A DNA stretch of 64,000 bases from Amphiscolops sp. MND2022 (taxonomy: Eukaryota): the NCBI GenBank assembly GCA_964187785.1, contig OZ076409.1:56732001-56796000 (forward strand). Reading direction: 5' to 3'. The notes below the pieces were generated by a model that worked only from the letters and a program-made list of their open reading frames with translations, had not been told where the DNA came from and searched no databases. A program made the position numbers and the translations under genes. Numbering within the stretch: position 1 is the first letter of the stretch; the number at the start of each line of letters is the position of its first letter. This document shows positions 1 to 64,000 of this stretch, in pieces.

Positions 1-222
1 ATTTTGCACTGCTATTATTATTCGGAATGAACGTTTCTATAGCAGTGTCTGAAAACCCCCCTTTTGAGAATAAAATATGAAAATAAATGTTATCCCGACA
101 AAAAAATTTCAATGCCACCAACGAAAAGCCAAAACCCGTGCAAAGCGCTCTACAGTATTGGATGTCTTCTCTGACTGCGATAATATGGAGGTATTGTTAG
201 GTGAAAGGTTTGGGTAATTCAA

Positions 223-225
<3 letters not shown>

Positions 226-253
<28 letters not shown>
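226..253. repeat. (GA)n microsatellite
   Basis: Uninterrupted AG dinucleotide run. Confidence 0.95.
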
Positions 254-2825
254 TTAGAAAATAAAATGAACAGACCAGTTTGTCACGAAGACTCTCGGAC
301 CAATTCTAGTCCTAAGGAAAACTCATCCCGAGAGAATGATATTAGAAACAAAAAACTGAAAATGTGACCTCTAATCCCGATCGACTCCTAGAGCCGATGG
401 AAAGATTTTCAGGCGAAATGAATTTAAAGCTCTCGCAGGAGATGGACCCAATGATGAGTATGATGCATGCTCAACTAAATAAGGCATTTTGCTCCGCCAT
501 AAATGACAGGGTTATTCCAGAGATTCAGAATATATTCAGCAGCTCACCTTTGAGAAAATGATGTAGGGACGGAAACGTCAACTTCCCATCAGGGTCCTGG
601 CAATAGGCCGGATCTGTCCGGAATCAATCCATCAAAGAAGGACTATAGATTGCTTGTTGAATGCAATTTAATCGACCTCGGGTCTTTGAAATTTTACTTT
701 CGTTGAATTCAACCGAAAGTCCAGCGAAAGTCCAGTGGCATTGCAATTATTTCTGTATCTTGAAAATAACAACAGAGAACTTGTAAAAATTGCTGAGCAA
801 GTTTCGAGCACGAAATCTGGATTTACAGATCCCACTAGTATCGCGATTGGGCCAAAGCGGCCCTAGCATGTTCGTGATAAACCTGCACTGTACGTGAGTA
901 TTCGGGGGGTAACAGTTTGTTTGGACTATTTGAAAGAAATATTAGATACGTTTTTCATGAGGTGACAAAAATATTGCTTTCATAGAACAACTGTTTTAAA
1001 AATTTTTAGGGTTTTGTTTTTGCAGTCAAAACTTAAATTTTTTTTGTAGTTCGTCTCTTTCACAATATGTGGATAAATTGGATCTCAGCCATCGCAAAGT
1101 TTTTTGTCAGTATGGGAAGTTTTCTAACAGTCTTAATCTTGTGGGTATATCTTTTCTGTGTTGCTTAAACATAGTAATGGCTTCTTCTCTACATATTAGG
1201 TCAATATAAGATCACTATGTTAATAATTCAATACAATCGGAACTAGAAGAAACTATCCGAAAGTATTCACGAATACATGTCATTCCATGTTTTGTTGTTT
1301 ATAATTTAGTCATAAAAAGATTCATGTTGGGAAGTTTTCATGGCAAAACACTACCCTCGGAAGTTGATGAACCATGGTCCCCATTTTATTACTTTTGTGG
1401 CCTTGAGTTCATTATAACCCTGCATCCCAGTACACATGTGACATCAACGGTTCACGTCACTGTGTGGCTTACATTCATATCCATTCTTGCATCTATGCTT
1501 GGTTGAACCTATCGATGCAACATGAATCTTTCTGGCACATTGCATACAAGTGTTCTCTGCACAATCGAAACAGCGGCTTTGTTGAACTGAAGAGTTTCTA
1601 TGACCGATGGGCGAAAAGAAAGAGAGAAATTGATTTTGCTACTTTATTATTCTGAGATTGCGATGAATTATTGAAACAGGATTAATTTACATCTCGTTGC
1701 GATGGGCTGTGTCTTTTCAATTAACAATGTACAACTTAGCTGGCTTGAATTGAAGTAGTCATAAAAGTAACGAACCGCGTACATGATACCCTAGAGAGAC
1801 AAATGGATCCCATATACACACCTCAGGAGTCACCCCCTCCAAGAACTTACAACATTCCCTTGCTTGCATCTATCACACCCCTGTTACCTGGCTACTGGGG
1901 GCATCTGAAAAGTCCTGTCACCCCAACAATTGGTTGAAGGCGATTGCGAATATGTAGCAGAGGTGCTTTTTCCACAAGTTGTCCCAATAGAAGAGAAAAT
2001 AGTGAAAACAATTGTACGCGTCCCCATAGGCCATCAAAAATGACCTCTTCGCAAGGTGTGGATTATAAACTCGCGAAATGAGCAAGTGCTTTAATTGAAT
2101 TGCAAGGAAAGAATTGAATTGAGACACTACTTGTAAGCGAACTGAAAAAAATGGGAATTTCAAAAAAATGACCTTGTGAAAGTGGGTCATCGAATGCCAC
2201 CGTAAAAAACAAACCTTTTCCAAAGACCCCTTTAGTTACTTTGAGTATCTAGAGCCATTATAGGATTTGTTGCAACGTACACAGCTTAGACATTTTCCCC
2301 CAAAACGTTCTAGTAAACGTGTTATATTGGATTTTTGGAGCTTTTTTGAGTAAAAATGTTTTTCTAGAGTTATCATTTTGTACGACCTCTTGTAAACGTC
2401 ATTTGTACGTGTCATAACAATGGAAATCTAGAACAATAATGACAAGAAGTTCAAGATGAGTCAGCTTGAGAATCCTTCTACTATTTAGAGAGTTGTTTAG
2501 TTTTTTGATAGAGTTTTCAATCTTTAAAAAACACTGCTTTTCCTTATTTGCATCATTTGCTGCTCAATTCTCTTTAATTGGTCGCGGATTGGCTTCGAAT
2601 GAATAAAAAAGGAATGAATAAAACAGTAATAAAAAAACTAAAGTTGTTATTAAGTGGTAACAAAGCATAACGTAATAATTATAGTTTGGCCTAAATCCTC
2701 TTCTCAGTTGACTTCAATTAATAAAAAATAATCAACTAATTTATCTGGAAAATTATTCAATACACATTTTATGATATCTTAATTACATTTTTTCATTCGT
2801 AAAATTTCGTTTTTAAAAAACTGTT

Positions 2826-3533
2826 TGTAACGACAAGCATTGATCGGTCGCCTAGCACGCTACAAAAAGGTGAAGGAACCTGGGGCAAAAAGGGATATGG
2901 CCCGGGGATGGCGCCCATCCACCACAGATATATTTTACCGCCTTGGAGTCTCGCCGCGTAGGTGGAGGTCCCGCCTCAAAGGAAGCTCTCCGACCAGTCC
3001 TAGTCTTTTATTGCTGTGTGTAATGGGCATCTTGCTTTTACTCTCAGGGCCACCGTTCAAACAGCCCTTAAAAACGTGCCAAGTTCAAACAGTGTAAATT
3101 TCCAAATATTCAATGTGACCAGTAGCAAAACGTCTAAAATTGCAATAAGTAGCCATTCATCACTATAACTCCATAATGTACAATATTCACGTCCATAGAA
3201 TAACAGTCATCTGTCAAAATCTGCATACAGCTCGCAAGCTGGGGCTACACGGGCACATATCTGTAATTTTGGCGAAAACCCAATTGCATTATGTACCAAC
3301 ATGCTAAAAGTGTATAAACACCCTCAAATTGGCGATTTTAGCACCTGCTAATAGAATCTTTTTTCAAATACTTTCAGCCCTCTTCGTTTGCTCCTCATTC
3401 TGTCTCATCTTAAATGTAAAATGGCGGAAACAGAGAAATGAGCAATCACATTCCCAATGCCACGCCAAATTTAGGTTTAGAAATTTTCACCAATTTCTGA
3501 GTTTCATCATCATTGCTAAAGGGTACCGTTACA
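2826..3533 (-). mobile_element. Solo LTR of a diverged subfamily of the element A/C family
   Basis: Begins TGTAACGACAAGC and ends CCGTTACA like the A LTR (TGTAACGATAAGC...CCGTTACA). Length 708 bp vs 722. Internal block gtcctagtct...gggcatcttgc...ttaaaaa (~2997-3073) aligns to A LTR ~14639-14712. No internal retroelement sequence adjacent. Confidence 0.8.
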
Positions 3534-4202
3534 GCTTCCATGATTTTGACTGGGGTGAGCTATTTCGTTCCGAAAGTGCCTTTGTTAGCATTATTTGTGT
3601 TTAGGAGTCTATTGATGACAACCCTAGTTGAAACTGCTTGAACCTTTTGCATGATTTTACAGGTTGCCAAACACTTTCAGCATGACTTTGGGAGTTTCAT
3701 GGAAAATCATTAATGCTAAAGTATTTCCCTGATGCAATGCTATTTCTTCAGGTTTTTATTAGGATTTCTATACAATTTGGCGGGTTTTCAGAGCAACATC
3801 AAGGAAGTTAAAGAAAAATTCCCCGCGAAATTTTCCATGTTTCTGCGGGAAAAACCTCAAATTTTATGAGTGCTGACGCTAACATATGATGTGAACAAAA
3901 TTTTTACGTGTGCCAGTGTGGCAAACAAATTCGTATTACTGAAATTTTTTTGGTGTAAAAATTTTTTTTGCATGAAAACTGTCGGAATAGGCAATATATA
4001 TCACTTATCGGGTTAGGAGAAACGAAAACAATTCCATAACAAAGTTCTAGACGGCATTTTTAGGGAACTACTTTAGAACGGAATATTAAAATTAGGCTGT
4101 TTTGATTGGTTGAAGTTTGAATTTTTTTTCAACCTTTTCATCGTCAAATATTTTCAGAAAATATGACAAACTAACGAGAAGGATTATTAAAGGTTTTTGT
4201 CC

Positions 4203-5030
4203 TAAAATAAGTCCTAAACTGGTACCGATATGGTCCTAAAACCCTTTTTACAGGGCTTCTGAGAGAGTTTCTTGTATCCATTTTTTGTTTCAGAGTTTGG
4301 ATATAAGAAAATATTAAACCATCCAGATATCAGTTTTGCAATTTTCGATTTTCATGAGTCCTTCTAGTTATACGAGGTGAATGCTGGCCCATTAACTTTA
4401 CCACTGCTTGTTTCAGGGAGTTTCGCCTGGAGCGTTTCCTAAAGATGCAGGAGTCTGCACCCAACCGGTACAAAGGAACCTTGATATCTGGTCTAGTGTC
4501 AGTTTTGGACTTTTGTATCTCCGCTTTGGGATTGCAGCCTTTCGTGTTTTTACAATCCAGGTATTATTATTTCCTTCATACATTGCGGCTTTTCAATTGT
4601 GGAATGTAGCTTTTCATCTTTATGGTGAAAGTTCTAAGTTTTCGAAAAAAATTGTTCCAAAAAACTATTTGGCAATGAGTTCGAATTGATTTTCCGGTAG
4701 AAGTTTCCGTAAAATAAGTCCTATATTGGTACCGATATGGACCGATATGGTCCTAAAACCCTTTTTACAGGACTTCTGAGAGAGTTTCTTAGATCCATCT
4801 TTGGTTTCAGAGTTTGGATATAAGAAAAGAGAAAACCATCAAAATACCAGTTTTGCAATTTCCGATTCTTTGTGAGTCCTTCTAGTTATACGAGGTGAAT
4901 GCTGGCCCATTAACTTTACCACTGCTTGTTTCAGGGAGTTTCGCCTGGAGTCTTTCTAAAGATGCAGGAGTCTGCACCCAACCCGTACAAAGGAACATTG
5001 CTATCTGTTGTAGTGTCAGTTCTGGATATT
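4203..5030. repeat. Local direct duplication of ~310 bp (4203-4512 and 4710-5030)
   Basis: Both copies start taaaataagtcct and share long identical blocks (gagtccttctagttatacgaggtgaatgctggccc...). The second copy has an extra accgatatgg. Confidence 0.9.
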
Positions 5031-5342
5031 TTCGATTTCTTTGTAAATCCGTTTTTTTGTAATTTTTTGTTGTACAATTTTTGTTGTTTGTTTTGATTCT
5101 TCAATTTAGGTTTTTTTACCGCTGAGAACGTTTTTGTGATGAGGATTAAGAAAAGAAATCTTAGTTACCCCAATTCCGCGGCGTGGACGCCGAATAAGCA
5201 GTTCTGTTTCTCTTGAGATGCCTATTTTTTGGCTTTTTGATCCGAATTGCACGAGAGTTTTTTCCACCAATTGCTGGAACCTTTTCAATTTTTTATAGAC
5301 TGCAAGGTCTTTTTTTCAAAGCGCATGAAATTTTTTTCAAGA

Positions 5343-5446
5343 TTTTCCAAGATGCAGGGAAAGTTTTATAAATTTTACAAGATGCAGGAAAGTTTTATAA
5401 GTTTTACAAGATGCAGGAAAGTTTCTACAAAATTTTCCATGCAGGG
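5343..5446. repeat. ~30-bp tandem repeat (caagatgcaggaaagttttata...), about 3.5 units
   Basis: Seen directly; probably subterminal repeats of a MITE-like element. Confidence 0.75.
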
Positions 5447-6869
5447 TCCCTGAAGTTTCTAAACTTTATCAAAAATGATCCATGCGTGCATGCCTGCGCA
5501 TGAAAAAAATTCCTGCAATCTCAACCCGGGAAGGCTGCGAATACGGGCAGATAATTACCAAGGCTCAAAGTGGGGCGTATATTTACCAGGATAGTTTCAT
5601 GCTCGGTTCATACAATTTATTTCATGCTCGGTTCATGTTTTTTTTCACCTTCGAAACACGCTATTTGTAGTATAAAAACTTTCCAGTCGAACGATTTCTG
5701 CAAATAACTCAGCAAGTAGAAGCATTGAGCGTTAAAGTGAAAGGAAAATTATTTCGTGATTACAAAATTGTTTGCAGAATGTCGAGGCATCGGAACCTCT
5801 TTGAAGTTTCTAGCGCAAAACTTTCAATATCTTTTGTTCACTTGCGAAGTTTTCGACAGGTGTTTTAAGACATGTAGAACATGCTTTTTCTTTCCGTGTT
5901 TCGAAACACGAGACTGTCGTGAAAATGTACGAATGTATTGTAAATTTTAAAATGTCCAACCCATAATTTTTTTACTACCCGATCCGTCTTTTCATTTCGC
6001 AGACAGTCAGTTTTATACCGAAAAAAAGGAATACATATCAAAATTTTCACCGGAAAGATTCCCGAAATTTAGAACATTCTAGTAGTCAAAATTTTCATTT
6101 GCCCACTATGCTCTCATGTCTCAACGGCTAAAATGAATTTTAAACTTTTATTTACAATAATTTCAAATAAAACTCACCTCTTTGAATTTTTTCAAAGCCG
6201 AATAATGTTTTCGCCGCTCCAAACTTCAATCAATTCCTAGGGAGAAAATATGAAAAACTGTGCGGAAATTGCCTCAACAGAATTTTTTATTGCTTTTTTA
6301 CATTTCAGCGGTCAGTTAATAGCTCTCAAAAAAACTCAAGATGGCAAAAATGAGTTGGATGAGGTCAATTGATGAGGCTTTTTCATAGGGAAAATTTCAA
6401 GAGACTATAGTTACAAAATCAATACTTGTCTTAATGAAATCTTTTGTAGCAGGAATCAAACGTGAATAAAATAAATTGCAATCATTACGACTCTTCTGTT
6501 TTCCAATAAAATGTTTCTCTTAGAATATTTTTGTTTCTTGAATTCACATTCGAATGAGTATAAAATTATTTTAACACATATTTGAAAACGAAACATTACT
6601 AATTCTTTTAGTCGCGTTCTTTTTTGCTAATGTTGACAACTTCCAGTTTCATACCCGAAAGATAAAAGTAGTTCCACAAAATTAAACTACAATGGAATTA
6701 ATTAGCTCCATCTAATGTATTTGTGGAGACATCCGAACTTTTCCAGGAGATACTAAAACGTTCAAGAATTGTTTCGCACAAGTCGAGCCAATTTCCAAAT
6801 TTTTGAGGATAAGAATATTATTCCATTTGAGCAACAAACCAATTAGCAACACAGCACATTTCTCAAAAA

Positions 6870-7240
6870 AACAGAACGTCTCAAGTCGGAGTTCCGCTTA
6901 AAGCTCAAAATGCGCAGTATTTCAAAAATATGCTGTGGGCTGCTCTGAGTAAAATCTATCAGCAATCATAGGTGTACCAAACAAGTGACAGTTAGATGGT
7001 ACTAAGTTACCTTAAAGAAATTCGTATAGAAATGTGCCAGTTCGCTGGTGTTGAAAAACCAAAAGTCGGATATAACGTAATATCTTCGAACCTACGCCTT
7101 CATCTTAGTTGAACGCAGTTTACTTCGCATATAACGTCCAAATTCGGATATGAAGCAATATTTTCGAACATCCTCTTCCTCTATAGTAAAATGCATTTTA
7201 CGTCTTGACGCAATAACCTCAAAAGTTCGGATATAGCGTG
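6870..7240 (-). mobile_element. Fragment of a dispersed non-autonomous repeat family (reverse orientation)
   Basis: Reverse complement matches 7930-8180 and 37900-38185 (ccgacttgagacgtt end motif; gatgaggcggaggttcgaa block). Confidence 0.6.
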
Positions 7241-7754
7241 CTCGGACAAATCGTCCGTTTTCTGTTTTCCCAACCTCCAGACTTTGGGAGTGAAAATATG
7301 AAGACAAAAAGGCTAAGACCAAACCGGAAACCTTCAATTTCAAATTAAAGGTCAAGGTAACTGTTCAAGGTTCAGACACAAACTTTGTTCACACTATTTC
7401 TCTTGTGAAACCACTCATTCTTGAATAAGTAATCAAAATCTTCAAATTTTGAGTCGCAAAAAACATATCAACATAATCCCAGTCAAGAGAAAAAAGTTTT
7501 AATCAAACGAAAACAATTCTAATAAAAGTTAACTTCCTTTTTTAAACGTTTCTTTTTAGCTAAAACTCAAGTTTTTGTGAAGCAAAAAAATGCCCGAATC
7601 TTACAGTGACCCTTTTATTTCCTTTTTTCCTCCAGACCACCGAGCTCACCCTGTACGAACCACTTTTTGGTACCGAGGTTAATCGGTTTAGTTGGAACCC
7701 AGCGGTGACAGATTCGAGTCCCTACTTCCGCCAGGAACTGTTTCGTGCATTTGC

Positions 7755-8181
7755 AAAAACGGACGAGACTAAAGGCTCTTTTCAATTTTTCGGCATTGTA
7801 AGATTTGTTGATATTTCTTGATATTCTGCAACAGATTGAATCTTAAAAAATTCGCCTTTCACTTTTTTTCGGCACTGTGAGACTTTATTCGAAAAGTTTT
7901 TACTTCAGTCTTTTAAATAGACTTTTCAATGCTGTCCGAATTTTTGACGTAATATCCGAACTATATTGCGTTTTACTACAGATGAGGCGGAGGTTCGAAA
8001 ACAAGCGCTCCCATTTGTCAGAGCACGCGATATCCGAATTTTTGGAGCGTTTTCCGAGGGCAAAAGGCACCCTTACGATGTTTCGAAACTTTTATCTGAG
8101 TTTTTCATGGAAACACATTTTAAAAATTGCGTGTTTTGAGCCTTTAGGTATAGCGCCGACTTTACACGTTTCCGTCTTGTT
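7755..8181 (+). mobile_element. Dispersed non-autonomous repeat (ttttcggcactgtgagact family; possibly Helitron/Helentron-like)
   Basis: Repeated ttttcggcactgtgagact motifs and a 3' end gcgccgact...cgtcttgtt shared with 37635-38185 and 48785-49468. Class assignment is tentative. Confidence 0.6.
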
Positions 8182-10908
8182 ACACTTAAAGTATTTCTTT
8201 TATTGTTCTACTCAGAACATTTCATTGAGGTTGGCCACGAGCAAATGAGCAAAAAAGAGGTCCTGTTGCTACGGCTAAATAATTGAAAAGATCAGTTTTA
8301 GCACGAGAGAGAGCAAGAAATTTGGGCTGATCGTATCTGATGAGCTTCAACCAGTGTTGAGTTGTGTAACGTCTTTTAGGACTGTAAAGTACTTTTAGGT
8401 TTGTAAATTTTCATCGGCCAATCAATAAAAACTTCTTGAAAAACGTGGGGTTTATCCGGATCATGGAAACCAGCCCAGAACCTCAATTGTTAGAACCAGT
8501 ACAGAAGAACTAAAACCTAACACCCTATGGGTTCAAAAAACGCAAAACTCGTTCCAATTACAGCGATGAAAGGACTTCGATTTTGAAATTCCTGAAGTAT
8601 TATTGAAACGAAATTTCAATAAAGGACGTTTTGGTATCTTGATTCAGTCTGAGTATTTTTAAAAATTCACTCAAGGAAACGTTTTGAACCACATAGGCAG
8701 CCCTAATTGTACCTAATAGAAAGTTTCGTATGTTCCATCCATGCATGCAAGACTGCTTTTCAAAAAAAACAAGGGACGGCACAGGAGAAGTTTGAAGATT
8801 ACTAGGTAGTTTCTGCTGATTGAATCAAAATTGAAAATGTTCACTATTTCATATATTTAGTTATCATATAACCCACTTGATTTTCACATTTCCGCTTCCA
8901 AAATTCACAACCGATGCAATCACCGTTAATCAAATTATATCCAGTTCGAACGTTTTTCTCCTTGTTGAAATTTCTTGAACTTTTTGCAGTCACTTGAATG
9001 TTGCCAGCAACTTTTTTAAATTAGATTTTAAAATTCTAACGGAAACTTTCATGCGAAAATATTTCTTTAAACTAGGGTCAATCATCAATAACCACCGGAA
9101 TAACACAAGGTCTCGAGATCGTTTGTTACGATAGTTGTTACGCTTTTTTCTGTACCCCCAACCATCAAAATTATTAGAAGAAATTTACAAAAAAAATGAA
9201 ACTGGCCTAATTAAAAGTGAACTCTTTTTCAATAAGAGAACGTTAACGTCCACACGGCTTGTACACGCGGCTGCTAAACTTGCGAAAACGAAAAGAAATT
9301 AGATAGAAAATAACCAGGATATACTTTTTCAAATCCCCATGTCAGATTCCTGGGTTTGCAGGATACAAAACCAGGAAGTCTTCGAAGAACTCACTCATCT
9401 TTCAAGATTTAGTTCGGTGTGTAAGATTCTTTTTCATTTTCAGACTTCGTCAAGCACACACGAATAATATGCAGCAACCGCAAACAGAAAAACACAACGA
9501 AGACGAACTTTGAAAACCCTCTTTAAGGCTATATTCAGAGCAAGATTCTTTAGGCGGTTAGTGGTTTCTAGTCCTGGACCATACCAGCTCCTAAAATTTT
9601 CCTTTCTTTATAAGTGTCCTATGCCAGGTCTGCGTTGAACTTCCGGCGTTCGAACCGACACCAAGTTTATGATGCACCTTTTCAACAAAATGAGAAAAAA
9701 GTAATACAACAGGAAAATTTCGAGCTTAAAAGCTTGTGTCTCGACTGTGGAAACTATTTGGATCAAGTTTTATCAGCCTGAATGTTGATTTTGGTTTCCA
9801 AAACTGTAGGTTTTTTTTCAAATACATTTAACAGACATTTTATGACTTGGAATAAAACACGCTCAAAACTTGTTTGTGTTTTTATTGTATGTTTTTGGTT
9901 GTTTTATCAGTGAAGATAATTTTCAGTCTTTTATGACGTGTTTGTTTGGCAACGAAAAAGGCAAAGTGTTTATTTTGCAAGAACTTATTTGCTCAAAATG
10001 GTAAACAATAATATTGGGGCGGATATGTCGAACTGTAAGGATGAAAAGATACTGTTTTTCTACTGTTTTTGTACATTGTCAGAATGAAGAATAAGTGCTC
10101 AATTATGTGGAGATTTTTATCCGCTCTTGAATCAAAGAACCGCTCGAGTAAGCACACTCCCCCGTCCTGCAGAATTTGTTCATGCTGCACCACAAGCTTC
10201 CCAAACTCTAATCAGCAACTCTGATTAGGCAACATGACACCTGGGGAAAGCCCTTAATGTTCTTTATTCTATCCGCCTATACTGACCTGGAACATGTTTT
10301 TGAGTGGATTCGTGTAATTATAAGTACTACTGGTTAGGGTGGATCCCGATTACGCAATTGTTTCGGGCGGATGCATATAAGGATGGAAAGTGCTTCCAAG
10401 AAACTGGAACAAAAATCTTGAAAACATTTTTGTTGTTTATAACAGGATTCGCAAAACCGAGTAGAAGCATACGCAATAATGTGGAACTCTTACAACTTCA
10501 AACACTGTTCACGTTAAGTAGGAAAGGAAGCTTGGTAAATAAGATACTACATCTAGTACCACTGCCCACTTTAGAAAATTGAAGACATTCAACTAAAAAT
10601 ACATCAAAAGAAATGAACCGAGAATATATCCAGTTATTGGTTAATGATATAGTTTCGGAATTGCTCTGATGTTTCTTAAATTCAAAACCTACATTTTGGC
10701 TTTGAGTAAAAAAAGCTCTAGTTTTCAATAAAAAAAGAAGATTAATCCGAGCAATCATGCAATCAAAGCAAGTTGATGTTTGGAGGGTTAATAAAAGATA
10801 ATACGTGTTACTGTTATTAAACATCAGCATCTAGCGTCAATGAGTTCTTTCAGATGTAAGGATTTCTGTCATCAGTGTATGCATACAATCCCCTTGCAAT
10901 TATAGTTG

Positions 10909-11908
10909 CCCGGGTTGACCCTCTGTGGATATCTTAGTAAGATCATGGCACGATCTTGGAACAATCTTGGCTAACATCTTGACAAGATCTTGCCATAGTA
11001 TTCATTTTGCCATGGTAAGGTCTTATAAAGAGAGCCATCTTCCCAAAAAAAAATTATTGTAAAGTCTTATTTGGCCAGATAAAATCTGAAAGAAAGTCAA
11101 CGAAAATCAACATCTATGCAGATTTATATTGTTAAACAAGACAATTTTCCGTTAGCAAGGTATAAAATTTGATTGAAGAGTCCTTATGCTATTTATTTGC
11201 ATGCATACATTGTTCTATCAATTGCAAAACCGTCGCCAACAACGGCATCGGAAAAACATCGAGCTGAATCATAACCCAAACCGTGGCAATGATCGCCGTT
11301 ACCAGCAGTAATAGGGCTGCTGCAACATGCTCAAAGAAACCTGGTGACATTATTTGACAAAATTACAACCGGATTTCTTAGTGTTCTCTCTAAGTAAGTT
11401 TCCGATAGTGGCTTGGACGTTTGAGAGTATTTTTCGCCGTCTCTGGAATTGACGGGAGTGATAAGTTAAAAGTTTTAAAAGCCTTAAAATGAGCTTTCAT
11501 TTGGTACATTCGCATTTGTCAGTCTTCAAACAGGGGAGTAGTTATTAGGAGGATTCTCGCAGGATTTTTGGAAGCCAGAATACGTTATCGTAATTTTTCC
11601 CGCTTTTTTGCATGCAAATTTGTTTCAGCATGTTGATGCATTTTGATAATGAAACCGAGTAGAAATAGTAGTTGTTGGGTGAAATGAGCCTTTATATTGA
11701 GTTTCGGCTGCTTGTTCCTAAGGTATAGTGTACTTTATAATTTTGGAATTTTGTCCATCGTGATAAGATACGATCTTGGAATAATGTGTTACGTTAGTGA
11801 GATCTTAATAAGAATATTGCCATGGGTTCCATGGTCGCCAAGATGTAGTAAGAATTTGGTAAGATCTTGCCAAAACAGCCAAGATGCTAGTAAGAGGGTC
11901 AACCCGGG
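10909..11908. mobile_element. 1000-bp MITE with 16-bp TIRs and a possible 2-bp TSD (TG)
   Basis: cccgggttgaccctct at 10909 and agagggtcaacccggg ending 11908; TG on both flanks; subterminal aagatctt/catgg repeats. CCC...GGG ends with a 2-bp TSD suggest the CMC/EnSpm-like class (inference). Confidence 0.8.
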
Positions 11909-13983
11909 TGCTTATACCCTAGTTAAATACGCTGGAAGTTTTTCATGCCGCATCCTTGCATGCAAAGTTATATTTTTGCAGAACCTTGAAAAATCCGGGA
12001 GCGAGCTCGGAAAACTTTATAGGATTACAATGCAGCTTCCAATATTTCAATTAAAAGTAAAAATTTCTTTTAAGACTGTCTATAGGCATAATTGCGAGTG
12101 CTTTTAGATAAAAATGTTTTTCGGGCCACCCCAAAAAAGTGACAAAAATTGATTGAAGCTGGCCCGCAATGGAAGCTTCCATATTCCGGGTATAGACCCA
12201 ATTCTTCTGCTTCATAGGTGGCTCCGGGATGTAGGGAACCGGGAATATTTTGAAATTTGATGAAGACTCATGTCTCCTAGCTTATTCAAGTAATCAATTT
12301 CCCCTGGTTTCAAAAGTATTTAAATATCGCGTCGTTACGGAAGGAGAACTTCTAAAACAGCGTGAATCAACTATCATTGATCTCAAAATGCGGCCCTCTA
12401 GATGGCTGATTTTTCAACAAGAGCTTGAGCAAAAATTTTAGGCGAAAATTGCGGAAGGTAACACAATTGCTCCGAATGGCAAAAGTTCAAGAGTTGGCCA
12501 CTTTTTTGTCGAAAGTGAAGTTATTGAGTATTCGGAACATGCATTTCGTATTTTCCCATTTTTTTGTAAAAAGCATGATTTTAATACTTCATTTTTCAGG
12601 GAAAAAATTAAAATTGTCAAAGCTGGATTTTTCAGATCCTTAATTAATCTATAGATCAAACGTTAAGGGAGTATCGATTTTTGAATCGCGAAGCAATAAT
12701 CTCCCGAAATGAGATGAAAATTATGCAGATTGTTAATTGGCGGCAGTGTCATGACCAAAAACCACATGGGTCTTTATTTATGGGAAGATGGTCATTTGAA
12801 CTATATCATTTAGATAAATTTCAAAGGCACGCGGCCATTCCGGTGCAAGTAACTGTCACGCACATCACACGCTACCATATAAAGTTGATTTATATAGTGC
12901 ACCATGCGCTTGACAGCCGGGGGAGTTCCAGAACCAACATAGTTCGGAAAGATTACTGGCAGTAAAAGTCTGGACATAAGTCCATGGACATAAGTTTGCT
13001 ATCTTAGCTACTGAGAAGTGTCAGTTTTGAAGAGAGGAGTCGCTTTTCATTATTCCTAAAAATGTGGCTTGAATATTAATCAGAGACATTACGATTACAT
13101 GATTTGGAATATGTTAAACACAGGGTGAAAAATAAGTGCTTCCTTCTCTGTTGCCATCAGACTAGACTTGGGAGAACATGGCCATCACGTGACACAAAAG
13201 AGCATGTGACCAAACAAATTTGATTGGGTTAGAATTTTTGAAATGTCAATCAATCATAGCAGCGACATGTAAGCATCAGAATTGCAACATATATCACTAT
13301 AATCTAATTTTATGGCACATTTGTTGACATTCTTAGGTCTCCTAGCTTCTAAAGTGCATTAATTACGCCAACTACCCTTTCGACTCAGGCAAGCATTGGT
13401 ATTGTTGCACTTTAACGGAAAAGTAGGGAGACTTTTTCATGATAATCCGGGTCCAATAATGGCTGGAAAATTGAATAATAATAGTTCTTCTTGCCGTTTA
13501 AATTGAAGATAAGCTTCATAAGTCAAAAAACTTTGTTCGAAAAACTGAAAAATGAAAGTGGATAAGATACAATTCTGTCATTCATGGTTTGAGAAAATCA
13601 TCTCCATAGTTGGTTTAAGATTGGTAATTTTCCCTTTAAAAGTAAAAAGAAATAGTTTCTTATCAAATATGAACCGAATAGTCCATTCCATATTTCAGGA
13701 TCAACGTTTCACATTAGATTATCAAGCTGCAAAAAACTGTCACAAGATACATGAAGAATTTCATAACGGAAATTAAAAGATGAAAGATAACAGTTTACTT
13801 TTGTAACATCACTGACCAGATCTCTCCACGGAAGAACGCTTTTGCCAATTAACAGGGGGCTTCAATGAGGTCTGCAGGGAACCTGAAACAAAATAAAATC
13901 GCTTGAATTAATCTAAGAATCGCTAGAATTGCAATTTAATTGTAAATTGAAGAGTTATCGCAGTATAAAAATTATTTTGACAG

Positions 13984-14363
13984 CCGGGTGGGCATGTTGA
14001 AAACACGCATGTTTTTAACATATGTTTTCAACATGTTTTTAACGTTAATTAACATTAGTTTTTAACATCTTTTTAACGGAATTCACAAATTATTTTATTT
14101 TTCAGGTAGAAATGAGTAGTGGTCGACCCCGAGACCCCATTTGAGAATTTTTTAACGAGGAGGCTTTAATGAGGATGCTTCATTCCGAATAAAAATGCGA
14201 TTAAATTGTTCAAAACACCTTAAGTTTTAGCAGTTTTTGTTTTTAGTTTTAATTAATGTATAATTTTCTTGATTTCAATTTTGGTTGTTAAAAACTTGTT
14301 TTTACCGTTTTCAACGTTTTTAACTGCTGAAAACCTGGTAGAGGTGTTAAAAACCCCACCCTG
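13984..14363 (+). mobile_element. Non-autonomous (internally deleted) hAT DNA transposon
   Basis: 8-bp TSD TTTGACAG (13976-13983 and 14364-14371). TIRs c(c)gggtggg / cccaccctg. Remnant transposase start MSSGRPRDPI(W>stop)EFFNE at ~14112, resembling the start of a BED zinc finger. Confidence 0.8.
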
Positions 14364-14477
14364 TTTGACAGGAATCTCACATTTCCGTGAAAATTTTGAT
14401 GAGATTCTTGGTAATCTTATCAAGAGTAACAAGAAAATACCATTTTGCAAAATCTTGCCAATAGTTTCAAGAAGTTT

Positions 14478-15199
14478 TGTAACGATAAGCGCTGGCGCTT
14501 GAACCGCAACGTAGAATGGAGGAACTAGAACAGCGAATATAATCTGGGACTTAGATCTCCGCGGCCCTAGCTCATTTTCCCTCCGAAGGAGCCAGTCCCA
14601 AGGTGGGGGAACCGTCTTGTTGGAAACTCTCTGGCCTGGTCCTAGTCTGTAATTGCTAAAAGTAACGGGCATCTTGCATGTCTCAAGACCACTGCTCAAT
14701 TAGCCTTTAAAAAGGGGGCTGAAAACGGGAGGATGTTGAGCCATAGTATTGGAGAATCTGATAAAATCGACATCAAAAAGGGGTAACCATAGATGTAAAT
14801 GGGCAGCTCTCGAGCATATCAATCTACTACAACAAGGAAAGCACAACAAGTACAACAATATCGGAAGTTTGAGTTTTTAGTAGGAACGAATTGACCATGG
14901 CTTCCCAGCGCTAGCGCTCGTCACCGCACAGGACGCCGCAGGATCTTCAGGCGAGCATCTGGAACACCGGTTTCTGTTGCCTATGTAGTGTAAACGCCAA
15001 AGACCAAAGATGGGCACTTCACCGTGTTCTAGGGACTGTTTTCTACGTCTTCTCTTCTCGTCGTCTCTCGCGGGGGCGATTTCTGATTTTTGATCTGCTT
15101 TTTTTTGACAGGTCTTTCGTCTGGAGCATGTTTGAGTGCCACGTCAGATTTGAACGAATTTTTGCTTCGAAAATTTTGACATGGGCAGTTACCGTTACA
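14478..15199 (-). repeat. 3' LTR of element A (722 bp)
   Basis: TGTAACG...CGTTACA inverted termini; no difference from 32634-33355 found by eye. Confidence 0.97.
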
Positions 15200-15208
15200 T
15201 CACTCCCC
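15200..15208 (-). promoter_or_regulatory. Polypurine tract of element A
   Basis: GGGGAGTGA on the minus strand abutting the 3' LTR; identical in element C (52373-52381). Confidence 0.8.
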
Positions 15209-15781
15209 GGGCTTCTGGCTTGTCGTCCCTGGCAAGCGGCATCTGGCCTCGTCTGGAAACGGCATCGCTGAGACTGCTGGGGATCATCATCCACACCACA
15301 GGGGACAAGGACGAGTCCTTGTTTTTCAGCAACTATTTTTGACAAATTTCGCTGTTTTTTTTTCAAAGAAAATTTTACCGCCTAGTATTTTTACAAAAAG
15401 TGCAAACGAGGTTTTAGCACCAGCTCGAGAGCTAAGGTTTTCAGTCGGTTAAAACTCGTTTGGGCAAGCAGTTTTCGCTAAAAATTCTTTTGCGACCAAG
15501 GTCAGCTAAAATTTCTTTTTCCGTGCAACTTGTCATTTACAGTTTTCGATCAATTTCGGACAACATAAAACTTCTTTTGGGAGGGCGCCGCTTCGGCTAC
15601 TCCTTAGACAGTCGATAGAAGGTGCTTGAGCACCAAAACACAAAAAAAACGGCAAAAATCGTAACTAAAAGGCTAAGACTTTTTCTAGACCATGGCAACT
15701 CAAAAACACCGCGAACGGTGCGCAACAGAAATAACAGTTTTTCTTTGGTAATAGATTCTTTTTTACTTTGTAGGCGAAGCA

Positions 15782-15957
15782 GCTGGGGCAGGTGCACTCT
15801 ATTGACCGTACACCCAGCGCATTACTAACAGTACAATAACTAAGTAATAACTATGAACAAAAAATTGCACCATGTAGGGGTAGCACCGGCTAAAGCAATA
15901 AGTTTGAAGGCACAGTTTCGGTAGAGTTTAGAGTCTATAGGGAGCGCGAACGCTCCC
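15782..15957 (-). other. Conserved RNA stem-loops in the 3' UTR of element A
   Basis: GGGAGCG-UUCG-CGCUCCC (15940-15957, identical at 53082-53099) and a second stem at 15782-15818 whose differences from 52940-52976 preserve pairing. Confidence 0.7.
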
Positions 15958-15971
15958 ATTGGCGGCAGGGT

Positions 15972-18389
15972 TTATTGGGCTGAGCTGCGTCGAGCTCGAT
16001 TCTTTATGGCATCATCGGGAGCTCCTGGATTGCTGGCATCTTCCGACGCAACTGACGCTCTGCGTTGAGCAGGAACCACAGTAACTACTGTTTCCGAGTC
16101 GGACAGGTCCTCTGGGAGCGTCAAATCGGCGATTGGCTGCACCAGGATAGTGCTGGGGGTCAGTTCAGCGTCGTGTTCTCCGGTCTGGGGTTGCGATGAC
16201 TGAGGACTGGCTTGTGTCGACGGTGGACTCACAGGCTCTGCCTGCAGGATATGAGTGGGCAAATCCAGAGTCACGGGTCGGTCGATGGGCTGACTTAGTG
16301 ACATGGCCATTGTGGGTGCCAGCATGGTAGGCGCGAACGCCTGTTGTCTCTCGAGTTCAGCTCTACTCTCCACGGCCAAGGATATCCGCTTGGAGACCCA
16401 GCCGGGCTGACTCCAGAGCTCGCAAGCTCGCTTCCATTTGGGGAAGCTGGCAATTTCCAGCTCCAAACAATGTCCTTCCCACTCTGCGCGGGCTTCAGAG
16501 CCTAGCACAGAATTAATCTCATCGTGTTGGACGATAGACATATCCCCTGACATCGTCATCTTGGCTTGCGGTCGCCAGGCAGCTTTTCTTGGGAACGGAG
16601 TCACACGGCTCTGCAGGTTCCTCTGACGAGTCTGAGCTGCTCCTTCAATCCAGTTTGGGATTTGAGTCAATTCCATATACTGGATTTGTCGATTGAAGGC
16701 TTCAGGGGCGCGACCCACGGGTTTTGCCCTAGGCCATCCCAGTGGCTCCTTCCAGTAGTGATTTGGGAAAGTGATGCATTTGAAAGCGTACAGGGGATCT
16801 ACAGGTGGACCAGCACTAATGCTGGCTCGGATCACCTTGCGTATGAATTCCTGCGACCAGGGGAATCTAAAGGGGACTCCATTCAGGCTGAGAGGTGCGG
16901 AGTACCAGTTGACTGGGCCGTATTCTCGTGGCAAAGGGCACGCTTTTCGTGTGCGAGCACGCAACAGACCCATCAAATTCTCTTCTAGTTGTTTCTCCGA
17001 CTTCAAGGTGGTGTACCCGTGCGGCATCTCGCCACTCAATACAGCCTGCACGATTCGCTGATAGGTTAGTGGGGGCCGTCCTTGGAGATAGGTGCAGAAG
17101 GAGACCATATGCACCTGTACTGTTCTCGCCAATGGTTTGGTGGGATACCGGCACACACCGACCGCACCGAAGATTGGAGCCAAGACGGAAGCCATAACGG
17201 CCACGAAGTCCTCCACTTCGGCCAGAGTCAAATCGGCGATTTGCTGGGGCATGGGGAATCCCGCCGTTTCCGCAGGGAGTTGACGCTCGGAATGGTGGAG
17301 GGGTTGCGATTGATCCACGCCTACGAACAAGCCAGAGGCGAACACTAGGGTGGAGTACAACCAATGTTGGAGGGACGCACGCATGCGTTCTAGCTGGGCG
17401 ACATAATCTTGCTGGTCCTTGGAATTTAGGAGATGACCCCATCGAGTTAGGCTGCGTAATTGTCCCTGCGCGAGGATCAGGTAGCTGTAGAAAGTGACTA
17501 GATCACTAGACACTACCAACTCGACTAACATAGCAAGGGGACCTGCCACAAACTTCGTCGGGCCCATGGCTAGCGCGAGCGCTAACATCTCTCCTACAGT
17601 AGCTTCGCCGATGGTTTCCAACAATTTGTCGGTCTGCACATTGGTGAGCAAGTACTCAGAGGCTATTACGTCGATGTTCCAGCCTAGTCCGAGACTGGTA
17701 CAAAAGGCTTCCAAGGGACAGTTAAGCTCTTGAGCTACCTCGGCCAGGGTCCTGTCCACGAATCTGGACTGATACCATTCGGCATACGTTATTCCGGCGG
17801 CATCTACTTCAGCCTTCAAGTTGGTCGCCTCTGTAGCCACGACGTACCTCATGCCCACGGGCAACTTGACGGGTTCTATTCCCGCGGCAAACCGAATCTG
17901 GGGAATGGTCCTTTCGACCGTGCGTGTGGCAGGCCAGGTTTCAATTTCCTTCACGAGCTCTGCCAGCTCTGCTCGTACGGGAATTTCTTTGTCCTTCCGC
18001 ACCAGCCAGTTGTATCGTCGGACGGCCTCCCGTTCACTCATGTTGGATGCTCGCATGACGCGATTCCCGTCCAAGTCGAAGGCCATTCGCCCCATACACA
18101 TTCCATGATCGAACAGTATGGCGTCGTCGATAGTCAGTTGTGCATTTCCTGATCGTTCCACAGCGATTAGTACTCTTGACACGGCAGCAAAGAAGGCGGG
18201 GTATGACAATGCATCGGGGCGTAGGTCTCCTCGATCAACTTCGGCGCGCTTTGCATACTTCAGACAGGATGTACACAAATTGCTGCAAGCTTCGTTGCCA
18301 ATACATGAATCCCGGCGGGGATGCGAAGAGCGCGAGCGCTCCCAGACGACCCCGAAGGATCCCTGCTGCACGCTCCATTGCATCTGCAA
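15972..18389 (-). CDS. Accessory ORF3, C-terminal part (real coding frame from ~18240; end of SGNH-like domain plus ~720 aa unknown region)
   Basis: 805-aa ORF, highly similar to element C 53114-55379; joined to 18235..20220 by a frameshift at ~18240. Confidence 0.8.
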   Translation of the reverse strand: MQMQWSVQQGSFGVVWERSRSSHPRRDSCIGNEACSNLCTSCLKYAKRAEVDRGDLRPDALSYPAFFAAVSRVLIAVERSGNAQLTIDDAILFDHGMCMGRMAFDLDGNRVMRASNMSEREAVRRYNWLVRKDKEIPVRAELAELVKEIETWPATRTVERTIPQIRFAAGIEPVKLPVGMRYVVATEATNLKAEVDAAGITYAEWYQSRFVDRTLAEVAQELNCPLEAFCTSLGLGWNIDVIASEYLLTNVQTDKLLETIGEATVGEMLALALAMGPTKFVAGPLAMLVELVVSSDLVTFYSYLILAQGQLRSLTRWGHLLNSKDQQDYVAQLERMRASLQHWLYSTLVFASGLFVGVDQSQPLHHSERQLPAETAGFPMPQQIADLTLAEVEDFVAVMASVLAPIFGAVGVCRYPTKPLARTVQVHMVSFCTYLQGRPPLTYQRIVQAVLSGEMPHGYTTLKSEKQLEENLMGLLRARTRKACPLPREYGPVNWYSAPLSLNGVPFRFPWSQEFIRKVIRASISAGPPVDPLYAFKCITFPNHYWKEPLGWPRAKPVGRAPEAFNRQIQYMELTQIPNWIEGAAQTRQRNLQSRVTPFPRKAAWRPQAKMTMSGDMSIVQHDEINSVLGSEARAEWEGHCLELEIASFPKWKRACELWSQPGWVSKRISLAVESRAELERQQAFAPTMLAPTMAMSLSQPIDRPVTLDLPTHILQAEPVSPPSTQASPQSSQPQTGEHDAELTPSTILVQPIADLTLPEDLSDSETVVTVVPAQRRASVASEDASNPGAPDDAIKNRARRSSAQ

Positions 18390-20220
18390 CCACGTTCACT
18401 AAGGACGCTACACTCCCAGGTCTGCGGGTATCTGCCATGAGGGCATCCAGGTTGCGTAGTACCCCTTCGCAAGCCATGTGGTCGATCAGATTTGTGAAGA
18501 CTACACGTCGCGGGGGCGGCTCTCTTAGAGACCCTCTCAAGTTAGGGTCATACATGACCGCGACCATCTCGGCAACCTCAGCGAAGCGGGAGAGTGGCAT
18601 CGTTAATACCAGCACATCGGGCAGAAGGTTGTCGATGGGGAGATCACTCCTAAGTGTCGAGTCTACTGCCACACAGTAGCGCGCACGCTGCAGGGCCGCT
18701 TTCAGAAGGGGCTTCATTGATTTGATGTTGCGAGCATAGCGGGCGTTGGCTTCCCAGGTTTCCCCTTCGTGCAACATGTACCTAGCAGGAAATTGCTCGG
18801 TGAGGTCATGCTGCAGGCGAGCCATATAATTGTTGGGTGTCGCGGGCAGTTGCTCTCGAGCACGCTGTTCCCAGGCTTGCTCACTCATGTCCGCATCACG
18901 GGCACGTAGCGACCGAGTTATCTGAGCCGCAATGGTGATTCTGCTCACTTCTTTCTGGTCGGCGTCAGACGGCGGTGCCCTCCTTCTGATCGCACACGTG
19001 TTCGGGTACAAACACTCCGCCGCCATCCAGATGCGTTTGCTATCGCCAGTCACCACTGTGCCGGATACGTCATCGGACAGGGGAAGAAAGGCGGGAGGAT
19101 TGTTCTCATCGATTGTCTCGGACACCTCCAAGGACATGTTGGCAGAGCCTGTGCCCGAGGGCACAGGACTCGTTTCAGGATTCGCCTCCACACTGCCGTA
19201 GCGGTTGATGGCCTCTTCCAGGGACATCTGAGGCGCGCCTACGCCTAGGTGGCCGACGCGATATGGAGGCCTCACGACCACCACACTTTTCATCTGCGAC
19301 TGGTGGGGTACATCTGCTCGCTTGTCCGGAGGGGGACGACTGGTCGGACTGTCGGTCACGGAATCATGGCGTGTAGCGACGATATTTTCCTCAGTAAGTC
19401 GCTTCCGGCCAGTTTCCTCACGGGGATAGGTCATGGCGCTGGTGCTTGGTCCAGCCGTAGTTTCTGCTTCCATAGACACAGTTTCGGCTAGGGTGGTGGG
19501 TGGGGTGATGCAGCCCGAGGGCTGAGCGGCAGCTTGCAAGTAATGTGTCAATCCGGGAATCCTTTGCTCAACGGCACGAACGAAGTCAGAGGAGTTGGGG
19601 TAGTTGGCGACAGCCTGCAGGGCCACAATCACCGCTTGCTCGCTGGGACTCCGTCCAATCAGATTTAGATTAGGCACTGATGGCGGTTGGGACCCCGAGG
19701 GCTCCCGACTTGAGGCAGGTTGATTGGTAATGTTCTGCGTCGTCGTTGTCCGGGTTCCATATGGTGCCCCATAAGCAATCGAGCTAGAATGCGGCGTCGT
19801 CTGCACTGGATTTGGTGCCGCAATGGAAGGCAGCGATGGGACGTTGACGGGCATCATACGCAGTGATGTTTCTTGTTCGAATCTGGTGCCCTGGCTGGGG
19901 CCATGCACTGCGATTGATCTTTCGTCCAAGAACTGGTGAGTCAGGTCGTGCCCATCCCAGGCATTGTTGGTGCACGTCAAGGTGCGACGATAGCTTGCCA
20001 CCTCCGTGGTGATTGATAAAGATGCATTTGGCAGCATTTGCATCGATTCAAGCTGGGTCAATAGGGCGGCCACCCCAGCTACGGCTACTGGCGAAAGACC
20101 GTCCCGCAGCCTTTCTTCGACATATTGGGCCTGATTGACCCTCTGCGCTCGCGCAGATTCCTGGGGCCTTGCACTATTAGACCCGGTTGCAGGCGCTGAA
20201 TTATTTGGGCAATGGGCCAT
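18235..20220 (-). CDS. Accessory ORF3, N-terminal part (low-complexity region then degenerate SGNH/GDSL-like fold)
   Basis: 661-aa ATG-initiated ORF, orthologous to 55370..57370. Motifs YCVAVDST, VVFTNLIDH, LFASPP and (next frame) DLRP resemble SGNH blocks I, III, IV and V. Confidence 0.8.
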   Translation of the reverse strand: MAHCPNNSAPATGSNSARPQESARAQRVNQAQYVEERLRDGLSPVAVAGVAALLTQLESMQMLPNASLSITTEVASYRRTLTCTNNAWDGHDLTHQFLDERSIAVHGPSQGTRFEQETSLRMMPVNVPSLPSIAAPNPVQTTPHSSSIAYGAPYGTRTTTTQNITNQPASSREPSGSQPPSVPNLNLIGRSPSEQAVIVALQAVANYPNSSDFVRAVEQRIPGLTHYLQAAAQPSGCITPPTTLAETVSMEAETTAGPSTSAMTYPREETGRKRLTEENIVATRHDSVTDSPTSRPPPDKRADVPHQSQMKSVVVVRPPYRVGHLGVGAPQMSLEEAINRYGSVEANPETSPVPSGTGSANMSLEVSETIDENNPPAFLPLSDDVSGTVVTGDSKRIWMAAECLYPNTCAIRRRAPPSDADQKEVSRITIAAQITRSLRARDADMSEQAWEQRAREQLPATPNNYMARLQHDLTEQFPARYMLHEGETWEANARYARNIKSMKPLLKAALQRARYCVAVDSTLRSDLPIDNLLPDVLVLTMPLSRFAEVAEMVAVMYDPNLRGSLREPPPRRVVFTNLIDHMACEGVLRNLDALMADTRRPGSVASLVNVVADAMERAAGILRGRLGALALFASPPGFMYWQRSLQQFVYILSEVCKARRS

Positions 20221-20232
20221 TAATGCATAGGT

Positions 20233-20258
20233 CTAAAAAGGACCACTGTTAAACTTAC
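20233..20258 (-). promoter_or_regulatory. Putative splice acceptor for the ORF3 mRNA
   Basis: Minus strand gtaagtTTAACagtggtccttttTAG, 12 nt before the ORF3 ATG; same motif and spacing at 57383-57408 (gtaagcCTAACggtaatccttttTAG). Confidence 0.6.
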
Positions 20259-20514
20259 AGGGACAAGTTCTCTCTGGAACGAGCCGTGAGTCGGTTCGTC
20301 CTTCAATTGCAGCCAGGCAACGCCGGCTCCATAAAGGGGCCACTACAAACTTAAAATCTAACTCTAACTAACTAACGAACTAGAACAAAACCTTGAGTGA
20401 ACAACATGACAAATTAACATCTCGAGAGCATTTCAAGGCTCTTCCAAGGTTGTTACAAAAACTGTTACAAGAACTGAGGGCAAAGGAAAAATGGGGACAA
20501 CTAAAATGAAAAGG

Positions 20515-21807
20515 CTACTTCAGCCCTATAGTTAATATTGATACATATACGCGGCTATGCAAAACCACGTGAATACCAGTACCCTCGAACATGCTCGTTA
20601 GAGTATGGTACAGGTTAACCAACGAGAAAGCCGGTCTCTCGGGATCCAGAATCGGTAGGTGGACCCGTGTGGATCCTTTATCTATCAGGCGCTGTGTCAA
20701 GTGCGCCATGCAACGCAAGTAGTCGTCTGTCAGCAGCGGTGCGCGCTGGTTAGCACGGACTATCAACAGGTGAATACTTTGGTTGGGGTTGGGGTTCACA
20801 TCGGGCGGGATAGTGAGAATCTCGCCCACTTTAGGTCGTAAGGCAAATACATCTTCCATGCCGCACTCCCGCAGCACATATCGCAGGGCGGCAGAGTTGG
20901 TCTTTAGGTCAGCAGGGCATGCTAACACTATGTCGCCCTCGGCCTGCAAGAAATCGGATTCATCGTAAGAGACGTGTTCGGCTGAGTTCGGATACAGGGC
21001 TCCAGGGTAAACAATCTCTCGTCCGGGGCCATTATCGGGGGGCAGACACACGCGAGGGGTACGCCCTTGGACTGCAGCCAGGTCTTGCCACACTGAGCGG
21101 GGCATCGCTCGATTGTCGCTGCCGGCCTTTACCCACGCATCTAAAGTTCCCAGGGCGGCTTTAGGGAACAAGGGGATCTCGAAAGTGTGAGTCCACTCAT
21201 CTAATAGTCGAATTCTGGGATAGGTGGCGAAACATGTGATTATTAGTTCCAGCCACCACGCGAACTTCATTTTGCCTCGGTACCAGTCTATGATATGGAA
21301 GCAAAGTATTAAGTCCACAGTGGTGAGGGTCCTCAGACTCTCCAGACAGGATAACAGATTCAACGGTTCCACCAGCGCCTCCACTCGTGGAGCTGTTACC
21401 AGCAGCCACCAGTGAGGAGCCGGGCTGTATACCCCTCCTGGTTCCACCTGGACTCCATACTTGTCGCATAACGAATCAGCAGTGATGCATCGGACCATCT
21501 GCACAGGTTCCCTTTCAAAATTGAATGGTCCAAACGCAATATTACTAGGCACGGGGGGCAACACCGTGGGCAGGGTAAACTCCAGGCCTTTTCCATCGCT
21601 TGTCCACTCCTTAAACCTAGGACAAGGGGCCTTCGCTACCCCAGGCAGTGACAACTTCTCCAGGATAGTGTCCACAGGGTAGTCTCCGGACCGCTCTACA
21701 GCTGAGTAGGTTTTCTCGGCCCGCACCGTGAGGCGGTACACCAAGTTTTCTCTCTCTTCCGGAGGAACTCCCCGGGCTCCAATGGGAACCCTCCGGTTCT
21801 CATTCAC
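20515..21807 (-). CDS. C-terminal extension of Pol: Cys cluster plus two tandem TARG1/OARD1-like macrodomains
   Basis: The frame is open upstream to ~21900 (RYQLRSKRQPRYKCGTCGLRDCVC) and is continuous with the Pol tail in element C (57658..59343). Motifs VRCITAD..WLLVTAPR..NLLSCLESL and GEILTI..IHLLIVR..GSTRVHLP..FEGTGIHVVL. Confidence 0.75.
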   Translation of the reverse strand: MNENRRVPIGARGVPPEERENLVYRLTVRAEKTYSAVERSGDYPVDTILEKLSLPGVAKAPCPRFKEWTSDGKGLEFTLPTVLPPVPSNIAFGPFNFEREPVQMVRCITADSLCDKYGVQVEPGGVYSPAPHWWLLVTAPRVEALVEPLNLLSCLESLRTLTTVDLILCFHIIDWYRGKMKFAWWLELIITCFATYPRIRLLDEWTHTFEIPLFPKAALGTLDAWVKAGSDNRAMPRSVWQDLAAVQGRTPRVCLPPDNGPGREIVYPGALYPNSAEHVSYDESDFLQAEGDIVLACPADLKTNSAALRYVLRECGMEDVFALRPKVGEILTIPPDVNPNPNQSIHLLIVRANQRAPLLTDDYLRCMAHLTQRLIDKGSTRVHLPILDPERPAFSLVNLYHTLTSMFEGTGIHVVLHSRVYVSILTIGLK

Positions 21808-21886
21808 AGCTAATAAGCAGACACAATCTCGCAGCCCGCAGGTTCCACACTTGTAGCGCGGCTGTCGCTTACTCCTTAGTTGATAC

Positions 21887-24800
21887 CTAAGAGCAGTTGC
21901 AGAAATCTTCTGTTAGCGTCTCTGCAGTTCTGGGAGCTTCCGTTTCGGCCTGGATCGCAGTTTCAGTTTCGGTTTTTCTCGGTGTTTCTTTCTTCCTCGT
22001 TCTTGCCTTCGCTCGAATCAGCCGTTTCTTCTGTGCCTTGGGTGGTCTCCCCCTCCCCCTTTTAAAAGAAGGAGCGGTCCCCGCTCCTGGCGAAGTCTCG
22101 GGAGCATCAGGCAGATCGGGCTGAACGTCGCTGTCGCTGCTGGCAGATTTGAGGGGAATCGGAGGGGCGGTCGGCCATATGGGATAGTTACTAAGAAAGT
22201 TGGTTAGCGAGGGATTCGTCAACAAGGATGCTGAGGTTCCTGGTAACGATGTCTCTTCTTCAGAGGATATCTGCGGAGACGGTGAGCGCACGCGCTCATG
22301 GTCAGAGAACAGTTGGGGTAGTACACGGGCAGGGGATATCGACTGATCCAATGTAGTCGGAGGAGCCGCAGGCTCCACCCTATCCTCGTCAACGGGATTA
22401 GGAGGTATTGGCAACATGGCATCGGATAGTTCGTCGTCTGTACCCGAGGTGGAATAGTCAAATTGCTGATAATGTGGGCGGGAGCCGCCTGCGCGAAGCT
22501 TCGTGCGTAGTCGAGTGTCCATCCAGTGACGTCGACGTGAGGGCAAAGATGCATCGGACGCCTCTGAAAGTAGTTGTTCGGGTTTATACGACGATAAAGA
22601 CTGGTCGTCATCAACTACGTCGACGGAACGTTCAGGTTCGGGGTCCATGAGGACCACCACCTCACCACTGTCCGAGTGTGCAGTAGCAAGTTCAAGTGGG
22701 CCACTGTGGTGCGGTTTGAGACGCTCAAAATGAACCTTTTGACCTGTGTCTAGTACATAGACACGACCGTCCTGAAAAACTTGTACCACTTTGTGCGGGC
22801 CTCGCCAGGCACGCATCAATTTCGGGGAACCCTTTTGCGGTACGTAGCTGCAAAAAACCCAGACGAGCTCGCCTACTTGGTAAGCTCGCGCTTGTATAGC
22901 ACGGTCGTACTTCAACTTTTGACGCAATTGGGCTTGGTGCGTGTTACGCCGTACCAGGTCATGTATTTCCTGTTGGCGAGCCAATACATGATCGACATAC
23001 GCCTCATGCGACTCGAATGATTTGGCTGCAAACTCGGGATACAAGAACGTGAGAGGGATGGCCTTCTCTACGCCACGGGTCAGCATGTAGGGAGAGAAGC
23101 CAGTGGTAGCGTGCCTCGTAGAGTTGTAGGCACCCATGACCTCATCAAGACATTGGTCCCAATCGCGCATACGGCGGGAACAAAAAACTCGCAGTAGGGT
23201 CAGCAGCGTCCGATTTTGGCGCTCGACCAAGCCTTGGGTTCTCGGATGGCTAGCTGTAGAGGTTACTTTGGTAACGTGGGCTGCTTTTAGGAATTCGTTG
23301 GACACCTCGGCAGTCAAATTAGGGGCATTGTCAGACTGCATCCTAGTGGGTGTGCCATGACGGGCGAACCACTTTTGTAACAGCAACCGAGAGGTAGTCA
23401 CAGCGTCGTAGTCATGATGACTACAGGGCACTGCCTCCGCGAACTTGGAGAAATGGTCAATTATGACCAAAATGCCAGTGTTATTACTGTCTGAGGGGCA
23501 GATTTTCAGATGATCATATTGAACCAATTCGTTGAAGTATCCGCTTTGGATGTTCTTCAGATGGAATCGGACGTCGCCAGGCTTATCCCGCACTTGTTGA
23601 CAGGTGAGGCATTGGCCAACGTAACGGCCCACGCTGCGCCGAATACCAGGCCATGTGTGACGTTCTTGAATCCTAGCCACCACTTTGGAGATACCTTGAT
23701 GTCCCATGGCGTCATGCGCGCGGAATAAAATCTCATGCTGGTACAGTTGTGGCATGACGATCATGCACGGACGTTCGTGCAGGGGACGTTGGTTGGGAGG
23801 GTATTGTACGCAAAGTACACCATTCTTGTTGATAAACAGGAGGGTTTTCTTCTGACGGTAGTAGTTGCGTGCGAACTCACGCACGTTCTCGGGAAACACG
23901 TCGTGATCAATAGATTCGTTCAGCACCAACTTTTTGAGTGCTAGCACATGAACATCACGGTTTTGGGCTAGAACCAAATCTTTGATACCATGCACGGTGT
24001 GAGCATGTTCGTGAAGTTCAGTGTTGATATCTTTAAGAGCCATAATTGAGTCGCGCACACCCGAGGGAGTACCTTGCAACGCCACAGGATTCGCCCCGGC
24101 AATAGCATAGACGGTACGCGAGGGAACATTTACGGCATGCGTTGGCAATAGATAATCTTCGCGTGCTTCATCAGTCACATCAATCCAATCCTCAGGGTAG
24201 TCTGGATAGGCATCCTCGTGCAGTTGCAGAGCAAGGGCAGGCGGAGGTGGCAAAGGGGCTGCGAATGCTTTCGCTTGTCTGTCCCTCCTGCTCGCTCGTT
24301 TGGTGCGGCGAAGCACGCGTAGCAATTGGTCGGGAGCCTTAGGCTCCAAGTTCTGCAGGTGCGCAGGTAACTCGGGATGGTTCGGGATGACTCGACCCTG
24401 AAGGTCGAACCATGGGGCAACAGGTAGCTTATCAAATTCGTCAGCTGAAAGAAAGTTCCAGCGTTCGCCCGCAGCTGGCTGCTGTGCAAGCTGTTTTTCG
24501 CGGCATCGGTACTCGTTGGTTCGTTTGCTCAAGCCATCGGCGTTTCGATGTTGGGTCCTTGGGCGGTGTTCCACGCGAAAGTGATATTTCTCCAGGGTCA
24601 TGATCCATCGGCCGATTAACGCTTGATCCGTGGAGTAGGTTTTCAACCAGGACAAAGCTTGGTTGTCCACCCGCAGGGTGAACTTTCGGGGACATAAATA
24701 GCTGTGGTTCTTCACTATGAAATAGTAAGCGGCGAACATTTCAAGTTTGGGGGCTCCGTATTTGGCTTGTGTGGTGGTGAGCTTCTTGCTACCGTAAACT

Positions 24801-27586
24801 ATCGGTCTCAGGCGTCGTTCACCCGGAGGACCTTGCCACTGGTGCAGGATACCCGAAATGGCGACAGCACTAGCGTCAGTGTCTAACACAAACTCTCCTT
24901 CGGAATCAGGCTGCGCGAGCGCAGTTGCCTCGATCAGGGCTTTTTTGATCTCATTGAATGCGGTTTGTTGCTCAGGACCCCAGGCGAAGGTGGCATTCAG
25001 TCCAGTGACGGCGTGCAGGGGTGCAACCAGCTTGGCGTGCCAAGGAATGAACTCGCGATAATAGTTGGCAAATCCAAGGAAACTCTGCATTTCCGTCTTG
25101 TTGCGGGGAATTTCCCAATCACGCAACTTGACGACGGCTTTTGGGTCGGGCTTCACTCCTTCTGCGGATACCACTCGTCCCAAGTACTTGATTTCCGATT
25201 TCATGAAATCGCATTTGGCCACGCGCATTTTGAAACCGGCTTCACGGAGACATTCAAAGACTTCACGCAGACGTACCATATGGTCTTCCACAGTCTCCGT
25301 GGCAATCACGATATCATCAATGTAGGCCATGACCATGCTGCCCTCACGATTGACAATATTCCTTAGCGCACGCGCTATTGACCGTTGAAACGTGGCAGAT
25401 GCATTGCACATACCAAATGGCATTCGCCGCCACTCAAAAAGTCCTAATTCGCAAGCAAAAGCGGTTTTGTGGCGATCCGCTTTGCGCACGGGAATTTGCC
25501 AAAAGGCCCAAGCAAGGTCTATGCTGGTATAGATCTTTGCTTTGCCTAGCCGTGCCAGGCTTTCATCGATGCGGGGCAAGGGATAAGCATCCTTAATGGT
25601 TACCTCATTTAACGGGCGGAAGTCGCAGCAAAAGCGCAACTCCCCGTTTTTCTTTTTCACCATTACAATGCCGCTCGCCCAGGGGGACAGCGAGGGCTGT
25701 ATCATTCCCAGAGCTAATAGGTTCCGTACCTCCTGATTGGCACGTTCGGCCTTCTCAGGAGACATCCGGCGAGCACCTTCGCGATGCGGTACAGCCCCTG
25801 GTTCCACCTCCACGGTGTGCTTAGCGATAGTGCACCGACCGATGTCTGCTTTGTGTTTCATGAACAGCTCATCGAATTCATCGAGGAGGTTACGGAGAGA
25901 TTCGCAGGCGCTAGCGCCCCACAAATCCTTGACCGCCTTGAGCTGAGATTCCGGCCCAGGAATCGGAGCCATTAGCTCTGGGTCTGCTCGTTTGCGAATC
26001 TCGCGCTCCGATAGTCCTGCCTCGCTAGGGTCAGTAGAGGACAAAAACTCAAATTCGGAAGAAGAGGTTAACTCAGAAGCAGTAGATAGATTCACTTCAC
26101 TATAAACTTTATGAACAAAATTTGCACGACCGTCGTCGGCGTCAGTTTTAGTGCCGGTTGTAGTGGGAGAGTCCAAACATTGAGGTACTGCTTGGTATAC
26201 TACCGTTACGGGTACTACGGTGCCCAGTTGTACACCACACCGCATACGTTGAGGGTTGCTGGTGAGATTTATCAGACTCACAAAGAGTGTTCCTGTCTCA
26301 CTGACAGTGGCCACGCTGTCCTCTAAAAAGACGACATTGTGCAACGTAGTGTCAGACAAAGAGGCATTGAGCGCTACGCTTTGAAAAATCAGCGGCTCTA
26401 GTGTGTTGGTGACGAGCTTGGCTCTAGCCACCGCTCGTTCAAAAGGTTGCAGGACCAAATCACTGTCCAAAACGACTGGAGTAGCTATTGAAGTGTCACC
26501 TACCTGTGCGTGAGCATGATGCCACACAGGCTTCACTGGTGCTCGCACCACAATCTTCATAGATGTTAGATCCACTAACACCTGGTAGGAGCGAAGAAAG
26601 TTCCGGCCAAGTAGGAAGTCTTCCACGCCCATTGCGTCATCTACCACCACAAAGTTCGTTTCAAGTTCGTATCCTCCCAGCTGGAAATGGATGTGTTCTG
26701 CGAGGCCGTAGGTTTTTATTGTCTTCCCGTTGGCTGCGTATAGGTCAACTTGGTAGGGTTTAAGTACCGTTCCAGTTCGAGCTGCCACTCTGTTGAAGGC
26801 GGAAAACGTCAGTATGGAGACGCCCGAGCCAGTGTCCACCAGTCCTCGCAGCGGAATAGGTGCTGCATGAGGCACCACGAAAGAGACCACGAGCGACGCA
26901 CGCTCATCTATACGCGCTTCGCCGGTGGGCTCCTGGTGATTGATGTTATAGCATTTGAGCTCCTGGGGACCCAGACAAATGCCAGGGGGAAACACATCCA
27001 CCACCACACAGGCTTCGAACTTCATGTCCACTCCATCCATTGAAGCGCAGACTGGCACTGGGGAATACGTTGTCAGAGTCGCAGACTCTCCCGGAGCGTA
27101 CCATTCTTTCGGTCGAGGTAACTCGTTTCGTTTATAGAGGATAGATAATTCGACCCATAGCTTCGCCAGAGTTAGCGTCGGCCTACGTGTTTGCTCAGCT
27201 GCCAGCAACAGGTGAATTGAAATCAGTGTACGTCCTTGCGGATCGAACGTTGTGGGTTCCAAGCAGGTTTGAACTTGCTTAGCACCACAAGTGAAAGTCA
27301 TCGGAGTGTGGAACGCAGGCGGTTCCGCTGGATGTAGCATCAACACACGGGTATCTTCCAAAGGTACGGTGTGCGCGGCGATGCCAGCCGATTCAACCTC
27401 AGCCCACCGATTGTAGGCCAACTCTTCATTGGGTTTCGGCGCATGGGAGTGCTCTCCACATTGCACTTCCGCCTGATCAAAAAGGCCACAGCTCGCGCAT
27501 TGATAGATCCCTGGATGACCTTCAAGGATACCATCGGTCGTGTCTTCCGTGGTCACCTTCACGCCCTCTGGTTCGGAGGCAGTCAT
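21887..27586 (-). CDS. pol: Pol polyprotein (degenerate PR + PR, dUTPase-like region, RT, RNase H, integrase, AT-hook tail)
   Basis: LVDTGSG and LLGRNFL (protease); YIDD at 25313-25324; RNase H LDTDAS/VDNQAL; integrase H-H-CLTC, YDHL/QSDN/VER, GPH; KRGRGRPPK. The frame extends upstream to ~27710 and includes CFHCGQNGHFAREC. Confidence 0.95.
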   Translation of the reverse strand: MTASEPEGVKVTTEDTTDGILEGHPGIYQCASCGLFDQAEVQCGEHSHAPKPNEELAYNRWAEVESAGIAAHTVPLEDTRVLMLHPAEPPAFHTPMTFTCGAKQVQTCLEPTTFDPQGRTLISIHLLLAAEQTRRPTLTLAKLWVELSILYKRNELPRPKEWYAPGESATLTTYSPVPVCASMDGVDMKFEACVVVDVFPPGICLGPQELKCYNINHQEPTGEARIDERASLVVSFVVPHAAPIPLRGLVDTGSGVSILTFSAFNRVAARTGTVLKPYQVDLYAANGKTIKTYGLAEHIHFQLGGYELETNFVVVDDAMGVEDFLLGRNFLRSYQVLVDLTSMKIVVRAPVKPVWHHAHAQVGDTSIATPVVLDSDLVLQPFERAVARAKLVTNTLEPLIFQSVALNASLSDTTLHNVVFLEDSVATVSETGTLFVSLINLTSNPQRMRCGVQLGTVVPVTVVYQAVPQCLDSPTTTGTKTDADDGRANFVHKVYSEVNLSTASELTSSSEFEFLSSTDPSEAGLSEREIRKRADPELMAPIPGPESQLKAVKDLWGASACESLRNLLDEFDELFMKHKADIGRCTIAKHTVEVEPGAVPHREGARRMSPEKAERANQEVRNLLALGMIQPSLSPWASGIVMVKKKNGELRFCCDFRPLNEVTIKDAYPLPRIDESLARLGKAKIYTSIDLAWAFWQIPVRKADRHKTAFACELGLFEWRRMPFGMCNASATFQRSIARALRNIVNREGSMVMAYIDDIVIATETVEDHMVRLREVFECLREAGFKMRVAKCDFMKSEIKYLGRVVSAEGVKPDPKAVVKLRDWEIPRNKTEMQSFLGFANYYREFIPWHAKLVAPLHAVTGLNATFAWGPEQQTAFNEIKKALIEATALAQPDSEGEFVLDTDASAVAISGILHQWQGPPGERRLRPIVYGSKKLTTTQAKYGAPKLEMFAAYYFIVKNHSYLCPRKFTLRVDNQALSWLKTYSTDQALIGRWIMTLEKYHFRVEHRPRTQHRNADGLSKRTNEYRCREKQLAQQPAAGERWNFLSADEFDKLPVAPWFDLQGRVIPNHPELPAHLQNLEPKAPDQLLRVLRRTKRASRRDRQAKAFAAPLPPPPALALQLHEDAYPDYPEDWIDVTDEAREDYLLPTHAVNVPSRTVYAIAGANPVALQGTPSGVRDSIMALKDINTELHEHAHTVHGIKDLVLAQNRDVHVLALKKLVLNESIDHDVFPENVREFARNYYRQKKTLLFINKNGVLCVQYPPNQRPLHERPCMIVMPQLYQHEILFRAHDAMGHQGISKVVARIQERHTWPGIRRSVGRYVGQCLTCQQVRDKPGDVRFHLKNIQSGYFNELVQYDHLKICPSDSNNTGILVIIDHFSKFAEAVPCSHHDYDAVTTSRLLLQKWFARHGTPTRMQSDNAPNLTAEVSNEFLKAAHVTKVTSTASHPRTQGLVERQNRTLLTLLRVFCSRRMRDWDQCLDEVMGAYNSTRHATTGFSPYMLTRGVEKAIPLTFLYPEFAAKSFESHEAYVDHVLARQQEIHDLVRRNTHQAQLRQKLKYDRAIQARAYQVGELVWVFCSYVPQKGSPKLMRAWRGPHKVVQVFQDGRVYVLDTGQKVHFERLKPHHSGPLELATAHSDSGEVVVLMDPEPERSVDVVDDDQSLSSYKPEQLLSEASDASLPSRRRHWMDTRLRTKLRAGGSRPHYQQFDYSTSGTDDELSDAMLPIPPNPVDEDRVEPAAPPTTLDQSISPARVLPQLFSDHERVRSPSPQISSEEETSLPGTSASLLTNPSLTNFLSNYPIWPTAPPIPLKSASSDSDVQPDLPDAPETSPGAGTAPSFKRGRGRPPKAQKKRLIRAKARTRKKETPRKTETETAIQAETEAPRTAETLTEDFCNCS

Positions 27587-27602
27587 TGGTTTTCGGGCCT
27601 GG

Positions 27603-29930
27603 TCACGATTGGGGCACTCGCGAGCAAAATGTCCGTTTTGCCCACAGTGAAAACAAGCACCTACTGGCGCTCGGACGGGAGCTGGGACAGCCGGAGCTGG
27701 GACATTTTGGGGGGGGCGCCGGAGGTGGCAAGACGCCCTGCGGCATAACCATCTTGTTCGGCGGTAGTGGTGCGAAAGGATGAGGTCTAGACCTCATGGC
27801 TAATCGGGGATCATAGGGTTGTTGAGGTTGGGTGGGTCTGGGACGATTGCGTTGCAGCTGACGTGTGGTAAATCGCAAGGACTCCACGGTAGGGGGTTCG
27901 GTAAGAAAAGTTTCCGAGGCGTATACTATAGCAAGTTCACGCCTCAACACTGGATCTCGCACACCTTCCATGAAGCGTTGCAGGATTTCATAGCGTTTCG
28001 TAGTGATACTTTCTTGCGGGAACCCTTGGCTCCTGAGACCCTCTAAAGCGTCTAAGTACTGCATCCAGTCTTCTTTTTCTTGTTGGACGCGGCCTTGGAA
28101 AGTCTGCCGCACCTGCATGCGATTTCCTCCCGCGCCAAATCGACTAGATAGCAGCTCGAACACCTTCTCGGGGGTGTCACGTTCAGACTCTGCCTTGTTG
28201 ATAATGTAGTTGCGAGCCTCACCCTCGAGGTGACCGATAATACTCCAGGCCCGATCTTCGGCCGAGATTTTGGTTTGGATTCTTTTTAAGTATCGCTGCA
28301 TCACTAGGATCCAGCCATCAATAGATCCATCCTTAGAGCCTCGATACACACTGGGTTTGGTCTGAGCCAGGTCACGTCCCGCAAGTAACGGTGCTAGTTC
28401 TTTGGACATTGCTTTGGAAATGGCGGCAGTGAACCTCAATTGTTCAGGAGAAATGACTTCAGCCTCTCCTTCTTTAGGCGCCACATCATCGGTGCCGTCG
28501 TCACTGCCATGCGTAGCTCGCACTGAGAGGTTCGTCACGTCTTCTTTCCTGCGAGTGCTGCTCGCGCAAGGAGCGCCCGAGGGCATCCCGTCCTCAGCTG
28601 TCCAGTCGGCGGTCAGATACATGGAGTCCGTTCCAGAAACCATGGTAGGTGCCGTCACATATGCAGCTCCATCGGTCTGGGACCCTAGTGTGGCCTTAGT
28701 ACAGGATAAATCAACTTCGGTAGAAGTATCTAGATAGATAGGTGACATCGGGTCCACACCTTGGTCTCGGGTGGCACTTCGAACTATGGAGGATGTCATT
28801 TGGCTCATCGACGAGGAGTCGTGGGGCCCTCTTACCTGCACCCGTGCAGGTTTGCGCTCCACAGCAGCCAGGATGGGCACAGGATCCCTGGTTCGGGCTT
28901 CAGGCGTTGTCGACTTGGAGGTGCTGGGCTTCAATACGCTCGCCAACTCGGGTTTTGTTGCCTGACTCCGGTGCGATGATTCCGTGGCCTTCATTGAATC
29001 CGCGATCGGCACACCTTCAGCGGCACCAGCTTGTCGTGGGAGGGACCTTTCGCGCCTCATGATGTTGATAGCATTGAGCACAGTGTGCATTTGGTTACTC
29101 AAATCATTGATCTGGGTTTCCACACGAAGTTCACGGGCCATCAGAAGGTCATTCATCTCACCCATTCTGTATCCTAGTGCATCTACGCGAGCGCTCTGCG
29201 TATTCTGCGCGGTTCGCAGTTGATCACTGACCTGCAGACCTTCTCGCATCGTTGTCTGCAATGTTCTCATATTTTCTGCGATGGCACGGTGTTGGTCATT
29301 GCATCCAGCACGAGTGCTAGCCAGTTCAGCTAAGGCACGTTGGGTCTCGGCTTGGGCTTCCAATATTGCTGCTTTGTACACCGAAGATCGTTGGGATGAT
29401 GCCACTGAACCTGCCACGCTCCTCTTACGAGGCACCTCAACTTGACGTTCACCTACATTTATCATGGGTGGTCGCACTTTCTTGTGTTTGCCATAAGCAC
29501 AAACTCTAGTGTTACTTCGAGTGACTCCAGTCCCTTGCGGTCTCGCACCACTCGGGTTTTCCGAGTAGGTAAGATCATCATCCACCGTGATTTGTAGGCG
29601 AGAGCTCATTTGCTCCCCTAGGGGTGCGCGAGAGCACCCTTCCTCAGCTGCAAGTTCGTTGGTCACGTTTGAGTTGGGCCACTCTTCCTCTGCTTCATTG
29701 GCTCTTTCACGACAGGTTTCTTCGACCCATTGTTCGGTTCGACGAGAGCTTCCAGATGCAACGGAGCCCTCGGAGGGAGGGACCATGGCGGCCAGTTCCT
29801 CCTTTCGTTGTTGCTCGATAGTGACTTCGTCAGACATTTCGTCTGAAAAATGCGAACCGTCCATTGTGGATCCTATGGTCACCCATGACTGCGAACTCAT
29901 GTCAAGCTTTTCCAGGCCTGGTAGGACCAT
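27603..29930 (-). CDS. gag: Gag (long N-terminal extension, coiled coil, capsid-like domain)
   Basis: 775-aa ORF upstream of pol; retrotransposon capsid motifs YRGSKDGSIDGWI, LEGEARNY, RVQQEKEDWMQY. The CCHC knuckle lies in the +1 frame beyond the G8 run at 27709-27716. Confidence 0.88.
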   Translation of the reverse strand: MVLPGLEKLDMSSQSWVTIGSTMDGSHFSDEMSDEVTIEQQRKEELAAMVPPSEGSVASGSSRRTEQWVEETCRERANEAEEEWPNSNVTNELAAEEGCSRAPLGEQMSSRLQITVDDDLTYSENPSGARPQGTGVTRSNTRVCAYGKHKKVRPPMINVGERQVEVPRKRSVAGSVASSQRSSVYKAAILEAQAETQRALAELASTRAGCNDQHRAIAENMRTLQTTMREGLQVSDQLRTAQNTQSARVDALGYRMGEMNDLLMARELRVETQINDLSNQMHTVLNAINIMRRERSLPRQAGAAEGVPIADSMKATESSHRSQATKPELASVLKPSTSKSTTPEARTRDPVPILAAVERKPARVQVRGPHDSSSMSQMTSSIVRSATRDQGVDPMSPIYLDTSTEVDLSCTKATLGSQTDGAAYVTAPTMVSGTDSMYLTADWTAEDGMPSGAPCASSTRRKEDVTNLSVRATHGSDDGTDDVAPKEGEAEVISPEQLRFTAAISKAMSKELAPLLAGRDLAQTKPSVYRGSKDGSIDGWILVMQRYLKRIQTKISAEDRAWSIIGHLEGEARNYIINKAESERDTPEKVFELLSSRFGAGGNRMQVRQTFQGRVQQEKEDWMQYLDALEGLRSQGFPQESITTKRYEILQRFMEGVRDPVLRRELAIVYASETFLTEPPTVESLRFTTRQLQRNRPRPTQPQQPYDPRLAMRSRPHPFAPLPPNKMVMPQGVLPPPAPPPKCPSSGCPSSRPSASRCLFSLWAKRTFCSRVPQS

Positions 29931-31146
29931 TACACAATGCCAATGGCAGAGTAGGTGTCAACGATTCGGACGTAGCCTTTGAAGAAGCCTCGAAAAACGC
30001 GGGATTGGTCGAGTCGCTGTTAGCTTTAGGCTCGTCTCGGTGTGGACTTAAGAAATTTGACTGTTTCACAACGTCCCAAATTTCTCGAAATGCGTTTTAA
30101 GGCTCGTAGGCTGTTCAAATTTACACAGCGCTTTTCCACAAGCACACTGGGCCAGAAAATCAACCTGGTTCGGGGCAAAACGTCTCCGGTCACTCACAGG
30201 AAGAATTTCAAAGATTTTTTGGATTTTCCAAAATTTGCACTACAACACTCAAAAGGCTCGTGTGTGCGCTGGAGGCGTTGTATCAAGCCCAAATTTGACC
30301 AGCAGATCTTAGGTACGTGTAGGTTTACGAAAATAAACACAGTTTTGAGCTGCGCCCCTTCTACACAGTTTCGCCTAGGTATAGACGTGCGGTACCACTA
30401 TGTACCAAAATACACTGTTTTTCACGTCTTTTTCAAGATTGCGGTCCACTGCAAAAATCTAGCAAGCTCAAATTCTCTGCAACAACGTAGGAACTAGCAC
30501 AGGCTACGATGATAGGCTGCAATATGGCCCCACCCGTCGGCTAAGGTGCCCGGGTTACTTGGATAAATTAAGAAAAAACTGCCTTTTTGCGCACTTTTTT
30601 GGGCGCCGCGTTTTTCCTATTTTCTCAACAGGTACCGCACAGATCGGCACCAAACTTGGTAGTTTATGCCAGTGGGCACCTACAATGCCACTGATATTGT
30701 CAAATTGAAGCGCAAGCGCTTATTTGAAGTCCCGACCTACTATGTACGTTGTACACAAAAAACACTGTTTTTGACGACTTTTTTCACAAATTGACCAAGA
30801 GGATCACCTCAGGAAGTAATACGGCGGGTAAAATGGGACCAGCGTGTCGCCCCGCTATCCGTAGCACTGGGATAAACCCTCTATTGGTTGTGCCCGTTAG
30901 GTATAAGGCACTGACGGTCTTGCAGTTTTGGATTTTTTCGGCTTTTTCAGCTTCTCTGGAGTCAAAACGTCAGAGAGCTTTTCTCGACTTTGGGGAACGA
31001 TACGCCCACCAAAATTTCGGCACTAACGTTACTTTCTGTGGTGGTTACGAAAATGCAACCACTTTTTGGCTAGGGTTCAGGAATCGATGACCCGACCCTA
31101 GCTCAGAGACAGTCCGGTTTTGTGGAAAATTGATCAGATTCAGTGC

Positions 31147-31420
31147 GTTTTTCCACTTTTCTCAGCACTGAATGGGAGTTTTTGCATGCGGTTTTCACCA
31201 CAATGCGTAAATTTTATTGTAAAAACAGAAAATGAGAGCGCGAAGGCTCCTAGCTAACAAAAAGACAGAGTGCCCAAGGGGTTTTAATTGCGTACTCAGA
31301 CACTCCTGAAGCTGACTAAAATCAAGGTTTTTCAACTTTTCTCAACACTGAAAAGGAGTTTTTGCACGCGGTTTTCACCACAGTGCGCTAATTTTATTGC
31401 CAAAACAGAAAATAAGAGCG
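31147..31420. repeat. ~94-bp imperfect direct repeat in the 5' leader of element A (31147-31240, 31327-31420)
   Basis: Shared acttttctca..cactgaa..ggagtttttgca.gcggttttcaccaca..aattttattg..aaaacagaaaat.agagcg, 180-bp period. Confidence 0.85.
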
Positions 31421-32600
31421 TTCAGACTCGCTCTGGTCCACTAAGCTTCACCCTCAAGACTTTCAGACAATGCACTTTCTATGCCTAAAAACACCTTAAA
31501 TTACCGGTTTTTTTGCACCGTGTCAGCCCCAGGCTGCCTGAATCCGCTGCAAAAGTTACAGTTAGTGTCCCGTGGGTTTACTACGCTTGACAAAACACTG
31601 TACACTGCTTTTTCATACTTCTACACCAGTGTACGCCTGTGTTTCTGGGTGCCATTTTGGTCAAAATTCCACTTTTTTGCAATTTTCTGGTGCTAGATCG
31701 GCACTTTTATCACAACCAAAGGCTAAATTACGGCCTTCTGTGCCTCGTAATAGCTTTCTCGAGCCTTGCAGCTGCTTTTTACAACACTTTTCACGAAGTT
31801 TTCCTGGCTCCGTTGAGCACAAGTGCTCAAAACCACGAAAAACACGAAAAAAACGCAAAATCAGGGTTTTTTCACGCAAGTGCTATCTTTTTTGCAGCAA
31901 AGCACTTCGTAGGGTGTCGTTACATCTACAACAAAACATTACTGACCTGCACCAACGATTCCCCGTCGAAAAAGGTGCATTTTCAAAAATTTCACCGACC
32001 ATGAGCCATTTGAGCGACGCGTCCGGTCACAGGGGGTGCACCTTCACCACGCTTTTTCTCCACATCCAGACCAGATAGAGACACGCGGGTTGGACCATTA
32101 GCATCGTCTGCAATTGCACTTGCTGTCCACCAAAAACCATACCTCTAGGACGTCTCCACGAGAAATGGGAGTAGGAAGTAGGCAACACACAATTTGACTT
32201 CCCCTTCGCCTCGCTGGTTCATGGTCAGCCATCCACCAGTCACCCTCTTGCATGGCATAAAATGGCTGAAAATAGCTTGCAAAACCTGTTAAACACCCGT
32301 AGCCACGTGCTACGGTCTTCAGCACCTGCAAAAAGATACCCGCTGATGGGCACACAACACATCACACAAAATTATCGATTTCCTTCCAAAACACCTAAAA
32401 ATACCATTTTCGCACCTGAAAACGTGATTTTTTCGGGTTTTCTCTGGTTCAACGCTTCTCCCAGTTCCAGTAGAATGTCACACGACTAAAAAAGGGCAAA
32501 ACTCTGCTTCTCTCTCCTTCGTCAGAGTCGAAACGGGCTTGGCGCTGATTACCAGGGGGCCAGATCTTTTAAAAACCGCTAGGGAAAGCTTCCCAAGACG

Positions 32601-32618
32601 ATCCCTCTGTGGTCGCCA
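32601..32618 (-). promoter_or_regulatory. Primer-binding site of element A, tRNA-Arg type
   Basis: TGGCGACCACAGAGGGAT on the minus strand, resembling the complement of a tRNA-Arg(UCG) 3' end (...UCCC-x-GUGGUCGCCA); lies 15 nt from the LTR. Confidence 0.75.
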
Positions 32619-32633
32619 AAAAATGAGGTTCTA

Positions 32634-33355
32634 TGTAACGATAAGCGCTGGCGCTTGAACCGCAACGTAGAATGGAGGAACTAGAACAGCGAATATAATC
32701 TGGGACTTAGATCTCCGCGGCCCTAGCTCATTTTCCCTCCGAAGGAGCCAGTCCCAAGGTGGGGGAACCGTCTTGTTGGAAACTCTCTGGCCTGGTCCTA
32801 GTCTGTAATTGCTAAAAGTAACGGGCATCTTGCATGTCTCAAGACCACTGCTCAATTAGCCTTTAAAAAGGGGGCTGAAAACGGGAGGATGTTGAGCCAT
32901 AGTATTGGAGAATCTGATAAAATCGACATCAAAAAGGGGTAACCATAGATGTAAATGGGCAGCTCTCGAGCATATCAATCTACTACAACAAGGAAAGCAC
33001 AACAAGTACAACAATATCGGAAGTTTGAGTTTTTAGTAGGAACGAATTGACCATGGCTTCCCAGCGCTAGCGCTCGTCACCGCACAGGACGCCGCAGGAT
33101 CTTCAGGCGAGCATCTGGAACACCGGTTTCTGTTGCCTATGTAGTGTAAACGCCAAAGACCAAAGATGGGCACTTCACCGTGTTCTAGGGACTGTTTTCT
33201 ACGTCTTCTCTTCTCGTCGTCTCTCGCGGGGGCGATTTCTGATTTTTGATCTGCTTTTTTTTGACAGGTCTTTCGTCTGGAGCATGTTTGAGTGCCACGT
33301 CAGATTTGAACGAATTTTTGCTTCGAAAATTTTGACATGGGCAGTTACCGTTACA
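32634..33355 (-). repeat. 5' LTR of element A (722 bp)
   Basis: Direct repeat of 14478-15199. Confidence 0.97.
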
Positions 33356-33399
33356 TTTCACAACCCATATTGAGAAAGTTGAAAAGGTATTCGGAGATT

Positions 33400-34570
33400 C
33401 CTCGGTCAGATGATAGCACAACAAAGTTGCTACTTGGACAAAACACGATGTCTTTGAGGTTGTCAACAATTTGGGGCAAAAAGCTATTGACACTAGGAAA
33501 GAGAATGGAGAACTAAAGGCACACCTTGTTGCCAGAGGTTTGCAAGATCCCGACCTGGATACCTTGATCAAAGATTCCCTCATCTGCCGTCGAGAATCTC
33601 TACGCCTAGCACTTACTATAAGTGCATCGTCAGGCTGGAATTCAATTCCGCTGCTTTAGACGTTAAAACCGCCTTCCTACAGGGATTCCCTATAGACAGA
33701 GACGTTTTTCTGAAGCCGGCTAGAGTTTCAGGTTGCCGAAGATAAACTTTTGAAACTTAAAAAACGTGTTTATTGATTGCCAGATGCGTCTCGACAGTGG
33801 TTTGAGCGTGTCAAATCAGATGCTACGAAGTTGGTTTTCTCTCAAGTACTGATATTTTCATCGCCTTTGCATGCAGCAGACTTTCTGCAGTGTTCAAAAT
33901 TAGAAAACGAAGTGATTTACCTTGTACTTACCTGGGTTTGTCGGTAGAATGGCAAGAAATGCCTATAGAATTAAATTGAACAAATTCTGTGAGAATCTCC
34001 AGCAGATCCAATCAGATCTGTTCTGCAACAAAAGAATTCAACAGGTCTTCTAACGGCCGAACAAAAACGGTCTCTCAGAAGTATCCTGGACCTGCTGCTC
34101 TGGCCCGCTGTTCAATCACGACCGGATTTAGCGTTTGCAATCAGTTATTACAGCTGTTATTTAAACTGCCATTATCACGTCTCTCATTGCTGTTAACAAG
34201 CTTAGGAGATTGTCCAATTCAGAACACGTCATTTTGTTGTTTAAATCTTTGGGATTATAAGAATACTGGAGGCTTCTTTGTTTCACAGACGCATCGTTCA
34301 AAAACTTTCCTCATGGGTCGACACAAGCTGGTTATCTCATTGTTCTTTATAATCATGTTACTTTGGACTGCAACGTAATTGCCTGGAAGAGTTTCAAGCT
34401 GCGTTGAATTGAAAGAAGTGTTGTTGTCGCCGAAACCGCAGCTATCCAGGAGCTAGAAGCTTGTTTGGAGCTGCAAAACACGCTTTCTCAGGCTTTCGAT
34501 GTTTTGACCAGTTTTAAAATGTTCACGGATAGTAAACCATTGTTCGAAACAGTTTACTACAGCAAGATAT
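33400..34570 (+). pseudogene. Degraded Ty1/Copia RT-RNase H relic
   Basis: Stop- and frameshift-ridden peptides KAHLVARG, LDVKTAFLQG, RDVFLKP, LPDASRQW, IAWKS, FTDSKPLF typical of Copia RT/RNase H. Confidence 0.8.
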
Positions 34571-37214
34571 TATCAGATAACCGGGGCAGATACCTGCTTT
34601 CCCTTCCCGAACCTGCTGAATTGTCTTGATCGAGAGTTTGTTTTCAATCAGAAAAATTGCAGTCTTTTTTGCGTCCATTAGCACTGCAATTCATGTATTA
34701 GGATAGGCTACAAGAATTGAATTTAAAAAATTGATGAATTTAATTGGAATCGCAAACGTTTTTCAATAAACTCATATCAGCATCCTCAAGAGATTTAGGA
34801 GCAAGCGATTGACTGAAGTCTTTGAAAAAATAGTTTTTCAACTTTGTGAAAGTCGAGAAAAGTTCCTATTTGATAAAATTTCGCAGGAAATTCAAACAAA
34901 TAATATTGAAAAATACAAACAATTTTGAGAAACAGTCCGAGCCAACAACTTTCTCTTGTTCGTGACTGTTTTCAAGATATTCTGATTAGAAATTGCGATG
35001 ATTTAGAACGCTACTGTAGTTTGTAGTGCGAATATTTGCGAAGTAATTGTAAATAATATTATTGTTAGTTTTGCAAATTGGCAGTTTTCTTGAGACTCTT
35101 GAAAAGACTCTAACCAAGAGTTCTACGAATAGGTTCAAGGTGTTTATGTGAAGCAAGAATAAACAAGATTTTATCAAAGCGTTCCTGATTGAACAGGATT
35201 ATGTAAGAATATTCAAGATTTTGGCAAAAGTTTCGAGTTATTTTAAACTGGGATTCTTGTTTAAAGATGTTTTTCAAGAGGACTTAGAGCAGTGCATTTG
35301 AATTTATGCGTTGAGGTGAGGTTTCCGGTGTTTCAGAATTTTCAGAACCAAAAACTTTCAGCCCTAAAAGCAAAGTAGTAAAAGACAACCTAAACTTCTA
35401 GGGTTACGTTGTCCCAATCAAAAACTCCATGAAATCAGAGAATGTTTAACTCAGATTAATGGAAAATATTTTCACCGGTAGGCTCAATAACAACAGGGGG
35501 TCACTCCAATGGGAAGAAGACACACTTTGCAGGAATTAACTAGCAATGCTTATGCAACCTTATTCTTCAATAAAAATTTTGAAAAACGAAAGTTACGACG
35601 TAACTTCCGTTTTGCAAACTTTTTATGGTAGAATAATGTTGCATTTCATTGCTGGTTAATTGCTAACATTGCTAGTACTACAAAGTATTGGTGTGAATAT
35701 TTTTGTCATAAACTTTCCATTGGTGTTTTAGAGCTGTCAATCATGACATGTGATGACTGTGCTTTTTCCTGGGCTAAACTGAGCAAAACATCTAACTGGA
35801 AAGAAAGAAAAGCATACAAACAATAAACCATGAATTTTTCATTTTTGAACAACCAAATGTCTGAATCTTAAAAGCTTAGCAATTCCGAAAAGAAAAAGTT
35901 CTCATTTTGTCATTTGTAGTTGATCAAAAGAATCGAATGGCTTGAAATTGCAGATCAAAACCAACAAGATATCTGAATCAATTTTTGTCTTTTAAAATCA
36001 AAAAAGGTTTGGTTTTCAAGTTTGATCAATTGATTTAAAAATCCGCGAACACTCACGTTTTAATCAGGCGCGTTTCAACCAAAAATACTAAAACCGATCA
36101 CATGGTATCCTATTTTCCTTACAACCATGTTTACCATGTTTGCCTAAAACGGAGGAAACTGTTTCAAACGAAAACGGCATATCCGAAAAATATTTTGTGG
36201 CGACTGCCTCTGGTGGGGCAAGATTGGTACGATGACGACACGACATTGAGAAACCAGAAAAGTAGTGAAAATTCCATTTCCACGTTGACGTAGTTCGGTA
36301 ATTGCTATACAGACACCATATAGGGTGGAAAGCAATCACAAAACACAGCAGCCCCGATAGCTCGAGAAAAAACCAGGTAAAGGTCGAAAACAGGTGCGAA
36401 TTACACAGATTTACAAGGGGTAGGTTTTCTTGTCACCTTTTCATATTCATTGCTATATTCTACTAATTAGACAGGTATTCGAGACTTATAATGGTAAGCT
36501 TTGAAGAAAAATGCCGTTAAATTACCGTTATACTTTCGTTTTTGGTGGTAGGTGAGCTAAAATCTTGCAATTTGCAATGGATAGAGTTGGAATAGAATAC
36601 GTCTGAAAACTTGTTTTTTGATCTTCGTACAGAAAAAAATCAATAAGATGGGTAACCACAATAAGTTACTGAAGAGATCATTTGACGAAAAAATCATGAG
36701 TCATTCTACAGATAATGAACTCTCAACGAAACTGATATCTCAAACCAAACTAATTTTGACGCTCTGCTGTTATTTTAGGGTAGATTCCAACACGATTGTG
36801 AGTTGAAAATGTGGAAAGAAGCAATTTACCAATGTCTTTAACTCATTAGAGATTGCTTCTCAGATCTTACCCGTTTGCTCGCCCTCAATCGCAGGCAATG
36901 GCCAATTATGGTGATACTGTTTCAAGTACCATTTTGTTAATATACGGTAAAAAATGGTTTAAAAAAGTACGGTAAAGTTATTTAGTTTCCTCATGATCTA
37001 TTCGTTTATTAGGAAACCCATAAAAGTGAAACTTTTGGTAATCATTAATGATGTCGAAACTTTTATTTTCAATTTTTGAAATTATCCCGCAAGAATCTTT
37101 TGGAAGATAACACGTATCAAAGAGTAATTGCAAAGTACCGTTCAAGAAAACCTCATCAACAATGATGCTTGAAACAAGCTCGAAAACTTGGTATTCCAGC
37201 TATTTGAAAAACTT

Positions 37215-38452
37215 CCCAGGTTGATCTCTTATTAGCATCTTGCCTGCCATGACAAGATCTTACCAAATTCTTATCACTGTGAAATTTAGACGTTATTTCT
37301 CTAGATGATTATCTTGTGATTTTTAGTAGTTTTTTCAGTAGCTTCAGATCATATTCTAGAGTTTTTTAGACATGGTTACAGTTCTCTTAGATTTTTAGCT
37401 TGCGGTTGTAAAGATTATTTTATTGCAGTATTTATATTCGGCGCTTTCAAAATAAAAGAGCCCAACTCTTACATTCACTCGTTTTTGCTTTTTTTGAGAC
37501 AGACTCGACAGCGACGGAATTTTTGTTCAGGTTGTTCAATTAAACGCGTACCTCGGAAACGCACCTAACTTAGTACCAATGGTCTCCCTTTCATTTTTTC
37601 TTTTTTTAAAAAAAAAAAGAAGCATACAAAACCAAACACGACTAAAAGGCCATCCTTTCGATTTTTTTCGGCCCTGTGAGACTTTTTTAACTTTACAAAA
37701 GGAAAATTTACAATGTCTCTATAGGGTCCCCTTCAATGTTTCAATAGTTTACAACAAATTGGACGTTAAATAACCCTAAAGGGTCCCTCTTTTACATTTT
37801 TCGGCACCATGAGACGGATTCTAAAATCTCTCGTTTTTCTGCTGAAATTAGGTTTTTCAATATAATCCACCAATAATTTTTTTCCAATACTATCCCAGTT
37901 TCACGTCATACACGAAGTAAGTTGCGTTTCACTAAGGAGGAGGCGGAGGCACAAAAATGATGCGCGATATCTAAATTTTTGACGTTATAGCCGACGTAAA
38001 TTGCGTCCCATCTGGCTCAGCACGCAATATGCGAATTTTTAAATCGTTTTCCGAGCACGAAAGGCACCCTTTGGGTGTTTTGAGACTTTTTGTGAGTTTT
38101 CCATTTTAAAAAATTCCTAAGCAAACTTTTAACAATTTGCGCTTTTTAAGCCTTAAATGGATGCCGACTTGAGACGTTCCCGTCATATTAAATATTTGAA
38201 AGGACTTCAGATTTTCTTCCTATGTACCATTTCTATTTTTAATTTAATTGTTCCTGATGATATTTTTTTCACTCAGTTCTTGACAAGGTTTTGTTTGCTT
38301 GGATTTCTTGGACTTCCTTCAGTTTTCGGGACCGTGCCTGTCTTGATAAGATCTTACCATGGCAAAATGCGTACCATGGCAATATCTCAGCAAGAGCTTA
38401 GCCAAGATTTTTCGTAGATCTTGGGAAGGTATCATCGGAGGGTCAACCTGAT
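37215..38452. mobile_element. Degraded inverted copy of the 10909-11908 MITE, carrying a nested repeat
   Basis: cccaggttgatctcttattagcatcttg matches the reverse complement of the 11908 end; ggagggtcaacctg at ~38438-38450. Confidence 0.6.
37635..38185 (+). mobile_element. Dispersed non-autonomous repeat (same family as 7755-8181)
   Basis: gactaaaagg...ttttcggccctgtgagact...gccgacttgagacgttcccgtc. Confidence 0.65.
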
Positions 38453-39123
38453 TTGGGGCATAAAAAAGATTGCGAAAATTGGAAAAAAGTTGAAACAATT
38501 AACGTGAAGTGCTATTTGTGTTTTTTACATTAATCATTTCTGAGCTCTTTTTTCCAGAAGATTTCCTGTTTGGATGAAAACTTTTTCCGTTTTGACCATT
38601 GTAGAATAAATGAACCTATATTTGAGACTGACTATAGAAAAATTAAGTCAATTGAAACACAGGCTGTCCTATATGGTAGAAAGTCTGAGAATAAGGGCTC
38701 TTGAAAATCGATATTTTCTCCCCGCTCATGTCATGTTCAAAAAGGGCACGCCTTTTTGAATAATTTAGGATAATTAGAACGAAATCATTTAAATAAAAAT
38801 AACAAGAAAACAAACCTTCCTAATTCTAGCGGTGCCTTTGGATATCGTGTTTTCGGAATAACAAGAAATGAAGATGTAACGAAAACAATTTATCATTGAT
38901 TTGCATAATTTAAGCCTCATCAACTTAGTTCTCTATTGGATTTAATTCACCAATTCGTGTTCGAGGCACCAGAATGTATAGACTTGAATTCAATAATTTT
39001 ACAAACACTTTTGAAAGAAAAGTAAACAGGTAAATTAGGATTAAGATAGTTTGGAAACAAGGCAGATTTTGACGACGCCATGAGTAAAAGTTTTCAAGTT
39101 TTTTTCAGCAACCTGTTTTTGTT

Positions 39124-39299
39124 TAGATTATTGTTTTTTGTAACTTTCTGATAAAACGTTTTCACTTTTTGATAGCTGAATTTGACTCCCAATTGGTATT
39201 TGTTGCAACTGCAGTTGCAATAAATACCAATTGGGAGTCAAATTCAGCTATCAAAAAGTGAAAACGTTTTATCAGAAAGTTACAAAAAACAATAATCTA
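39124..39299. repeat. 176-bp spacerless palindrome
   Basis: 88-bp arms, centre ctg|cag at 39211/39212, one mismatch (39202 vs 39221). Confidence 0.95.
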
Positions 39300-39992
39300 T
39301 GGTACATCGCCATTTTGTTGGTGAGTAAAGGCCATCCGAGTTACTCAAAGATTTGTGTAAACAACTGTGTATTGCTAACCAGGAAACGCGAGCAGGCTGA
39401 TATTTCAAGCAAAATCTATCTCTTGCAATTTAGATAGGAAGCACTGCGAGCGTAGTCGGAACTGTTCACGATGAAGATCAGCTGACTTAATTTTACTACT
39501 TGTGCAAATCTTCCTCGATGTTTCTGTACCTGTTTTCCCCTCATTCCCTCAATGTTGGTCGTTCAATTTTCATAAACCTTTCAGTTTCAATGATTTTTTT
39601 AAACGAAACTTTGCGTTTCTTCTAAACTTTCTATAAGTTTGGTTGCAATTAGTTTCTTGCCTCAGGCTGGGGACATATGATGAAGCTTTTTATCGACGAG
39701 ATCCAATGATGACATCTGACGTGATAGTTTGTTGGACTGAAAAAGGAATACTACATTTGAAGAGTTAGAATAGCAAAGGTTACATGTAATTTGACCTTTT
39801 CCCTTGAATCCATTAAATGAAGTTAAAAATAGCGCATCCTGGAAGTTAACTTAGCGTTGCATCCGAAACATATCAGTGAATTTTCGTAATCAAATTTTCA
39901 ACCAATTATAATTTGATTTTTTCTTGTATTTCATGGCGTCTTAACATTTATATAATTTCTTGCCCAGGGGTATTTTTTTAAAAGAGTTAAAT

Positions 39993-40203
39993 TGTTGTAA
40001 TCTCTTTGCTTGACAAAAGTTAACAACATAAAACTGTATTCGAACATCAATCTTTTTTGTACTGAATAAAGATCAGCTTTTTAGGTATAGACAATAGTAG
40101 CAGGTACTAAGGACATCTAGACAATTAAGTATAATGGTATTGAACAATAGTAATGTCTGTCTATGATTTGTCCTCTAACTCTAGTTCTTTAGCTGCTGCT
40201 TCA
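39993..40203 (-). repeat. 3' LTR of element B
   Basis: TGTTGTAATC...GCTTCA, identical to 45918-46128. Confidence 0.97.
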
Positions 40204-43200
40204 CTCCCCCCTCCGCGATTGGATAATAGTTGACCAATGGGGGAGGTTTGTTCTTTATGGCGGTTTTCCGTCCAAAGCAATTTTGGTGTATTCGCGGTGG
40301 CCCGCGATTCGTCAGTTGTCCGGTTGAATTGTTCTGCCTGGACTGGCTCTTCCATTGTGTCGTTTAGTATTCGACGCTGCTGGTCTTTTCCCGAGTGTCT
40401 TCCTCGGTTTCTGGTGTCTTCTGGGCGTTTAGTCTGTTTACGGTGTTTCCTGTAATCAGATGTTATGGGATTATTAAATCTAATAATGGGGTTTGTTTTT
40501 GTTAATCTTTTCGATCTCCGTAAGTTGTGTTCTTTTGTTTCTTGTTCTATTTCGGTGCTAGAACTTAGGTTACTGATTAATTCTAGGTCGGAGGTTTCTG
40601 TTTCTAGGTTGTTTTTTTCCTTATTCTCTTTCCCTCCGTAAACGGTATTGTTGTTATTAAGAGTTACCTTACCGTTTAAGTCTTTGATAAAAAGTTCTGT
40701 GTCATTTTGTTTGGCATCTTCAATGATACGGTCGATGTCCGTATCCGTCATGTTTTCCGTAATGATGGTTAGAGGGCCGAGGCTGTCCGTTGAGCCGGTA
40801 AGTGAACCAGGGCTTTGTCTGTTGCGGACCAGTTTTGGGCGTCCTCTTCCAAATGATCCGCTTGTTTTTGTGGTTGGCGTAGTTGGGTTGCTTCGGGATT
40901 GTGTGCCCTCTGTTATTTGAGTAGTATCCATTTGTGGTGTTGTTGGATTGCTCTTCTCCGAGTCGCTGTCTGATTTGGCTTCTCGTGTCAGTCTGGGGGA
41001 TTTTATGAACCGGCCGTCCGGTCCTCTCAGTCCCATGCCTCTGTTGTTCTGTTCCTGTTCAAATTCAAAGATTGGTTTACTAATGTGTTTTCTATGTAGG
41101 ATTCTATTTTCCGCGGTTGTGACCGTGTGTTTAGTTCCCGATATGGCAGTTTGTAGTTTATTTGAGTAAGCGCTCTCAAATTTCGGTTTATTTATTCTTT
41201 TCTCGAGAAATTGAAATGGGTAGGTACTCACTCCTTTTTGTCCTTTCTTTTGTTTCATCGGTAGCTGGTCAGAGGCACCGCCAGCTCCGTTGAAGGAATA
41301 TACCTGTAGGGTATCTGGTTTTGCTGAAAAACAATTGTTTGTTATAGTTTTCAGTTTATCTAAGTTTAAAAGGTTACTGATTTCCGTATTCGGTTCTCGT
41401 CCGTAGTGTAATTCAAAAGCAGATTTCCCCAATCTCGTGTGGGGTGTTTTTCTCATCACGTTTAAGGCTATGTCTAATGCTTTGTTAAATTTTTCGCCCG
41501 CTTTTATGTTCGTTAGCATTGTCTCTTTCAAAGTCCTTACGCCGCGTTCGACCAGCCCTGTGGGGGTGTGTATATATGGTGTCCCATATATGAGTCTAAT
41601 GTGGTGATTTTTACAAAACTCTCTAAAAGTGTGGCCCGTAAATGCCGTGGCTTTATCCGTTCTAATAGTTTTCGGAATGCCGTTCAGGTTTATATATTGT
41701 TCCATGAATTTAACCGTGGTTTCGCCGTCGGTCGATTTACAAAGGCTTGCCGCCGGCCATTTGCTAAACCGGTCCATTGAGAGTAAAATAAAAAACCTTT
41801 GGTTTCTTTCGGTGAACGGTCCGATAAAATCCAGTTGTATTTCTTCGTTCGGATTGTTTAAAGCCGGTAATTGGTTTTTTTCCGTATTATGTAAGTTAGG
41901 TTTGATATTCTTACCGGACATTTTGCACGGGATGCAGCCGTCGCATTTCTTTTGTATGGCCTCGGTGATTTTTGGCCACCAGAAGTGTCGTGCCGCCATT
42001 GACATCTTGTTGATGGCGGGATGGCCTTTATGGAGGAGGCTGATCACCGTTGTTCTGAGATTTTTCGGGACAATTATGCGGTCTTCATAGAACACGAGTC
42101 CGTACCTGGTAGATAATTTTCTTCGGCATTGCTGGTATTCTTCTGGTATGTTGTCTTGTTGCTGTCTCTCAAGGCACACGAGTGTTTTTAGGAGAGTCGG
42201 GTCATTAGTTGTCTCTGTCATCAGCAACTGGAGATCTGTGGAGAAATTCTTCTCCGATTCACGTACCGCGTTTCCGAGGTCCCAGTTGTTCGGCTCTTCC
42301 GCGGTGGTTCTGGGGGCATGTCCCATTTTTATATATTGGACGCTTTTAACGCCTGCGTATTTTGCCCAATTAACTGCGGGGACTTCGAGTATGGACGGGT
42401 CTTGATCGGATTCCGAGTCAATTTCCCCTTCTTCCATCGGTACTGGTTGTTGCTGCGAGGGCCCGGGTCTGTCTTCTGTGTTGGCCGTAGCTTGCGGTCT
42501 GTCAATGTCCCAGAACGGGTCAACCGTCCATTGTTCCTGTCTTCTGGTTTCCGGTTGAAATCCCCCGTCTGGTTCTTGTTGATTTCGGCTTTCTAGGTTT
42601 CTGATGGCTTGTTGAAGTTGTTCTTCAATGACTCGTCTCTCGTTTCTCAGGAATTTGGGTTCGTGGTACTTTTTCCAGCGGCCACCTGACTGTCTATAAA
42701 CCCCGGGCTTTACAATATCTCTCCATCTAGCAATGAGATATCTAGTTTCTGTCGAGTTATCAGCTTGTTCAAGATTATCGATGGTTCTGGCGTCCATGAT
42801 AATTTTATCTTTCGGTGCGGTTTGAATTGAGCTGCTGATTTGTGAACTTTTAAGGCAATTAATGGCGATTTGTTCACGCGTTTCGGAATGTTTTGGTGTG
42901 TTGTTTGCTTTGCGCGTAGTCTCTTTTTGCGTTCCGTGTTTTGATTGGTTAAAATGGTTGCTAAGGCAACCGTATTTGGTTACGAATTTGTAGTGCGGGA
43001 TGACGTTATTGATTACGTATTCTTCGTCGTATACGTCATCGGTTTGTGGAGGTGCCGACGGGTTACGACTGAGATAATCCGTGAGTGCTAAATGTTTGCC
43101 GGCTATATGGCTGACGTTGATTGTGAAGTGCGCTAAGCGGTCGAGCCACCTCGTTAGCCGCGCGCTGTACGTTTTATTGGATCGGTTGCGTTTAATTAAT

Positions 43201-44246
43201 GGCTCTAATGCTTGGTGGTCTGTCAATAGCTTTATCGGTTTACCGTATATATAAAGACGGAAGTGTTCTAATCCCCATACGACTGCCAGTAATTCCAATT
43301 CATTGATTGCGTATTTCTTTTCTGTATCGGAAAGGAAGCGACTGGCAAATCCGATCGGTTTTAAATCTCCGTTTGGCTGTTCTTGCCACAGCGTTGCGCC
43401 CAATCCTTTTGTGCTGGCGTCCGTTGTTAGTATATTCGGACGGTTTGAATTATAGTGAGCCAGACACGGTATTTCCGTGATTTTTTGTTTTAAGTTTTCA
43501 AACGCTGTGGTATGTTCATCGGTCCAATTCCAAGTGTTATCTTTTTTTAGTAGCTGTCTTAAGATGTCGGTTTGTGCTGACAGATTTTCGATGTATTTTG
43601 ATAAATATTGAATTGCGCCTAGGAACGATTTTAGTTCCTTCTCATTTTCGGGTCTTTTCAGTTCTTTTATTGCGGTTAGTTTGTCCTGTAACGGTCTAAT
43701 ACCGTTTTGGTCAATTTTGTGGCCGATCCATTCTATTTCGGTTTTGAAAAGTTCAGATTTGTTCTCGCTTAGTCTGTAACCCGCGTTTTCTAGTCTCGTT
43801 AACACATCGATTAGTTCCTCCATGTGTTTCTGTTTTGAACCTTTGGTTACTACTATAATGTCATCTAGCCATGCTGGATGTTTGTTTTCCAACGTTTGAT
43901 CGATTTTCTCTTGGAAGATGGTCGGTATGTCCGCTAACCCGTAAAATCCTTTCAAAAAACGATAGTAACCGGTAAAATTACCTCCGGTCACCGCGAATAT
44001 GCAAAGGTCCATTGCTCGTTTCGATAATCGTAGTTGACCGTACGCATAATCTAGATCGAACTTCGAGATCCAGATTTCGTCTTCCGGTCCGTCGGCTATT
44101 TTTCTGGAGATTCTTGAAATTAGTTCCTCCATGTTTGGCATTTGTGCTTTCCTTTTTACCGTTATCTCGTTTAGTTTCCGGGAGTCCAGGGCTATTTTTA
44201 CCGATTTATCTTTTTGATCGTTATTACCGCCGGGCTTACAAAGCAT
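40161..44246 (-). CDS. pol: Element B Pol (RT, RNase H, spacer, integrase, long tail)
   Basis: DLDYAYGQ, WLDD, TTDAS, LTDHQAL, LHKGH..CIPC, LDFIG/RTDKA/VER; the stop codon lies inside the 3' LTR. Confidence 0.93.
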   Translation of the reverse strand: MLCKPGGNNDQKDKSVKIALDSRKLNEITVKRKAQMPNMEELISRISRKIADGPEDEIWISKFDLDYAYGQLRLSKRAMDLCIFAVTGGNFTGYYRFLKGFYGLADIPTIFQEKIDQTLENKHPAWLDDIIVVTKGSKQKHMEELIDVLTRLENAGYRLSENKSELFKTEIEWIGHKIDQNGIRPLQDKLTAIKELKRPENEKELKSFLGAIQYLSKYIENLSAQTDILRQLLKKDNTWNWTDEHTTAFENLKQKITEIPCLAHYNSNRPNILTTDASTKGLGATLWQEQPNGDLKPIGFASRFLSDTEKKYAINELELLAVVWGLEHFRLYIYGKPIKLLTDHQALEPLIKRNRSNKTYSARLTRWLDRLAHFTINVSHIAGKHLALTDYLSRNPSAPPQTDDVYDEEYVINNVIPHYKFVTKYGCLSNHFNQSKHGTQKETTRKANNTPKHSETREQIAINCLKSSQISSSIQTAPKDKIIMDARTIDNLEQADNSTETRYLIARWRDIVKPGVYRQSGGRWKKYHEPKFLRNERRVIEEQLQQAIRNLESRNQQEPDGGFQPETRRQEQWTVDPFWDIDRPQATANTEDRPGPSQQQPVPMEEGEIDSESDQDPSILEVPAVNWAKYAGVKSVQYIKMGHAPRTTAEEPNNWDLGNAVRESEKNFSTDLQLLMTETTNDPTLLKTLVCLERQQQDNIPEEYQQCRRKLSTRYGLVFYEDRIIVPKNLRTTVISLLHKGHPAINKMSMAARHFWWPKITEAIQKKCDGCIPCKMSGKNIKPNLHNTEKNQLPALNNPNEEIQLDFIGPFTERNQRFFILLSMDRFSKWPAASLCKSTDGETTVKFMEQYINLNGIPKTIRTDKATAFTGHTFREFCKNHHIRLIYGTPYIHTPTGLVERGVRTLKETMLTNIKAGEKFNKALDIALNVMRKTPHTRLGKSAFELHYGREPNTEISNLLNLDKLKTITNNCFSAKPDTLQVYSFNGAGGASDQLPMKQKKGQKGVSTYPFQFLEKRINKPKFESAYSNKLQTAISGTKHTVTTAENRILHRKHISKPIFEFEQEQNNRGMGLRGPDGRFIKSPRLTREAKSDSDSEKSNPTTPQMDTTQITEGTQSRSNPTTPTTKTSGSFGRGRPKLVRNRQSPGSLTGSTDSLGPLTIITENMTDTDIDRIIEDAKQNDTELFIKDLNGKVTLNNNNTVYGGKENKEKNNLETETSDLELISNLSSSTEIEQETKEHNLRRSKRLTKTNPIIRFNNPITSDYRKHRKQTKRPEDTRNRGRHSGKDQQRRILNDTMEEPVQAEQFNRTTDESRATANTPKLLWTENRHKEQTSPIGQLLSNRGGGSEAAAKELELEDKS
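40204..40214 (-). promoter_or_regulatory. Polypurine tract of element B
   Basis: GGAGGGGGGAG on the minus strand abutting the 3' LTR. Confidence 0.85.
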
Positions 44247-45862
44247 GTTTCGTCAATGTCGTTTGCTTTCTCAATGTGCCCTTGGTTTTTTAATTTTTCT
44301 ATTTCTTTTTCTACCGCCGGTTGTAAATGAATCGGGATTGGTCGGCCCTTTTGTTGAATTATTTTCGCTCCTTCTTTTAATTGGATATCTACTTCTATGT
44401 TATTTACCGTGTGGTTTTCGTTAAATAGTTTGTGAAACTTACGTTTTAGTGTTGTTATGTCTCGGTCTTCTGTATTTCCCATCTGGGTTATGTGGTTGAT
44501 TTCTGTTTTGGGAGTTTCTACCTCTAGTGTAATTCCCAGTTTTCCCATCCAGTCTAGTCCGAGTAACGGGTGGGTGTTTTTAGTTGTTACCAGTATTTCC
44601 AGTTGGTGTTTTGTACCATTCAATTCGACATTTGCGGTGGTTTTTCCTTCAAATTTTATTTTGTTGTCGTTAACGTCCCGATAATCTACAGTTATCGGTT
44701 TGAGTGTTGTCACCTTGTTGAATTTGGATTTTGGAATAAGAGTTACTGGTGAACCTGTGTCAATTATGAATTTGATTGGTCGGTTGTTAACCAATACCGT
44801 CTTCATGTAGAACGGCGGTCCGTTCTTGTTATTTGTTGCCAGTGAATGGATTTTTGGTTGTATCATATGTATTCTGTCTGGTGTCCAGTCATCTTCGTCC
44901 GCACTGTAAGTTTCTTCTTCTTCTGCTATATGGTTGATTTTTTTCGATGAGCGGCAGCATTTGGCGAAGTGTCCGGGTTTACCGCATTTGGCACATTTCT
45001 TTCCCTTCGCCGGGCATTCGTGTTGTTTGGACCAATTGGGAGCTCCGCATCTGTTGCAGTCCATTCTTCTAAATTTTGTATTTTTTTCCGTATGTTCTTT
45101 TGTGGATTTCAATTTTCTCTTTTCTACATGTCTGATTTTCTTTTCTTCGTCGGTTTCTGGAGAGTCGTTCAGTTTTTCATACATGTACTCATGTATTTCG
45201 TCTGTTATTGTCTCAACTGACATGTCGCCTTTGCGTATTTTCTTTTTCAATTCGTAATCTCCGGTTGACTTCCCTATGAGTGATAAGAATTTGGATGCTA
45301 GTAATTCTGCAGCCGTGATATTTTCGAATTCACAGTTCTTTTCGATTTCCAGAAGTCTTTTCCATACATCTGCTGCCGTTTCTCCGTTTTCTCTCTTCAG
45401 ATCGAAGAAGTCTGATCGGCTGTGTTGTACGTTCCGCTCCGGTGTATAATGTAACCGGAATAGTGTGTATAGTTTATATAGTGGGAGGGAGCTCGGTTCT
45501 CTTTCTCTTACCGTCTTGGTCATTTCGGTAAGGGCATTTTGTCCAATTGCCCAGAGGAAGATATCTTTTATCTCGTTTTCCAATTGTTCCCGATATTGTG
45601 GTAAGATCTCTTTGGAATTTACCATCGTTGAAATGTCGATTTCTTTCGTCATTTTCACGTATTGGACGAATTTTCGCCACCACAGATTTGCACTGGTGCT
45701 ATCGTATTTTTCCAGACTTGGTATCGATAGCTTTTGGGTACAAGTCCGCTCGCCCGTTCTCATTGAGGTTTCATTGGGCGGTTGCCGGATACTTGAAGAT
45801 TGGTCCATTGACCGGTGGGGTCGTTCACCATTCGTGGGTGATGTGTTGTGTGATTCGTCCAT
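44198..45862 (-). CDS. gag: Element B Gag-protease (runs into the RT N-terminus; frameshift at ~44210)
   Basis: CNRC...HEC plus CAKCGKPGHFAKC knuckles, FIIDTGSP, LLGLDW, then RT start FVSPAVITIKK, which continues as DKSVKIALDSRKLN in the pol frame. Confidence 0.92.
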   Translation of the reverse strand: MDESHNTSPTNGERPHRSMDQSSSIRQPPNETSMRTGERTCTQKLSIPSLEKYDSTSANLWWRKFVQYVKMTKEIDISTMVNSKEILPQYREQLENEIKDIFLWAIGQNALTEMTKTVREREPSSLPLYKLYTLFRLHYTPERNVQHSRSDFFDLKRENGETAADVWKRLLEIEKNCEFENITAAELLASKFLSLIGKSTGDYELKKKIRKGDMSVETITDEIHEYMYEKLNDSPETDEEKKIRHVEKRKLKSTKEHTEKNTKFRRMDCNRCGAPNWSKQHECPAKGKKCAKCGKPGHFAKCCRSSKKINHIAEEEETYSADEDDWTPDRIHMIQPKIHSLATNNKNGPPFYMKTVLVNNRPIKFIIDTGSPVTLIPKSKFNKVTTLKPITVDYRDVNDNKIKFEGKTTANVELNGTKHQLEILVTTKNTHPLLGLDWMGKLGITLEVETPKTEINHITQMGNTEDRDITTLKRKFHKLFNENHTVNNIEVDIQLKEGAKIIQQKGRPIPIHLQPAVEKEIEKLKNQGHIEKANDIDETCFVSPAVITIKKINR

Positions 45863-45907
45863 TTCCGTATCGTGTGTAGTAGTTCTTGGCTAAGCGTAAG
45901 TTAGCCT

Positions 45908-45917
45908 GACTGCGCCA
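45908..45917 (-). promoter_or_regulatory. PBS of element B (tRNA-Ser type)
   Basis: TGGCGCAGTC immediately after the 5' LTR; resembles the complement of the tRNA-Ser end ...GACUGCGCCA. Confidence 0.7.
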
Positions 45918-46128
45918 TGTTGTAATCTCTTTGCTTGACAAAAGTTAACAACATAAAACTGTATTCGAACATCAATCTTTTTTGTACTGAATAAAGATCA
46001 GCTTTTTAGGTATAGACAATAGTAGCAGGTACTAAGGACATCTAGACAATTAAGTATAATGGTATTGAACAATAGTAATGTCTGTCTATGATTTGTCCTC
46101 TAACTCTAGTTCTTTAGCTGCTGCTTCA
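45918..46128 (-). repeat. 5' LTR of element B
   Basis: Direct repeat of 39993-40203. Confidence 0.97.
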
Positions 46129-47121
46129 TAAATTGAGAAGCATCTACAAAGAATTTTTAATACTATTCTTCACAAAAAACACAATAAATTAAAATCCGGT
46201 ATCCAAAACTTCAAAATATTCCCCTCGAAAATTATGACTACTAGAAAATATTTTTGTAATTACGTGCAGTTGCAATTTTGCATCACAAAATTCTCATTGA
46301 TGGGAGGAAAATGAAAATTATCCAAAGCATCTCGAACAACATGGAGTTTTATTTCGACATAAATTCGGAAAGGAACACACATTATTATTGAAGAATGATG
46401 GTGAACTGTGGCATGTATGGTGTGTACGGACGGCCGCGAATGGTAGTTATAATTGAGAGACTGAAGCATACTTTAATTGAGCCTGACCACTCGTTAACAA
46501 CTGGAGCGATTCATCAATTATTGAAGCCCCAGCGCTCCATGAAATTCAAGACCGTCTCCTAGCGATTAGAGAATCATGTCATCCATTTTAATTCACGCTG
46601 CCTCTCCTACATTTGCTTGTTACGCACTCCCTTCATTATAAAAGGGTACCCACTTCAAAGTGATTAAGAGCACGCCTTACCGTTCCCAGGGGAGGGGTTG
46701 TGTAACATTACCTAATAAAAATTTTAATTATGTCAAAATGTAAGATGAATGGAGGTTTGCAGCGGAAGTGAGAGAAGAAAGGAAAGAAAGACAGATATAG
46801 AGAAAAGAGAAGCTACCTATGATTTGATGTTCCAAGCAAAGACAACAATTACACAAGCATCACTGACTTTTCAAAAGCCAAGAAAGTCCAGGAAGCAGAG
46901 CATGAAAATAACGCCCACAAACATATCAAAAGCCTCGGTCAACGTAAAGTCCTGGTAGCTGTAATTTCAGTACTTTTGAAGGATGTATATTACGCTTTTT
47001 GAGGTTTGTTTGAGTGTAGTTGCGCGTTATTGTTTAGGTTGATTATTTCCCATTTTAAAGATACTCAATGAGAAAAGCGGATCAATGACTATACTAAGTT
47101 TGTAAACAGGTTAGAGCAAGA

Positions 47122-48326
47122 GGAGGAAGAAATTTCGTCGCTTGAAATTATCGTGAAAAGTTCCGTCGTTTTAGAAAATCCCGAATTTTGGTTGTCATAA
47201 ATAAATCGCGTCGTCAGAAATTTCATTGTATCGATAAAATATAACAGCGTTATTAAAAAGTCCGATCGGAGGTCTTACGAACAAGCGTTCGTTTCGCAAG
47301 CGTCACTGAGGAGTTTTGAGCGCAATTGGTTTATTGTTTTGCGAAAGTTTCCATGGACACACATCTCGTACAATGTCAGAGTTTTTGTTTGTTTGAAAAT
47401 CTCTCTCAGTCTGTAAAATTTGTTTTTGAAAAAAAAATCGCGCTACGAATAGGGCTCACCTTAATCAGTATTTTCCAGAAACATTTTGGACACTCTCATG
47501 AACTATTGAACCTCAATTGACAATTGGTTTGGCATAAGAGTTATAAAATGATGAAAGACGTTCCATTGAAAACATATACATGACTCTGTATATCGATTAC
47601 CAGAAATTTCGTCGTCGGAAATTTCGTCGTCAGAAATTTCGTCGCAAGAAATTTCGTCGTCGGAAATTTCGTCGTCAGAAATTTCGTCGTCGGAAATTTC
47701 GTCGTCGGTGATTACGTTCTATAAAACGTCGCATTTTCTTTAATCTATTATGAATCGTCTTATTATTGAGTCTTAATAATTATCGATAATTGTGCAATAA
47801 TTACTATCATTGACTACTTTTTGTTATGGTTTTGAAAAAGTTTCGGACATAATAACTCCCCATACACACCTTGTTTCTTATCCCCCCAACACGAAGTTGT
47901 TTCGACACTTAAAGCAAAAATTTCCATTACCAAAGGAGTTTTTGATAATTTTCTGACAAAAAAGCAAAAATTCCCCCTGGAGCAAGCTTGAATTGTATTG
48001 TGAAGCCCCTGTAAGTAGTTCCACCGGTAGGACTGAAAATATACCATTGCTTAATAAGCGTCTTGATGAGTTGATTGAACGCAATTAACTTTTTGACTCA
48101 ATTTTGGTGTCAAAATGAAACTTGTTTTTAAGATCTCATTTTTATAATTAAGTAATTGTATAATTCAAATGGTATCTTTTGGTGAACGCTGTTATTCTAA
48201 TCAATACGACGAAATTTCCGACGACGAATTTTCTGACGACGAAATTTCTGGATTTGCTAATACGACGAAATTTCTTACGACGAAATTTCTGACGACGAAA
48301 TTTCTGGCGACGAAATTTCCGCCTCC
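47122..48326. mobile_element. Foldback/MITE-like element with 15-bp subterminal tandem repeats
   Basis: Termini ggagg..gaaatttcgtcgc / gcgacgaaatttccgcctcc; (agaaatttcgtcgtc)n at 47602-47707 and inverted (gacgacgaaatttct)n at 48206-48320; no TSD found. Confidence 0.7.
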
Positions 48327-48784
48327 CTGTATATCAGCCCTCAGCTTTCGTTCAACTTTTTGCCAGGTAGCTGATATATTACCGAAATTTCAACTGATGG
48401 ACCAAATCAACCGCTAAATATATGAAGTGTGGTTTATTAGGGACGTTTTTCCCCATCTATTGCACTGTAGGTTTGCCATTACGATAAGAAATAGTTTCAC
48501 AATTTGAAGAATTGATGTACAATTTGTAGCAAGAAAACCAATTTGCCACTCCGTTTTTATCATATAAGATCTCCTATAAATTATATTTACCGAATCTAAT
48601 TAAAAGGAACGTCTGTAATTTTTTCCTATCGTAGAACAAACGGCAGGACGTGGGTTAGTATCTCCACTTGACAATATTATTCTTATGCTTGGTTCTGCTT
48701 AGTGAGAACTTTTTCCAATGTTTTTCAATGTTTTTCACGTGATGGGCCCAGCACGCTTTATCCTACTTCTGATTTTCAAGAATG

Positions 48785-49468
48785 GCGTTTTTCCTATGCG
48801 ACTGTTTTCTAATTTGTTTTTATCGGAGCCCCTTCCTCAATTTTTACTAGAAACGAAACGTTTTGCGTGCACAGAGGACTCTCACTTTACTATGTGATTT
48901 GTTTCTAATTGGTTTTCACTGAAACCTCTCTTCATTTTTTTCAGAATTGAAATGAAAACTTTTGCGAGTATAAAGAACTCCTCAGGGTTTTCGGCACTAT
49001 GAGACTTACCGGAGAGTTTTTTTGCGAAAACCCTTTTTGGAAAATTTCGAATATTTTCCTTTTCAGTTTTTGTTTTTTAAGAGGTTTTCGGGGGAGCAAA
49101 ACCGTTCTACCAATTTTGAGGGAAATCTCTTGAGTTCATTTTAATTGTGCAAAAAATTTACGGCTTTTTTCGGCACTGTGCGACTTTTTTCGAAACAGTT
49201 CTTTTCCAGTAAAATGGTACTCCTTTCATTTTTGAAAAAGTTTTTTGCTTGGTTTTACGATATCGATGGGTCTCCTTTTAGGTTTTTCGGCAGCATGAGA
49301 CGTTTTCCAAATAAAAAATTCATTTTTAAAATGTTTTCCAACGGGTATTTTTCGGGTATTTTTCGGCACTGTAAAATTGATGAAACAATAGTTTCCTTTT
49401 CCATATTCAAAAAACATTACTCTTTTGAACTTTGAGCGGGGCGCCGAATTGGGCCGTTCCCGGCTTGC
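48785..49468 (+). mobile_element. Dispersed non-autonomous repeat (ttttcggcac family)
   Basis: Several ttttcggcact(g/a)tg motifs; 3' end gcgccgaattgggccgttcccggcttg with a small hairpin. Confidence 0.6.
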
Positions 49469-49899
49469 TGTTGATTACTACTGTATACAAATATACAGAA
49501 AGCAATTTTTTATTCGTGGAGTTCTAAAAACAAACGTTTATTTGTCAAGTTTTGCATCGATGCAGAGAAAGTAGCATCGATGCTGATCAGTTCACGCTAT
49601 AATTATAAGAACGACAAAAAGACGTTTAGCTTTTTATAGTTTCCGTTCGGTTTCTCTGAATGCGCTGAACAAACAAGGACATTCGAACAGGAAAAGAAAA
49701 CCCATTAGGGTGAATGAGTATTGGTCGTGATCATCTAAAAAATCTGAATTCTTCAAGAGGGCATTCCTTCGCCTCTCGTCTTCACTGCTTCTTACTTTCA
49801 AGTTTGAACTAATTTGTTTTGTTCCATATAAGGACTTTTAAAAATCGCAAACGTTCGATTGAATGCATTATTTGTTGTTACCGCTACTACAACAATATG

Positions 49900-49918
49900 T
49901 ATATATATATATATATAT
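49900..49918. repeat. (TA)n microsatellite
   Basis: Seen directly. Confidence 0.9.
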
Positions 49919-51149
49919 CTTAGGTTCCCAAGAAAAAAGGATTTATACACTTCGTGAGAAATAATGCTGATTTGATAGTGAGAATTGGTTAATCACTTTG
50001 CTTTACTCTATGAGACTACAGCTAAACATGGTACGAACCTTCTTCTTACAATTAGAGAAAACATTATCATACGTACTTTTCGTAAAGTTAAAATTTCATT
50101 TTGAAAAATAAAGCAAATAAGCTAGAACGAGGTATAACAAAATGAAGTTAACTACAGCCATGGCTGAATTATTTCCCGATTCTGTTTCTGATAACACGTC
50201 GGAAAACTTTCATTGTGAAAAAAACTAGCATCAAAGAGAATGAGCATGGCATACTTTTGTCATTATGCAGTATGGAGCGCTTGTTTGTTGTGAATGCAAT
50301 CTGCAATGAATATAAAAACGGGATATTTTCCATGAATTCCCACCCCCAGGGTAGGCGCTCAAAAATTAATTTAACCCCATTTTGCAAAACGTACTCAACA
50401 ATCAATGGGAACAGCAATTGTGCTAACATTTGATACTGTGAATCTCTGAGATCAATTCATTGCTTAACTGCGATGATTAAACCAACCAATCTAACTGAAT
50501 TGCTTCATGACTACACACTATTGCAGCAATTTCGCCGTATGAAAGATTATATGGGAGTACTTATTGTTGGGGATGAAATTAAAGAGAAAGATCTTGAAAA
50601 CATATACAAAACGTGGCCTTCATGTTGAAAATAAATCAAAACAGGAAACTTCAAAACGTTTGGGAAACATTAGGAATGCTGGTCTAAGTCTATAACCTTC
50701 AAAATAAGATAACAAACAGTAAAAAGAAATAACTAGATGAAAAACTTCTATATGAGGTACATTTGCAAGAGGTACATTTACAAACTTTCAGGTTATTGCA
50801 AGCTGGAGGTAATCTATTACAAGCTTGAAAATTAGGTCAAGTTCGTTGTATTCTAGTGCTACAGATGCAAAAACAGATACTAAAATAATCTCCTGTTTGT
50901 ATGTCTAAAATCTAAATAAACAAGAACACAAATAGATATATCGAAGTTTTATATCTGAAGTTTGTTATTTGTCAACAATAGGGGGTACTGCCTGCAACCG
51001 AAACTCGGTAAAGGTCATAAGTGATGGTTGAACTATATGGCAAAGTTGGCATGCCAGTAAGAAATGAAATCACAATGATGACTGCAGTGTATCTCTTTTA
51101 AAGAGGTACTATCGTATCAACACTGGATTTGCAACTGGATTTTGGCTTG

Positions 51150-51410
51150 AATAAAATCATGTATTTTGCCGCGAAGAAAATCACAATGGAGTCAGAAAGT
51201 GATAGCTTGTCAATCCACCGTGTTAAACAAGCGCTGCGTTTTGTAAGTGCTCCTCTATTTGGAGTATTGGTGTAGTGTTCATGGTCAATTTTGATTTGAC
51301 TGCTCGACAGTAAAGACCGGAAATGTTTCAAACCCCCTCACAACAGCCAGTATATCTCTTTTAAATGTTGCTTTTTTCCGCATCATTGAGAAATTAGCTT
51401 GCAAATGCGG
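51150..51410 (-). pseudogene. Old Gypsy RNase H relic
   Basis: AS*FLNDAEK...ILAVVRGLKHFR...SACLTRWIDKL..AAKYM aligns to element B ASRFLSDTEK...LLAVVWGLEHFR...SARLTRWLDRL..AGKHL. Confidence 0.6.
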
Positions 51411-51643
51411 TTGGTTCAATGGTCTTTTTTATGCTCAAAAAAACATAGAATTTCTGCGAGCCCATGATGCGCTTGGGATGGAAAGTATTTAGCGTACACT
51501 GTCACTTAAATACAAACATCAAATAGAGCCATAGATTTTTACCCTGAAGACAAAAGATAGAACTGAGTTGAGCAGATTTCGGTGTGCTGCACTGATTATA
51601 ACAGAGGATAGGAAAAAACTTTACAGAGGTAAAAGAGACACAT

Positions 51644-52372
51644 TGTAACGATAAGCGCTGGCGCTTGAACCGCAACTTAGAGTGGAGGAACTAGAACTGC
51701 GAATATAATCTGGGACCTAGACCTCCGCGGCTCTAGCTCATTTTCCCTCCGAAGGAGCCAGTCCCAAGGTGGGGGAACCGTCTTGTAGGATACTCTCTGG
51801 CCTGGTCCTAGTCTGTAACTGCTAAAAGTAACAGGCATCTTGCAAGACTCAAGACCACTGCTCAACTAGCCTTTAAAAATCGGGCTGAAAATCGGTGGAG
51901 GTTGAACCGTAATATTGGAGAATCCAATAAAATCGCCAAATTGGATAAACAGATGTTAAATAACAGCTCTCGAGCACATTAAATTATCACATCGAAAAAT
52001 ACAACAAGAAATCAAAAATTCAGAGTCATTTGTTGGAGATTGACCTCAGCTTCCCAGCGCTAGCGCTAGTTGCCACACAGGATACCGCAGGAACACTCAG
52101 GCGAACATTTGGAACACTGGTTTTCTCTACTGTAGTAACGGATATCTCCTAGAGATGGACACAATACCGTGTTCTGTATGCGTTGGGGACGTCTTTTTAG
52201 TCGTCTCCGGTGCTTGTTCGTCGCGAGCGGCAATTTCTGATTTTCTGGGGTGATTTTTCTGGCAGGTACTTCGTCTTGAGCATGTTTGAGTGCCACGTCA
52301 AATTTGAACGAATTTTTGACAAAAATTCTAAACATGTCGGTTGATATTGCTGTACCAGAGCTTGCCGTTACA
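51644..52372 (-). repeat. 3' LTR of element C (729 bp)
   Basis: TGTAACGATAAGCGCTGGCG...CCGTTACA followed by the same PPT; the first ~240 bp are nearly identical to the A LTR, the middle is diverged. Confidence 0.95.
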
Positions 52373-53113
52373 TCACTCCCCGCGCTTCTGGCTTGTCGTC
52401 CCTGGCAAGCGGCGTCTGGACTCGTCTGGAAGCTGCATCACAGTGACTACTGGGAACCATCATCCACACATCAGGGAACAAGGACGAGTCCTTGTTTTTC
52501 GGCAACAATTTTGGTCAGTTTTTGCTTTTTTTCTCAACAAAAAAAAACTTACTGCCTAGCTATTTGTACAAAACGCGAACGAGGTTTTAGCACCAGCTCG
52601 AGAGCTAAGGTTTCCAGCCGGTTAAAATTCGTTTGGGCAGCCAATTTTCGTAAAAACTTTTTTGCGACCAAAGTCAGCTGAAACTTCTTTTCCTAACCAT
52701 TTGGCACTTGTAGTCTTCAATTCATTTCTGGCGATTTAAAACTTTTTTTAGAGCTTGCAGGCTCCTACAGTAAGCAACCAAATTGATAGAGAACGCTAGA
52801 CGAGAAAGAAAAATGCAACCAAGAGGGTTAAAACTTCTTTTGATTATGATAACTCAAAAACACCGCGAACGGTGCGCAACAAAAATAGCAGTTTTCTGAA
52901 TAATAGTTTTTCTTTTCTTTCTGCTTGGTAGTCCAAACCACTGGGGCAGGCGTACTCTATTGGCCGTACACCCAGTGCAACACTAATGGTACACAAATCA
53001 TATATCCATAACTATGAACAAAAATTGCACTGGATGAAAAGTTCTAAGGCACTGTTTTGTTGGCAGTTTTTTGAGTGTATAGGGAGCGCGAACGCTCCCG
53101 TTAGCGGCTGGGT

Positions 53114-56100
53114 TCATTGAGCCGAACTGCGTCGGGTCCGCTCTTTAGTGGTATCATCGGGGGTCTGTTCTGCATTATCAGTCGACACTGACGCTCGACG
53201 TCGGGGAGAGATTTCTGTGGCAACCGTCTTAGAGTCCGACAGATCTTCGGGGAGCAATAACTCGGCAATGGGCTGCACTAGTGCTGCATTGGGAGTCAAC
53301 TCAGCTGCGTGCTCTCCTGACTGCTGCTGCGAGGACTGAGGACTAGTTCGTGACGATGACGGGCCAACTGGTTCTGGCTCCAAGTTGTGGGTTGGAAGAT
53401 TAATGGTGATCGGTTGAGAGATGGGCCGATCCAAAGACATCGCCATCGTTGGCGCGAGCATGGTAGGCGCGAACGCCTGTTGTCTCGCTATTTCCGCTTT
53501 GCCTTCTACGGCTAATGCGACTCTGCGTGAGATCCACCCAGGTTGGCTCCAGAGCTCGCAAGCTCTCTTCCAATTAGGGAAGCTAGCAATCTCCAATTCC
53601 AGACAATACTCCTCCCATCTTGCTCGTTCTGTCGAACCCAACACGGAATTGATCTCATCATGCTGAACGATGGACATATCTCCAGACATGGTCATCTTTC
53701 CTTGGGGCTTCCACGCCGACTTCCAGGGGAATGGGATAACACGGGATTGGAGATTTCGTTGTCTGATCTGAGCAGCGCCTTCAATCCATCCTGGGATCTG
53801 GGCTGGTTCCAGGTGCTGGATTTGACGGTTGAAAATCTCAGGGGCGCGTCCAACGGGTTTCGCCTTTGGCCAACCCAACGGTTCCTTCCAATAGCGGTTT
53901 GGGAAGGCGATGCACTTAAAACAGTACAAGGGGTCTACAGGTGGACCAGCACTAGTGCTGGCGCGGATCGCCTTCCTTATGAATTCCTGACTCCACGGGA
54001 ATCTGAAGGGGACTCCTTCCAAACTGAGAGGTGTGGAGTACCAATTCACAGGGCCATGTTCTCGAGGCAGAGGGCATCCTTTCCTGGTGCGCGCGCAACA
54101 AACCCATCAGGTTCTCCTCCAGCTCCCTTTCAGACTTCAGGGTCGTGTATCCATGCGGCACTTCACCACTCAGCACGGCATGTATTACCCTTGGATATGC
54201 CAGTGAGGGACGGCCTCGCAGATATGTGCTAAATGAGATCATGTGTACTTGGACTGCTGATGCTGAGGGCTTGGTAGGGTATCGGCACACGCCCACTGCA
54301 CCAAAGATGGGGGCCAGGACGGGAGCCATGGCTGCCACGAAATCCTCTACCTCAGCTAGGGTGAGATCAGCGATTTGCTGCGGCAAGGGGAATCATGCCG
54401 TTTCTCGTGGGATTTGCTGGTCTGAGTTGTGTAGTGGCTGGGACTGGTCCACACCCACGAATAGACCGGAGGCAAACACCAAGGTGGAAAATAGCCAGTG
54501 CTGGATCGACGCACGCATGCGCTCCAACTGGGCGGAATAATCTTGCTGGTCCTTTGAGGTCATTAGATGTCCCCAACGGGTCAGGCTGCGCAGTTGCCCT
54601 TGTGCTAGGACCAAGTAACTGTAGAATACGGTGAGGTCGCAGGCAATCACGATGTCGACTAATAGGGCTAGTGGTCCGGCTACAAACTTCGTTGGACCCA
54701 TCGCTAGCGCGAGCGCTAATATTTCTCCGACCGTTGCCTCTCCAATGGTTTCTAGTAGCTTGTCTGTTTGCGTGGGGGTGAGCGAAAACTCGGAAGTTAT
54801 CACTTCAAGGTTCCATCCCAGACCAAGACTGGTGCAGAAGGCTTCCAACGGACAGTTGAGCTCTCGAGCTACTTCTGCTAGAGTCCTGGTGGCAAACCTA
54901 GCTTGATACCAATAGGCATAAGTGGTAGCCGCGGCGTCGACCTCGGCCTTCAGATTGGTTGCTTCAATTGCCACGATGCACCGCAGTCCTACGGACAGCT
55001 TCACGGGCTCGATTCCTGAGGCGAAGTGGATCTGTGGAATTGTCCTCTCAACGGTGCGCGCTGCAGGCCATGTACCGATTTGTTTTGTCAGCTCAGCTAG
55101 CTCCGCACGCACTGGGATATCTTTGTCCTTTCGCACCAGCCAATTGTAACGACGAACAGCCTCTCGCTCGGTCACGTTTGACTCTCGGGCGATGCGGTTG
55201 CCGTCGAGGTTGAAGGCCATTCTGCCCATTCGCATTCCATGATCATAGAGGATAGCGTCGTCAATGGTCAACTGGGGATTTCCCGAGCGTTCTATGGCAA
55301 CGAGCGCTCTAGATATAGCGGCAAAGAAGGCTGGATACGATAAGGTATCTGGGCGCAGGTCCTCTCGGTCTACACGCAAGTTTGAATGTAGACAAACTGC
55401 TGCAGACTTCGTGGCCAGTACATAAATCCTGGTGGGGATACAAAGAGCGCGAGCACTCCCAAGCGACCCCGAAGGATCCCTGCGGCACGTTCCATTGCAC
55501 CAACAACCTCATTCACTAAGGCTGCAATGTCTCCAGGTCGTCGGACATCGGACATTATGGCGTCTAGATCACGCAGCAACCCTTCGCAAGCCATGTGATC
55601 CAGAAGGTTGGCGAAGATCACGCGCTGTGGGGGTGGCTCCTTCTGTGATCCTCTTAGGTTTGGGTCGTATATGGCTCCAACCATCTCAGCGGTCTCAGCG
55701 AAGCGGGACAGGGGCATGGTCAGTACCAGCACGTCGGGCATCAAGTTGTCAATAGGCAGATCACTCCGGCAGGTAGAATCGACTGCCATACAGTAGCGCG
55801 CGCGCTGCAAAGCTGCTTTCAATAGAGGCTTCAGAGATCTCAAGTTGCGGGCGTAGCGGGCGTACGCTTCCCAGGTCTCACCTTCTCGCAACACGTACCG
55901 CGCGGGGAACTGCTCGGTGATGTTATGTTGCAGGGGTGCCATGTAGTTATTGGTCGTCATTGGCAGCTGCTCTCGGGCACGCTGTTCCCAAGCCTGCTCC
56001 GACATATCTGCGTCACGGGGGCGCAGCGAGAGTGTGACCTGCGCCGGTATTGTGGTTCGATTAATTTCCTTTTGCTCCGTCTCAGTGGGAGGGGTCCTTT

Positions 56101-57370
56101 TCTTTATAGCACATTGACTGGGGTAAAGGTGCTCAGCGGCCATCCAAATGCGTTTGCTGTCATTTGTGACTACTGAACCGGATACGTCATCAGAGGGAGG
56201 GAGGAAGGCTGGAGGGCGGGCCTCCTCTACTGTCTCAGGTACTTCCAGGGACATGTCTACTGGATTCGTGCCCGAGGGCACAGAGCTCACTTCCGAGCCT
56301 GCATCCGGATCTCCATACTGCTCGATTGCGTCCGCTAGAGACATCTGAGGCGCGCTTCGGCCTAGATGACCCACTCGGTATGGAGGCCTGGGGATGACTA
56401 CGTTTTTCAGCTGGGGTCGAGGTACATCAGCGCGTTTGTCGGGAGGGGGACGACTAGTCGGACTCTCGGTTGCTGAGCCAGCTGGGGTGACTGAGGCAGT
56501 TTCTTCAGTGAGTCGCTTTCTCCCGGCTTCTTCTCGTACGCCAGTAACAGCGCTTGCGCTATTGCTTGGTCCAGCAGCAATTTCTACATCCATAGATGCT
56601 GTCTCGACTAGAGGAGCAGGAGGATCACAGCCCGAGGGCTGAACAGCAGCTTGCAGGTAAGTGGCTAGCCCAGGGATTCTTTGCTCTACGGCACGGACAA
56701 AATCGGAGGAGTTCGGATAGTTGGCCACTGCTTGCAATGCCACAATTACGGCCTGCTCGCCGGTACTCCTTCCAGTCAGGTCTGGGTTTGGTATGGGTGG
56801 CAACCGGGACCCCGAGGGCTCCCGATCAGAGACTGGTGCACTAGTTGTGGTTTGCAATACCATGTGTGGCGCTCGGTACGATGTCCCAAAGGCAGCCGAA
56901 CCGGAGTAGGTCGGCGTCATTGGTACTGGTTTTGGTGCTGGTGGAGGCAATGCGACCATCTGAGGTGGTGGCATTGTTGCAACGTTGGCAGGCACCATAC
57001 ACAGGGAAGCTTCTTGCTCGAACCTCGTGCCCTGGCTGGGGCCAAGCATTGTGGTAGAGCGTTCATCTAGGAATTGATGCGTCAAGTCGTGGCCATCCCA
57101 AGCATTGTTCTGGCAGGTTAGCGTGCGACGGTAGCCAGCTACTTCCGTCACAAGAGACACAGATACACCTGGCAGCGTCTGCAACGTGTCTAGTTGAGTG
57201 AGCAGGGCGGCCACGCCCGCTACCGCTAACGGTGAAAGGCCGTTCCTCAATCGCTCTTCCACATATTGGACTTGATTAGTCCTCTGCGCTCGCGCAGGCA
57301 ATTCTTGAGACCTATTGCTATGAGGTCCCGTCGTGGGGATAGGCACCGTGTTGTTGGGGTAATAAGCCAT
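53114..57370 (-). pseudogene. Element C ORF3 (SGNH-like accessory gene), broken into 55370..57370, 54393..55379, 53952..54386 and 53114..54049
   Basis: Colinear protein similarity to A ORF3 from the start Met to the terminal RRSSAQ. Confidence 0.88.
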
Positions 57371-57657
57371 TATATCATTGGTCTAAAAAGGATTACCGTT
57401 AGGCTTACTAGGTGCATTATGGGAAGAGCTTAGGGCTCATCATCCAGTTACAATGGTGCAAAGATGGCTCCATAAGGGAACCGCAACAAGTTTAAATTGA
57501 AGTTCAACTAACTAACTAGAACATAAAGATAGGGGTTATTGAACGGTACATTACAAGTTAATCATTCCGTGGGATAGTTTAAGACTTCCTCCCAGATATG
57601 ACAATTGCCGGGGTGGGGAAATTAAGGAGGGGACAACAGAAGAGAGCTTTGGGCAGG

Positions 57658-59343
57658 CTATTCCGGCCCTATGCTCAGGATGGACACGTACACGCGGTTA
57701 TGCAGCACCACGTCAATGCCAGTGCCCTCAAGCAAATTCGTTAGGGTATGGTACAGGTTCACCAATGAGAGGGCGGGTCGTTCTGGATCCAGTATAGGTA
57801 GGTGGACCCTCGTGGATCCTTTCTCTATCAAGCGCTGTATCAAGTGTGTCATACAACGTAGGTAATCGTCGGTGAGCAGCGGCTCACGCTGGTTTGCTCT
57901 AATTATCAGTAAGTGAATACTCTGATTGGGGTTAGGATTGATATCAGAGGGAATGGTGAGAATTTCTCCCACGTTGGGACGTAGGGAGAACACATTCTCC
58001 TTGCCACACTCCCGTAGCACGTACCGTAGGGCGGCTGAGTTGGTCTCTAGGTCAGCGGGACACGCTAACACCATATCACCTTCTACTTGTAGAAAATCAG
58101 TCACATCATATGAGAGGTGCTCTGTTGGGGCTGGATACAGAGCTCCCGGGTAGATAATTTCTCTCCCCGGCCCATTGTCGGCAGGCAAGCATACGCGGGG
58201 CGTGCGCCCCTGGACTGCAGCCAGGTCTTGCCACACCGAGCGTGGCATCGCACGATTATCACTGCTCGCTTTGACCCATGTGTCCAGGGTGCTTAAAGCG
58301 GCTTTTGGGGAAAGCGAAATTTCGAAAGTATGAGTCCACTCATCCAGCAATCTAATGCGAGGATAATTGGTGAAACAAGTGATGATCAGTTCCAACCACC
58401 ACGCGAACTTCACTTTGCCACGAAACCAGTCTATAATTTGGAAGCAAAGTATCAAGTCCGCAGTAATGAGGGTCCTGAGACCTTCCAAGCAGGACAACAG
58501 GTGCAGTGGTTCCACTATTGCCTCCACTCGTGGAGCAGTAACCAGCAACCACAAGTGCGGTGCTGGGCTGTATACCCCGCCCGGGTCCACGTGAATTCCA
58601 TATTTGTCACCGAGAAGATCAGCGGTGATGCATCGGACCATTTGCACAGGCTCCCACTCGAATTTGAATGGTCCAAACACGATATTGCTGGGTACTGGGG
58701 GCATCACCGTGGCAAGGGTAAACTCTAACCCTTTTCCGTCGCTAGTCCACTCCTTGAATCGGGGGCATGGAGCTTTTGCTACTCCAGGTGATGATAACTT
58801 CTCCAGAATAGTATCCACGGGATATGCTCCATATCGTTCTAGGGAGGAATAAGTCTTTTCAGCCCTCACCGTAAGGCGATGCACTAGATTTTCTCCCCGC
58901 TCCGGAGGAACTCCCCGGGCTCCAGTGGGAACCCTCCGGTTCTCATTGACGGCTAGCAAGCAGACACAGTCTCGCAGCCCACAGGTTCCGCATTTGTAAC
59001 GTGGCTGCCGCCTGCTTCTCAACTGGTATCGAGGGGCTTCAGAAGCCTCGGTCGGCATTGCTGTTTCTGATGGCCTTGTTGTTGGCGTTTTCTCCTTCCT
59101 TGTTCTTGCCTTCGCTCTGACCAGCCGTTTTCGCGTTTTGGGTGGTCTCCCCCTCCCCCTTTTGAGAGAAGGAGCGGTCCCCGCTCCGGGCAATGTTATG
59201 GGAAGAGTAGGCACATTGGACTGAGCGTCGTCATCGTCGGTGGCGGACTTCAGAGGGAGTGAAGGAGCGGCCGGCCAAATAGGGTAGTTGTTGAGGAAAC
59301 TCGTCAGTGATGGATTTGTCAATAATGGGGATGATGTTCCCAA
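57658..59343 (-). CDS. Element C Pol tail: AT-hook, Cys cluster and tandem macrodomains in one frame
   Basis: 561-aa ORF running from NPSLTSFL..YPIWP (Pol tail in A) through KRGRGRPPK and CGTCGLRDCVC to the macrodomains. Confidence 0.85.
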   Translation of the reverse strand: MGTSSPLLTNPSLTSFLNNYPIWPAAPSLPLKSATDDDDAQSNVPTLPITLPGAGTAPSLKRGRGRPPKTRKRLVRAKARTRKEKTPTTRPSETAMPTEASEAPRYQLRSRRQPRYKCGTCGLRDCVCLLAVNENRRVPTGARGVPPERGENLVHRLTVRAEKTYSSLERYGAYPVDTILEKLSSPGVAKAPCPRFKEWTSDGKGLEFTLATVMPPVPSNIVFGPFKFEWEPVQMVRCITADLLGDKYGIHVDPGGVYSPAPHLWLLVTAPRVEAIVEPLHLLSCLEGLRTLITADLILCFQIIDWFRGKVKFAWWLELIITCFTNYPRIRLLDEWTHTFEISLSPKAALSTLDTWVKASSDNRAMPRSVWQDLAAVQGRTPRVCLPADNGPGREIIYPGALYPAPTEHLSYDVTDFLQVEGDMVLACPADLETNSAALRYVLRECGKENVFSLRPNVGEILTIPSDINPNPNQSIHLLIIRANQREPLLTDDYLRCMTHLIQRLIEKGSTRVHLPILDPERPALSLVNLYHTLTNLLEGTGIDVVLHNRVYVSILSIGPE

Positions 59344-62300
59344 TAAGGAGGACTGTTTTTCGGGAGAAGATATTTGTGGTGACGGAGAGCGCGCACGCTC
59401 ATGGTCTGAGAATAGTTGAGGTAGACGATGGGTAGGTGATATCGATTAATCTGAAGGGGAGTGGGGGACTTCGGGTTCCCTACGATCAGCATCAACGGGA
59501 TCAGGAGGTACCGGCAACATGACTTCGGATAATTCGTCGTCAGTGCCCGAGGTAGAGTAGTCGAACTGCTGGTAGTGCATGCGGGAACCTCCGGCACGCA
59601 ACTTTGTGCGTAGGCGGGTATCCATCCAATGGTGCTTGCGCGAAGGCAAGGATACGTCAGATGCTTCTGAAAGCAATTGTTCAGTTTTATAGGAAGGCTG
59701 GGACTTATCATCATCAACCACATCGATAGAGCGTTCAGGGTCAGGGTCGATGAGCACCACTATTTCGCCGCTGTTCGCTTGCGCGGCAGCGAGCTCAAGG
59801 GGCCCACTGTGATGAGGTTTCAGGCGCTCAAAATGAACTTTTTGGCCTGTGTCCAACACGTAGACACGCCCTTCTTGGAATACCTGTACTACTTTATGCG
59901 GGCCACGCCAGGCACGCATCAGTTTGGGGGAGCCTTTTTGCGGCACATAGCGGCAAAAAACCCAGACAAGCTCTCCTGGCTGGTAGGCCGTGCCCGAATA
60001 GCACGATCATACTTCAATTTTTGGCGTAATTGGGCCTGGTGCGTATTGCGCCGGACCAAGTCGTGAATTTCTTGTTGGCGAGCCAACACATGATCCACGT
60101 ACGCTTCATGCGTATCAAAGGACTTGGCTGCAAATTCAGGGTATAAAAAGGTGAGGGGGATTGCTTTCTCAACACCTCTAGTCAACATGTAGGGCGAGAA
60201 GCCAGTAGTGGCGTGCCTGGTAGAATTATAGGCACTAATCACTTCATCTAAGCACTGGTCCCAGTCGCGCATGCGGCGCGAGCAAAAGACTCGTAATAAG
60301 GTTAAAAGGGTGCGGTTTTGTCGTTCCACCAAACCTTGAGTTCGAGGATGTCCGGCGGTGGAGGTCACTTTAGTGACGTGAGCTGCCTTCAAGAACTCAT
60401 TAGAGTATTCAGCAGTAAGGTTTGGAGCATTGTCTGATTGCATGCGAGTGGGAGTGCCATGGCGGGCAAACCATTTCTGCAGCAGCAATCGTGAGGTGGT
60501 CACTGCGTCATAGTTGTGGTGACTACAAGGGACTGCCTCTGCAAATTTGGAGAAATGATCTATGATGACCAAAATGCCGGTGTTGTTATTATCAGAGGGG
60601 CAGATTTTTAAGTGGTCATACTGGACCAGCTCGTTAAAATAGCCACTCTGAATGTTTTTCAGTTGAAATCGTACGTCACCAGGCTTGTCACGTACTTGTT
60701 GACAGGTGAGGCACTGGCCGACGTATCGACCGACACTGCGCCGTATGCCGGGCCAGGTGTGGCGCTCTTGGATTCGAGCTACCACTTTTGAGATGCCTTG
60801 GTGTCCCATGGCGTCGTGCGCACGGAACAGAATTTCATGCTGGTATAGCTGAGGCATTATGATCATGCACGGACGTTCGTGCAATGGACGTTGGGTGGGC
60901 GAGTATTGCACACAAAGGACATCATTCTTGTTTATGAATAAGAGGTCTTTTTTTGGCGAAAATAGTTACGTGCGAATTCACGCACGTTCTCGGGAAACAC
61001 ATCGTTATCTAGGGATTCACACTGCACGAGCTTTTTCAGTGCTAGCACATGGACGTCGCGGTTTTGGGCTAGGACCAAATCCTTGATCCCATGTACGGTA
61101 TGGGTGTGTTCATGAAGCTCCGTGTCAATGTCCTGGAGGGCCATAATTGACTCTCGCACGCCACAAGGAAAATTCTGTAACGTGGCGTTATTCGTTTCCG
61201 CCACAGAATAGATAGTACGAGAGGGGACATTTACTGCATGCGTTGGCAGCAGGTAATCCTCGCTCGCCTCGGTGGTGACGTCTATCCAGTCTTCTGGATA
61301 GTCTGGGTGGAAGTCCTCGTGCTTTTGCAGCACGGGTGGAGGCTTGGGCGGTAGAGGTGCGGCTAGCGCCTTTGCCTGCCGTTCTCGCTTATTCGCTCGT
61401 TGCACACGGCGAAGCACGCGAAGTGCTTGGTCAGGAGCCTAAGGCTCCAAATTCTGCAGATGTGCTGGTAAGTCAGGGTGATTTGGAATTATTCGACCTT
61501 GCAGGTCGAACCAGAGGGCTACTGGGAGGTTGTCGAATTCCTCGGCCGAGAGGAAATTCCAACGCTTTCCTGTGGCGGGCAGCTGTGCAAGCTGCTTTTC
61601 GCGGTATCGATAGTCGTTGGTTCGTTTGCTCAAGCCATCAGCATTGCGGTGTTGAGTTCGCGGTCTGTGTTCCACACGAAAGTGATACTTGTCCATGATC
61701 CAACGTCCAATCAATGCTTGGTCTGTAGAGTAGGTCTTCAACCAAGATAGGGCTTGATTATCGACTCTCAGGGTGAACTTTCGGGGGCAAAGGTAGCTGT
61801 GGTTTTTCAGGATGAAGTAATAGGCTGCAAACATTTCTAGCTTGGGTGCCCCGTATTTGGCTTGGGTGGTGGTTAATTTCTTGCTGCCGTATATGATCGG
61901 TCGCAGGCGTCGCTCTCCTGGAGCTCCTTGCCACTGATGTAGAATACCGGAAATGGCAACAGCGCTGGCATCGGTGTCCAGCACAAACTCTCCTTCGGAA
62001 TCGGGCTGCGCGAGCGCAGTCGCCTCGATCAATGCCTTCTTGATCTCGTTGAAGGCCTTTTGTTGTTCGGGGCCCCATGCAAACGTGGCATTCAGTCCAG
62101 TGACGGCGTGGAGGGGCGCAACCAGCTTGGCATGCCATGGGATAAATTCACGATAATAATTAGCGAATCCCAAAAAACTTTGCATCTCTGTCTTGTTGCG
62201 AGGGATTTCCCAGTCGCGCAATTTGGCAACAGCCTTCGGGTCCGGCTTGACACCTTCTGCAGAGACCACGCGTCCCGGGTACTTGATTTCTGATTTCATG

Positions 62301-63973
62301 AAATCGCATTTGGCCACGCGCATCTTGAAGCCAGCCTCGCGGAGGCATTCAAAGACTTCGCGCAGACGCGCCATCTGATCTTCCACAGTCTCCGTTGCTA
62401 TTACTATGTCATCAATGTATGCCATGACCATGCTGCCTTTGCGATTAACTATTTTTTGTAGCGCTCGCGCTATTGCTCGCTGGAAAGTGGCCGATGCATT
62501 GCACAAGCCAAATGGCATTCTCCGCCATTCAAAGAGTCCCAACTCACAGGCAAAAGCAGTCTTGTGGCGGTCCGCCTTTCGCAAAGGAATTTGCCAGAAG
62601 GCCCAGGCAAGATCTATGCTAGTGTAGATCTTTGCATTGCCCAGTCGCGCCAGGCTTTCGTCGATGCGGGGCAAGGGGTAGGCATCCTTAATGGTCACTT
62701 CGTTTAGCGGTCGGAAGTCGCAGCAAAAGCGCAACTCCCCGCTTTTCTTTTTTACCATTACGATGCCACTTGCCCAAGGGGACAGTGAGTGTTGTATCAT
62801 CCCCAAGGCCAGCAGGCTTCGAACCTCCTGGTTGGCTCGTTCAGCCTTTTCGGGGGACATTCTGCGAGCACCTTCACGGTGCGGTACAGCCCCAGGCTCT
62901 ACCTCTTTCGTGTGTTTAGCAATGGTACAGCGGCCAATATCCGCTTTACGCTTCATGAATAGGTCATCGAACTCGTTAAGAATGTTGTCCAAGGACTCGC
63001 AAGCGCTAGCGCCCCAGAGTTTCTTAACCTCTTGCAATTGAGAATCGGGCCCAGGGATCGGGGCCAATAGGTCCGGGTCGGTGCGCTTACGAATCTCGCG
63101 CTCCGAGAGCCCCGCTTCACTTGGATCCGTCGAAGACAAAAACTCAAATTCAGACGAAGAAGTCAACTCAGAAGCAGTGGATAGATTCATTTCACTGTAC
63201 ACTTTATAAACAAAATTTGCTCGACTGTTGTCGGCTTCAGTTTTATGGTCAGTTTCTGCAGTAGCATCCAGACTTTGGGGCACAGCCTGATATACTAAGG
63301 ACACAGGCACTACCGTGCCCAGGTGGACACCACATCGTACACGTTGCTGGTTGCTGGTGAGGTTTATCAGACTCACGTACAATGTTCCTGTCTCACTGAC
63401 AGTGGCCACGCTGTTCTCTAAAAAGATGGTATTTTGCAATGAGGGATCAGACAACGAGGCGTTAAGCGCCACGGTCTGAAAAATTAGTGGTTCAAGCGCG
63501 TCGGTGACAAGTTTAGCCTTTGCCACTGTACGCTCGAAAGGCTGTAGGACCAAATCACTGTCCAGAGCAAGGGGAGTAGTTAGCGAAGCGTCACCTACCT
63601 GGGTGTGTGCATGATGCCAGACGGGTTTCACTGGTGCTCGCACCACTATCTTCATGGAGGTTAGGTCTACCAGGACTTGGTAGGAACGGAGGAAGTTTCG
63701 ACCCAGCAGAAAGTCCTCCACACCCATCGCGTCATCTACCACAACAAAATTGGTTTCGAGTTCATACCCTCCCAACTGGAAGCGAACTTGCTCAGCTAAC
63801 CCGAAGGTCTTTATTGTCTTCCCATTGGCAGCGTACAAATCAATTTGATAGGGTTTCAGGACCGCACCGGTCCGTGCAGCTACCCGATTAAAGGCGGAGA
63901 AGGTTAGTATGGACACCCCGGAACCAGTATCCACCAAGCCTCGCAGTGGGATAGGTGCCGCATGGGGCACCAC
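59344..63973 (-). pseudogene. pol: Element C pol (PR-RT-RH 61439..63973; spacer 60932..61417; integrase 59919..60911; tail 59446..59946)
   Basis: LVDTGSG, YIDD, LDTDAS, HHCC and DDE motifs present but split by a stop at ~61439 and several frameshifts. Confidence 0.92.
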
Positions 63974-64000
63974 AAAGGAGACAACAAGCGACGCACGCTC

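Follow-up and report, generated by a model that had tools for sequence, protein, structure and literature searches.

A conserved third open reading frame with a predicted SGNH-type domain and no envelope traits in a Ty3/gypsy retrotransposon of Amphiscolops sp.

A retrotransposon family that is very abundant in the genome of Amphiscolops sp. MND2022 carries a third open reading frame (ORF3) encoding a conserved, element-encoded accessory protein of 1426 amino acids without envelope traits. The analysis started from one window, that is, the whole stretch of 64,000 nucleotides considered here (contig OZ076409.1, positions 56,732,001 to 56,796,000). The centre of the protein is predicted to adopt an SGNH-hydrolase fold, for which the similarity scores (Z 8-9) are modest, and its active-site residues suggest that normal esterase activity has been lost.

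The element and its third open reading frame

The element that hosts ORF3 is a young Ty3/gypsy element of approximately 18.9 kb, lying on the minus strand of the window. Its features, together with the ORF3 of a further copy in the window (copy C), are as follows.

32634..33355, minus strand: 5' LTR, 722 bp, TGTAAC...GTTACA, identical to the 3' LTR
32602..32618, minus strand: PBS-like sequence TGGCGACC..., 15 nt past the LTR end
27603..29957, minus strand: gag, with a weak PNMA match
21887..27793, minus strand: pol (zinc knuckle, protease, RT, RNase H, integrase)
20515..21912, minus strand: conserved pol tail of ~400 amino acids
18235..20220, minus strand: 5' piece of ORF3, start codon at 20220
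18236..18245, minus strand: site of a copy-specific frame-shifting deletion
15972..18236, minus strand: 3' piece of ORF3, in the other frame
15200..15214, minus strand: polypurine-tract-like sequence adjoining the 3' LTR
14478..15199, minus strand: 3' LTR, 722 bp, twin of the 5' LTR
53114..57382, minus strand: ORF3 in copy C, 73% identical to copy A at the DNA level, interrupted near 55373 and near 54094

The gag and pol frames are continuous in most of the other copies examined, and 7 of 10 other copies have the pol tail in frame with the integrase. The final ~165 amino acids of this tail appear macrodomain-like by eye, an identity left unconfirmed by a PDB sequence search, which returned no match. 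The TG...CA LTRs and the protease-RT-RNase H-integrase order are those of Ty3/gypsy elements. Target duplications of this group are usually 4-6 bp, whereas the window element is flanked by TTT, a 3-bp duplication, and the same length was found in 11 of 12 evaluable copies. The spacer between LTR and PBS is 14-15 nt in distant subfamilies too.

As the earlier note had proposed, ORF3 occupies the env position, between pol and the 3' LTR. It is read in two frames in the window (18235-20232 and 15972-18395), and the intact version is a single frame. The deletion near 18240 takes out a segment of the SGNH-like domain that lies between blocks III and V, and it is absent from all 29 other copies compared (29/29). 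A programmed frameshift was considered and rejected, since this break is private to the window copy and other deletions disrupt the ORF3 of copy C.

Of the best 150 genomic matches, 97 fall within an open frame that spans 1420 codons or more. For one subfamily, the best 150 matches all lie at 96% or above, and 3145 first-look candidates were obtained. The layout of pol followed by ORF3 is repeated in subfamilies at 80, 50, 40, and 30% identity, adjacency being scored only at subfamily loci with a readable pol side. The core of ORF3 shows a dN/dS of 0.04-0.09, which indicates purifying selection and a conservation exceeding chance; the ratio is at most 0.18 in every region of the protein, with no sign of fast change. 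A host gene captured once, or one in decay, was rejected as an origin, given the low dN/dS and the position of ORF3 3' of pol at every readable subfamily locus.

Hydropathy analysis of seven members, two of them incomplete at one end, revealed neither a signal peptide (19-residue maximum not above 1.35 within the first 60 amino acids) nor a C-terminal anchor (not above 0.74 over the last 150 amino acids), which upholds what had been noted from the window copy. A search for a fusion-protein fold in the Foldseek viral and PDB libraries, covering essentially residues 500-700, gave no match at E <=0.001. The sequence traits, such as the absence of a signal peptide and of a terminal anchor, support the view that ORF3 is not an envelope protein.

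The central domain and its active-site residues

Besides long P/S/T-rich low-complexity linkers, the protein contains several conserved parts.

19855..20142, minus strand: N-terminal conserved domain, residues 27-122, 31-79% identity across subfamilies
18153..18684, minus strand: SGNH-like domain, residues ~513-700 (Ser521 at 18658-18660, Asn577 at 18490-18492, Asp580-His581 at 18478-18483, Arg678 at 18219-18221)
17331..17858, minus strand: predicted all-helical domain, residues 799-974, pLDDT mostly 85-96
16353..17330, minus strand: further conserved region, residues 975-1300, model confidence low to moderate
17151..17207, minus strand: hydrophobic proline-kinked helix, residues 1016-1034, followed by a conserved RYP motif

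ORF3 and its parts gave no real match in Pfam, NCBIfam, PHROGs, or PDB sequences. A designed PPR match among PDB sequences was rejected as a sum of repeats in which no single stretch is significant. A search of the ESM Atlas was blank, which shows neither absence nor novelty, and a JGI metagenome scan with one protein, able to detect close relatives only, yielded 29 pattern matches and 0 relatives. No known relative of the N-terminal domain was found in Pfam and PDB sequence searches. The helical domain, modelled within the larger protein only, had no match in sequence searches and none in the top 50 of a fold search (Z >=6.0). The earlier note had described ~600 conserved and partly hydrophobic residues of unrecognised type beyond the central domain. 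Conservation does extend to residue ~1300 in close subfamilies, but only to ~1145-1160 at 30% identity; no relative was found, and one internal hydrophobic stretch, residues 1016-1034, is common to 7 of 7 family members (hydropathy 1.7-2.3).

The degenerate SGNH/GDSL fold suggested for the central domain is supported by structure prediction. In a wide fold search, the best match to the predicted model had Z 8.5 (rmsd 3.2, 138 residues aligned), and in a further fold comparison TesA gave Z 8.8 (rmsd 3.0, 135 aligned); alignments of the best SGNH-type chains to the model span 135-153 residues at an rmsd of about 3. Among the titles of the top 50 matches, 39 are esterases, lipases, acyl/acetyl-transferases, or OSK, which we take to be of SGNH type; 9 are uninformative and 2 unrelated, the first clearly unrelated fold standing at rank 43 and the other at rank 50. 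Moreover, a profile comparison with eight intact SGNH domains aligns blocks I and II in register (E 0.0027, score 26.9, against at most 21.3 for 30 block shuffles and 18.3 for the reversed sequence), and the block spacing agrees with that of intact SGNH domains. The AVDS, TNLIDH (18478-18495), and DLRP motifs on which the suggestion had been based are all present in the window copy and have equivalents in copy C.

Ser521 of block I is kept in 24 of 25 sequences and is in register by profile alignment. In the subfamily alignment, Asn577 is found in 32/33, Asp580 in 33/33, and His581 in 31/32 sequences. On the other hand, the block V His column contains Arg in 39 of 48 sequences and His in 1 of 48, and the oxyanion Gly column of block II (n=32) holds Leu (20), Cys (8), His (2), Tyr (1), and Gly (1). 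The sole Gly belongs to P0196, a distant relative (~20% identity) that is also the only one with GMND in block III, which reads N-x-hydrophobic-D-H in the subfamilies of this genome; P0196 keeps Ser, Gly, and Asn along with Asp-His, but Arg replaces the His. In P0197, an intact SGNH unit adjoins a His-less one; an origin of the two by tandem duplication is unsupported, as they share no sequence similarity. The loss of the catalytic His, which had been read from the DLRP motif, is borne out by the Arg in the block V column, but not by the D of DLRP, which does not lie at the DxxH Asp position and occurs in only 23 of 46 sequences, the Asp column itself being variable; the Gly and Asn of the oxyanion site have been lost too.

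Since the canonical His is lost, the earlier designation of a pseudo-esterase is likely to be right, but no more than likely, given that Ser521, Asp580, and His581 are nearly invariant. Their conservation could instead reflect a rewired enzyme, in which His581 of block III, together with Asp580, activates Ser521 while Arg678 holds the substrate or the oxyanion. The frequencies of Ser521, Asn577, Asp580, His581, and Arg678 given above, and the retention of Ser and Asp-His in P0196, would fit such an arrangement. However, the block III Asp, a structural residue in intact SGNH domains, is usual in these by profile alignment anyway, His581 is replaced by Tyr in P0326, and the subfamilies of this genome are without the oxyanion Gly and Asn. 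In addition, the Ser strand is of low confidence (pLDDT 31-39, outside the model core), and the aligned ranges suggest that the model put the next strand into its slot. A rewired enzyme is considered rather unlikely.

Possible roles of the protein

With the cutting histidine lost, binding of membranes or lipids is likelier than cleavage. The preferred, still tentative, reading is that the centre of ORF3 is a module that binds lipid or acyl groups without cutting them and would tether the ribonucleoprotein particle of the element to intracellular membranes. An SGNH fold without the canonical His would bind a lipid or acyl group and not cut it, in a retained pocket that might be formed by Ser521, Asn577, Asp580, His581, and Arg678, the last of which would grip an anionic head group. 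The hydrophobic helix would contact the membrane, the helical domain would act as a scaffold, and ORF3 would contact Gag or the element RNA. The open frames around 97 of the best 150 matches, the layout shared to 30% identity, and the core dN/dS are in support of this lipid-binding view.

Several observations point the other way: the near-invariant Ser, Asp580, and His581 suit a rewired enzyme equally, the hydrophobic helix may be just buried in the fold, and the membrane binding of ZfL2 is ascribed, in the accessible text of PMC3905857, to surface charge, whereas the ORF3 domain is near neutral (+1).

It is unlikely that the domain acts as a dead SGNH fold that, like OSK, binds RNA and guides the RNA or the particles of the element towards germ granules or the germline. 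OSK (5a4a) does appear among the fold matches (rank 19, Z 7.5, rmsd 4.0, 142 aligned, its Z about 1 or less below the top rows), it is presented in the accessible text of PMC5785220 as an RNA-binding fold of SGNH-like type that lacks catalytic residues, and the P/S/T-rich linkers would also agree. Nevertheless, dozens of ordinary esterases score level with OSK; no LOTUS domain, OSK sequence, or RNA-binding family was found in ORF3 by Pfam and PDB sequence searches; basic residues do not clearly outnumber acidic ones in the domain (24 K/R vs 23 D/E, net +1); and the active ZfL2 esterase does not bind oligo-(A) RNA according to the accessible part of PMC3905857. The "OSK-like" label of the earlier note, taken as a special tie to Oskar, is not supported. 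What the two have in common is an SGNH-like fold without the catalytic set (5a4a; accessible text of PMC5785220 and PMC7250577), and Oskar is an insect host gene with a LOTUS domain, whereas ORF3 is an element gene without an OSK sequence match.

A role in counter-defence or as an adaptor to host proteins, for example in small-RNA or chromatin silencing, with the SGNH fold merely a docking surface, would accord with the extreme success of the clade (the matches at 96% or above and the 3145 candidates mentioned above) and with a multi-domain protein of which two domains have no known relatives. It appears quite unlikely in view of the strong purifying selection throughout ORF3 and of conserved pocket-like residues that suggest a small ligand. 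More speculatively, and with considerable doubt, the elements might represent an undescribed old giant-Gypsy clade, marked by the 3-bp duplication, a displaced primer site, and an extension of the pol tail, in which env was replaced by a rewired Ser-His-Arg SGNH domain joined to a new-fold helical domain; together these would carry the particle from cell to cell, along or across membranes, with no need of a fusion glycoprotein.

The possibility that the central alpha/beta domain is not SGNH-derived, its motifs being chance likenesses in another flavodoxin-like fold, is very improbable. The lack of matches in Pfam, PDB sequences, and the Atlas, Z scores of at most 8.8, and a Ser strand left unplaced by both models would be compatible with it. 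The first and poorer model, built from 12 sequences (mean pLDDT 41), had no Foldseek matches and only weak ones in the wide fold search, led by an enolase-family chain at rank 1. The second model had no Foldseek match at E <=0.001 in the PDB or viral libraries, and the top probability among its viral rows (0.91) belongs to an SGNH protein. Against a different fold stand the match list of this better model, which consists nearly entirely of SGNH chains, the block spacing, and the presence of S, G, and N at the expected places in P0196. The env position and the conserved hydrophobic stretch might suggest an envelope or fusion protein that has gone unrecognised and spreads the element from cell to cell. 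This is hardly credible for a protein that has neither signal peptide nor C-terminal anchor and whose sole RxK/RR site lies 8 residues before its end (P0024 has none).

Comparison with other retroelements

The element-encoded esterases known from rotifers make ORF3 a new variant and not a new kind of protein. The accessible text of PMC5408684 describes bdelloid Vesta LTR retrotransposons with a GDSL/SGNH ORF3 whose catalytic residues are invariant. Both ORF3s lie 3' of pol and combine an SGNH-type domain with a lack of envelope traits; here, in contrast to Vesta, other residues stand in for the His, Gly, and Asn, and the domain forms part of a 1426-amino-acid protein with two more conserved domains. 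The same text reports non-catalytic GDSL derivatives in Athena-L Penelope-like elements, which resemble ORF3, by description only, as retroelement SGNH derivatives without catalytic residues but differ in element class. The env-carrying Ty3/gypsy errantiviruses have a third ORF in the same position, but ORF3 is without the signal peptide and terminal transmembrane segment; SGNH, GDSL, and esterase go unmentioned in the accessible main text of PMC13524379. In the literature covered, mostly open-access articles without supplements, no His-less SGNH ORF3 in LTR elements, no macrodomain on a gypsy integrase, and no 3-bp duplications for LTR elements were found.

A further element-encoded SGNH fold is that of ZfL2-1 ORF1p from the CR1/L2/RTEX LINEs, whose esterase, as reported in the accessible part of PMC3905857, binds liposomes even with a mutated active site; this catalysis-free membrane binding provides a model for the mechanism of ORF3. 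ZfL2-1 ORF1p differs in its active Ser-His-Asp triad, ORF1 position, coiled-coil dimer, and non-LTR element (same source). The ORF3 clade bears on the question of why several retroelement classes repeatedly capture SGNH domains, for which ZfL2 lipid binding is the only biochemical handle. Further contributions of the clade are two conserved domains for which no relatives are known and an integrase whose target duplications measure 3 bp. P0197 with its intact and His-less units, P0196 with S, G, and N kept, and the elements of this genome with only S form a natural test series. The clade has kept the fold under strong selection after the canonical catalytic set was dropped, which would mean that the element needs binding, and not hydrolysis.

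The element and its third reading frame

ORF3 lies behind pol in a Ty3/gypsy element located in the window as follows:

14478-33355, minus strand: LTR element carrying ORF3

The LTRs (722 bp, mutually identical) enclose gag, pol (protease-RT-RNase H-integrase, in that order) with a long tail, and ORF3; another element, starting at 51644, is 75% identical to this one. In the host genome (1.07 Gb, 1929 contigs) the family is young, since the LTR pairs of ten fetched copies differ at only 0-6 positions each. ORF3 is split over two frames in the window, which reflects a lesion of this copy, because a short deletion near 18240 is absent from all 29 other aligned copies, 25 of which are open across the entire 3.68 kb compared, and the second element's ORF3 is broken at other places; a programmed frameshift was thereby ruled out. 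The ten fetched copies hold ORF3 in a single frame of 1430, 1428 or (one copy) 1350 codons from stop to stop, or 1426 aa counted from the first Met. A genome search with the central domain gave 3145 first-look candidates, and among the best 150, which were scored and all showed at least 96% identity, 97 belong to a reading frame 1420 codons long or longer.

ORF3 also follows pol in subfamilies of about 80% (loci L091, L092), 50% (L089, L093), 37-45% (L081, L119) and 30% identity (L122-L127). Conservation is concentrated in residues 27-122 and about 450-1145, and the linker and tail are P/S/T-rich. Against two subfamily copies, dN/dS was 0.04-0.09 for the core and did not exceed 0.18 for linker and tail, with three regions saturated. 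Protein searches returned 25, 188 and 113 matches, all unnamed ENA proteins among the matches listed, and 637 among 50% representatives (best 150 of 637 listed). Relatives probably exist in other genomes, because the ENA protein P0196 has matches of no more than 23-29% in the host genome and two others, P0288 and P0280, gave no strong match with the queries used. ORF3 is a real, conserved and unusual finding.

Of 12 evaluable copies from three subfamilies, 11 show a target duplication of 3 bp, with a chance probability of about 1e-18. The twelve are the window copy (14475-14477 and 33356-33358), nine fetched subfamily-A copies (eight with 3 bp, one mismatch) and one copy from each of two distant subfamilies, both with 3 bp (loci L031-L048, L098/L100, L135/L136); a tenth subfamily-A copy with a mis-set boundary and two non-evaluable pairs were left out. 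LTR-element duplications usually span 4-6 bp, so this length is unusual. Literature searches on 3-bp duplications returned DNA transposons only (PMC10741241, in excerpt). In all three subfamilies read, distant ones included, 14-15 nt separate the 5' LTR end from a primer-site-like sequence (window 32602-32633), an offset that would give the cDNA a long terminal overhang.

Several other features were observed. About 400 conserved aa are fused 3' of integrase (window 20515-21912; L034:1978-3183) in all subfamilies at 40-78% identity, with an AT-hook-like motif and a CxxC...CxC stretch upstream; the last 165 aa of the pol tail resemble a macrodomain by eye, and neither PDB nor Pfam gave a match for them. 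The leader between 5' LTR and gag (29958-32601, ~2.7 kb) contains a two-copy repeat of 180-bp period at 31147-31429. Elsewhere in the window are a smaller Ty3/gypsy element (39993-46128, minus strand) whose LTRs (211 bp) are identical and whose coding strand is very rich in A, a near-perfect 176-bp palindrome (39124-39299; 88-nt arms, no spacer), and a 15-bp repeat in inverted arrays around ~500 bp (47601-48321), resembling foldback or MITE ends.

A central domain with a predicted SGNH-like fold

The central domain was recognised by none of the sequence libraries searched. For all folding, one natural open copy, L034, served solely as the query. A first model from 12 sequences (pLDDT 41) gave weak and mixed fold matches (Z 5.5-7.1). 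A second, covering residues 500-1160 and built from 79 sequences, reached a mean pLDDT of 68.7, mostly 76-96 in residues 540-670. Searched against 48,161 chains, it returned 39 titles among the top 50 that are classed here as SGNH-type esterases, lipases, acyl-/acetyl-transferases or OSK; nine gave no information on the fold, and a clearly unrelated one first occurred at rank 43. In a second fold search TesA aligned over 135 residues (Z 8.8, rmsd 3.0). The SGNH fold proposed in the earlier note is favoured by the dominance of such matches, but the best Z of the first search (8.5) is modest, Foldseek gave nothing at E <= 0.001, and the AVDS segment (block I, pLDDT 31-39) is unplaced. The aligned ranges pair model residue 34 with chain residue 1, which implies that the next strand took the slot of the AVDS segment, and the block I assignment thus rests on sequence. 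A non-SGNH fold has only a slight chance.

A domain profile aligned blocks I and II in register with eight intact SGNH domains, seven from the host genome and the first unit of the ENA protein P0197 (E 0.0027, score 26.9; 30 block shuffles at most 21.3, reversed 18.3); without P0196 the score dropped to 22.5. P0196 and P0197 matched the profile with hhalign probabilities of 94 and 93, and their four blocks (AGSD, LPGA, G-x-NDH, NLR) retain Ser, Gly and Asn, with His replaced. In P0197, a GDSL domain that is intact and recognised by Pfam precedes, in the same frame, a unit homologous to the ORF3 domain but lacking the His; no similarity was found between the two units. Separately, repeated DNA of the host genome holds at least six distinct intact-looking SGNH domain families (L137-L166; 39 PF13472 matches).

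Active site and flanking regions

Residues were counted in the alignment of 79 rows; as degenerate fragments and related copies are among these, sampling is not independent. Block I keeps Asp520 (22/25), Ser521 (24/25) and Thr522 (24/25), and block III keeps Asn577 (32/33), Asp580 (33/33) and His581 (31/32), with a hydrophobic residue at the oxyanion-Asn position; the block II Gly is present in 1/32. The suspected loss of the catalytic His was confirmed (in its column, Arg678 in 39/48 and His in 1/48); the Asp of DLRP does not take the place of the DxxH Asp and occurs in 23/46. A canonical SGNH mechanism is very unlikely given these losses relative to the SGNH definition (PMC5408684, in part) and the inactivity of a ZfL2 His mutant (excerpt of PMC3905857). 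The retained Ser, Asp-His and Arg suggest a pocket still under selection, as a putative binding site or, at somewhat long odds, a rewired enzyme.

Beyond this domain, the conserved unrecognised region described earlier stood up, with no match in Pfam, PDB sequences or the Atlas. In the second model residues 799-974 form a predicted compact helical domain (pLDDT mostly 85-96) and residues 975-1160 are helical (50-75); no fold-search row covered 799-974, searched within the larger model. The region is discernible by eye in the ENA proteins P0288, P0326 and P0196, and so travels with the SGNH-like domain. By hydropathy, seven family members have no signal peptide or terminal anchor, as had been noted, and all seven share a single internal hydrophobic stretch (residues 1016-1034). 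Described Ty3/gypsy envelopes, in contrast, combine a signal peptide with an anchor or have two anchors (PMC13524379, in excerpt), and an envelope identity is highly improbable.

Possible roles and known systems

The preferred, though tentative, reading of the domain is a lipid- or acyl-binding, non-cutting module that would tether the element particle to inner membranes. The model for such binding without catalysis is the ZfL2 ORF1p esterase, of which a catalytically dead version still co-floats with liposomes; its binding is charge-driven (both from parts of PMC3905857), whereas the ORF3 domain is nearly neutral, the weak point of the tether proposal. OSK-like RNA binding, also suggested in the earlier note, is a little less probable than a rewired enzyme. 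OSK is among the fold matches, but at rank 19, tied with many others. A role as host-defence adaptor is more doubtful again.

Literature searches found no description of a disarmed, multi-domain SGNH ORF3. ORF3 would act like an element-borne SGNH module, but it is no canonical SGNH hydrolase, no Oskar and, by its sequence traits, no env. According to PMC5408684, rotifer LTR elements carry SGNH ORF3s with intact catalytic residues, and Athena-L elements carry non-catalytic GDSL derivatives; unlike the rotifer LTR-element proteins, the ORF3 described here is disarmed and multi-domain.

Follow-up and report, generated by a model that had tools for sequence, protein, structure and literature searches.

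The window, by which the whole analysed stretch of 64,000 nucleotides is meant, contains on its minus strand a Ty3/Gypsy element of 18.9 kb, which houses a twin-domain module at the end of its Gag-Pol polyprotein. Pfam finds zinc knuckle, protease, RT, RNase H and integrase in this order; the protease-RT-RNase H-integrase order, flanked on either side by an LTR that has TG...CA ends, assigns the element to Ty3/Gypsy. Its parts, and the corresponding module of a second element, are as follows (window coordinates).

32634..33355, minus strand: 5′ LTR (TGTAAC...GTTACA), 100% identical with the 3′ LTR over a 723-nt match
14478..15200, minus strand: 3′ LTR, pairing with the 5′ LTR at 32634..33355
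33356..33358, no strand: target-site duplication TTT, 3 bp, partner at 14475-14477
27603..29957, minus strand: gag part, PNMA-like (weak)
21887..27793, minus strand: pol part with zinc knuckle, protease, RT, RNase H, 265-aa linker, integrase and low-complexity tail
22037..22063, minus strand: RGRP motif resembling an AT-hook, within the basic tail (Pfam AT_hook at E 0.75, which misses the cut-off)
21887..21912, minus strand: frameshift separating pol from the module, private to the window copy
21817..21849, minus strand: Cys4 motif C-x2-C-x4-C-x-C, a possible zinc site of low pLDDT, retained in 4/4 subfamilies
21550..21753, minus strand: beta-rich extension, co-folded with domain 1 (pLDDT 70-90)
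21196..21549, minus strand: pseudo-macrodomain 1, predicted TARG1-like fold, ∼25 residues shorter
21067..21129, minus strand: helices between the two domains, among them a strongly conserved R-x-V-W-Q-D helix
20551..20985, minus strand: pseudo-macrodomain 2, predicted TARG1-like fold
15972..20232, minus strand: ORF2, split into two pieces in the window copy; an intact copy has it as a single 1430-aa frame
57658..59445, minus strand: module of the second, older element, in frame with the Pol tail

Another frameshift, near 27,700, splits gag from pol in the window copy, whereas intact copies have a single frame. The RGRP motif was retained in all four subfamilies examined. Structure comparison gave no fold match for the beta-rich extension on its own, and Pfam scans of the window element and of an intact copy found no chromodomain after the integrase, the folded C-terminus being assigned to the macro folds described below. 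ORF2 shows motifs that look SGNH-like by eye; it had no match in Pfam, nor in the PDB with a three-row profile, which leaves an esterase fold unconfirmed, and its identity between subfamilies is 25% (L032:1740-6032, L125:5288-9616 and window 15972-20232). The second window element starts at 51643 and is 75% identical to the first.

Some further features were observed. A primer-site-like TGG motif (window 32600-32633) lies ∼15 nt off the LTR end and not adjacent to it, and other subfamilies are alike in this respect. Positions 39124-39299 form a near-perfect hairpin with arms of 88 nt and no spacer, and between 39993 and 46128 exact direct repeats of 211 nt flank 6 kb of sequence whose AT skew is strong, probably another insertion. 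Elsewhere in the genome (G000:C1:34,053,825-34,111,528), five same-strand matches of one subfamily form a tandem array with a spacing of ∼14.05-14.2 kb.

Fusion of the module to the integrase

Pol of the window copy ends at 21887, and the module at 20515..21807 lies out of frame with it, in 21912..20515 on the minus strand. In the second element (57658-59445) the module is in frame with the Pol tail, as the earlier note had described, with older stops upstream of this stretch. The frameshift near 21,900 is peculiar to the window copy: 30 of the 92 module matches found in the 1.07-Gb genome were retrieved, one of them being the window copy itself, and none of the other 29 shared it. Frames of at least 900 aa, long enough to reach the integrase, contained the module in 82 of the 92 matches; 48 matches lay in frames of at least 3100 aa and 39 in a frame of exactly 3193 aa. 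That single 3193-aa frame runs gag-protease-RT-RNase H-integrase-tail-module, and the same intact copy also carries the 1430-aa ORF2. Among subfamilies at 40% and 55% identity, frames of at least 900 aa were found in 60/83 and 71/95 matches, respectively, and in three further subfamilies RT, integrase and module share one frame (one retrieved copy each). Fusion to the integrase is the norm of this family, as the earlier note had proposed, and a stop between the two, which it had set against the fusion, is not typical of the copies. The module read as a stand-alone gene was rejected because of the frame lengths in the copies, and because no ATG occurs in the window frame until domain 1 has begun.

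Predicted folds and altered pockets

AlphaFold2 was run on an alignment of 66 homologs and gave a mean pLDDT of 73 and a pTM of 0.50, so that the placement of the two domains relative to each other is not given by the model. Domain 2 (20985-20551) matched TARG1 (Foldseek E 8.8e-10; Z 17.6, rmsd 2.1 over 137 residues). When domain 1 (21549-21196) was modelled alone (pLDDT 84.5), the top eight Foldseek matches were all TARG1 (E 6e-5 to 7e-4; Z 11.6, rmsd 2.5 over 115 residues), and a search of 48,161 chains independent of Foldseek returned just five at Z ≥ 8, all of the TARG1/DarG/Poa1p class. The 66-row family profile matched only TARG1 in the PDB (five matches, E 0.07-0.1, domain 2). With 18 conventional macrodomains of the same genome as the intact set, hhalign gave 96.5% (E 7e-10) for domain 2 and 42% (E 3e-4) for domain 1, and 78% (E 2e-5) for the two domains against each other; five reversed controls stayed below 1%. 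Macro was not matched in Pfam with the single sequence or with 66 homologs, and phmmer with the single sequence found no match in the PDB. In the ESM Atlas, domain 2 matched unnamed phage clusters (0.91) and a 14%-Macro cluster (0.89), which is a lead only, and domain 1 had no usable match. A macro fold in the linker between RNase H and integrase was rejected (hhalign <1%). According to the predicted models, backed by the profiles, both domains have the ALC1/TARG1-class macrodomain fold. The two TARG1-like folds recognized in the earlier note were thereby recovered nearly where it had placed them, TARG1 being the best match for both, and the motifs quoted in it are present in frame 21912..20515 (minus strand).

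Pocket residues were tallied from 278 aligned rows from 266 proteins (numbering after TARG1 chains), counting at each position only the rows that cover it; the rows are related copies, many of them broken, and are not independent. The equivalent of Asp20, which we take to be the adenine contact of TARG1, is retained in domain 2 (Asp316; 125/141). The other positions of this domain are altered: Gly43 is Ala (A337; 124/133), Lys84 is Arg (R382; 110/116, with Lys in one row), Gly121 is Asp (D419; 91/94), Gly123 is Glu (E421; 81/93) and Asp125 is Pro or Ser (83/91). The second loop has thereby turned from G-C-G-L-D into D-P-E-R-P, in which D-x-x-R is near-invariant. In domain 1, the first glycine loop is deleted, an Asp20 equivalent was not evident in the alignment, Lys84 is replaced by Ala or Ser (Ala in 132/163), and the second loop reads D-x-x-R-G, with Asp at Gly121 (D205; 156/165), Tyr at Gly123 (146/163) and Gly at Asp125 (152/161). 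The register of this loop was taken from MAFFT and from equal strand-to-helix spacing; one profile alignment gives an alternative that sets Gly209 on Gly123. Among 18 conventional macrodomain rows of the same genome, 16 retain Lys84 and Gly123.

Lys84 and Asp125 are described as the catalytic dyad of TARG1, and SCO6735 as active without either of them (PMC9411070, PMC7050489). Because of SCO6735, the main argument rests on the glycine loops and not on the dyad: for TARG1, the exchanges G123E and G43E are reported to abolish both binding and cleavage of ADP-ribose, with RNA binding remaining (PMC5928194). Judged by these residue changes, both domains have probably lost ADP-ribose binding. The replacement of the glycine loops and of the catalytic Lys and Asp, as stated in the earlier note, is thus seen in the alignments, and it supports the view expressed there that the domains are probably non-catalytic.

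Selection, relatives and insertion sites

Comparing the two window elements gave dN/dS values of 0.078 for domain 1 and 0.043 for domain 2; RT stood at 0.021, the C-terminal part of the integrase and the tail at 0.16-0.20. These values come from one pair by a simple counting method, with dS close to saturation. In comparisons with three other subfamilies, where synonymous sites have reached saturation, the domains are at 42-71% protein identity and RT at 78-95%. Purifying selection on the module is strong and extends over subfamilies of as little as ∼40% identity. As the pocket residues are lost and selection nevertheless persists, a new job is likely. The module also persists without ORF2, which is missing downstream in 4/6 subfamily copies. 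The median net charge of the two domains is −2 and −4, compared with +6 to +15 in 14 of the 18 conventional macrodomains of the same genome.

Macrodomains were sought in 109 new integrase relatives. P0322, whose integrase is 53% identical, carries one intact macrodomain. P0332 (integrase 43% identical) also has a single domain (TARG1 E 2.8e-4), with Arg at Lys84 and D-K-W-R-D as its second loop, Gly43 and Asp125 being retained. Only one relative came out of a search for more domains of the P0332 type (2 matches among 445 candidates). In the integrase tree, the tandem clade, P0322 and P0332 fall into one clade (100/100) whose inner order is not settled; constraining P0332 with the tandem clade was disfavoured (AU p 0.033; the grouping was chosen after viewing the tree, and 17/30 rows were used). 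The tree of the macrodomains sets both domains of the module, together with that of P0332, against 11 conventional domains (100/99), a grouping that carries a long-branch warning. Taken from these sequences, a duplication after closure of the pocket is plausible. The integrase tree gives no support to a simple ladder from an intact via a single remodelled to a tandem domain. Direct descent from the env-bearing L041 lineage with its intact domain behind the integrase is likewise unsupported, the RT being just 22-27% identical and in a separate clade. By eye, the C-terminus of P0335, another integrase relative, resembles a still more decayed macro fold; three profiles did not detect macro there at E 0.01.

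Other Gypsy lineages of the same genome (L039/L041, L065-L080, L084) carry a conventional TARG1-like domain in 150/150 scored candidates. Its location varies: it follows the integrase, separates RNase H from the integrase in L077, precedes RT in L078 and is part of an 833-aa ORF in L079. In two members of the intact-domain lineage, L065 and L073, Lys84 was lost, Glu gained at Gly123 and the basic charge lost independently, a convergent closing of the pocket. L042, likewise an element with an intact domain, has a 382-aa antisense ORF (1110-2258, minus strand) and a 783-aa ORF (2919-5270, plus strand) that is env-like by eye. The genome also has a macroH2A-like locus (L037), which makes an animal host likely.

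Target-site duplications were scored in 20 full-length copies, one of which could not be scored. A 3-bp duplication was present in 17/19 and one of 4-6 bp in 0/19 (L085-L137), the cross-pair chance being 4/342. Related subfamilies had 3 bp in 6/6 copies, the second window element included, and the single copy checked of the L041/L042 lineage had 5 bp. A duplication of 4-6 bp is described as usual for LTR elements (PMC8282616); being usual and not a defining trait, it leaves membership in Ty3/Gypsy untouched, and annotation restricted to 4-6 bp would miss such elements. A link between the 3-bp duplication and the module is speculation. No targeting was seen in the flanks of the 20 full-length copies, which are mutually unrelated and of ordinary GC.

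Possible functions and known systems

The reading we favour, tentatively, is that two predicted TARG1-type folds, with ADP-ribose use likely lost, have been kept as a protein-binding module on the integrase. A single TARG1-like domain behind the integrase would have been the ancestor; its pocket would have been closed by the exchanges of Gly121 for Asp, Gly123 for Glu or Tyr and Lys84 for Arg, and the domain would then have been duplicated to give the tandem pair. The pair may dock on a protein, which could be a chromatin or nuclear factor of the host or else the integrase multimer of the element itself; DNA would be held by the two motifs directly upstream, the AT-hook-like one and Cys4. The module would thus fill the place and role of the chromovirus chromodomain. 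Docking on a protein is suggested by the neutral-to-acidic charge, by the position, which is that of the chromovirus tether, and by the retention of the two upstream motifs. Against it, the flanks of the 20 full-length copies showed no targeting, and Asp20 and the conserved Arg at the catalytic site of domain 2 resemble a pocket in use.

The same charge bears on the somewhat doubtful alternative of pseudo-macrodomains that, like the SARS-unique domain (SUD), bind nucleic acid, be it element RNA, cDNA or structured host DNA or RNA. SUD is described as a pair of macro folds that lack glycine loops and bind G-quadruplexes, not ADP-ribose (PMC2674928), the RNA binding that TARG1 G123E retains (PMC5928194) fits this alternative, and from residue 50 to residue 455 there are 18 basic positions with at least 85% conservation; however, 18 acidic positions are conserved equally, and both domains are neutral to acidic overall. 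The pocket-like residues of domain 2 would instead be explained if this domain were still an enzyme or reader with altered chemistry, for which domain 1 would serve as a scaffold and whose target would be ADP-ribosylated nucleic acid or a ligand containing adenosine; we consider this unlikely. The retained Asp20, the Arg at Lys84 and the D-x-x-R, which recurs in P0332 next to a retained Gly43 and Asp125, speak for such a pocket, as do SCO6735, an example of new catalytic residues being tolerated in this class (PMC9411070), and the many sister lineages with intact domains in the genome. Yet Asp and Glu stand in place of the glycines of the diphosphate site, Gly43 is Ala, and G123E is reported to kill TARG1 (PMC5928194).

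The loop changes also weigh against the two roles suggested in the earlier note, tethering to chromatin that is ADP-ribosylated, or acting as a decoy in PARP-based defence. The location behind the integrase suits them, and Gypsy lineages of this genome have captured TARG1-like domains repeatedly, at four positions, which suggests that ADP-ribose matters to these elements. Both roles require ADP-ribose binding, though, and the Glu at Gly123 of domain 2 and the missing first loop of domain 1 argue otherwise; the basic surface is lost as well, which makes either role very unlikely. That the module is a neutral relic of a formerly active domain would account for the absence of catalytic residues and for an evolution faster than that of RT, but it is scarcely credible and largely refuted by the low dN/dS, by frames that stay open in subfamilies with saturated synonymous sites and by the conservation of the new motifs. 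A more far-reaching version of events, and quite an unlikely one, is that a captured ADP-ribose eraser gave rise to pseudo-macrodomains of a novel class, marked by Arg and Asp-x-x-Arg, and was doubled within the integration complex, where it would set the choice of partner and contribute to a geometry of integration that leaves 3-bp duplications, below the length described for LTR elements, the whole path surviving in relatives.

Of the known systems, human TARG1/OARD1 (C6orf130; PDB 4j5q, 4j5r, 4j5s, 2l8r) has the same fold and is the best match of both domains; its class also comprises DarG, Poa1p and SCO6735 (ALC1-like macrodomains). The Asp20 position of domain 2 is shared with it, whereas overall identity is 13-17%, Lys84, Asp125, Gly43, Gly121 and Gly123 are replaced, the first loop of domain 1 is missing, and the domains described here are in tandem, within a retrotransposon polyprotein and not basic. 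The L039/L041 lineage, L077, L078 and P0322 likewise have a macrodomain on an LTR retroelement, often behind the integrase, but a single and intact one, and epsilon-like endogenous retroviruses of fish are said to carry macro-domain ORFs (PMC4977317, citing another paper). A literature search that did not extend to subscription journals, Repbase and bioRxiv supplements found no report of macrodomains on Gypsy integrases or of 3-bp duplications of LTR elements. New here are the tandem, remodelled and selected form and the 3-bp duplication. As intact, half-remodelled and doubled forms coexist, the exaptation of a macrodomain can be traced stepwise with small soluble proteins.

The nearest analogue is SUD (SUD-N/SUD-M of coronavirus nsp3), which is described as tandem macro folds in a polyprotein with the glycine motif and ADP-ribose binding lost (PMC2674928); one SUD domain structure is, by its title, a complex with a host protein (PDB 6yxj). 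SUD differs in not being of the TARG1 class, in being lysine-rich and in reaching no more than Z 6-7 against domain 1, and the likeness is one of analogy, not of family-level homology. A mobile element would parallel coronavirus SUD in retaining the macro fold after closure of the ADP-ribose pocket. Chromoviruses, also Ty3/Gypsy elements, resemble the present family in having captured a host-type domain that ends the integrase, and a tethering role has been reported for MAGGY (bioRxiv 10.1101/2021.11.30.470311); the present family differs in that the Pfam scans found no chromodomain and the 20 flanks gave no sign of targeting. If the pair guides the integrase, it would be a new kind of targeting domain alongside the chromodomains.
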